Assembly: GCF_035084215.1 (NCBI RefSeq) | Contig: NC_090364.1 | Location: 4,402,001 to 4,466,000 of the forward strand | Direction of reading: 5' to 3' | Length of the DNA stretch: 64,000 nucleotides | DNA from: Heptranchias perlo | Taxonomy: Eukaryota | Shown: piece after piece, positions 1-64,000 of the stretch | How the letters are laid out: each line of letters begins with the position of its first letter | Position numbering within the stretch: the first letter of the stretch is position 1 | Translations under genes and position numbers: made by a program | Notes under the pieces: generated by a model | The model's database searches: none | The model's input: the letters and a program-made list of their open reading frames with translations, nothing else | What the model was told of the DNA's origin: nothing

Positions 1-376
1 TAGTAATGAAGCTTTCTTCACTGTTCCTAGATCTCTATTACACTAAATGATTGTCCAGTGTAAAACTACTGGGAAATGGAGTAATTGTCCCTTATTCCTC
101 CACTAATTTTAGATTAGAATGGAGAGTAAATGGGGTACCACTGGCTCAGAAGTGAAGTTTGAGTTGAGATGAAATGTAATCCCTGACCTTAATTGCTACT
201 TTTCTCTGATCCATTCATTATCCTATTGGGGAGGGGGCAGCTATTGACCATGTTGTGAAGTAAATTGAATTTTAGTAGTAAACAAATGCTATCTAATTTC
301 TAAAACTTTGAGCACGAATTGTATGTAGGTGAGATCTAGGTCTGACATGATGCTGTTTTCAATATTCTCTCCTCAG

Positions 377-1878
<1,502 letters not shown>

Positions 1879-3499
1879 CTGGACTGTTGTCCATGTTGCA
1901 GATATTCAACTTGTGTATTGAAGTGTTATGTTGTCATCTCTCTGAACTGGGAATGGAATTCCAAGTCTAAGATTAACTTCCAAACATTGTAGTTGAGTGT
2001 TCTTGCAGCTGAAATAAAACATTTTGATGTTGAACTGGTTCCTTTTTTTCTTCTCAGTAACTGAGCACATTGTAACACCAATGCTTATGGCCTTGTGTCA
2101 AATAACCTATTTTCTTACCAGAAACTTTTTTTTGTCACCTTGATAAAATCTGATTTGTTTGGGCGCATGGGTGTTTTAACCCCTTCCCCTCCAACAGGCT
2201 TAATTGGGTTTTGTAGCAGTCTCGGATGGCCATAGCGACAAGTCAAATTTTGGCCTTCAACAGCTTTTATTATTTATCCTTCTGTAGAAGAGACTGGAGT
2301 GTAATCTGATTACAGTAAGACCTCTTGCTCCACACCTTCCCTGTATGCTTGAATCCCTTTTGGTGTGTGTTTTTTTTATTTGTTTGTTAGATGTGGGTGT
2401 TGCTGGTGATTACAGTAGTCAACCTTCTGAATAAACAACCCCACTAATTATGGCTGACCCTTCCATTGTAGCACATGAGGAAAGTGTTCCCTGTAGCATG
2501 AATTCAAATTTAAGTATTTACAATAATCCTAGAGCAAAATAAGAAATCTCCAGTTTTTCCTTCTATGGTGACCTGGCTCTATCTTCCATTTTCAGCTCAT
2601 ACTATTTTGTTTCAATCTCCTTTCCCAGCCTCTCTCTGCTCACTTCACCCACCTCTTACAGCCTGGACCCCACAGCCTCCAAAATACTTCCATTTGCTAC
2701 TGCAGATCTGGGCCCTCCTCCAGGTCTCCCTTGCTGAATTCTGCTGTTTTATTAAACAGTTCTTGCCCCATTCCCCTCTCGCTCCTTGTGTGTATGGTCT
2801 TCATGTAATCCTATTTGGCTTAGAACCAAATGACACTAGATCCCAATTGCTAAAGCTGCCACTTAGAAATCTATTAGAGAACAGAGCCAGCTAATTATAG
2901 GATAAACCAGCAACTACTTGGTCTGTTTAACGCTTTATCTGAATTTGCACTCGTGATGTTCAGGTTATTCTCACACAGGGACCACAATCAGATCAGTCCA
3001 TCAACCCCACTTTTCGTTGCTTCATCTTTCCTTCACGAGGTTCCACCTTTGACATGTTTTTTTTTTAGCCTGTTTCTTGTTGATCCGACCGTATTCTGAT
3101 GTGATGTGATCTGGAACACGCTATCCACTGAGCCCCATCCTTCCCTGACCGCATTTAGGGAAATATCAGTAACTCCCCTTTCTAATGAGAAAATTCACCA
3201 CTCGACTCTTTCCACTTGGTGTTTGACTGTCCAAAAAGTACAAGAGATTAATCATTGAAACAAGGGGTTACCAAACCCAGGAAATACCAGATAGTCTGTT
3301 CACCACTGTCCAAACAACCAACGCGACCCACAGTGTTTGCTTCTAACCGCAATCCCTCCCAACACCAAATCCCCACCACCCCCCCCAATCCCTTGCACTT
3401 CACTCAGACATTCTGCCCTTTGACCTCTGGCGGATAGACCAGACTTATAACAGCTCTTGTAAATTACATGGAATGTATTAGGCCATTCAGGGGTGAGGC

Positions 3500-3600
3500 A
3501 AAGGAAATACGAAGGGATCTGGATAGGTGGGGAAGGTGGGCAGCTGAGTGGAAAATAACATTTAATGTGGGAAGATTCAAGGGACTGAGACTGGGGAATA
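3500..3600 (+). mobile_element. Decayed CR1-type LINE RT fragment
   Basis: From 3516 translates to DLDRWGRWAAEWKITFNVGRFKGLRLG, matching the CR1 ORF2 motif DLDRLxxWAxxWxMxFNxxKC. Confidence 0.6.
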
Positions 3601-4210
3601 TGGACTGTCCAGTCCGCAGTGGGAATATAATCTAAATGGCTCGAGGCCACGAGCCACCAACAGGGGAGATGAGTCTGGGGATACTGGAGGAAGATAACGT
3701 GGGGAATGTACAGATGACTGAGATAAATATTTGACAGTGGCTGACTTGGAGCTTTCAGTTTTAGGGATCAGTCAATGGTCCACAGTCTCTTCCCCGTGCA
3801 CTGCTCTGCAATTTATTACCTGTAAAATTTAATGATGACAAAACAAGAACTCAACATGCCGTGGTCCCCTTCACTTTCCAGCCGATGTGTGTACAGATGC
3901 TCACTGACCCTAGAATTGATGGAGTATCGAAGGACTTGTGTTTGACACATTCATCACACCCACTTTCCATTCGCCTGACTCGCTGTTGGTTGCTGTTCAC
4001 AGGCTCTGATCTGTTTGGATGTTGTCTCAAACCCGCAGCTACCTGCCAAATAATCAACTCACGGACCCATCCAGAATTATTCAAAGACACTGACCCGCAA
4101 ACAACAATTAAACCTGTGGTTCTGGATCTTTGAACCGTCACTATCAGTGACCATAACCGATGGGATGGGGCAGATCCACCAATTGACAATTTGGTCCATT
4201 ATGGTCAAGT

Positions 4211-4333
4211 GCCCGGGTGGCCCTGGAGAGGGAGCTTGTGGTGTCCACCGTTACGCTTGATGCCTTCCGCGACCGGTGGGCACCGCAGGGTATAGACTGT
4301 CTTGTGGACATCAATAATAGAATCCTGATTTAA
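4211..4333 (+). mobile_element. Tx1-like element 3' relic (ORF2 C-terminus)
   Basis: GCCCGGGTGGCCCTGGAGAGGGAG...CGCGACCGGTGGGCACCGCAGGG encodes ARVALERE..FRDRWAPQG..NNRILI*, homologous to the ORF2 end at 52305-52430. Confidence 0.8.
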
Positions 4334-4580
4334 TTGGGAAAGTATCCTGTTGTTTTTCGTGGCACTTGATGCTTATTTTGGTATCTTTTCAGTTTGATTG
4401 GACCATCCAATATTAGTGGTGCCCTGAGAGGGCCACTTGTGATGGTTTATGTTTGGTGACCCTGGGGCAACCCAGAGTCTCCCTTATTGGTCCATCAAAG
4501 AAAGGTCAATTATGGTCAATAATATGGTCACTATCAGATTTTCATTCTCTGAGGAGTGTGGGATGGAAGAGCAGCCATGG

Positions 4581-4757
4581 TTTTTTTTCCCTTTCCTTTT
4601 TATGTGTTTTAGGCCCCCCTTTTATAAGAAGGGGAGGGGGGTTTGGTTGTGTTTATGTGCAGTAAATCAATAAACCCCAAATAAGTGTCAAATTATAATG
4701 TTATTACATCGATCCAGGATGCACTCCAGTCCCTGCGGTGCCCACCGGTCACGGAAA
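4581..4757 (-). mobile_element. 5'-truncated Tx1-like element 3' end with T-rich tail
   Basis: T-rich run + AGGCCCCCCTTTTATAAGAAGGGG ... CCAGGATGCACTCCAGTCCCTGCGGTGCCCACCGGTCACGGAAA closely matches 52229-52375. Confidence 0.85.
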
Positions 4758-4829
4758 CAGATTTTACAGTTTGAGGAAAGTCAGAGCAATTGGATCTTTA
4801 TTGAATTGTCAGCCAATGATGCTCCTCCT

Positions 4830-4978
4830 TCAAAGTTCTGACTGGCTCTGGGTGTCATCTCCCCTCCTCCCTTTTCTTGATTGCTGTTCTGAGAGAGGAT
4901 GTAATTTCTGATTGGGTATTGCCAACTGTCACTCATCATCTAGGCTGCCACGCCCCGGATTAACCAGCAGTATAAATA
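4830..4978 (+). promoter_or_regulatory. Divergent ferritin promoter of copy 2 (CCAAT-like boxes, TATAAATA 4971-4978)
   Basis: CTGATTGG and TATAAATA ~80 bp before ATG 5053. Only weakly similar to the other promoters. Confidence 0.65.
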
Positions 4979-5052
4979 TGGAGCTTTGGGTGCCTGTTTT
5001 TCAGTTTCTTGCTTCAACAGAGTTGTTTAGTTTTGTTAAAGTTAATTTAAAG

Positions 5053-8275
<3,223 letters not shown>

Positions 8276-9614
8276 ACTGACTGCAGGGATAAAGCTCATT
8301 GTTTAGTACTCTTGTTTATATAGTAAAGAACCCCTAGCCTGTAGCAATGGTGACTTTGTACAAAGAGCTGTGACACCTTGGCTCTTGATGTGAAATGTAA
8401 TAGTAACTGGAAATAAACTGTTACAGAAGACTGGGTTTTGGCTCCTTGTAAATTGAGTGATTGCTTATTTTTCAGATTAACATAATTCAGTTCTTGTAAC
8501 AAACTACATTGAGATGTGTATTGGCTTAATGGTGAGATTCTGCCCTATGAAATTTTTTCTTCTGGGGTCATATCAATGTTGTGATTTGGGTGTTCAGGGC
8601 CACTATCTATCTTGAGTGTAAATTGTATTTATGCATTTTGATGATTACTGCTGATTTCAATGCAAAGAACAATACAGTAACCAAGTTACTGTTCCTACTG
8701 GTGCTGCATATTATCAACTGTTTAACTCATCAATGGTGCAAAATCAGCTGCTGTAACATTTTGTTCTATTAAAACACAAGGAAAGTGAACTAGTAATTTC
8801 AGTCCAATGGGCAGTCTGATTTAAGAATAGTATCGAACTGGGGAAGAACAATCCAGCTGCTTTTTTTCAAAGATGCTACAGACCTCAGTAGGTAGTTGGG
8901 GTAGCTTATGAAATCACTTACTAATGCTCCCAATAGACTGTTAGTTTGTAGTCAAATAGGTCTCATATGGGGGAGTGTCGGTTCCCTTTTTGTCTTCTGC
9001 CCCCAAGCCCCTACTAATCTCCCCCACGATTAATAAATTGGGTAAGGTACTAAAAGAATACCTCGAACTAAACTCCAGCAAAAAAAAATCTTCCTTCTGG
9101 GAGATGTAGTAAATGCACTAAACAACTAAGTTGAACCATTAAGTTGAATAGATAAGGCTCCTGAACTCTTCCATACCACTACTGTTCCATCAATTCATTA
9201 ACCCGATACAAGCAGCTCATCCATAAATGTATCAATTTGTATTTATCCCATTGTGCAGTTAATACCAGATTACAATTCTAAATTCTACTGGAGCATCATT
9301 TCATTTAAACCAAGTTAAATAAATATTTTGCCTGAAACTCCACATCTCAATTCATAAACACAATCAACTCTTCCATCAATGTGTCGATTTGCCTATAGTC
9401 CTATTCTGTGTTCCATACCAAATTGTAATCATCCTTTCCAAATCCTATGGGTTCTCCATTCATCTCCTTCACCCCTATGAATGGTTTCAAATGTTGATGC
9501 TGCAGCTGTAATTATCCAGTGTTCACAAGTGAAATTTAGGAACTTAGTTATGACCTGCACTGGGTGTGATGGAATTGCCGTCTTCAGTCAGTCCATGTTA
9601 ATGTCTTTATATTT

Positions 9615-9945
9615 ATAGAGTAAATAAGGGGAAACTGTTTCCAGTGGCAGACTGGTTAGTAACCAGCAAACACAGATTTAAGGTGATTGGTAAAAGAACC
9701 AGAGATGACATGAAACTTTTTTTTTAATGTTCTGATCTGGAATGCATTGCCTCATTGGGTGGTGGAAGCAGATTTAATAACTTTCAAAAGAAAATTGGAT
9801 AAAAACTTGAAAGGAAAAAAAAATTGCAGGGCTATGGGGAAAGAGCAGGGGAGTGGGACGAATTGGATAGTTCTTTTAAAGAGCCAGTACAGGCACGATG
9901 GGCTGAATGGCCTCCCTCTGTGCTGTAATATTAGGATACTATGAT
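9615..9945 (+). mobile_element. CR1-type LINE 3' fragment
   Basis: GTAAATAAGGGGAAACTGTTTCC...GATGGGCTGAATGGCCTCCCTCTGTGCTGT. Peptide VVEADLITFKRKLDK is typical of CR1. Absent at the homologous position in other units. Confidence 0.75.
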
Positions 9946-10062
9946 CTTTAAAGGCACTTTTGGGGTATCAATGTCACCACATTTCATACGTCGTTGAGCC
10001 ACAATTTTACGAGTCAGTGTGGATTATCTGATAGCTTTGACTGCTGCATAGTTTGAACCTTT

Positions 10063-10426
10063 GAGGTGTAGTCACTGTTGTAATGTAAGAAATGCAGCAG
10101 TCAATTTCCCAACATCAAGGACCCAAAAACAGCAATGAAATATTGACCTGATAATCTGTTTTAGTGATGTTAGTTGAGGGATAAATATTGGTCCAGACAT
10201 TGGGGAGAACTCCCCTGCTCTTCCTCGAAATAGTGCTGTGGGATCTTTCACGTCCACCTAAGAGAGCAGATGAGGCCTCGATTTAATATCACATCCAAAA
10301 GACAGCACCTCCGACAGTATAGCACTCCCTTAGTCAGCCTGGATTATGTGCTCAAGTCTCTAGATGATCACTTGAACCCATAACCTTCTGACTCTGAGGT
10401 GAGAGTGCTGCCACTGAGCCACAGCT
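10063..10426 (-). mobile_element. tRNA-derived DeuSINE-like SINE (SacSINE1-like); paralogues at ~20210-20547, 25760-26103, 31275-31623, 40232-40578, 45420-45813, 50870-51261
   Basis: Minus strand: A box TGGCTCAGTGG, B box GGTTCAAGT, then Deu-domain-like GGAGGTGCTGTCTTT..GAT..TTAAA.CGAGGCC and GATCCCA..GCACTATTT..GAAGAGCAGGGGAGTTCTCCCC. Same position in seven units, so inherited by duplication. Confidence 0.7.
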
Positions 10427-10888
10427 GACACAAATGGTGATGTTTGTGTGGGTGACATTGCATTCAGTAATCTTCACTCCCTCTCATTCTTGCTGAATAT
10501 CCTGAATTTTACCAAACAACATTTCATGAGAATCAAAACTAAAAATGACACATCCCACAATGCTTTGCCCAGTTGATGCCCCCATGCTGCCAATCCTCAG
10601 ACACACCCATTCTCTATATTAGAACTGGGGACGATTCCCACCATCCATGGGATGGAATTTCCATTTCTCTGACCAATGGATGGTTTGCAAATTCACTCAA
10701 GACTACTTGATTGCTTTGAATATTGTCTCAGTGTCACAATTACCAGCAAGTAATGAACTTGACCAGATTATGAAAAGCCACTTCAGTGAAAATAGCAAAT
10801 TATTATCAAATAATTCAAAGTTATGATTCCAAGGGATTTAAACAAAGAGACACTTTCAGATTTGAGGGAGATCAAAGAGCCCAAAAGC

Positions 10889-11097
10889 AGTGACATCACC
10901 GAGACTCATCACCCAAACCGGCCTGTCTTCCAAAGCTCTGATTGGCTCTGGGTATCAACCCCTCCCCCACATTGCCTCTCCTTTTTTAATTGGTGCTTGG
11001 ATTCATAGACGATTCCTGAGTGGCTATCGGGGATTGTCAATCATCATTGGTGATGTCATTTGTCGTTTCAATGCAGGCTGTCCCAGTAGTATAAATA
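10889..11097 (+). promoter_or_regulatory. Conserved ferritin proximal promoter (copy 3); equivalents end at TATA 16375, 21561, 27117, 32275, 37034, 41586, 46449
   Basis: GTGACATCACC (CRE/ATF-like), several ATTGG/CCAAT boxes, GGTGATGTCAT and TATAAATA ~80 bp upstream of each ATG. Conserved across units. Confidence 0.8.
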
Positions 11098-11166
11098 CAA
11101 GAGCTTGTGAGGGTTAAGGGTAGTTTTAGAGCAACAGTGAAAAGTATTGATAGAGGAATAGTGAAG

Positions 11167-13895
<2,729 letters not shown>

Positions 13896-15429
13896 ACTGC
13901 TGCAGGGATAAAGATTGTTCATGCTCCTGTTTATATAATGTGTGTGAGACCCCCATCCTGTAGAAGTGATTACTTTTTTGATTTGCACAAAGCTGAGACC
14001 TGGGCTCTTGATTTGAAATGTAATAGTAACTGTCACTAACTGGAAATAAACTGTTCAACATTGAACTGGATTTTGTTGTCTCAAATTGAGTGGTTGCTGA
14101 TTTTTCACTAACCTAATTTAGTTTACATCTAACAATTACATTGGGCAGTGTAAGTGCTTCATTGTAAGGTTCAGTCTATTGTCAATTTAACCCCCATTCC
14201 AGTTTATTGACTTGGATGTTCAGGATCACATGTTGAAGATCTAATTTCAATTCTGTGTTTACCTTGAATGTTCATAGCACATTCCAATCTTTGCTGGTTT
14301 TAATACAAGTTACTGTTGCCACTGAATATTCTTTTTCCAAAATGGCATTTTCCTTTTTAAACATCCCCACCCCAGGACAAGATATCAGCTACTGTAACAT
14401 TGTGTTAAAATATCAGGATAATGAGCTAATGTTAAACCAGATCAGTCCACTGAACAATCCCATTTTAAACTAGACTTTTGCCCTGCGATAAGAAGTCCAG
14501 GTATTAAATTGAGTTGCTACAGATCTCATTTAGTTATTGCTGTGGGATACACTGGAGGTAGCTCATGGAACCAAACTCATCATTGCTGCTCTGGGCTTTC
14601 TAGTAAATTTAGTGGTCAAACAAGTACAGACCAGTAATGTGAACTCAGAGTACTTGGGGGAGGGAGGAAATGAACATTGGCACATTTGCTTAGTATCCAC
14701 TGGCTTCTTAGGGGACAGTATAGATTTGGTGGGGGAGAAGTTACGGTTTGATTAAGAATTTTTTTTGCCCCATGTGTGCACCCACCGTCCAGGTAAAGAA
14801 TCTGCAACACTCACTGTTGATCTCATGAGAAGCAATTGAGTAATGTCCTCAAGGGAGAGTAATATCTGTGCAACTGAACTCCTTCAGGAAGGAGTAAATA
14901 CATTCAATTAAATAAAAAAGCAAATTTAAACAAAGCTAAATAGATATTTCTCCTGCAAAACCCTTCCACAACCCTGTTCCATCAAATTATAAACCAATAC
15001 AATCAGCTCCTCCCTAAAATGTATCAATTTGTATTTAGTCCGATTGTGCATTTCATACCAAATAGTAATCATCCTTTCCAAATCCTATTGGTTCTCCATT
15101 TGTTTCCTTCACCCCTATAAATGGATCAAATGTTGATGCTGCAGCTGTAATTATCCAGTGTTTACAAGTCAAGTTTAGGAACTTAGTTGTGAACTGCACT
15201 GGGTGTGATGGAATTGCAGTCCTCAGTCATTCCATGTTAATGTCTGCAAATTCACTCCAGATGATTTGATTGCATTGAATATTGTCTCAGTGTCACAATT
15301 ACTTACAAGTAATAAACTTGGCCAGATTATGAAAAGCCACTTCAGTGGAAATATCAAATAGTTCAAAGTTGTGATTGAGCGATTGATACAAAGAGGCACT
15401 TTGACAGAGGTCAAAGAACTCAAAAAGCA

Positions 15430-15728
15430 CCAAAGGTGACCGTCCACAGGTCCAGGCTGGACGCGGCCTGTGGGGTGGTCGCTCCGACTCGGATTCGTGG
15501 CATTCTCTGCACCCGGGTGGCCCTGGAGAGGGAGCACGCGGTGTCTGCCGTTATGCTTGAGGCTTTCTGCGACCGGTGGGCACTGCAGGGATTGGAGTGC
15601 ATCCTGGAACAATATAATAAAATTATTTGACTCTTATTTTTAGTTTAATGATTTGCTGCAAATAAAAACACTCCCTAACCACCTCTTCTTATCAAAGGGG
15701 GGTGAAAAACAAAGGAAAAAAAAGAAAA
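15430..15728 (+). mobile_element. Tx1-like 3' relic upstream of copy 4
   Basis: KVTVHRSRLD..RVALEREHAVSA..LEAF.DRWA.QGLECIL, then 3'UTR CTTCTTATCAAAGGGGGG and an A-rich tail. Confidence 0.85.
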
Positions 15729-15990
15729 CTAGATGAACCTCACTTATAAAAAGTCAACCTGGAGAAAAAAAAACTTTCAATCCTATTCGTGTTTGGACAA
15801 TTAGCTCCAAACGGGAAAATTTATCTGGAGTTTGGAGCCCGTGTGGAGATTCGAGTGATCCATGGCCACAGAGCACCGAGGGAATGATTGGTCCGTCAAC
15901 CAGCCGGCACCAGTACCTCAGGCCAGTCCCACCGTCCCTTCAGAGCTCACTGATCTGCACAAAGAAAAAGTGCCCCATCTTAGAGTTATT

Positions 15991-16146
15991 TTCTTTGGGT
16001 TTTTTTCTATTTTTTTTGTGATTTTAGGACGCCCTTCTATGAGAAGGTGGGGGTTTTAGGGTGTGTTTATGTGTGAAAATCCCAAAGCAAAACCAAAACA
16101 AGTTCAAATTATAATTTTATTATTCTTGTCCAGGATGCACTCCAGT
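15991..16146 (-). mobile_element. Short 5'-truncated Tx1-like 3' end with probable 9-bp TSD
   Basis: T-rich tail...TTCAAATTATAATTTTATTATTCTTGTCCAGGATGCACTCCAG, flanked by AGAGTTATT (15982-15990) and AGAATTATT (16147-16155). Confidence 0.75.
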
Positions 16147-17344
16147 AGAATTATTGTAGTGAAAAAAAAGCAGTGATATCACCGAGACCAATCACCCAAA
16201 CCGGCCTGTATTCCAAAGCTCTGATTGGCTCGGGGTATCAATCCCTCCTCCACAATGCTCTTCTCCTTTGTTAATTGGTGCTTGGATTCATGGACGATTC
16301 CTGAGTGGTTATCGAGGATTGTCAATCATCATTGGTGATGTCATTCCTTGCTTCAATGCAGGCTGTCCCAGTAGTATAAATACAAGAGCTTGGGATAAAA
16401 GAGGTTAGTTGAAGAACGGTTTAGATGATTGTGAAAACATAGGATATAGTAAAGATGGCTTCCCAAGTGTGTCAGAACTACCACAAGGAGTGTAAGGATG
16501 GTGTTAACAAACAGATCAATATGGAGCTCTATTCCTCCTATGTTTACCTCTCCATGGTGAGTCTTGTGTTAATTGTCACTGTTTTGTAAGTAGTTAGAAT
16601 CTCTGTCGTTGAACAAACTGGCTTTAAAAATCTTTTTCTCTTGGCTTTGTTCCACTTCCCTGGGAAGAAAAATCTTGGGGCAGTGAGCATTTCTGGTGTG
16701 CAATACAAGGTGATCTTGTTGAGTTAATGGGCTGCACTCGATTGAGGGGTTTAATATATGAACCTGGCTCGGCTGCTGCCTGAGTTTGAAAGAGAAGAGC
16801 AGAAACCTGGTCAAGTGCTTGTCAACATTTGACAACTTTCAGTTTCAATGGGGTGATTGTCGCCAGTGAAATGTTGACAGGTCCTCACTAGTTTTCTTGC
16901 CTTGAGAATCCTAGTGATGAAGCCTTCATTGTTCCTAGATCTCGATTACACTAAATTGCAGAGTGTAAAATTACTGGAATGAAAGAATTTTCTCTTGTCC
17001 TCCATCAATTTTAGATTAGAATGGAGAGCAGAAGGAGGTACAACTTGCTCAGAGTTGACTCTCTCTCTTGATGTGAAATGTAATCTCAAACACACTTTTT
17101 GCTGCTTGACTCTTTTCATCCTGTCTTTTATTGGGAAGGGCAGCTAGCCAAACATAGTGAAGTAAATTAAATGTTGCTCGTTATCATGGTAATTATTTTT
17201 GAAAGCAATTAATATCTTGAGGAAACAGTAATGAAAAATTTGGAATTGTGTATTGTAATCCAGGTCTAGCATGATATATTTAAAATTCTCTCCACAGTCC
17301 TATTACTTTGACCGGGATGATGTTGCCCTGTGTCACTTTGCTGA

Positions 17345-17559
17345 TGTGGCGATGCCGGTGATGGACTGGGGTTGACAATTGTAAACAATTTTACAACACC
17401 AAGTTATAGTCCAGCAATTTTATTTTAAATTCACAAGCTTTCGGAGGCTACCTCCTTCCTCATTTTCCACATCGTTCACCTGAGGAAGGAGGTAGCCTCC
17501 GAAAGCTTGTGAATTTAAAATAAAATTGCTGGACTATAACTTGGTGTTGTAAAATTGTT
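17345..17559. mobile_element. Penelope-like element inverted (tail-to-tail) fragment
   Basis: 79-bp perfect inverted repeat (17384-17462 / 17481-17559). Direct repeat CACTTTGCTGA at 17334-17344 and 17560-17570. Contains a hammerhead motif. Confidence 0.8.
17475..17513 (+). ncRNA. Minimal type I hammerhead ribozyme motif
   Basis: TTCAC-CTGAGGA-A-GGAGG-TAG-CCTCC-GAAA-GC-TT-GTGAA: stem I TTCAC/GTGAA, CUGANGA core, stem II, GAAA, palindromic AAGCTT in place of stem III. Confidence 0.75.
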
Positions 17560-18373
17560 CACTTTGCTGAGTTCTTCAAGGAGCAGTCACATGAGGAACG
17601 GGAGCACGCTGAGAAGCTGCTGAAATTCCAGAATCAGCGTGGAGGCCGAATCATCTTGGAGGACATCAAGGTTTGATTTAAAAATGAGTGGTCTTCGATG
17701 TGGCTCCCCTTGGACTGACTATTTCAAATACTTTCTATAGCAATTAGTTCCAATTTAACTCCAGTGGCTTAATTCAGTCATTCTATATTGTGACATTGGT
17801 TGATGGTAACATGGACATCTGCTTTGCTGTTTGAACTCTTCTTTTCCTTCAAAACTTTCTCATGTATTTTGTTTAATCTATTGAGTGATCTGGGTGAGAT
17901 TTGATTCCCATTTCAGAAGCCAGAGCAGGATGAGTGGAGCAATGGTCTGGAGGCGATGCAGAGAGCTCTGCAAATGGAGAAGGATGTGAACCAGAGTCTG
18001 CTGGATCTGCACAAACTGTCCACTGAGAGGACAGACCCTCATGTAAGTTCCTAATGCTTTCAATGAGAGCCTTTTGGGTAAGTTGAAGGTGGAGTGTTAT
18101 TTCTTGAGATTAAGATCTTCATACTCTAACTTTGTGTGGGGATGTCTATCTTGGATTTTATTTTGAGTGAGATAGGGAGGTTGTCCTGCTGTGGACATTG
18201 AGAAGTAAGTGTCCCAGTGACTTGAGGATCTATGCACCTGTCGTACAGTAAGTTTACTCTAATAATGCAGTAATTCCATCAGTCTGAAGTGTACCACTTG
18301 ACTATCCTCCAGTCGGAGAGGATTAAAATCCAAACTCTAGGGGAGGTTCCTTGATATCTGCTGCTGGACATAA

Positions 18374-18550
<177 letters not shown>

Positions 18551-21001
18551 TAAATTGTATGCAGGAATAAATCTTATTGTTTTGTGCTCCTGTTTATTCA
18601 GTAGAAGATGGGAGGTCTCACACCCTGGACTATATGATGACTTGTCTGACTTTTTATACAGACTGAGACCTGGGCTCTTGATGTGGAATGTGGTAGTAAC
18701 TGTAAATTAAACAGTGAACATTAGACTGGTTTTGTATCCTTGTTAAAATTTTGAGCTGTTGCTTATTCATTAGTAATTTAATTTGCTTTATATCTAACAC
18801 GAACTATATTGGCCTGTTTGACACTGTCTCACATAATGAGACATTCGGACAGGTGAGCAGGAGGGAGGAAATGCCAAAGCTCAGAAGTGAGGCAGCTGCA
18901 TACAAGTAACTGTTCCCATTGGTCATGAACATCCTCTCTCTCCCCTGACCATTAATGTTAACTATCCACCTGCCAATCAGCTGCTGTAATTTTTTTGTTA
19001 AACCACAATGCCAGTGAATTAGTGTTGCACCATTTCAGTCCAATGTTCAACCTGTAAGAATGGTATTTGCCCTGGGAATAGTAGTGCAGGTCTTTTTACT
19101 TAAAAAAAAGTAAAATGCTATAGATCTTCTGTTACTAATTAGAGGGAGCTCACTCAATGAAACTCATCACTGCTGTTATAGACTCTGAAAGTTTGTGAGC
19201 AAAGTAGCACATGATGGTTCTACAGAACCAGTAGTGTCTAAATTCACTGTGAGCTCCCTGAACTCATGCAACCAATGGGCTTAGACTTGGGTGAGCCGCC
19301 AATAACAACAATTGCTCTTGGGTGGAAGTGTAGATTCTGGGGGTGGTGAGTTGTGATTTTTTTTTTTCATTCTTCCACCACCCCCAAATGGACAATTTTC
19401 TACCTCCTTTTCCCCCCTCGACCCTAAACCTGCCTATCTAACCCAACATGTGCAAGAAATTGGGTGAAGTAGTGGAGGGAGAATAATCCCAGTGCCACTG
19501 AAGTCAAGCAAAATGCAATCTTACAGGAAGGAGCAAATATTTCATTCAATGCACATCTTGAAACACCAAGTTAACTGCAACTAGTTCACCTGGGGGAAAA
19601 ACTTCTCGAAACCCCCTACACTGTTCCACTAATTCATAAACCTAATACAAGCAATTCCTCCATGAATGTAACAATTTGACTTTCAGCCCATTGTGCATTG
19701 CATTCCACATACTCACCATCCTTTCCAAATCCTGATGGTTCTCCATTTGTCTCCTTCACCCCCATGAATGGATTCAAATGTTGATGCTGCAGCTGTAATT
19801 ATCCAGTGTTTACAATTCAAGTTTTGGATCTTAATTGTGAACTGCACTGGGTGTGATGGAATTGCAGTCTTCAGTCATTCCACGTTAATGTCTTTGAATC
19901 TCTCAAAGCACTTTTGGCGGATCAATGTCACCACATTTCATACGTTGCTGAGCCACGATTGTACGAGTCGGTGTGGATTTGTTGACTGGTTTCATGACTT
20001 CATATTTCAGACAAAAAGTTTTCAGCTCGCTCTGTGCTGAATCTGGATGTGGATCAGCTGCAAACATTCCCCACACTGAGGTCACAACTGGGCTAATGGG
20101 AGTTAACTGTTTACAACTCACAAAAAATTTTGATCAAAGTTCACCCCACTCCGTGCTGATACGTTTCCTACAGTCTGACCACAAAGAAGCGCGGCCAATG
20201 AAGTACATTTGAAGTGTTGTAATGTAGAAGTGAATTTGCCCACAGGAAGATCCCACAAACAGCAATGAAATAAAGACCAGATAATCTGTTTGAGTGATGT
20301 TGGTTGAGAGAGAAACATTGGCCAAGACACTGGGGAGAACTCCCCTGCTCTTCCTCAAAATAGTGCTTAGGAACATTTTACATCTACCTGAGAGGGCAGA
20401 CTGGGCCTCTGTTTAATGAAAGACTCTATCTCCGACACTGCAGCACTCCCACAGTCAGCCTAGACTTTTTCCTCAAGTCTATCGATTGGCACTTGAACCC
20501 ATAACCTTCTGACTCTGAGGTGAGAGTGCAACGACTGAGCCACAGCTGACACAAATGGAGATGTTTGTGTGGGTGACATTGCATTCAGTAATCTTCACTC
20601 CCTCTCATTCTCGCTGAATATCCTGAAGTTTACCAAACAACATTTCATGAGAATCAAAACCAAAAATGATACATCCCACAATGCTTTGCCCAGTTGATGC
20701 CCCCATGCTGCCAATCCTCAGACACACCCATTCTCTATATTAGAACTGGGGACGATTCACACCATCCATGGGATGAAATTTCCATGTCTCTGTCCAATGG
20801 TTGGTTTGCAAATTCACTCAAGATGACTTGATTGCATTGAATATTGTCTCAGTGTCACAATTACTTACAAGTAATAAACTTGGCCAGATTATGAAAAGCA
20901 ACTTCAGTGAAAATATTAAATTATCAAATAATTCAAAGTTGTGATTCTGAAAGATTTATACAAAGAGGCACTTTTAGGGAGGTCAAAGAACCCAAAAAGC
21001 A

Positions 21002-21347
21002 TCAAAGGTGACCATCCACAGGTCCTGGCTGGATGCGGCCCGTGGGGGCGGTCGCTCTGACTCTCTGCCTCGCTTCCGCAGCATTCTCTGCGCCCGGGTG
21101 GCCCTGGAGAGGGAGCACACGGTGTCTGCTGGTAAACTTGAGGCTTTCCGAGACCGGTGGGAGGCGCAGAGCTCGGAGTACGTCCTCGACTCCGACAATA
21201 AAGTTATGATTTGATTCTGGTTTTGTTGGATTTCGTAATAAAGAAATGAAGGTGACAAAAATACAGGTGACACTGGGTCTAAAGACAGCAACACAAGTGC
21301 CCCATCTTAGAATTATTTTAGTCAAACAGAAGAAAAGAGGGAAAAAC
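21002..21347 (+). mobile_element. Tx1-like 3' relic upstream of copy 5 with 13-bp TSD
   Basis: TIHRSWLD..ARVALEREHTVSAGKLEAFRDRW, flanked by AACCCAAAAAGCA at 20989-21001 and 21348-21360. Confidence 0.85.
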
Positions 21348-21642
21348 AACCCAAAAAGCAGTGACATCACCGAGACCAATCACCCAAACCAGCCTGTATT
21401 CCAAAGCTCTGATTGGCTCTGGGTATCAACCCCTCCCCCACACCCCCTCTCCTTTGTTAATTGGTGCCTGGATTTATGGAAGATTCCTGATTGGCTATCA
21501 GGGATTGTCAATCATCATTGGTGATGTCATTCCTTGCTCAAATGGAGGCTGTCCCAATAGTATAAATACAAGAGCTTGTGAATGAAGAGGGTAGTTCTAG
21601 AATTGTCCAGGTGATAGTGAAGAGTGATAACAGAAATAGATG

Positions 21643-24039
<2,397 letters not shown>

Positions 24040-26558
24040 ACTGACTGCAGGGATAAAGCTTATTGTCTCGTGCTCCTGTTTATATAGTTGTGAGGACCTC
24101 ACCTTTACCAATCCTGTAGCAGTGATGACTTTTGTGACTTTGTATAAAGCTGCGATCTGGGCTCTTGATGTGAAATGTAATAGTAACTGTCAATAAACTG
24201 TAACATTGAACTGGAGACATCATAAAGTGAGTGGTGGCTTAAACTGAAAAATAACAGACTTCAGTTTATGTTGAACAAGAATTACACTGGGCTGTGGAAC
24301 AACTTCATGGGATTCAGTCCTGTGTAAATGTTTTTCTTTCTCCTTCTTCCACGCCCCCGCCCCCCCCACCACTCTCTGGAATAATTCTAATTTATTGACT
24401 TGAATGTTCAGGGTCTCATGGTGAGGATCTACCGTCAATTCTGTGTGTACCTTGAATGCAAATTGTATTTGAAACCAGCAGTGAAGAGCAATGCTGTGAT
24501 ACAAGTTCCTGATCGTACTGGTGATGAATATTCTCTTTGCATGAATTACAACTCTCTTTCCAAAACCCACCCCACTACAACAAAATATCAGCTGCTAAAA
24601 CATTGTGTGTTGTTAAATCAGCAGGGCAGTGAAGTAATGTTAAACCATATCAATCCAATGTACAATTCTATTTAAGAAAAGTATCGACCCTAAGATGAGT
24701 AGGTTAGGATTTTATTAAATTAAGTGGTTACAGATCTCATTCAGGTAGCACTGTGGGATACACAGGAAGTAGTTCATTAAATCAAACTCATCATTGCTAC
24801 TAAAGGCCTTCGAGTAAACTTTGTGGTCAGACCAGTACTGTGTGAACTCATAGTACTAAGGGACCTACAATTGGGGGAGGGAATTAACCAGGATTGGTAC
24901 ATTTGCTCACTATCCACTGGCCTCTTAAGGCAAAGTATGGATTCCCCAGGGGGAAAGATTGGCCCTCGGTTTGGAGGGCTTCTTTCTTTCCTCCACCGCG
25001 GGCCTGCCCCCACAAATGATTGAATAACCTGTGAATGCTCTTGGCTCATGTAAATAAGCAATGGGGTTCGGTACTGAAGGGGGAGTAATACCTGTGGGAC
25101 TAACTATACTCCAGCAAAATATAATCCTTCTGGAAGGAGTAAAAATATTGAAATGCACAAAACAAAATTTAAACCAAGTTAAATAGATATTTTGCCTGAA
25201 ACTCATCCACATCCCTGGTCCATCAATTCATAAACACAATACGACCAGCTCCTCCATAAATAGATCAATTTGCCTTTAGTTCCATTGTGCATTTCATATC
25301 AAATTGTAATCATCCTTTCCAAATCCTATTGGTTTTCCATTTGTCTCCTTCACCCCGATGAATGGATTCAAATGTTGATGCTGATGCTGTAATTATCCAG
25401 TGTTTCCAAGTGAAGTTTAGGAACTTAGTTGTGAACTGCACTGGGTGTGATGGAATTGCAGTCTTCAGTCTTCAGTCATTCCACGTTAATGTCTTTCCAT
25501 TTCTCAAACACTTTTGGGGGAACAACATTTCATACGTTGGTGAGTCACATTTCCAGCTGTTGGTTGGATTTGCTGACGGCTTCATATTTTGAGCAAAAAG
25601 TCTTCAGCTCACTCTGTGCTGGATGTGGATCAGCTGCAAACATTCCCCACGTGGAGATCTCAACCGGGCTGTTCACACCTCATAAAAAAAATTAGGTCAA
25701 TATTCACCTCGTTCCGTGCTGATACATTTCCTACAAAGAAGTGCGGCCAATAAAGTAACTGTTGTAATGTAGAAGTGAATTTGCCCACAGCAATATCCCA
25801 CAAACAGCAATGAAATAAAGACCAGATAATCTGTTTTAGTGATGTTGGTTGAGGGAGCAATATTGGCCAAGACAGTGGGGAGAACTCCCCTGCTCTTCCT
25901 CAAAACCATGCCAAGGGATCTTTTACATCCACCCGAGAGGGCAGACAGGGCCTCGGTTTAATGTCTCATCTGAAAGATGACATCTCTGACAGTGCATCGC
26001 TCCCTCAGCTCAGCTTAGATTTTGTCCTCAAGTCTATAGATTGAGACTTGAACCCACAACCTTCTGACTCTGAGGTGAGAGTGCTGCCACTGAGCCACAG
26101 CTGACACAAATGGGGATGTTTGTGTGGGTGACATTGCATTCAGTAATCTTCACTCCCTCTCATTCTCGCTGAATATCCTGAATTTTACCAAACAACATTT
26201 CATGAGAATTAAAACCAAAACAATGACACATCCCACAATGCTTTGCCCAGTTGATGCCCCCATGCTGCCAATCCTCAGACACACCCATTCTCGATATTAG
26301 AACTGGGGACGATTCACACCATCCATGGGATGGAATTTCCATGTCTCTGTCCAATGGTTGGTTTACAAATTCACTCAAGATGACTTGATTGCGTTGAATA
26401 TTGTCTCAGTGTCACAATTACTTACAAGTAATAAACTTGGCCAGATTATGAAAAGCAACTTCAGTGAAAATATTAAATTATCAAATAATTCAAAGTTATG
26501 ATTCTGAAAGATTTATACAAAGAGGCACATTTAGGGAGGTCAAAGAACCCAAAAAGCA

Positions 26559-26903
26559 TCAAAGGTGACCATCCACAGGTCCTGGCTGGATGCGGCCCGT
26601 GGGGGCGGTCGCTCCGACTCTCTGCCTCGCTCCGCAGCATTCTCTGCGCCCGGGTGGCCCTGGAGAGGGAGCACACGGTGTCTGCTGGTAAACTTGAGGC
26701 TTTCCGAGACCGGTGGGAGGCGCAGAGCTCGGAGTACGTCCTCGACTCCGACAATAAAGTTATGATTTGATTCTGGTTTTGTTGGATTTCGTAATAAAGA
26801 AATGAAGGTGACAAAAATACAGGTGACACTGGGTCTCAAGACAGAAACACAAGTGCCCCATCTTAGAATTATTTTAGTCAAACAGAAGAAAAGAGGGAAA
26901 AAC
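26559..26903 (+). mobile_element. Tx1-like 3' relic upstream of copy 6 with 13-bp TSD
   Basis: Near-identical to 21002-21347, with AACCCAAAAAGCA on both sides. Confidence 0.85.
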
Positions 26904-27198
26904 AACCCAAAAAGCAGTGACATCACCGAGACCAATCACCCAAACCAGCCTGTATTCCAAAGCTCTGATTGGCTCTGGGTATCAACCCCTCCCCCACACC
27001 CCCTCTCCTTTGTTAATTGGTGCCTGGATTTATGGAAGATTCCTGATTGGCTATCAGGGATTGTCAATCATCATTGGTGATGTCATTCCTTGCTCAAATG
27101 TCGGCTGTCCCAATAGTATAAATACAAGAGCTTGTGGGGGAAGAGGGTAGTTCTAGAATTGTCCAGGTGATAGTGAAGAGTGATAACAGAAATAGATG

Positions 27199-29604
<2,406 letters not shown>

Positions 29605-32360
29605 ACTGACTGCAGGGATAAAGCTTATTGTCTCGTGCTCCTGTTTATATAGTTGTGAGGACCTCACCTTTACCAATCCTGTAGTAGTGATTATTTTTGT
29701 GACATTGTATAAAGCTGCGATCTGGGCTCTTGATGTGAAATGTAATAGTAACTGTCAATAAACTGTAACATTGAACTGGAGACATCATAAAGTGAGTGGT
29801 GGTTTAAACTGGAAAAATAACAGACTTCAGTTTACATTGAACAAGAATTACACTGGGCTGTGGAACAACTTCATGGGCTTCAGTCCTGTGTAAATGTTTT
29901 TCTTTCCCTCCTGGAATAATTCCAATTTATTGACTTGGATGTTCATGGTGAGGATCTAACTTCAATTCTGTGTGTACCTTGAATGCAAATTGTATTTGAA
30001 ACCAGCAATGCTGTGATACAAGTTCCTGTTACTACTAGTGATGAATATTCTCGTTGCATAAATGACAACTCTCTTTTCAAAACCCACCCCACGATAACAA
30101 AATATCAGCTGATGTAACATTATGTGCTATTAAATCACCAGGGCAGTGAGCTAATGTTAAACCATATCAATCCAATGTACAATTCTATTTAAGAAAAGTA
30201 TCTACCTTGAGCTGTGCAGGCTAGGTTTTTAAAGTAAGCGGTTTCAGATCTCATTCAGGTATCAGTGTGGAATACATTGATGGTAGTTTATTAAACCAAA
30301 CTCATTATTGCTGGTAAAGGCCTTTGAGTAAACTTTGTGGTCAGACCAGTACTGTGTGAACTTGTAGGTCCTTCAGGACTATAATTGGGTGAAGGAATCA
30401 ACCAGGATTGGCACATTTGCTTACTATCCACTGGCCTCTTCTGGCAAAGTATGGATTCCCTAGAAGGAAAAGATTGGGGCTAAGTATGGAGGCTTCCTTG
30501 TTCCCATCCCCAATGGTTGAATAACCTGTGAGCACTCTTGACTCACATGAATAAGCAATTCGGTTCGGTACTGAAGGGGGAGTAATACCTGTGGGATTAA
30601 CTATACTCCAGCAAAATGTAATTCTTCTGCAAGGAGTAAAAACATTTAATTAAATGCCCAAAACAAATAATTTAAACCAAGTTAAATAGATATTTTGCCT
30701 AAAACTCATCCACATTGCTATTCCATCAATTCATAAACACAATACAACCAGCTCCACTATAAATATATCAATTTGCCTTTAGTTCCATTGTGCATTTCAT
30801 ATCAAATTGTAATCATCCTTTCCAAATCCTGTTGGTTCTCCATTTATCTCCTTCACTTCTATGAGTGGATTCAGATGCTAATGCTGTAATTATCCAACGT
30901 TTACAAGTGAAGTTTAGGAACTTAGTTGTGAACTGCACTGGGTGTGATGGAATTGCAGTCTTCAGTCATTCCACGTTAATGTCTTTCCATCTCTCAAAAA
31001 CACTTTTGGGGGATCAACATTTCATACATTGGTCAGTCACAGTACTCGCTTTGGATTTGCTGATCGGTTTGACGGCTTCATATTTTAAGCAAAATGTCTT
31101 CAGCTCACTCTGTGCTGGATGTGGATCAGCTGCAAACATTTCCCCCACATGGAGGTCTCAACCGGGCTAATGGTTAACTGTTTATACCTCACAAAAAAAA
31201 TTAGATGAATGTTCACCTCGTTCCGTGCTGATACATTTCCTACAGCCTGACTACAAAGAAGTGCGGCCAATGAAGTAACTGTTGTAATGGAGAAGTGAAT
31301 TTGCCCACAGCAAGATCCCACAAACAGCAATGAAATAAAGACCAGATAATCTGTTTTAGTGATGTTGGTTGAGGGATCAATATTTGCCAAGATAGGGGGG
31401 AGAACTCCCCTGCTCTTCCTCAAAATAGTGCTGAGGGATCTTTTACATCTACCCGATAGGGCAGATGGGGCCTCGGTTTAATGTCTCATCTGAAAGACTC
31501 TATCTCTGACAGTGCATCGCTCCCTCAGCTCAGCTTAGACTTTGTCCTCAAATCGATTGAGTGGGACTTGAACCCACAAACTTCTGACTCTGAGGTGAGA
31601 GTGCTACCACTGAGCCACAGCTGACACAAATGGAGATGTTTGTGTGGGTGACATTGCATTCAGCAATCTTCACTCCCTCTCATTCTCGCTGAATATCCTG
31701 AATTTTACCAAACAACATTTCATGAGAATCAAAACTAAAAATGACACATCCCACAATGCTTTGCCCAGTTGATGCCCCCATGCTGCCAATCCTCAGACAC
31801 ACCCATTCTCTATATTAGAACTGGGGACGATTCACACCATCCATGGGATGGAATTTCCATTTCTCTGTCCAATGGTTGGTTTGCAAATTCACTCAAGACT
31901 ACTTGTTTCCTCTGAATATTGTCTCAGCGTCACAATTACTGACAAGTAATAAACTTGACCAGATTAAGAAAAGCCACTCTGGTGAAAATAGCAAATTATT
32001 ATCAAATAATTCAAAGTTGCCATTTCGAGAGATTGAAACAAAGAGAAACTTTCAGATTTGAGGAAATTCAAAGACCCCAAAAGCAGTGACATCACCGAGA
32101 CTGATTATCCAAATCGGCCTGTATTCCAAACCTCTGATTGGCTCTGGGTATCAACCCCTCCCCACACTGCCTCTCTGTTAATTGGTTCAATGGACGATTC
32201 CTGATTGGCTATTAGGGATTGTCAATCATCATTGGTGATGCCATTGCTGACCAAAATGCAGGCAATCCCAGTCATATAAATACAAGAGCTTGTGAGAGAA
32301 GAGGTTAGTTTGAGAACTTCTTGAGTAATAGTTGAAAGTACTAATATTGAAATAGTGATA

Positions 32361-34698
<2,338 letters not shown>

Positions 34699-36236
34699 AC
34701 TGACTGCAGGAATAAAGCTTTGGTCGTGCTCCTGTTTATATAATGTGTGCGAGACCCCCATCCTGTCGCAGTGATTACTTTTGTGACTTTGTACAAAGCT
34801 GAGACCTGGGGTCTTGATTTGAAATGTAATCGTAACTGGAAATAAACTGTTAACATTGAACTGGATTTTGTTGTGTAATAACTTGGAAAAATAAGCAATC
34901 ACTTAATTTAACATTTAGTTTCTGTCAAACAAGAATTACACTAGGCTGTGGAACAACTTCATGGGATTAAGACCTTGTAAAGTTTTTTCCCCTGCTGGGG
35001 TCATTCCAATTTATTGACTTTGATGTTCAGGGCCACATGTTGAAGATCTAATTTTAATTCTGTGTACCTTGATTGTATTTGTGCATTTCAAACATTGCTC
35101 TTCACTGCTGGTTTGAATGCAATGCTGTGATACAAGTTATTGCTACCATTGGTGATGAATATTCTCCTTGCAAAAATGGCAACTTTCTTTAACCCCTCCG
35201 TGCAACAAAATATCAGCTGCTGTAATGTTTTTCCCTGGTTAAAAACACCAAGGAAGTGTGCTAGTGTTAAATAATTTCAGTCCAATGAACAATCCTATCT
35301 GCCCATGGATGAGGTGTTTATTAAGTGTTTTTAAATAAAGCTGCTCCAGATCTCATTCAGTTATTACTGTGGGATACACTGGAGGTAGCTCACTCAACCA
35401 AACTCCTCATTTCTGCTGTAGATGGTTGGGCAAGCTGTGTGGTAAAGCAGCAGATAACTGCTATACAGACCAGTATTGTGTGAACTCCTAAAGGTAAGGA
35501 GACTTCCCTTGGGTGAGGAGGGGGGGGCAGTGGTAAAATCAACCAGAATTGCCACATTTGCTAACTATCCACTGACCTCTATGGAGAAAGTATGGATTCC
35601 CAGTGGGGAGAGGATTGGGCTTGGTTCTATGAACTCACTTTCTACTGCCACCACCCCCATGATTAAGCAATTGGGTGAGGGACTCAAGGGAGAGTAATAT
35701 CTGTGGGACTGTACTCCAGTGAAATGTAATCCTTCTGGAAGCAAATAATTTGAATGAAGTTATAGATATTTTGACAAACTCCCACCATATCCCTCTTCTC
35801 AATACAATCAGCTCCTCCATAAATATATCAATTTGTATTTAGTCCTATTGTATATTTCATACCAAATAACAATCATCCTTTCCAAATCCTATTGGTTCTC
35901 CATTTGTCTCTGTCACCTGAATTAATTCAAATATTGATGCTGTAGCTGTGATTATCCAGTGTTTAAAAGTGAAGTTTACAAGCTCAGTTGTGAACTGCAC
36001 TGGGTGCGATGACATTGCAGTCTTCGGTGATTCCACGTTAATGTCTTTGAAAATTCAATGACTTGATTGCATTGAATATTGTCTCAGCATCACAATTACT
36101 TAAAGTAATAAACGACCAGTTTATGAAAAGCCACTTCAGTGGAAATATCAAGTTATTATCAAATAGTTCAAAGTTGTGATTCCGAGAGATTGATACAAAG
36201 AGGCACTTTGAGGGAGGTCACAGAACTCAAAAAGCA

Positions 36237-36548
36237 CCAAAGGTGACCATCCACAGGTCCAGGCTGGACGCGGCACGTGGGGGCGGTCGCTCTGAATCTC
36301 GTCTATCATTCTCTGCGACTGGATGGCCCTGGAGAGGGAGCACGCGGTGTCTGCCGTTATGCTTGAGGCTTTCCGCAACCGGTGGGCTCCGGAGGGATTG
36401 GAGTGCATCCTGGATCAATACAATAAAATTAGAATTTGACACTTATTTTGGGTTTATTGATTTGCTGCACATAAAAACACTCCCTAACCCCCTCCTCCAC
36501 CACTTCTTATAAAAGGGGGGCCGAAAACAAAGAAGAAGAAAAGAAAAC
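36237..36548 (+). mobile_element. Tx1-like 3' relic upstream of copy 8
   Basis: Same type as 15430-15728; 3'UTR CTTCTTATAAAAGGGGGGCC and an A-rich tail. Confidence 0.85.
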
Positions 36549-37113
36549 TAGACGAACCTCACTTATAAAAAGACAACCTAGAGAGAAACAAACTTTCTAT
36601 CTTATTCGTGTTTGGACAATTAGTTCCAAATGGGAAAGTTTATCTGGAGTTTGGAGCCCGTGTGGGGATTCGAGTGATCCATGGCCACAGAGCACCGAGG
36701 GAATGATTGGACCGTCAACCAGCCGGCACCAGTCCCTCAGGACAGTCCCACCGTCCCTTCAGAGCTCACTGACCTGCACAAAAAAAGTGCCCCATCTTAG
36801 AATTATTTTAGTCAAAAAGCATTGATATCACCAAGACCAAACACGCAAGCTCTGATTGGCTCTGGGTATCAATCCCTTCTCCACAATGCCCCTGTCCTTT
36901 GTTTTTTTTCTTTTTTACCCTGTCCATTGTTAATTGGTGCTTGGATTCATAGACGATTCCTGAGTGGTTATCGAGGATTGTCAATCATCATTGGTGATGT
37001 CATTCCTTGCTTCAATGCTGGCTGTCCCAGTCGTATAAATACAAGAGCTTGTGAATGAAGAGGGTAGTTGTAGAACTGTCCAGGTGATAGTGAAAACATA
37101 GGATACAGGAAAG

Positions 37114-39013
<1,900 letters not shown>

Positions 39014-41053
39014 ACTGGCTGCAGGGATAAAGTTTATTAGTGCTCCTGTTCATGTTGTCTTGACACTCCCCCATCCTGTAGCAGTCATGACTTATGTGGC
39101 TTTGTATAAAGAACTGAGACCGGGGCTCTTGTGAAATGTAATAGGAACTGTCAATAAATTGTTGAACTGGATTTTGTTGTCTCAAATTGAGTGGATGCTG
39201 ATTTTTCAGTAACCTAATTTAGTTTACATCTAACAATTACATTGGGCAGTGTAAGAGTCAGTCCATTGTCAATTTAACCCCCCTCCCCTGCCATTCCTGT
39301 AGTAATTCCAATTTATTGACTTGGATGTTGACGATCTAATTTCAATTCTGTGTTTACCTTGAATACTAATAGCACATTCCAATCTTTGCTGGTTTTAATA
39401 CAAGTTACTGTTACCACTGAATATTCTCTTTCCAAAATGGCATCTTCCTTTTTAAACATCCCCAGGACAAGATATCAGCGACTGTAACATTGTGTTAAGC
39501 TCATTTTCTTGATATTTTATGTTAAACCAGATCAGTCCACTGAACAATCCCATTTTTAAAAAGTTATTGCTATGGGATACACTGGAGGGAGCTCATGAAA
39601 CCAAACTCATCATTGCTGCTCTGGGCTTTCCAGTAAGCTTAGTGGTCAAACAATTACAGACCAGTAATGTGAACTCAGTGTACTTGGGGGAGGGAGGCAA
39701 TGAACATTGGCACATTTGCTTTGTATCCACTGGCTTCTTAGGGGACAGTATAGATTCGGTGGAGAAGTTAGGGTTTGATTAAAAACTTTTTTTTTTTGCC
39801 CCATGTGTGCACCCACTGTCCAGGTAAAGAACCTGCAACACTCACTGTTGATCTCATGAGAAGCAATTGAGTAAGGTCCTCATGGGAGAGTAATATCTGT
39901 GCAACTGAAATCCTTTTGGAAGGAGTAAATATATTTCATTGTTTAAATTTGCTTTTTGATTTCAAGTTAAATCGATATTTCTCCTGCAAAATCCTTCCAC
40001 ATCCCTGTCCCATCAATTCATAAACCCAATACAATCAGCTCCTCCCTGAAATGTATCAATTTGTATTTGGTCCTATTGTGCATTTCATACCAAATAGTAA
40101 CCATCCTTTCCAAATCTTATTGGTTCTCCATTTGTCACCTTCAACCCTATGAATGGATCAAATGTTGATGCTGCAGCTGTAATTATCCAGTGTTTACAAG
40201 TGAAGTTTAGGAACTGAGTTGTGAACTGCACTGTTGTAATGTTGGAAACGCAGCAACAAATATGGCCACAGCTAGATCCCACAAACAGCATGAAATATTG
40301 ATTAGATAATCTGTTTTAATTACATTGGTTGAGGGATAAATATTTGCAGAGACACCAGGGAGAACTCCGCTTCTCTCACTCAAATTAGTGCCATGGGATC
40401 TTTTGCATCCTATGTGAGCAGACGGGGCCTCGGTTTAATGTCTCATCCGACTGTACAGCACTCACTCGGTGCTGTGGTGAAGTATCAGCCTGGACTTTGT
40501 GCTCAAGTCCCTAGAGTGGGACTTGAACCCACAACCTTCTGACTCTGAGGTGAGAGTGCTGCCACTGAGCCACAGCTGACACAAATGGAGATGTTTGTGT
40601 GGGTGACATTGCATTCAGTAATCTTCACTCCCTCTCATTCTCGCTGAATATCCTGAATTTTACCAAACAACATTTCATGAGAATCAAACATAAAAATGAC
40701 ACATCCCACAATGCTTTGCCCAGTTGATGCCCCCATGCTGCCAATCCTCAGACACACCCATTCTCTATATTAGAACTGGGGACGATTCACACCATCCATG
40801 GGATGGAATTTCCATTTCTCTGTCCAATGGTTGGTTTGCAAATTCACTCAAGACGACTTGATTGCGTTGAATATTGTCTCATCATCACTGTTACTTGCAA
40901 GTAATAAACTTGACCAGATTATGAAAAGCCACTTCAGTAAAAATGACCAGATTCAGTGAAAATGTCAAATTATTATCAAATAATTCAAAGTTGTGATTCT
41001 GAGAGATTTAAACAAAGAGGCACTATGAGGGAGGTCAAAGGTCCCAAAAAGAA

Positions 41054-41371
41054 CCAAAGGTGACCATCCACAGGTACAAGACGGACACGGCCTGTGGGGG
41101 CGGTCGCTCCGACTCTCGTCCGCAGCATTCTCTGCGCCCACTTGGCCCTGGAGAAGAGCATTCCGTGTCTGCCGTTATGGTTGAGGCTTTCCGCGACTGG
41201 TGGGAGCAGCAGGGACTGGAGCGAATCCTCGACTCTAACAATAAAGTTATAATTTGATTCTGGTTTTGTTTGATATCGTGACAAAGAAAACAAGATGTCT
41301 AAAAAAAAATACAGGTGACACTGGGTCTCAAGACAGTTACACAAGTGCCCCATCTCAGAATTATTTTAGTC
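41054..41371 (+). mobile_element. Tx1-like 3' relic upstream of copy 9
   Basis: TIHRY..GGGRSD..VEAFRDWWEQQGLERILDSNNKVII; same 5' breakpoint as the other + strand relics. Confidence 0.8.
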
Positions 41372-41666
41372 CAAAAAAAAGCAGTGATATCACTGAGACC
41401 AATCACCCAAACCAGCCTGTATTCCAAAGCTCTGATTGGCTCTGGGTATCAACCTCTCCTCCACCACGCCCCTGTCCTTTGTTAATTGGTGCCTGGATTC
41501 ATGGACGATTCCTGATTGGTTATCGGGAATTGTCAATCATCATTGGTGATGTCATTCCTTGCTTCAATGCGGGCTGTCCCAGTAGTATAAATACAAGAGC
41601 TTGTGAGGGAAGTGGGTAGATGTAGAACTATCTAGGTGATAGTGAAAATATAAAGATATAGTGACA

Positions 41667-43482
<1,816 letters not shown>

Positions 43483-46400
43483 ATTGACTGCAGGGTTATA
43501 GCCTATTGTTTATGTCGTCTTGAGACTGCCCATCCTTGACTGAATGATGATTTGTGACTTTGTAGAGAGCTGAGAGTGCTGGGCCCTTGATGTGGAATGT
43601 GGTAGTAACTGTCAATAAACAGTGAACACTGGACTGGTTTTGTTTCCTTGTTAAGAGCTTGAGCTGTTGCTTATTTATCAGAAACATAATTTGCTTTACA
43701 TCTAAGAACAACTACATTATGTGCCTGAGTGCAAACAGCCCAATGAGATGTTTGATCAGGTGAGCAAAAGGTCGGTTTTAGGAGGGAGGCAGAGATTGAG
43801 GGTAAATGCCAAAGCTTAGGACTGAGGTCGCTGTATACAAGTAACTGTTCCCATTGGTGGTGAATATCCTCTCTCCCCTGTCTGTAAATGTTAACTCTCT
43901 ACTACCCCCCCTGCCAATATTTGTGTGGGTGACTTTTTTTTCTCTTTTGTTAAACCACAATGCCAGTGAAATAGTATTGCACCATTTCAGTGCAATAGCC
44001 AACCTGTAAGAATGGTATCTGCCCTGGGAATAGCAGTTCACGGTTTGATTAAAAAGTCAAATGCTATAGATCCTCAGTTAATTTGGGGAGCTCACTAAAC
44101 CAAACTCATCACTGCTGCAATAGACTTTCTGAAGGTTTGTGAGCAAAGCAGCACATGATGGCTCTAGAGTACCAGTAATGTTGCAGTTCATTGTGAGCTT
44201 CCTGAACTCATGGCATAAAAGGGCTTGATGTGAGTGAGCAATCAACAGCAATTAGTCTCTTGTGTGTATTCTGGGGGTGGAGAATCTTTTTCCTTTTTTT
44301 AAACCCCCTCCACCCCCAATCCTGCCTATTTAAGATCTTCTGTGAACAAGAATTTGGGTGAGGTACTGGAGGGAGAATTATTCCTCTGGAACTGAATTCA
44401 AGCAAAATGTAATCATTCAGGAAGGAGCAAATATTTCCATAAATGCACATCTTAAAACAGTTAAATATCACTAGGTCTCGGTGGGGGGTTAACTTCCAGC
44501 ACCCCCACTGTTCCATTACTTCATAAACCCAATAAAATCAATTCCTTCATGAATTGAACAATTTGCCTTTAGTTCCATTGTGCATTTCATTCCAAATCCT
44601 ATTGGTTCTCAATTTGTCTCTTTCACCTCTATGAATGGATTCAAATGTCGATGCTGTAATTATCCAGTGTTTACAAGTGAAGTTTAGGAACTTAGTTGTG
44701 AACTGTACTGGCTGTGATGGAATTGCAGTCTTCGGTTATTCCATGTTCATGTCTTTGCTTCTCCCACTTGCACTTTTGGGGGATCAATGTCATCCCATTT
44801 CATATGTTGCTGAGCCACAATTGTACAAGTGGGTGTGGATTTGTTCGGTTTTATGACTTCATATTTCAGACTAAAAGTCCTCAGCTCACTCTGTGCTGAA
44901 CCTGGATGTGGATCAGCTGCAAACATTCCCCACACTGAGGTCACAACTGGGCTAATGGGGGTTAACTGTTTACACCTCAAAGCAAAATAAGGTCAATGTT
45001 CACCTCACTCTGTGTTGATATGTTTCCTGCAGTCTGATTACAATGAAGAATAGCTCTGGTAGCAGCTTCCCCTGGTGATGGGCTAGAAAATACATGTTTG
45101 TTCTTCTGGAAGAGGAATTTCTGTGTTTACATTCAAAGGGATTGTGTGATGGGGGAAATAGTTTTATTCCAAGGGAACACATCTCATCACCTAATCCAGG
45201 ACTGGAAACCTCAACCATTTTGCAATAAAACCAGATGTCAAGACTTTGGATCTCAGAGAAATACCAATATGATGAGCCAGACTGTTGGAGAACATCAGAA
45301 TCTCATCATTTCAATCAGATTCAAATACTCTTTAGCCTCACTGAAAGCTGACCATAAAAGGACTCATCTAATATGCTGGAGGACATAGAAAGAAAGAATT
45401 GCATTGAAATAGTGTCTTTAATGACCTCAGGACATCCCAAAGTGCTTTACAGCCAATTAAGTACTTTTGAAGTGTAGTCCCTGTTGTAATGTGGGAAAAG
45501 CATCAGCCAATTTGCCCACAGCAAGGTCCCACCAAAAGCAATTAAATAATAACCAGATAATCTGTTTTAATTATGTTGGTTGAGGACTAAATATTAGCAC
45601 GGACACCACAAAGTACTCCCCTACTCTTGCTCAAAATAGTGCCGTGGGATCTTTTACATCTACCAAAGTGAGTAGACAGGGCCTCAGTTTAATGTCTCCC
45701 TCGGTATTGCACTGAGGTATCAGTCTAGACTTTGTGCTCAAGTTCCTGGAGTGGGACTTGAACCCACAACCTTCTGACTCTGAGGTGAGAGTGCTACCAC
45801 TGAGCCACAGCTGACACAAAAGGAGATGTTTGTGTGGGTGACATTGCATTCAGTAATCTTCACTCCCTCTCATTCTCGCTGAATATCCTGAATTTTACCA
45901 AACAACATTTCATGAGAATCAAAACATCCCACAATGCTTTGCCCAGTTGATGCCCCCATGCTGCCAATCCTCAGACACACCCATTCTCTATATTAGAACT
46001 GGGGACGATTCACACCATCCATGGGATGGAATTTCCATTTCTCTGTCCAATGGTTGGTTTGCAAATTCACTCAAGACTACTTCACTGCTTTGAATATTGT
46101 CTCAACATCACAATTGCTAAGAAGTAATAAACTTGACCAGATTATGGTGAAAATATCAAATTATTCTCAAAAATTCAAAGTTATGATTCCATGACATTTC
46201 AACAAAGAGACACTTTCAGATTTGAGGAAGGTCAATGAGCCCAAAAGCAGTGACATCACCGAGACTCATCACCCAAACCGGCCCCTGTTCCAAAGCTCTG
46301 ATTGGCCTGGGTATCAATCCCTCCCCCGCAGCGCCTCTCCTTTGTTAATTGGTGCCTAGATTCATTGACTATTCCTGATTGGCTATTGGGGATTGTCAAT

Positions 46401-46534
46401 CATCATTGGTGATGTCATTGATTACCTCAATGCAGGCTGTCCCAGGAGTATAAATACAAGAGCTTGTGATGGATGAGGGTAGTTCTGGAACTTTTTGAGT
46501 AATAGTAAAAAGTACTAACACAGAAATAGTAAAG

Positions 46535-48420
<1,886 letters not shown>

Positions 48421-49848
48421 ATTGACTGCAGGGTTATAGCCTATGGTTTAGTATTCCTGTCTTATATATTCTAGTGTGTGAGACCTCCTACTGAATGATT
48501 AATTGTCTGAATTTGTACAGAGCTGAGAGAACTGGGTTCTTGATGTGGCAGTAACTGTAAATAAACAGTTAACATTAGACTAGTTTTTGTTTCCTTTTTC
48601 AAAACTTGAGCTGCTGCTTATTTATCAGTAACACAATTTGCTTTATAACTAACAAGAACTACATTTGGCTGTTTGACACTGAGGCACATAATGAGCTATG
48701 AGGACAGGTGACCAAAAGGTAGGTTTTAAGAAGGGGAGGAAATGCCAAAGCTTAGGATTGAGGCAGCTGCATACAAGTAACTGTTTCCATTAGTGATGAA
48801 TATCCTCTCTCCTGTCCATAAATGTTAATTCTCTCCCCCTCAAAAATATCAGCTGCTGTAACTTTTTTTCTTTTCTGTTGACACCACAATGTTAGTGAGT
48901 TAGTATTGTACCATTTCAGTGCGATGAACAAGCTGTAACAATGGGATCTGTCCTGGGAATAGCAGTTTGGGTTTTTTAAAAAGTAAAATGCTGTCGATTT
49001 TCAGTTACTAATGTGGGGGGAGCTCATTAAACCAAACTCATCACTGCTGCTAGAGACTTTCCAGAGGTTTGTGAGTAAAGCAGCACATAATGGGTCCACA
49101 GCACCACCACTGTCTAAGTTCAATGTGTGAGCCCCTGAACTCATGCAACTAATGGGATTAGACTGGGGTGAGAGGGTGATCAACAACAATTGGCCTCTTA
49201 GGTGGAAGTGTAGATTCTGAAGGTGGAGAATCTTTGCTTTTTTTCTTTCCTTACTACCACCCCCACCTCAAATGCAAAATTCTGTACCTCTTTTTCTCTC
49301 CTCCAACCCCCAATCCTGCCTATTTGAGATCCTCCATGAACAAGAAATTGGATGAGGTACTGGAGGGCGAATAATCCCTCTGGCACTGAACTCAAGCAAA
49401 ATGTAATCTTTCTGGAAGCAGCAAATATTTCATTAAAGGCACATCTTTCAACACCAAGTTAACAACGAGTTTTCCTAGGGGGGGGGGGAACTTCCAGCAC
49501 CCCCGCTGTTCCATTAATTCATAAACCCAATACAATCAACTCCTCCATGAATGTAACAATTTGCCTTTTATCCCATTGTGCATTACATTCCAAATACTCA
49601 CCATCCTTTCCAAATCCTATTGGTTCTCTATTAGTCTCCTTCAAACCTATGAATGGATTCAAATGTTGATGCTGTAGCTGTAATTATCCAATGTTTACAC
49701 GTGAAGTTTAGGAACTTAGTTGTGAACTGCACTGGGTGTGATGGAATTGCAGTCTTCAGTCATTCCACGTTAATGTCTTTGATCCCCCAAAAGTGCTTTT
49801 TGAGAGAAGCAATGTCACCACATTTCATACGTTGCTGAGCCACAATTG

Positions 49849-50265
49849 GAGTTCAGAAGAATGAGAGGCGATCTTATTGAAACATATAAGATTGTGAAGG
49901 GGCTTGATCGGCTGGATGCGGTAAGGATGTTCCCAAGGATGGGTGAAACTAGAACGAGGGGGCATAATCTTAGAATAAGGGGCTGCTCTTTCAAAACTGA
50001 GATGAGGAGAAACTTCTTCACTCAGAGGGTAGTAGGTCTGTGGAATTTGTTGCCTGTGGAAGCTACATCATTAAATAAATTTAAAACAGAAATAGACAGT
50101 TTCCTAGAAGTAAAGGGAATTACGGTTTACGGGGAGCGGGCAGGAAATTGGACATGAATTTAGATTTGAGGTTAGGATCAGATCAGCCATGATCTTATTG
50201 AATGGCGGAGCAGGCTCGAGGGGTTGATTGGCCCAGTCCTGCTCCTATTTATTATGTTCTTATGT
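49849..50265 (+). mobile_element. 5'-truncated CR1-type LINE with 5-bp TSD
   Basis: EFRRMRGDLIETYKIVKGLDRLD..RNFFTQRVV, TTATGTTCTTATGT tail, AATTG at 49844-49848 and 50266-50270. Empty site CACAATTGTACAAG at ~44816. Confidence 0.9.
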
Positions 50266-51717
50266 AATTGTACAAGTGGGTGTGGATTTGTTGATGAGTT
50301 TAATGACTTCATATTTCAGATGAAAAGTCTTCAGCTCACTCTGTGCTGAACCTGGATGTGGATCAGCTGCAAACATTCCCCACACTGAGGTCACAACTGG
50401 GCTAATGGGGGTTAACTGTTTACACCTCAAAGCAAAATAAGGTCAATGTTCACCTCACTCTGTGCTGATATGTTTCCTACAGTCTGATTACAATGAAGAA
50501 TAGCTCTGGTAGCAGCTTCCCCTGGTGATGGGCTAGAAAATACATGTTTGTTCTTCTGGAAGAGGAATTTCTGTGTTTACATTCAAAGGGATTGTGTGAT
50601 GGGGAAACAGTTTTATTCCAAGGGAACCCATCTTATCACTTCATCCAGGACTGAAAATCTCAACTATTTTCAATAAAACCAGATGTCAAGACTTTGGATC
50701 TCAAAAAGAAATACCAATGTGATGAGCCAGACTGTTGGAGCACATCAGAGTCTCATCATTTCAATTAGATTCAAATATTCTTTAGCCTCATTGAAAGCTG
50801 ATCATAAAAGGACTCATCCAACATGCCAGAGGACACAAAGAAAGAATTGCATTGATATAGTGACATTCATGACCTCAGGACATCCCAAAGTGCTTTACAG
50901 ACAATTAAGTACTTTTGAAGTGTAGTCCCTGTTGTAATGTGGGAAAAGCATCGGCCAATTTGCCCACAGCAAGGTCCCACCAATAGCAATTAAATAATAA
51001 CTAGATAATCTGCTTAAATTAGGTTGGCTGAGGAATAAATATTCGGAAGGACACCACAAACCACTCCCCTACTCTTGCTCGAAGTAGTGCCATGGGATCC
51101 TTTACATCCACCAAAGTGAGCAGACAGGTCCTCAGTTTAATGTCTCCCTCGGTGTTGCACTGAGGTATCAGTCTAGACTTTGTGCTCAATTCCCTGGAGT
51201 GGGACTTGAACCCACAACCTTCTGACTCTGAGGTGAGAGTGCTGCCACTGAGCCACAGCTGACACAAATGGAGATGTTTGTGTGGGTGACATTGCATTCA
51301 GTAATCTTCACTCCCTCTCATTCTCGCTGAATATCCTGAATTTTACCAAACAACATTTCATGAGAATCAAACATAAAAATGACACATCCCACAATGCTTT
51401 GCCCAGTTGATGCCCCCATGCTGCCAATCCTCAGACACACCCATTCTCTATATTAGAACTGGGGACGATTCACACCATCCATGGGATGGAATTTCCATTT
51501 CTCTGTCCAAGATTTGGTTTGCAAATTCACTCAAGACGACTTGATTGCGTTGAATATTGTCTCATCATCACTGTTACTTGCAAGTAATAAACTTGACCAG
51601 ATTATGAAAAGCCACTTCAGTGAAAATATCAAATTATTATCAAATAATTCAAAGTTGTGATTCTGAGAGATTTATACAAAGAGGCACTATGAGGGAGGTC
51701 AAAGAACCCAAAAAGCA

Positions 51718-52035
51718 CCAAAGGCGACCATCCACAGGTACAAGACGGACACGGCCTGTGGGGGCGGTCGCTCCGACTCTCGTCCGCAGCATTCTCTGCG
51801 CCCACTTGGCCCTGGAGAAGAGCATTCCGTGTCTGCCGTTATGGTTGAGGCTTTCCGCGACTGGTGGGAGCAGCAGGGACTGGAGCGAATCCTCGACTCT
51901 CACAATAAAGTTATAATTTGATTCTGGTTTTGTTTGATATCGTGATAAAGAAATCAAGATGTCCAAAAAAAAATACAGGTGACACTGGGTCTCAAGACAG
52001 TTACACAAGTGCCCCATCTTAGAATTATTTTCGTC
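51718..52035 (+). mobile_element. Tx1-like 3' relic upstream of unit 11
   Basis: Near-identical to 41054-41371. Confidence 0.8.
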
Positions 52036-52045
52036 CAAAAAAAAA

Positions 52046-52159
52046 GATATCACCGAGACCAATCACCCAAACCAGCCTGCATTCCAAAGCTCTGATTGGC
52101 TCTGGGTATCAACCTCTCCTCCACCACACCCCTGTCCTTTGTTAATTGGTGCCTGGATT
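52046..52159 (+). promoter_or_regulatory. Distal half of the ferritin promoter of unit 11, interrupted by retrotransposon insertion
   Basis: Matches ~41386-41499 up to GGTGCCTGGATT, then switches to poly-T. Confidence 0.9.
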
Positions 52160-52304
52160 TTTTTTTTTTTTTTTTTTTTTTTTTCCTTTCTTTTTTCTTT
52201 TTTTTTTTCTCTTTTTTTTTTAATTATTAGGCCCCCCTTTTATAAGAAGGGGGGGTGTGGGGTGTGCTTAAATACTAAAAACCAAATAAACCAAAACCAA
52301 GTGT

Positions 52305-55300
52305 TCAAATTAAAATTTTATTATCCTCGTCCAGGATGCACTCCAGCCCCTGCGGTGCCCACCGGCCGCGGAAAGCCTCGAGCGTACCGGCAGACACCGC
52401 GTGCTCCATCTCCAGGGCCACCCGGGCGCGGAGCATTCCGCGGAAGAGAGGCAGACAGGCCGAGCGACCGCCCCCACGGACCACGATCATCCTAGACCTG
52501 TGGATGGCCACCTTGGACAGGCCCAGGAGCAGGCCCACGAGAACGTCCACCGACCTGCCCGCCCCCCTCCTCACCGGGCGGCCAAAGATCAGGAGCGTGG
52601 GACTGAAATGCAGCCAGAACTTGAGGAGCAGCCCCTTCAAATAATGGAACAGGGGCTGCAGTCTCGCACACCCAGTGTACAGATGGAACACGGACTCCTC
52701 CAGGCCGCAGAAATCACACGCGGCCTGGGTGTCCGTGAAATGGCGTAACCGCCGGTTGCACGCGACTGCTCCGTGCGCCACCCTCCACCCCAGATCCCCA
52801 AAGTAACACGGGAGGACCCCTGTATAGAGAGCCTCCCAATGGGGACCCCCGTCTCCGCCGGACGGCAGGCTGGCACGCCAGGGCGTGTCCGGCCGAGAGA
52901 CGAGGGCGAGGAAGTGGATGGTGTGCAGGAGCAGCCCGTACAGGAAATCCCTCCGCGCGGTGTGAAACGGCACGGAGGGAATTTCCGAGAGACGACTCAA
53001 GTTGTGAGGCGCGGCCCCCCGAGGGAGGTTCCGGGGTTTGGCGCCGAGGAGGAATTCCGTCCGAACGGGGGTCAGGTCGGACGGGATGGCTCCGCACGCC
53101 TGAGCCGCCTCCACATCCCGAGTGGAGTCAGGGCCGAGCGCCGATTTCAACGCCCGGATGGCGATGGCCGCGTCCCCGGCACGCCACGAGGACATCCGTG
53201 CGGCGAGCGCCCACGGCTCCAACCAACCCGACCCACCGCCATCCAGGACGTCCCTGACTCTGGTCACCCGACCGGCCACGGCCCTCCGCACCGACAGCCG
53301 CGAGCGGCCGAAGCCGATATCGCGGAGGAACGGATTCCCGAGCAGCGGCTCCTGCAGGACGGCCGCTACCCCTGACGGGCGAGAGCTCCGACCGGAGGCG
53401 ACCATGTTCCAGACCCTGAGCAGATCCTGGTAAAAGACAGGCAGCTCCTGCAAAGACGTGCGGCCGCCCACCAGCGAGATGAACAGGAGCTGCGTGTCGT
53501 AGTTCAGGCCGTGCAGCTGGCGGAAAAAATACGTCGCCAGCGCACGCCATCTAAGAGGACGCTCAACGTACAGGTATCGCCGCAGCGTCCGAAGGCGGAA
53601 AGTTGCCACCTGGGTGCGGACGCACACCAGCCCCTGACCGCCCTCCCTAAGCGGGAGACTCAGGACCGCGGCAGCGACCCAGTGTATCCCTCTGGCCCAG
53701 AAGAAGTCGACAAACTTCTTCTGAATCTTGGCGACAAACTCAGGGGGGGGGGTCAAAGTGACCAACCGGTACCACAACATGGCGGCCACCAGCTGGTTTA
53801 TGACCAGCACACGACCCCTGTAGGATAACACTCGGAGCAGTCCTGTCCAGCGCGCCAGGCGAGCGGCGACCTTGGCCTCCAGCTCTTCCCAGTTCGCCGG
53901 CCAGGCTTCCTCGGCAGGGCCGAGGTAGACTCCCAGGTACCGGAGGTGCGTGGTACTCCAGGCGAAAGGCCAGAGCTCCTCCGGCAGGGAGTCCACCCGC
54001 CACTGACCCACCAGGAGTCCGGAACATTTCTCCCAGTTGATCCTTGCGGAAGACGCCGCAGAGTAGACCTCTTGGCACTCGCGCATCCTCCGCAAGTCAA
54101 GGGGATCCGTGACCACGAGGAGCACGTCGTCGGCGTAAGCCGAAAGGACGACCTCCACGTCCGGCTCGCGCAGAGCCAGTCCCGACAACCTCTTGCGCAA
54201 GAGGCGCAGGAAAGGCTCCACGCAGACGGCGTATAATTGGCCGGACATGGGGCACCCCTGACGCACTCCTCTCCCGAAGCGAAGGGGCGCCGTCAAGGAT
54301 CCGTTAACCTTAATCAGACACTCCGCGGCGGCGTACAGAAGTCGGATCCGGGCGACGAAATGCGACCCGAACCCGAAAGCGCGCAGAGTCCCGAATAGAT
54401 ACTCGTGATCCACCCTGTCGAACGCCTTCTCCTGATCTAAGGAAAGGAAGGCGACCGACAGACCAGCCCTCTGGGAATGGTGGATCAGGTCCCGGACCAG
54501 ATGGATGTTATCGTGGATCTTCCGGCCCGGGACCGTGTAGGACTGGTCGGGGTGGATCATGTGGGCCAGCACGGTGCCCAGGCGAGCAGACATCGCCTTG
54601 GCAAAGACCTTATAATCCGTGCTGAGGAGGGAGACCGGGCGCCAGTTTTTAAGGTTGCGGAGATCCCCCTTCTTAGGCAGCAGGACCACGACCGCCCTGC
54701 GCCACGAAAGGGGCATCTCCCCGGTCGCCAGACATTCCCCCAGGACCCGCGCGTAGTCGCCCCCCAGGACGTCCCAGAAGGCCCTGAGGAACTCCACGGT
54801 CAGCCCGTCCAGCCCCGGGGACTTGCCCCTGGAGAGCTGGTGGAGGGCGCCGGTCAGCTCCGCCAAACTGAGCGGAGCGTCCAGACGCTCGGCGTCCTCC
54901 GGGCCGACCTTCGGCAAGTCCTCCCACAAAACTCTGCGCGCCTCCTCGCTGGACGGATCCGGAGAGAACAGAGCCTCGTAGAAAGATCGAGCCCGGGCCC
55001 TGACTCCCTCCGGGTCCGAGACGAGGGACCCGTCGTCGGCCAGCAGTGTAAGGAGCTGCTTACGAGCCCCCCGCCGCTTTTCCAGCGAGTAGAAGAAGGG
55101 AGAGCCGCGGTCCAGGTCCCGCAGGAGCTGGAGCCGCGACCTCACGTACGCTCCTCGGGACCCGACCAGTTGCAGGTCCCTCAGAGCGTCCTTCCTCTCC
55201 TCGTACACCTGCCGCAGGGCCGGATCCTCGGCGGCCTGACCGAGACGGGACTCCAGGCCAAGCACCTCCTGCTCCAACCGCCTGACCTCGGACTCCCGCC

Positions 55301-56210
55301 TCTTAGTCGACCCCCTCGCGTACTCTTGACAGAAGAGGCGGACGTGAGCCTTGCCCACGTCCCACCATAGCCTCAAGGAGGAGAAGCCTCCCCGCTTCCC
55401 TCTCCAGTCGCTCCAGAACAGACGGAACGAGTCCCGGAACCGCGCGTCCTCCAGCAGCCGGTTGTTAAAGTGCCAGTACGCGGACCCCGAACGGGCGCGG
55501 AGCAGAGCGAGCTCCATCCACACCAGGTGGTGGTCCGAGCACGACACCGGCCGGATGGAGGCCGACGGGACGCAGGAGGCGTACGCCCGCGAAACGTACA
55601 GGCGGTCGATTCTGGTGCTCCCCCCTCCGGCCCTCACAAAGGTGAACTGGCCGGAGTCGGGATGGAGATTCCGCCAGACGTCCACCAAGTCGAAGGACCC
55701 GACCAGGTCCCTCAACTTCTCCGTCGCCGTTCGGGCACGCGCGGGACCGGAGCGGTCCCTCGCCTCGAGGGTACGGTTAAAATCCCCCCCGAGGATAATG
55801 CACTCGCCGGCGTCGACGGAGTTTAGGTAAGTGGACACTTCTTCAAAGAAGCTCACTTGCTCGCCCTCGGACCAGGGGGCGTACACGTTCACCAGGTGAA
55901 GCGGCACGTCCCCGTGGCGAAGGGCTACGTGGAGCAAGCGGCCCGGCACCGGCTCCTTGACCCCCAAGATCTCCGGCTGAAAAGTCGGGGCCAACAAGAT
56001 GGCCACCCCGCTCGAAACGCTGGCGAGGTGACTCAAGTAGACCCCCCCTCCCCATTCCAGGATCCACGTGGCCTCGTCTCCCGGAACGGTGTGGGTTTCC
56101 TGCAGAAAGCACACCGCATACTTCCCATCCCGCAGGACCGAGAACTTGTCAAATCTACGGCGGGCGTCTCTGCCGCCGTTGATGTTGAGGCTGGCTATGG
56201 TTATCTCCAT
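52305..56210 (-). CDS. Tx1-like ORF2: APE endonuclease, reverse transcriptase and C-terminal zinc finger (1301 aa from MEITIASLN)
   Basis: APE motifs SLNING, LQETH, GGDFN, RIDR, SDH. RT motifs KSPGLDG, NWRPVSLL, LDQEKAFD, GVRQGCP, YADD, YLGV. C-terminal CDFC..ESVFHLYTGC. Confidence 0.95.
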   Translation of the reverse strand: MEITIASLNINGGRDARRRFDKFSVLRDGKYAVCFLQETHTVPGDEATWILEWGGGVYLSHLASVSSGVAILLAPTFQPEILGVKEPVPGRLLHVALRHGDVPLHLVNVYAPWSEGEQVSFFEEVSTYLNSVDAGECIILGGDFNRTLEARDRSGPARARTATEKLRDLVGSFDLVDVWRNLHPDSGQFTFVRAGGGSTRIDRLYVSRAYASCVPSASIRPVSCSDHHLVWMELALLRARSGSAYWHFNNRLLEDARFRDSFRLFWSDWRGKRGGFSSLRLWWDVGKAHVRLFCQEYARGSTKRRESEVRRLEQEVLGLESRLGQAAEDPALRQVYEERKDALRDLQLVGSRGAYVRSRLQLLRDLDRGSPFFYSLEKRRGARKQLLTLLADDGSLVSDPEGVRARARSFYEALFSPDPSSEEARRVLWEDLPKVGPEDAERLDAPLSLAELTGALHQLSRGKSPGLDGLTVEFLRAFWDVLGGDYARVLGECLATGEMPLSWRRAVVVLLPKKGDLRNLKNWRPVSLLSTDYKVFAKAMSARLGTVLAHMIHPDQSYTVPGRKIHDNIHLVRDLIHHSQRAGLSVAFLSLDQEKAFDRVDHEYLFGTLRAFGFGSHFVARIRLLYAAAECLIKVNGSLTAPLRFGRGVRQGCPMSGQLYAVCVEPFLRLLRKRLSGLALREPDVEVVLSAYADDVLLVVTDPLDLRRMRECQEVYSAASSARINWEKCSGLLVGQWRVDSLPEELWPFAWSTTHLRYLGVYLGPAEEAWPANWEELEAKVAARLARWTGLLRVLSYRGRVLVINQLVAAMLWYRLVTLTPPPEFVAKIQKKFVDFFWARGIHWVAAAVLSLPLREGGQGLVCVRTQVATFRLRTLRRYLYVERPLRWRALATYFFRQLHGLNYDTQLLFISLVGGRTSLQELPVFYQDLLRVWNMVASGRSSRPSGVAAVLQEPLLGNPFLRDIGFGRSRLSVRRAVAGRVTRVRDVLDGGGSGWLEPWALAARMSSWRAGDAAIAIRALKSALGPDSTRDVEAAQACGAIPSDLTPVRTEFLLGAKPRNLPRGAAPHNLSRLSEIPSVPFHTARRDFLYGLLLHTIHFLALVSRPDTPWRASLPSGGDGGPHWEALYTGVLPCYFGDLGWRVAHGAVACNRRLRHFTDTQAACDFCGLEESVFHLYTGCARLQPLFHYLKGLLLKFWLHFSPTLLIFGRPVRRGAGRSVDVLVGLLLGLSKVAIHRSRMIVVRGGGRSACLPLFRGMLRARVALEMEHAVSAGTLEAFRGRWAPQGLECILDEDNKILI

Positions 56211-56239
56211 GGCAAGAGCACAGCGCAACCTACTTAAAG

Positions 56240-58282
56240 CTAACGCGCGGAGGGAGCGGGGCCGCTCGTCGACCGCCACTCCCTCAAGAGCCCGGTGAGG
56301 AGGGATCTGAGCCGACGCAGCCCGACCCCGCCGTCGTCCCCTTCCGCGGCCACGGACGCGACGGCGGCCAGGACCGAGCGGATTAACTGCGCCGGCTCCG
56401 ACCAACGGTCGAGGGCCAGCCGGACGCCATCGCGACGACGGCTCCAACCGGACGCAAAATCCCGGAGTTCCTCAACGGGGATGAGGGGAGACTCGGTGCC
56501 GGGCACGAGGGCGTCCACCACCTCACTGGCGGCGAACTCTAAATCCTCCCCAGTGCCCACCACCGAGTCCCCGTCCTCCTCCGGGTCATCGTCGCCCGCG
56601 GCCGACCCACTCCCCGCACAGGGTGCGGAGAACGAGACGGCCGCGCCGGCCAGCCCCGCCTCCGCCACGATCCCACCCCCAGGATCGTCGGCAGAGGAGT
56701 CCTCCCCGGGCTCCACCGGGGGGTCCGAGTCAGACGGCGGCGCCGGGCGGGGACCCTCCCCAGCCTCCGAGCGGTGAAAAACCGGCACCCGGATATAAGG
56801 GGAACCCGGGGAAACCGGGGAGAACGTGTACTCAAGTTCTCCCACCTCCCCCGGCTCCGAGCCCAGAGACTGAGAGGAGGGGGTCTCCCCACCCACGTCG
56901 CCACCGACCGACCCGGCCGGTGAGATATTCTGGTTAAAACCCACCACCAGGTCGAGCAGGTCCTGGGAGAGGTCGAGCCGGGGGCAGACGAATTTGGCCG
57001 CAACGGCCTCGCCCACCCCGGCACCCAGGACGCCCGACCCGGTGAACAGGGTAGTGTCGGGTAAATGCGGATCCGCGACCCCCCCTATCGGCGGGGTCTC
57101 TCCATCCCCCCCGGGAGGCACGGGCACGATCTCCTCCCCCCGAGAGGTGGATGACCCCCGCCGCTGTTCGGATGTCACGGGCGGGGCCGCAGGATCCGCG
57201 ACCGGCACCGACTCCCCTTCCACGGGGGGCCGTCCCTTAGCAGGGAGCCCGTTCGCTTCCGGGGAGTGGCGCCTCTTTTTCTTCCCGGGGGGTCGCGGAG
57301 GGAGGGGGAACTCCACGTCTGCTGGGACCCCCACCTCCGCTCCCTCCTGATCACCCGCCAGCCCGGGCTCTGTCGCGACCGCGAGATGTTGACTGGCCGC
57401 GGTCACGGCCTCGGGCTGACTCAGATCTTCTCTGTCCCGGGGACCAGCCTCTAAATTCTTCCTCTTTCTCCGCGCCTTTCTCTGGCGAGGGTTCCCCTCC
57501 TCCCCCCTGGCGGAGGCCTCGACGCCAACCTCCACCCGCGCAGTTGACTGTCCCGACGCGGGGGCGGGGTTGGGGGGAGGAGCGGTGGCGGCGCCAGCCC
57601 CGGCCGCCGTAGCTGTTTTGGCGGCCTGAGAGGCAGGGCAGTTCCTCTTCAGGTGCCCCACCTCCTTACAGGCATGGCACCGCCCACCCTCTGCCGTCCA
57701 AAAGACGCGGTAAGGGATCCCCTCGTGGAGGGCGTTAAAGCCCCCCTCCGTAACCTCCTCCCGTGCCAGCTTGACGAATGCCTGGCGACGGAAGGAGTAA
57801 ACATGCCGGAGGCTGTTCTCCCTGAGTCCGAGCGGCAGCGGCGTTACCCCCGACCTCACCTCCCCCAGTTGACGTAGGTGGGGGAGGAGGAGCTCGTCCG
57901 ACAGGAAAGGCGGGACGTTGGATAAAATGACTCGCTGCGCGGTGGCCTCCAGCGGGTCCACCGGCAGGAAGGTCCCGCCAACCGTGAGCCCCTTACTAAG
58001 GGCCAGGGACACCGCCCGCTCGGACCTCAGGAAGAACACCGCCCTCCCGTACATTTTTGAGGCCGCGACGATGGCCGAGGGGCCGACAACCTCGGCCATG
58101 GCCTTTACGCAGGCCTCAATGGTCATGTTGGGGTGGGCGTAGCTCTTCACCCCATGCTTCCTCGTAATGAGGCGGAAAGGCGCCGGCCCAGCAGGAGCGG
58201 CACGAACTGTAGGAGCGGCCCCCGAGGTAACCGCCGCATACGTCCTGCTGGGTCCCGGCACCGGCGAAGATGGTGAAGCCAT
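56240..58282 (-). CDS. Tx1-like ORF1: nucleic-acid-binding protein with CCHC zinc knuckle (680 aa from MASPSS)
   Basis: Long ORF upstream of ORF2 with CHACKEVGHLKRNC knuckle, an RRM-like N-terminal region (AASKMYGRAVFFL, VILSNVPPF), a basic NLS-like patch and a low-complexity C-terminal half. Confidence 0.9.
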   Translation of the reverse strand: MASPSSPVPGPSRTYAAVTSGAAPTVRAAPAGPAPFRLITRKHGVKSYAHPNMTIEACVKAMAEVVGPSAIVAASKMYGRAVFFLRSERAVSLALSKGLTVGGTFLPVDPLEATAQRVILSNVPPFLSDELLLPHLRQLGEVRSGVTPLPLGLRENSLRHVYSFRRQAFVKLAREEVTEGGFNALHEGIPYRVFWTAEGGRCHACKEVGHLKRNCPASQAAKTATAAGAGAATAPPPNPAPASGQSTARVEVGVEASARGEEGNPRQRKARRKRKNLEAGPRDREDLSQPEAVTAASQHLAVATEPGLAGDQEGAEVGVPADVEFPLPPRPPGKKKRRHSPEANGLPAKGRPPVEGESVPVADPAAPPVTSEQRRGSSTSRGEEIVPVPPGGDGETPPIGGVADPHLPDTTLFTGSGVLGAGVGEAVAAKFVCPRLDLSQDLLDLVVGFNQNISPAGSVGGDVGGETPSSQSLGSEPGEVGELEYTFSPVSPGSPYIRVPVFHRSEAGEGPRPAPPSDSDPPVEPGEDSSADDPGGGIVAEAGLAGAAVSFSAPCAGSGSAAGDDDPEEDGDSVVGTGEDLEFAASEVVDALVPGTESPLIPVEELRDFASGWSRRRDGVRLALDRWSEPAQLIRSVLAAVASVAAEGDDGGVGLRRLRSLLTGLLREWRSTSGPAPSAR

Positions 58283-58980
58283 GACTGAGAGCCACACCCA
58301 CCCCAAGTCTCAGGCCTTTGGATGGAAATTGGCCTTTTTTTTTAAAAGAATTCTTGAGGATACCTCTCTCCCCGAATCCCAGTGCTTGGTTGGGAGAGGG
58401 CCCCTTTGTTGTTTTTATATATTCCCAGAATACCCCGGAGAGCAAGGGAATATCCCAGAGAGCAGGAGAAGGTGGGAGGGATGGATGGCAGAATGGGAAG
58501 GAGGGAGTCTGCAGGGGTCGGCTGCTGCAGAAGTGGGTGGAAGAGGGGCGGGGTTGCACCTTAAAAGGTGGATCCTCTTCTGCCTGTCTTCCGGTGGGCA
58601 GGGGGAGGAGATGTCTTCCCCTAGACAGCTGGAGCTGCCTAGGCTCAGCCCTCCAAAGATTTGAAAAAGAAAGTAACTTCACCCAGGCAGCTCCAGCTGT
58701 CCCGGGCCAGACACTTGGGGGGGGACCCCTGTCCTCTGAAGTCTTCTTCCTCCCCCTACCTTCAGCCGACACACCTCACTGCACCGACCACCTCTTCCTC
58801 CCACTGGTTGGTGCTCTTTTTCTCCTTCTCCCTCCCTCCTTGTTGATGGTGGTTTCTCCTTCTTTCTCCTTCTCCTTCTCCTTCTCCCCAAGGGACCCAG
58901 GCAAGGGCCTGCTCTCTCTGCTCTCTCTGCTCTCCACTCCACTCAGTGGCAGTCCAGCCACAAACACCTCCAAGGCCTTG

Positions 58981-59065
58981 CTGGTCTGTATTGCAAAGCT
59001 CTGATTGGCTCTGGATATCAATCTCTCCCCCAGAGCCCTGTCCTTTGTTAATTGGTGCTTGGATT
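58981..59065 (+). promoter_or_regulatory. Ferritin-promoter segment between the two retrotransposons
   Basis: CTGTATTGCAAAGCTCTGATTGGCTCTGGATATCAATC...CCTTTGTTAATTGGTGCTTGGATT is homologous to every array promoter. Confidence 0.9.
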
Positions 59066-59160
59066 TTTTTTCTTTTTTTTTATTAGGCCCCCCTTTTATA
59101 AGAAGGGGTGGTGTGGGGTGTGCTTAACAACTAAAAACCAAACAAACCAAAACCAAGAGT

Positions 59161-62100
59161 TCAAATCAAAATTTTATTATCCTCGTTCAGGATGCACTCC
59201 AGCCCCTGCGGTGCCCACCGGTCGCGGAAAGCCTCGAGTGTACCGGCAGACACCGCGTGCTCCATCTCCAGGGCCACCCGGGCGCGGAGCAACCCGCGAA
59301 AGAGAGGCAGACAGGCCGAGCGCCCACCCCCGCGGACCGCGAGCATCCTGGACCTGTGGATAGCCACCTTGGACAGGCCCAGGAGCAGGCCCACGAGAAC
59401 GTCCACCGACCTGCCCGCCCCCCTCCTCACCGGGCGGCCAAAGATCAGGAGCGTGGGACTGAAATGCAGCCAGAACTTGAGGAGCAGCCCCTTCAAATAA
59501 TGGAACAGGGGCTGCAGTCTCGCACACCCGGTGTACAGATGGAACACGGACTCCTCCAGGCCGCAGAAATCGCAAGCGGCCTGGGTGTCCGTAAAATGGC
59601 GTAACCGCCGGTTGCACGCGACTGCTCCGTGCGCCACCCTCCACCCCAGATCCCCAAAGTAACACGGGAGGACCCCTGTATAGAGAGCCTCCCAATGGGG
59701 ACCCCCGTCTCCGCCGGACGGCAGGATGGTACACCAGGGCGTGTCCGGGCGAGAGACGAGGGCGAGGAAGTGGATGGTGTGCAGGAGCAGCCCGTACAGG
59801 AAATCCCTCCGCGCGGTGTGAAACGGCACGGAGGGAATTTCCGAGAGACGACTCAAGTTGTGAGGCGCGGCCCCCCGAGGGAGGTTCCGGGGTTTGGCGC
59901 CGAGGAGGAACTCCGTCCGAACGGGGGTCAGGTCGGACGGGATGGCTCCGCACGCCTGAGCCGCCTCCACATCCCGAGTGGAGTCAGGGCCGAGCGCCGA
60001 TTTCAACGCCCGGATGGCGATGGCCGCGTCCCCGGCACGCCACGAGGACATCCGTGCGGCGAGCGCCCACGGCTCCAACCAACCCGACCCACCGCCATCC
60101 AGGACGTCCCTGACTCTGGTCACCCGACCGGCCACGGCCCTCCGCACCGACAGCCGCGAGCGGCCGAAGCCGATATCGCGGAGGAACGGATTCCCGAGCA
60201 GCGGCTCCTGCAGGACGGCCGCTACCCCTGACGGGCGAGAGCTCCGACCGGAGGCGACCATGTTCCAGACCCTGAGCAGATCCTGGTAAAAGACAGGCAG
60301 CTCCTGCAAAGACGTGCGGCCGCCCACCAGCGAGACGAACAGGAGCTGCGTGTCGTAGTTCAGGCCGTGCAGCTGGCGGAAAAAATACGTCGCCAGCGCA
60401 CGCCATCTAAGAGGACGCTCAACGTACAGGTATCGCCGCAGCGTCCGAAGGCGGAAAGTTGCCACCTGGGTGCGGACGCACACCAGCCCCTGACCGCCCT
60501 CCCTAAGCGGGAGACTCAGGACCGCGGCAGCGACCCAGTGTATCCCTTTGGCCCAGAAGAAGTCGACGAACTTCCTCTGAATCTTGGCGACAAACTCGGG
60601 GGGGGGGTCAAAGTGACCAATCTGTACCACAACATGGCGGCCACCAGCTGGTTTATGACCAGCACTCGACCCCTGTAGGGTAACACTCGGAGCAGTCCTG
60701 TCCAGCGCGCCAGGCGAGCGGCGACCTTGGCCTCCAGCTCTTCCCAGTTCGCCGGCCAGGCTTCCTCGGCAGGGCCGAGGTAGACTCCCAGGTACCGGAG
60801 GTGCGTGGTACTCCAGGCGAAAGGCCTGAGCTCCTCCGGCAGGGAGTCCACCCGCCACTGACCCACCAGGAGTCCGGAACATTTCTCCCAGTTGATCCTT
60901 GCGGAAGACGCCGCAGAGTAGACCTCTTGGCACTTGCGCATCCTCCGCAAGTCAAGGGGATCGGTGACCACGAGGAGCACGTCGTCGGCGTAAGCCGAAA
61001 GGACGACCTCCACGTCCGGCTCGCGCAGAGCCAGTCCCGACAACCTCTTGCGCAAGAGGCGCAGGAAAGGCTCCACGCAGACGGCGTATAATTGGCCGGA
61101 CATGGGGCACCCCTGACGCACTCCTCTCCCGAAGCGAAGGGGCGCCGTCAAGGATCCGTTAACCTTAATCAGACACTCCGCGGCGGCGTACAGAAGTCGG
61201 ATCCGGGCGACGAAATGCGACCCGAACCCGAAAGCGCGCAGAGTCCCGAATAGATACTCGTGATCCACCCTGTCGAACGCCTTCTCCTGATCCAAGGAAA
61301 GGAAGGCGACCGACAGACCAGCCCTCTGGGAATGGTGGATCAGGTCCCGGACCAGATGGATGTTATCGTGGATCTTCCGGCCCGGGACCGTGTAGGACTG
61401 GTCGGGGTGGATCATGTGGGCCAGCACGGTGCCCAGGCGAGCAGACATCGCCTTGGCAAAGACCTTATAATCCGTGCTGAGGAGGGAGACCGGGCGCCAG
61501 TTTTTAAGGTTGCGGAGATCCCCCTTCTTAGGCAGCAGGACCACGACCGCCCTGCGCCACGAAAGGGGCATCTCCCCGGTCGCCAGACATTCCCCCAGGA
61601 CCCGCGCGTAGTCGCCCCCCAGGACGTCCCAGAAGGCCCTGAGGAACTCCACGGTCAGCCCGTCCAGCCCCGGGGACTTGCCCCTGGAGAGCTGGTGGAG
61701 GGCGCCGGTCAGCTCCGCCAAACTGAGCGGAGCGTCCAGACGCTCGGCGTCCTCCGGGCCGACCTTCGGCAAGTCCTCCCACAAAACTCTGCGCGCCTCC
61801 TCGCTGGACGGATCCGGAGAGAACAGAGCCTCGTAGAAAGATCGAGCCCGGGCCCTGACTCCCTCCGGGTCCGAGACGAGGGACCCGTCGTCGGCCAGCA
61901 GCGTAAGGAGCTGCTTACGAGCCCCCCGCCGCTTTTCCAGCGAGTAGAAGAAGGGAGAGCCGCGGTCCAGGTCCCGCAGGAGCTGGAGCCGCGACCTCAC
62001 GTACGCTCCTCGGGACCCGACCAGTTGCAGGTCCCTCAGAGCGTCCTTCCTCTCCTCGTACACCTGCCGCAGGGCCGGATCCTCGGCGGCCTGACCGAGA

Positions 62101-63065
62101 CGGGACTCCAGGCCAAGCACCTCCTGCTCCAACCGCCTGACCTCGGACTCCCGCCTCTTAGTCGACCCCCTCGCGTACTCTTGACAGAAGAGGCGGACGT
62201 GAGCCTTGCCCACGTCCCACCATAGCCTCAAGGAGGAGAAGCCTCCCCGCTTCCCTCTCCAGTCGCTCCAGAACAGACGGAACGAGTCCCGGAACCGCGC
62301 GTCCTCCAGCAGCCGGTTGTTAAAGTGCCAGTACGCGGACCCCGACCGGGCGCGGAGCAGAGCGAGCTCCATCCACACCAGGTGGTGGTCCGAGCACGAC
62401 ACCGGCCGGATGGAGGCCGACGGGACGCAGGAGGCGTACGCCCGCGAAACGTACAGGCGGTCGATTCTGGTGCTCCCCCCTCCGGCCCTCACAAAGGTGA
62501 ACTGGCCGGAGTCGGGATGGAGATTCCGCCAGACGTCCACCAAGTCGAAGGACCCGACCAGGTCCCTCAACTTCTCCGTCGCCGTTCGGGCACGCGCGGG
62601 ACCGGAGCGGTCCCTCGCCTCGAGGGTACGGTTAAAATCCCCCCCGAGGATAATGCACTCGCCGGCGTCGACGGAGTTTAGGTAAGTGGACACTTCTTCA
62701 AAGAAGCTCACTTGCTCGCCCTCGGACCAGGGGGCGTACACGTTCACCAGGTGAAGCGGCACGTCCCCGTGGCGAAGGGCTACGTGGAGCAAGCGGCCCG
62801 GCACCGGCTCCTTGACCCCCAAGATCTCCGGCTGAAAAGTCGGGGCCAACAAGATGGCCACCCCGCTCGAAACGCTGGCGAGGTGACTCAAGTAGACCCC
62901 CCCTCCCCATTCCAGGATCCACGTGGCCTCGTCTCCCGGAACGGTGTGGGTTTCCTGCAGAAAGCACACCGCATACTTCCCGTCCCGCAGGACCGAGAAC
63001 TTGTCAAATCTACGGCGGGCGTCTCTGCCGCCGTTGATGTTGAGGCTGGCTATGGTTATCTCCAT
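59161..63065 (-). pseudogene. ORF2 of element copy 2, 1-bp frameshift near 60597-60607
   Basis: Copy 1 has CTCA-G10-TC and copy 2 has CTC-G10-TC, splitting ORF2 into the 928-aa and 590-aa ORFs. Could be a homopolymer sequencing error. Confidence 0.75.
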
Positions 63066-63094
63066 GGCAAGAGCACAGCGCAACCTACTTAAAC

Positions 63095-64000
63095 CTAACG
63101 CGCGGAGGGAGCGGGGCCGCTCGTCGACCGCCACTCCCTCAAGAGCCCGGTGAGGAGGGATCTGAGCCGACGCAGCCCGACCCCGCCGTCGTCCCCTTCC
63201 GCGGCCACGGACGCGACGGCGGCCAGGACCGAGCGGATTAACTGCGCCGGCTCCGACCAACGGTCGAGGGCCAGCCGGACGCCATCGCGACGACGGCTCC
63301 AACCGGACGCAAAATCCCGGAGTTCCTCAACGGGGATGAGGGGAGACTCGGTGCCGGGCACGAGGGCGTCCACCACCTCACTGGCGGCAAACTCTAAATC
63401 CTCCCCAGTGCCCACCACCGAGTCCCCGTCCTCCTCCGGGTCATCGTCGCCCGCGGCCGACCCGCTCCCCGCACAAAGCGCGGAGAACGAGACGGCCGCG
63501 CCGGCCAGCCCCGCCTCCGCCACGATCCCACCCCCAGGATCGTCGGCAGAGGAGTCCTCCCCGGGCTCCACCGGGGGGTCCGAGTCAGACGGCGGCGCCG
63601 GGCGGGGACCCTCCCCAGCCTCCGAGCGGTGAAAAAACCGGCACCCGGATATAAGGGGAACCCGGGGAAACCGGGGAGAACGTGTACTCAAGTTCTCCCA
63701 CCTCCCCCGGCTCCGAGCCCAGAGACTGAGAGGAGGGGGTCTCCCCACCCACGTCGCCACCGACCGACCCGGCCGGTGAGATATTCTGGTTAAAACCCAC
63801 CACCAGGTCGAGCAGGTCCTGGGAGAGGTCGAGCCGGGGGCAGACGAATTTGGCCGCAACGGCCTCGCCCACCCCGGCACCCAGGACGCCCGACCCGGTG
63901 AACAGGGTGGTATCGGGTAAATGCGGATCCGCGACCCCCCCTATCGGCGGGGTCTCTCCATCCCCCCCGGGAGGCACGGGCACGATCTCCTCCCCCCGAG
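63095..64000 (-). pseudogene. ORF1 of element copy 2 (3' part), +1 frameshift near 63632-63637
   Basis: A6 versus A5 at the equivalent site of copy 1 (56777-56781). Could be a homopolymer sequencing error. Confidence 0.65.

Follow-up and report, generated by a model that had tools for sequence, protein, structure and literature searches.

In the cited literature, Tx1L of Xenopus inserts at a specific site of the DNA transposon Tx1D through a highly specific nuclease (PMC1950540), and Tx1-Mar and SINEU form regional hot spots with tandem insertions, for which flank-driven transcription has been proposed (PMC4494074). Transcription that depends on flanking host sequence is described for R2, in 28S rDNA, and for an SVA subfamily driven by MAST2 (PMC4494074). 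Dictyostelium TRE5-A inserts upstream of multicopy genes in an orientation-specific manner, guided by promoter-bound factors rather than by DNA sequence; its targets are Pol III genes, its window is narrow (about 50 bp), and it carries its own promoter module (PMC3159450). In crocodilian Utopia, specificity has weakened and many copies lie outside the multicopy target (PMC4640811).

The window, the whole stretch of 64,000 nucleotides of shark DNA analyzed here, contains ferritin genes and a non-LTR retrotransposon family that, by sequence comparison, is a Tx1L-lineage member of the Tx1 clade. Its ORF2 is 50% identical to that of Xenopus laevis Tx1L (YTX2_XENLA) over 1,300 aa, and in an RT tree of 21 rows picked from the 120 matches listed, a set free of Repbase consensus sequences, the element falls in a clade with Tx1L and with turtle and stingray elements (support 100/100), which bears out the Tx1 identity originally proposed. 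Of the hallmarks of the clade, APE and RT in ORF2, a poly(A) tail, 5′ truncation, and TSDs are present. The family shares with Tx1L its lineage and its two ORFs with APE and RT; unlike Tx1L, which is site-specific in Tx1D, it is scattered over the genome and enters at several sites, and its EN hairpin loop is shorter (8 residues, Gly-rich, in ORF2 of element 1, compared to 11 in Tx1L).

As in Tx1-Mar, Keno, Kibi, and Koshi, a multicopy target seems to be preferred. However, the published target-preferring LINEs compared, these four included, are described in the cited accounts as using RNA genes, simple repeats (microsatellites), or other transposons, whereas the shark element gathers complete, productive copies in the promoter zone of an amplified protein-coding family. 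TRE5-A, as described, is similar in lying upstream of multicopy genes with an orientation bias, but the shark element sits at a Pol II gene, in a broad zone, with most copies dispersed. R2 is reported to be strictly site-specific and co-transcribed in sense, in contrast to the divergent shark arrangement; the MAST2-driven subfamily represents, in its published account, a one-off capture taken to new sites, whereas the ferritin promoter beside the shark element stays local. Utopia is comparable, on the evidence of its description, in its weakened specificity and its copies beyond the multicopy target, but it is RLE-type with a U2 target.

Our preferred reading, at a probability of roughly 0.55, is that of a LINE of the Tx1L lineage whose endonuclease is weakly selective; it inserts genome-wide by TPRT but strongly favors, on a regional scale and mostly in antisense orientation, the open ferritin promoter zone and a second amplicon sequence, P2.

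Ferritin units and junctions in the window

The ferritin gene in the window has four exons encoding 176 aa and lies on the + strand (Table 1). Pfam Ferritin matches are weak and restricted to single exons, and an Rfam scan of the window gave no match at the gathering score, and hence no IRE. The TATA box lies 88 nt past the GGA of the GGATT site, and the ATTGG words of the promoter read as CCAAT on the element's strand. Ferritin exon-1 matches number at least 137, and at least 56 of the 77 ferritin genes on contig C43 are still intact; literature searches found no published description of this amplification. Old Tx1 fragments also lie upstream of ferritin genes, and relatives of the sense fragment of the pair in Table 1 occur at 21002, 26559, 36240, 41057, and 51721.

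Table 1. Positions of ferritin and Tx1L-lineage features in the window.
Feature	Position	Strand	Details
Old (79%) Tx1 3′ fragment	4581..4757	-	antisense, 444 nt upstream of ferritin ATG, TCAGA^TT site
Two old Tx1 3′ fragments upstream of one ferritin promoter	15433..16145		15433-15728 sense; 15989-16145 antisense
Example uninterrupted ferritin promoter	41399..41591	+	CCAAT 41399; ATTGG 41435, 41485, 41515, 41542; GGATT site 41499; TATA 41586
Example ferritin gene	41667..43482	+	exons 41667-41768, 42484-42630, 42853-42978, 43327-43482
Upstream half of host ferritin unit struck by element 1; coding part absent	50900..52159	+	empty paralog C43:4628618-4629876
Element 1, full-length Tx1L-lineage LINE	52160..58988	-	T-rich tail about 52160-52225, 3′ UTR, ORF2, ORF1, 5′ UTR about 700 nt
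ORF2 of element 1	52305..56210	-	1301 aa, APE endonuclease and RT, intact
ORF1 of element 1	56240..58282	-	680 aa, one zinc knuckle
Type A head, a ferritin promoter copy (-163 to -88 from TATA)	58986..59065	+	interrupted by element 2 at GGA^TT; CTG microhomology where it is fused to element 1 5′ end
Element 2	59066..64000	-	runs to about 65840 in window numbering; second copy in the tandem array of five

The motif TTAATTGGTGC[C/T]TGGATT occurs eight times in the window, always on the + strand. Poly(T) follows it directly at 52159 and 59065, whereas the remaining six occurrences continue with CATAG, CATGG, or TATGG; elements 1 and 2 both lie antisense to ferritin. This search confirmed the pair of antisense junctions noted originally, only one of which lies in a host promoter. 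At 52159, the insertion into a host promoter is genuine, since the equivalent site is empty in a paralog that shares 98.9% identity across 1,259 nt. The 80 nt preceding 59065 are 87% identical to local promoters and abut the 5′ UTR of element 1 directly; the second junction is therefore an insertion into a promoter copy fused to the 5′ end of element 1, not into a second gene. The same 80-nt stretch was considered as a TSD of element 1 and ruled out, as it is 87% identical to the left flank and present at many other copies.

Element 1 has both ORFs intact, with EN and RT motifs, as had been claimed for it; the zinc knuckle of ORF1 (zf-CCHC, E 0.0017) is under the Pfam cut-off. In element 2, ORF2 is frameshifted and ORF1 shortened, and the 5′ 1.4 kb are identical to element 1. 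Both belong to a five-element tandem array that ends head-to-head on a ferritin gene at C43:4488481. The five copies differ by 0.8–3.2%; within each of the adjacent pairs El1/El2 and El4/El5 the 5′ parts are the same but the 3′ parts are not, and three junction tails are identical. The original prediction favored two retrotransposition events over a DNA duplication. Elements 1 and 2 do have separate 3′ ends, unlike in sequence and tail, but the pair belongs to an array of five copies in which three junction tails are identical, so that recombination contributed.

Crowding of insertions in the ferritin promoter zone

Copies of the family are dispersed with ordinary TSDs (9–15 nt in 22 of the 25 dispersed copies for which both ends could be seen), and they crowd at several sites of ferritin promoters. 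By Kojima's rule, an element is target-preferring if more than 20% of flanks are of one sequence type (PMC4494074); of the 30 copies most similar to element 1, duplicates included, 12 have direct ferritin-upstream flanks, as against 0 of the first 30 dispersed copies listed on C1/C2. Within a 504-kb cluster, exact 3′ ends are in about 250-fold excess, and the excess of about 150-fold that persists with duplicates collapsed agrees with the suggestion that the ferritin array is a refuge. Of 20 distinct events in the C43 cluster, hand-collapsed from 41 rows and not fully independent, 17 map to a head or to the 1 kb upstream of an ATG (p about 8e-10 in a binomial test at 0.2). Ten of the 12 young distinct events are antisense, an orientation bias like that of TRE5-A. 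The sites, at −227, −88, −77, and about −53 from TATA, with one just beyond TATA and others further upstream, do not keep the narrow fixed distance of TRE5-A.

A rival model would be that of a passive reservoir, in which the element is driven by a promoter of its own and shows no real preference, a few chance insertions in a redundant gene family are tolerated and then amplified through segmental duplication, gene conversion, and unequal crossing-over, and full-length copies elsewhere are purged. The weak site consensus, the identical tails at three array junctions, duplicated blocks in C43, and mosaic elements all fit this model. So does a single CAGA^TT event present in many copies: all nine such junctions inspected on C38, C725, and C1048 share one tail, so that many cluster copies are DNA duplicates, which counts against our preferred reading. 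The 73 copies of P2, which show C38 to be a large amplicon, fit the passive model as well. However, the excess of 3′ ends survives the collapse of duplicates, and events concentrate in the promoter zone although introns and spacers make up most of the DNA. The orientation bias, the fact that old and young copies share one insertion site (an older copy, 80% identical, used the homologous TCAGA^TT site), and the many cases of different tails at the same nucleotides likewise argue against passive accumulation, which we consider unlikely while granting it more weight than any other alternative. On balance, a regional promoter preference combined with a reservoir is probable, the element putatively using the divergent side of the promoter.

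The preference is not tied to ferritin alone. A sister subfamily has 22 5′-UTR matches, nine of them beside P2 and not ferritin, which places the tie with the amplicon; heads exclusive to ferritin were rejected for the wider family because of these P2 heads. No gene was recognized by eye 2.4–3.7 kb downstream of three P2 copies.

Complete copies and their promoter heads

Copies with an intact 5′ end are confined to clusters. Exact 5′-core matches (55 of 56) and ORF1-start matches (39 of 39) fall on the ferritin-bearing contigs C38, C43, C725, and C1048, and of the 49 5′ cores inspected, 48 abut ferritin upstream DNA in head-to-head orientation, through four junction types at −163, −243, and −247 from TATA. 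Dispersed copies carry ferritin-promoter tags (3 of 30) or P2 tags (at least 5 of 30) inside their tails, and these 3′-transduced cluster sequences place the source elements in the clusters. A solitary full-length copy lies outside the clusters, on C30, with a TSD of about 205 nt; its end reaches 9 nt into ferritin-type sequence and adds one extra base, as the cap rule would predict for a capped start, an indirect hint of a transcript start in host sequence.

Alternatively, the promoter stretch could be captured at the RNA level, as part of the retrotransposed RNA (compare MAST2 in the SVA subfamily), where it would anneal to the target so that each insertion brings a replacement promoter. Consistent with this, the type A junction precedes different ferritin paralogs with switches inside the promoter, adjacent heads within one array can differ, and the tags show read-through into heads. 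Recombination between paralogs would also account for the switches, however, and no dispersed copy was found that carries a long host-derived head bounded by a TSD, the one outside copy having only its 9 nt; RNA-level capture is improbable.

Under our preferred reading, a founder would have inserted about 230 nt upstream of TATA, head-to-head with the gene, and been transcribed from the divergent, CCAAT-rich side. A new insertion into the promoter beside a resident copy may be finished by pairing with the resident, duplicating the resident's 5′ part and a promoter stretch; such completion would build head-to-tail arrays, which unequal crossing-over could shuffle further. Truncated copies of 161 nt and 214 nt recur, each accompanied by its own 5′ flank but ending in a new tail, and no third junction is left over. 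Read-through RNA with promoter sequence at its 3′ end may aid reuse of the same sites, and gene redundancy would make the damage bearable. Ferritin promoters serve as a refuge for complete copies and may also act as an on-switch for the element. Two observations count against this scheme: the element's 5′ UTR has TATA-like and CCAAT words of its own, so an internal promoter is conceivable, and simple local copying does not account for neighboring heads that differ.

Among heads of type A, the commonest type, 14 of 19 carry a mutated TATA box, and the remainder of these heads is nearly invariant (six distinct changes in the 7-nt TATA versus about 12 in the other 215 nt, p about 1e-5). Overall, 15 of 30 attached promoters have lost TATA, compared with 3 of 41 free ones (p 6e-5). 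On C38 alone, however, the figures are 12 of 22 attached and 2 of 6 free (p 0.65), and none of the four attached C43 promoters compared has a TATA mutation; both points tell against our preferred reading. Such mutations in attached heads might be favored because they stop transcription in the ferritin direction, antisense into the next element.

More speculatively, the element could be a vertebrate LINE living as the tenant of a Pol II protein-coding promoter. Lacking a sufficient promoter of its own, it would be switched on from the divergent side of ferritin promoters active in the germline, with the arrangement rebuilt at each insertion by homology-guided completion and TATA-less versions repeatedly selected, silencing ferritin and keeping the element on; as a whole, this proposal is doubtful. 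The locus is a natural system in which to ask how LINE lineages acquire promoters, how a preference for a target can emerge or fade when the nuclease is not sequence-specific, and how recombination completes 5′-truncated insertions, and the TATA mutations provide a handle on host–element conflict over one promoter.

Site specificity and assembly

The original prediction had taken the family to be specific for GGATT^, with an endonuclease nicking this sequence in ferritin promoters, as the Tx1L endonuclease does in Tx1D. In its favor are 22 exact GGATT^polyT junctions, among which several different tails occur (a control pattern gave 0), the RGA^TT shared by the main cluster sites, and the site specificity described for the closest characterized relative. 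Yet these 22 compare with 482 exact 3′-end matches genome-wide, and only three are direct insertions in gene promoters. The 3′-flank check suggested along with the prediction went largely against it, copies being spread with unrelated flanks: none of the first 30 dispersed copies listed (C1/C2) has a ferritin flank, and dispersed sites share only (S)T(T)^. Several positions are used inside the promoter, and the EN loop differs from that of Tx1L as described above. The family is not sequence-specific in the manner of Tx1L or Keno, and sequence-specific nicking is very improbable as the cause of the pattern.

That the tandem pair is an assembly artefact, as the highly repetitive region and the three identical junction tails might suggest, is scarcely credible, since the five copies differ from one another, similar arrays occur on four contigs, and contigs of three public sequencing runs (from a single sample, perhaps not independent) span the type A junction. 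Contigs from four runs of one sample, guessed to be RNA, were compared; they carry no strand, start, or level and were not counted for or against transcription. One run shows a spliced ferritin exon 1–2 end and very high contig depth.

The element and its ferritin-linked distribution

Element 1, the first of the Tx1-like LINE copies, is a Tx1 clade member, as had been proposed: its ORF2 is 50% identical to that of Xenopus Tx1L and groups with it in the ORF2 tree at a support of 100/100. The sister sequence is a stingray protein, a placement suggestive of a host among the cartilaginous fishes. The prediction that both ORFs are intact was likewise confirmed. The ferritin repeat unit of the window, which covers C43:4402001-4466000, spans ~5 kb and carries a four-exon, plus-strand gene encoding 176 aa, preceded by a TATA box, one CCAAT box, and four ATTGG boxes; an Rfam scan of the window copies yielded no IRE. 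At least 137 matches to ferritin exon 1 exist genome-wide, and 97 of the 100 listed fall on contigs C38 (9.6-17.7 Mb) and C43. The 504-kb C43 cluster holds 77 ferritin genes, at least 56 of them intact.

Coordinates of element 1, the ferritin amplification, and associated features
Feature	Position	Strand	Remark
Element 1	window 52160-58988	-	ORF1 and ORF2 intact
Large ferritin amplification	C43:4.27-4.77 Mb and C38:9.6-17.7 Mb		
Segmental duplication	C43:4488218-4534014		~45.8 kb, inside ferritin array
Inverted arm	C43:~4639000 to 4723000		part of ferritin array
Single exon-1 matches	C5:24822347, C9:17349917, C26:22521859		outside clusters; perhaps retrocopies
P2 loci	C38:9.1-17.9 Mb, C725, C1048 (excerpts L025:1-1378, L197, L212-L214)		CCAAT-like boxes
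Solitary full-length copy	C30 (excerpt L198:560-790 and 7540 onward)		TSD ~205 nt
Short inversion	C38:14765178 (excerpt L141)		flanked by two CCAAT boxes of a type A head
Tail tag, ~95 nt	C43:4527110-4527200; excerpts L160, L177		CTGATTGG box; common to dispersed and cluster copies

The view of the ferritin array as a refuge for the element was upheld. Genome-wide, 55 of 56 exact matches to the element 5' core, and all 39 to the ORF1-start pattern, lie on the ferritin-bearing contigs C38, C43, C725, and C1048. The core is joined head-to-head with ferritin upstream DNA in 48 of the 49 copies inspected (of 56), through four junction types. Many of these copies continue into ferritin genes, seven of the nine scored being intact. 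In the C43 cluster, 19 exact 3' ends give a density of 254 times the mean for the genome, which falls to 147 times once duplicates are collapsed to 11 events. Old and young 3' ends there together number 41, collapsed by hand to 20 events, of which 17 are situated no more than 1 kb upstream of an ATG or in a head, the ferritin promoter stretch fused to an element 5' end. Ten of 12 young events are antisense to ferritin. Insertion sites recur at -227, -88, -77, and ~-53 from the TATA box and at CCAGAAC^TT just beyond it, and the TCAGA^TT site was used also by an old copy with only 80% identity. CAGA^polyT junctions have 40 matches; all nine inspected on C38, C725, and C1048 represent one duplicated event. 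Of the 30 copies most similar to element 1, 12 have direct ferritin-upstream flanks, a share that includes duplicates and, as counted, exceeds the 20% of flanks set as the rule for target preference in PMC4494074. The ferritin-linked Tx1 arrangement is an actual feature of this genome.

Sequence specificity

This family is not, however, the target-specific one originally predicted for GGATT^. The 26-nt 3'-end pattern has 482 exact matches genome-wide (places known for 100), versus 22 for GGATT^polyT; by our reading, ten of the latter lie in heads, nine are short tags within tails, and three are direct insertions in gene promoters. The flanks of the first 30 matches to the 3'-end pattern, on C1 and C2, are unrelated. 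These dispersed copies have TSDs of 9-15 nt in 22 of 25 cases with both ends visible, and their sites share only the consensus (S)T(T)^. Strict GGATT^ specificity is rejected. The endonuclease hairpin loop, which matters for target choice according to PMC1950540, comprises 8 Gly-rich residues in this family versus 11 in Tx1L.

Partial likenesses exist to Tx1-Mar in regional preference (PMC4494074), to TRE5-A, which inserts in a set orientation upstream of multicopy genes (PMC3159450), and to Utopia in weak specificity (PMC4640811). PMC8869645 names snRNA genes, microsatellites, telomeric repeats, and other transposons among the targets of LINEs. A literature search at the level of article listings, covering Tx1 with ferritin and related terms, found no report linking the two, and the family may already have been named.

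The five-copy array and its proposed formation

The 18-nt ferritin promoter motif ending in [C/T]TGGATT occurs eight times in the window; six copies are empty and two, at 52159 and 59065, run into poly(T) as noted before. Both junctions had been assigned to ferritin promoter sequence; only the first lies in a host promoter. At 52159, where an empty paralog is 98.9% identical across 1,259 nt, the insertion into a host promoter is real. Element 1 is the first of five head-to-tail copies (El1-El5), each with its 5' end fused to a head that is interrupted at GGA^TT by the tail of the copy that follows; 59065 is thus an insertion into the head of element 1. The array ends head-to-head with a ferritin promoter and gene. 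This gene bears a nonsense codon and is a different paralog, which indicates that the original partner was lost by recombination. The five copies are mosaics differing by 0.8-3.2%, with identical tails at three junctions.

El1 and El2 are identical in their 5' parts but not in their 3' parts, and the same holds for El4 and El5. Repeats of two truncated copies (161 and 214 nt) include the 5' flank of the copy but end in new tails and lack any remaining junction. These features and the long TSD of the C30 copy fit a model in which a new copy would enter the promoter beside a resident copy by target-primed insertion, and pairing with the resident would complete the insertion, duplicating the resident's 5' part and promoter. 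Such pairing would account for complete copies arising almost solely in clusters. Some neighboring heads are not alike, suggesting that conversion, unequal crossing-over, or RNA-borne heads act too.

Possible promoter use, and source elements

The C30 copy ends 9 nt inside ferritin-type sequence, plus one extra base. An extra base at a copy end is a sign of a capped RNA start, and an end of this kind would be expected if a capped transcript began immediately upstream of the core. CCAAT boxes are linked to two-way promoters. TATA-like and CCAAT motifs also occur within the element 5' UTR itself. In type A heads, the commonest, the TATA box is altered in 14 of the 19 long enough to include it, with six distinct substitutions in its 7 nt versus ~12 in the other 215 nt. 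Genome-wide, it is changed in 15 of 30 attached versus 3 of 41 free promoters, these copies being related; on C38 alone the difference (12 of 22 versus 2 of 6) is not significant. The changes may stem from selection exerted by the element, from selection in the host on ferritin dosage, or from a mutational hot spot.

Tails of dispersed copies contain short tags between T runs, derived from ferritin promoters in 3 of 30 and in at least five from P2, a second multicopy sequence with 73 copies, nearly all within the same C38-type amplicon. Read as 3' transductions, the tags place the parent elements in the clusters. A sister subfamily has a 5' part ~82% identical; of 22 matches to its 5' UTR, 21 lie on C38, C725, and C1048 and nine within ~300 nt of P2. 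The tie is therefore to the amplicon, with ferritin promoters the chief seat of element 1's subfamily.

P2 is a second hot spot and a tag source, and it forms the head in the sister subfamily. About 2.2 kb downstream of it, a degenerate tRNA-like stretch was recognized by eye. No source locus was found for the ~95-nt tag with the CTGATTGG box. In some tails (excerpts L185, L118, L119, L182, and L030), T runs separate as many as five short tags of promoter origin, suggesting that 3' transduction or template jumping took place more than once. Outside the clusters, at L117 and L122 (C402 and C1392), a truncated copy that carries 120 nt of ferritin promoter as a tag is inserted, with a short TSD, into GC-rich DNA resembling a promoter.

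What the first reader, a model, noticed from the sequence alone, without database searches (positions are those of the whole stretch)
58981..59065. The element's 5' end abuts its own copy of the target promoter, regenerating the target site and the displaced CCAAT boxes
Seen: ~85 bp of promoter sequence ending exactly at the insertion site sits at the 5' end of element 1. Its geometry fits a TSD, but it differs from the local left flank (52072-52159) by about a dozen changes including a 3-bp gap (e.g. TTGCAAAG vs TTCCAAAG, GGATATCAATC vs GGGTATCAACC, GCTTGG vs GCCTGG). That is too many for so young an element, and some variants match other paralogues (copies 4 and 8). Inference: the segment travels with the element RNA or was copied from a donor locus. 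It would restore two ATTGG boxes to the downstream gene, recreate the target and so explain head-to-tail stacking, and could guide 5' joining by homology, as with R2 elements carrying 28S sequence.
Basis: partly seen in the sequence, partly recalled or inferred. Interest (0 to 1): 0.85.

Follow-up and report, generated by a model that had tools for sequence, protein, structure and literature searches.

The report
Retrotransposon carries captured ferritin promoter
A Tx1-type retrotransposon that piles up in ferritin gene arrays has a piece of one ferritin gene's promoter fixed at its front end in dozens of copies, and it likely carries that piece on its RNA, so each new copy brings a fresh landing site for the next.

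Summary
Confirmed, with a decisive test. The host-derived piece is 58989-59063 (75 bp). It differs from the local left flank at 7 substitutions plus 3 gap bases, but at only 1 of 75 from the promoter of a different, uninterrupted ferritin paralogue ('G1') outside the window. The same junction stands at 33 element 5' ends on four contigs with unlike left flanks, and the segment runs up to 207 bp, through the TATA box. In one filled/empty pair, element plus the 207-bp piece lie inside a perfect 79-bp target duplication at a site that is not a G1 promoter. The segment is therefore element-borne, not a local TSD. It holds the reused insertion sites, which explains the stacks. RNA carriage is the likeliest route (0.7). 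DNA-level exchange also works here: element bodies are mosaic, and three junctions of the window's stack are identical copies. Restored ferritin expression is not shown; 5 of 8 gene-adjacent copies have a mutated TATA box. A sister subfamily carries another host piece next to zona pellucida promoters. Closest precedents: earwig R2's heritable pseudo-TSD and 5'-transducing SVAs. New variant of a known kind.

The parts
58989..59063 (+). Captured ferritin promoter segment of paralogue type G1 (first 75 bp of a piece that reaches 207 bp in other copies); it ends at insertion site A
   Evidence: 74 of 75 identical to uninterrupted G1 promoter L084; 7 substitutions plus 3 gap bases against the local flank
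58981..58988 (-). Element's own 5'-terminal bases; 58986-58988 (CTG) is a microhomology with the donor promoter. The 9-nt terminus seen in subfamily S2 and in the C30 copy is missing
59004..59008 (+). ATTGG (CCAAT box on the element's sense strand), box 1
   Evidence: seen directly
59051..59055 (+). ATTGG (CCAAT box), box 2
   Evidence: seen directly
52080..52157 (+). Local left flank: promoter of another paralogue type, ending at the same site A
   Evidence: empty equivalent at G000:C43:4630051
52158..58988 (-). Element 1, full-length Tx1-clade LINE (T-tract from 52158), subfamily S1
   Evidence: both ORFs open
56240..58282 (-). ORF1 with a zinc knuckle
   Evidence: zf-CCHC E 6e-4, just under the curated cut-off
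52305..56207 (-). ORF2, APE-type endonuclease plus reverse transcriptase, 1300 aa
   Evidence: Pfam PF03372 and PF00078; best hit Xenopus Tx1 149-kDa protein, 50% over full length
58624..58701 (-). Long hairpin in the element's 5' UTR
   Evidence: 58610-58715 folds at -68.3 kcal/mol, z -8.6; no Rfam family at gathering score
59064..64000 (-). Element 2 (tail and 3' part); continues to G000:C43:4467844 and has the same 5' segment
11167..12185 (+). Example ferritin gene of the tandem array (exons 1-2); its promoter holds the empty site A at about 11001

Best explanation
The segment is a piece of one ferritin paralogue's promoter that is fixed at the 5' end of a Tx1 subfamily (S1) and is likely copied from element RNA that begins upstream of the element, so that each full-length insertion would lay down a new copy of it. 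Shown: a founder junction to a G1-type promoter (9-nt terminus missing, CTG microhomology); the same junction in all held S1 copies; the segment inside a true TSD at an unrelated site; reuse of sites within the segment by further elements. Inferred: the founder sat antisense in a G1 promoter with a long duplication (this family makes 79-234 bp duplications at full-length insertions). Having lost its own start, it is transcribed from about +207, near the ferritin start site, or by read-through from the element stacked upstream. The cDNA end then joins either by homology into a ferritin promoter, replacing part of it, or by microhomology at a T-run. Unequal crossover and gene conversion then multiply and shuffle the stacks, including the three identical junctions of the window's stack.
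For: Filled/empty pair: C725:812622-819812 against C1048 (flanks 97.9% over 915 and 98.3% over 534 aligned bases). The insert is tail + element + 207-bp G1 segment inside a 79-bp TSD with 0 differences. The empty site was empty in all 12 further loci fetched, of 25 motif hits. 32 of 39 exact hits of a diagnostic 22-mer sit at element 5' junctions; 3 are uninterrupted G1 genes, 1 a G1 promoter hit at another site, 2 are 3' transductions, 1 a hybrid. First 75 bp: identical to the donor in 27 of 33 and one change in 6 of 33. Left flanks differ: other promoter sites, ferritin intron, other elements' 5' ends. Second case in the family: subfamily S4 has a piece of about 50-60 bp from a C13/C32-type locus between its 5' end and the T-run of zona pellucida promoter sequence in 3 copies, absent from 3 native promoters. 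Contigs of RNA-like runs with spliced ferritin joints bridge the element/segment junction (X1 5083-5468, X2 5083-5240, X4 5009-5326 on L067, junction at 5162). Precedent: earwig R2 (PMC3774820, passages).
Against: No RNA 5' end or strand was seen: contigs only, one sample, RNA status a guess. Only 1 of 25 stacked S1 junctions shows a clean segment-inside-TSD; a second candidate (C38:11853520) reads better as a short cDNA resolved on the resident element. The 32 full-length bodies compared are heavily mosaic and 3' type is not linked to 5' segment type. The window's left flank and the gene ending its stack belong to different paralogues. All 30 dispersed copies sampled are 5'-truncated while array copies are mostly full length, which points to completion on resident DNA copies. 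The single full-length S1-S3 copy outside the arrays (C30, S2 type) carries no promoter segment beyond 9 nt.
Confidence: 0.7

Rival explanations
1. The segment is never on the RNA. New, mostly truncated cDNAs in the arrays are completed by invading a resident element and copying its 5' end plus flank from DNA, and unequal crossover and gene conversion spread one founder junction.
For: Mosaic bodies. Identical junction and tail three times in the window's stack. Triplicated blocks with swapped right flanks on C43. A triple mosaic S3/G1/copy-8 promoter at C43:4588023. Excess of full-length copies in arrays against 0 of 30 among dispersed copies.
Against: At C725 both flanks come from one empty site with no G1 homology at the junction, and the 79-bp TSD is perfect. 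DNA copying would need invasion in trans, copying through the segment, and return by T-run microhomology. The S4 piece at zona pellucida promoters needs the same three steps. Switches to other paralogues lie within 70-185 bp of the junction.
Confidence: 0.24
2. Each copy's segment is its own long TSD, made at insertion and later mutated or converted.
For: The family does make long duplications: 202/203 bp at C30, 234 bp at the C13/C32-type locus, 79 bp at C725.
Against: The start is fixed while the right end varies over 8 offsets. The segment is G1-type whatever the left flank. At C725 the real TSD lies outside it. This reading can hold for the founder only.
Confidence: 0.04
3. Assembly artefact: repeats in a tandem array were misjoined.
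For: C725 and C1048 are small contigs that may be second haplotypes of C38; three junctions of the window's stack are identical.
Against: Neighbouring elements differ at dozens of sites and one has a 300-bp deletion. There are 22 distinct tails. Contigs of sequencing runs bridge the junction.
Confidence: 0.02

Closest known systems
Earwig R2 with a heritable duplication of downstream 28S sequence (PMC3774820, passages read)
   Same: All 5' junctions carry a duplicate of sequence from downstream of the target with substitutions (22 bp, 3 changes). [quoted passage not shown]
   Different: R2 clade, rDNA target, one site, HDV ribozyme. Here: an APE/Tx1 element, Pol II promoters of protein-coding arrays, antisense orientation, 75-207 bp, many sites, and no ribozyme match.
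Tx1 clade (Xenopus Tx1L, Keno, Kibi, Koshi, Tx1-Mar; PMC4494074, passages read)
   Same: Two ORFs, APE plus RT, preference for multicopy targets; some Tx1-Mar families have host (U1/U2) heads.
   Different: Targets named in the passages read are snRNA and 5S genes, microsatellites, satellites and transposons, not promoters of ferritin or zona pellucida arrays. The head here is a copy of the element's own target.
5'-transducing SVA groups and SVA_F1 with MAST2 (PMC12593883, passages read)
   Same: Host sequence fixed at the 5' end of a subfamily by one founding event, enclosed within TSDs, attributed to upstream promoters.
   Different: Non-autonomous and untargeted; the captured piece is not an insertion target and builds no stacks.
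R9Av of bdelloid rotifers
   Same: Exceptionally long TSD (title seen in the reference list of PMC12203849; the 126-bp figure is recalled).
   Different: RLE element in rDNA with a fixed TSD. Here long duplications (79, 202, 234 bp) were seen only at full-length copies; 22 of 30 truncated copies have 10-15 bp.

Membership tests
Tx1 clade LINE | ORF2 with N-terminal APE endonuclease and RT | tested here: met
   PF03372 E 8e-11, PF00078 E 3e-38
Tx1 clade LINE | ORF2 closest to Tx1 proteins | tested here: met
   Best hit Xenopus Tx1 149-kDa protein, 50% identity, 100% coverage; no tree was built
Tx1 clade LINE | ORF1 with CCHC knuckle; poly(A) tail; TSDs | tested here: met
   zf-CCHC 20.2 bits against cut-off 20.8 (marginal); tails; 10-15 bp TSD in 22 of 30 dispersed copies
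Strictly site-specific LINE (R2/Keno type) | One insertion site in one target | tested here: not met
   8 offsets within the segment, further sites in ferritin and zona pellucida promoters, at least 100 dispersed 3' ends on C1-C24. Strong preference remains: 27 of 47 3' ends of one young variant lie on the C38 and C43 array stretches, C725 and C1048
True target-site duplication | Identity with the copy's own opposite flank | tested here: not met
   10 differences against the local flank, 1 against the remote G1 promoter; the real TSD lies outside the segment at C725
5' transduction fixed in a subfamily | Host sequence between the element's 5' end and the TSD, traceable to a donor locus | tested here: met
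5' transduction fixed in a subfamily | RNA starts upstream of the element and includes the segment | tested here: inconclusive
   Unstranded contigs bridge the junction; no raw reads and no 5' ends
R2-type upstream-target co-transcript | HDV-like ribozyme at the 5' end | tested here: not met
   No ribozyme family among 7 sub-threshold Rfam hits in 58000-59400; a diverged ribozyme could be missed
R2-type upstream-target co-transcript | cDNA/target heteroduplex guides 5' joining | tested here: inconclusive
   Switches to other paralogues at 70-185 bp fit, but so does gene conversion; the C725 insertion used a T-run

The most novel reading that the evidence does not exclude
A LINE lineage specialises in the promoters of amplified, likely oocyte-expressed gene arrays (ferritin, zona pellucida) and has turned a stolen antisense copy of its target promoter into a heritable module. 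The module serves at once as its germline promoter, its 5' homing sequence and a self-renewing landing pad. Repeated loss of the TATA box retunes it from ferritin transcription to element transcription, and each insertion overwrites host promoters with one paralogue's version.
Probability: 0.3. Interest if true: 0.87.

Novelty: new variant of a known kind. Interest (0 to 1): 0.72.

Why it matters
It shows a way for a loosely targeted LINE to gain a self-made target: one long duplication at a founder is captured and inherited, and it then seeds stacks. It extends the earwig-R2 and SVA precedents to Pol II promoters of protein-coding arrays. It offers natural material on an open question, how LINE 5' ends are joined: short TSDs in truncated copies, 79-234 bp duplications in full-length ones, and homology or T-run joining. 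It also makes a retrotransposon a possible agent of promoter conversion in a family of at least 112 ferritin exon-1 copies. No report of Tx1 elements in ferritin or zona pellucida promoters turned up in the searches; the library lacks most subscription journals and Repbase was not available.

Tried and rejected
Founder with an ordinary 16-19 bp TSD at the GA|TT just inside the segment: no such 3' junction in the genome (0 hits). The founder's duplication length stays open, 75 bp (site A; C402 and C1392 transductions show a source element there) up to 207 bp. Ribozyme: only sub-threshold hairpin-type hits. RNA: no holder on record as RNA. In one search some ferritin-unit spacer bins had little or no cover while the element was covered throughout; lack of cover in contigs is not used as evidence. 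Segment-inside-TSD scan of 33 S1 copies: 9 lacked a located 3' end, 6 were gene-terminal, 18 were tested; one clean case. C38:11853520 was rejected as a second case. The C13, C32, C424 and C446 stacks are segmental duplicates of one locus, so they count once. The long 'TSD' at L145 lies in a tandem repeat and was dropped. The primary paper on 5'-transducing SVAs was not held. Earlier scan notes: nothing. No supplements were read; those of PMC4494074 list Tx1 targets and could bear on novelty.

Full report
SETTING. The window is G000:C43:4402001-4466000 of a 3.25-Gb genome. Self-comparison shows a tandem array of units of about 5.5 kb, each a ferritin gene on the + strand (Pfam Ferritin E 3e-11 on exon 2). 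An exact exon-1 motif has 112 hits, mostly on C38 and C43 among the 100 listed. Two LINEs lie on the minus strand. Element 1 runs from a T-tract at 52158 to 58988, with ORF1 (zinc knuckle, marginal score) and a 1300-aa ORF2 (APE and RT). Its best hit is the Xenopus Tx1 149-kDa protein, 50% over the full length. Partial hits of 67-71% from a ray and a shark suggest a cartilaginous fish host (inference). The element is antisense to ferritin; site A lies about 90 bp upstream of the TATA box.

THE OBSERVATION. The host-derived piece is 58989-59063. The eight bases before it belong to the element, because another subfamily continues them with AACAAAGAG. Against the local left flank (52080-52157) it has 7 substitutions and 3 gap bases. 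Against an uninterrupted ferritin paralogue on C38 (type G1, L084) it has 1 change in 75. The donor promoter and the element share CTG at the joint.

IS IT SHARED? A diagnostic 22-mer has 39 exact hits. All were inspected: 32 at element 5' junctions, 3 in uninterrupted G1 genes, 1 in a G1 promoter interrupted at another site, 2 as 3' transductions, and 1 in a hybrid promoter. Of 33 such junctions held (subfamily S1), the first 75 bp equal the donor in 27 and differ by one base in 6. Their left flanks are unlike each other: other promoter sites, ferritin intron, and the 5' ends of other elements. In 25 of 33 copies it ends in the tail of another element (24 of this family, one older relative), with 22 distinct tails at 8 offsets (75, 86, 110, 133, 136, 198, 206, 207; ten distinct tails at 207). 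In 8 of 33 it runs into a ferritin gene: 4 of type G1, 3 of type G2 after a switch at about 143-182, and 1 of the copy-8 type after a switch at about 126.

DECISIVE PAIR. C725:812622-819812 is a filled version of a site found empty at C1048 and in all 12 further loci fetched, of 25 motif hits. Both flanks match the empty site (97.9% over 915 and 98.3% over 534 aligned bases). The insert is tail + S1 element + the 207-bp G1 segment, then an 11-base T-run, inside a 79-bp duplication with no differences. The only longer likeness between segment and empty site is 37 bp at 81%, reversed and away from the joint. So the segment moved with the element in a single event and was joined at a T-run. This is one case: 18 S1 copies could be tested this way.

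THE FAMILY DOES THIS REPEATEDLY. A 5'-end pattern for subfamilies S1-S3 has 48 hits, 47 of them in the array regions. S2 and S3 abut other ferritin promoter segments of about 150-170 bp. The one outside copy (C30) has the 9-nt terminus, one extra base (G in element sense, possibly from the cap; inference) and a 202/203-bp local duplication. A fourth subfamily, S4, forms stacks at a segmentally duplicated locus (C13, C32, C424, C446) with a 234-bp duplication. About 50-60 bp of that locus stand between S4's 5' end and the T-run of zona pellucida promoter sequence on C38 (ZP-N domain E 2.5e-7) in 3 copies and are missing from 3 native promoters. In contrast, 30 dispersed copies (the first 30 listed of 252 exact 3'-end hits) are all 5'-truncated, and 22 of 30 have a 10-15 bp duplication at the joint. 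Three of the 30 carry ferritin promoter as a 3' transduction (one only 21 bp) and three carry pieces of S4's 5' end, so source elements sit in these arrays and stacks. Targeting is a strong preference, not a single site: 27 of 47 hits of one young 3' variant, and 39 of the first 100 listed of 115 of another, fall in the array regions.

RNA. Four runs of one sample, kept as contigs and only guessed to be RNA, hold the element. They show GT..AG ferritin joints. Three of them have a contig that bridges the element/segment junction with more than 31 bases on each side; one reaches ferritin exon 1. Strand and start are unknown, so this fits RNA carriage without showing it.

EVIDENCE FOR DNA-LEVEL SPREAD. 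Thirty-two full-length copies are mosaic along their length, and 3' type is not tied to 5' segment type. The window's stack has five elements. Three successive junctions are identical down to tail length. The left flank's empty equivalent (C43:4630051) has a different 5' UTR from the gene that ends the stack. The junction in this window is therefore probably a recombinational copy, even though the segment is element-borne across the family. The excess of full-length copies in arrays also suggests completion on resident copies. Ten of the 32 copies keep both ORFs open.

TATA BOX. Of 20 S1 segments that reach the TATA box, 14 have it mutated (five variants). Six of 22 distinct substitutions fall in its 8 bases (exposure-weighted expectation 3%, binomial p 4e-5). 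Of 62 ferritin genes without an S1-S3 junction, 58 keep TATAAATA. The test was post hoc, the copies are related, and one variant also occurs in an uninterrupted G2 gene. Five of 8 gene-adjacent segments are mutated, which argues against simple rescue of ferritin expression. Selection for antisense output or repeated nicking are untested explanations.

MECHANISM. Shown: capture from G1, a fixed junction, movement inside a TSD, reuse of sites within the segment, and mosaicism. Inferred: a founder with a long duplication lost its own start and is transcribed from within the host promoter or by read-through in stacks; cDNA ends join by promoter homology or at T-runs; recombination then amplifies the stacks. 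Odds: RNA carriage 0.70, DNA copying only 0.24, local TSD 0.04, artefact 0.02.

COMPARISON. It is a member of the Tx1 clade. It works like earwig R2, where all 5' junctions carry 22 bp of downstream 28S with three changes, attributed to propagation on the RNA (PMC3774820, passages), and like 5'-transducing SVAs (PMC12593883, passages). It is not an R2-type system: no single site and no ribozyme match. Tx1 targets named in PMC4494074 (passages) do not include protein-gene promoters. Searches (listings only) found no report of this target. Oocyte expression of zona pellucida genes is recalled knowledge; for these ferritin genes it is a guess.

VERDICT.

Noticed in passing
L116:4547-4948 (minus) and other C38, C725 and C1048 loci: A zona pellucida (ZP-N) multigene family is interspersed with the ferritin genes. 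The same LINE family inserts in its promoter, also at the TATA box in the sense orientation.
   Followed up: partly
L101 (G000:C30:36.827-36.835 Mb): Only full-length S1-S3 copy outside the arrays: 202/203-bp target duplication and one extra base at the 5' end.
   Followed up: yes
L221-L230 (C13, C32, C424, C446): S4 stacks next to a GC-rich, promoter-like sequence in a segmental duplication, with a 234-bp duplication; the gene was not identified.
   Followed up: partly
L010, L015, L022, C38:11846816: Tails made of alternating T-runs and short target fragments: serial 3' transductions of insertion sites.
   Followed up: partly
C725:569553-569688 (L151): A 3' transduction that holds the segment plus the next element's 5' end, which implies read-through RNA across a stack junction.
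   Followed up: partly
window 58624-58701: Very stable hairpin in the 5' UTR (z -8.6).
   Followed up: partly
window 4211-4331, 4578-4757, 15433-15728, 15989-16145, 21002-21225, 26559-26781, 36240-36547, 41057-41271, 51721-51935: Old 3' fragments (70-83% alike) of the same family in both orientations upstream of most ferritin copies, amplified with the array.
   Followed up: no
L023/L083 and L189: A short inversion between the GATTG and CAATC arms of the promoter in two separate contexts.
   Followed up: no
G000:C14:36187001-36196499 (L236): Cluster of about ten 3' fragments in tandem and inverted arrangement, unit about 950 bp.
   Followed up: no
C43:4588023: Triple-mosaic promoter: S3 segment, G1 segment, then copy-8-type gene.
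   Followed up: partly
window 19454-32082: Ferritin copies 5 and 6 have identical promoters, a recent tandem duplication.
   Followed up: no
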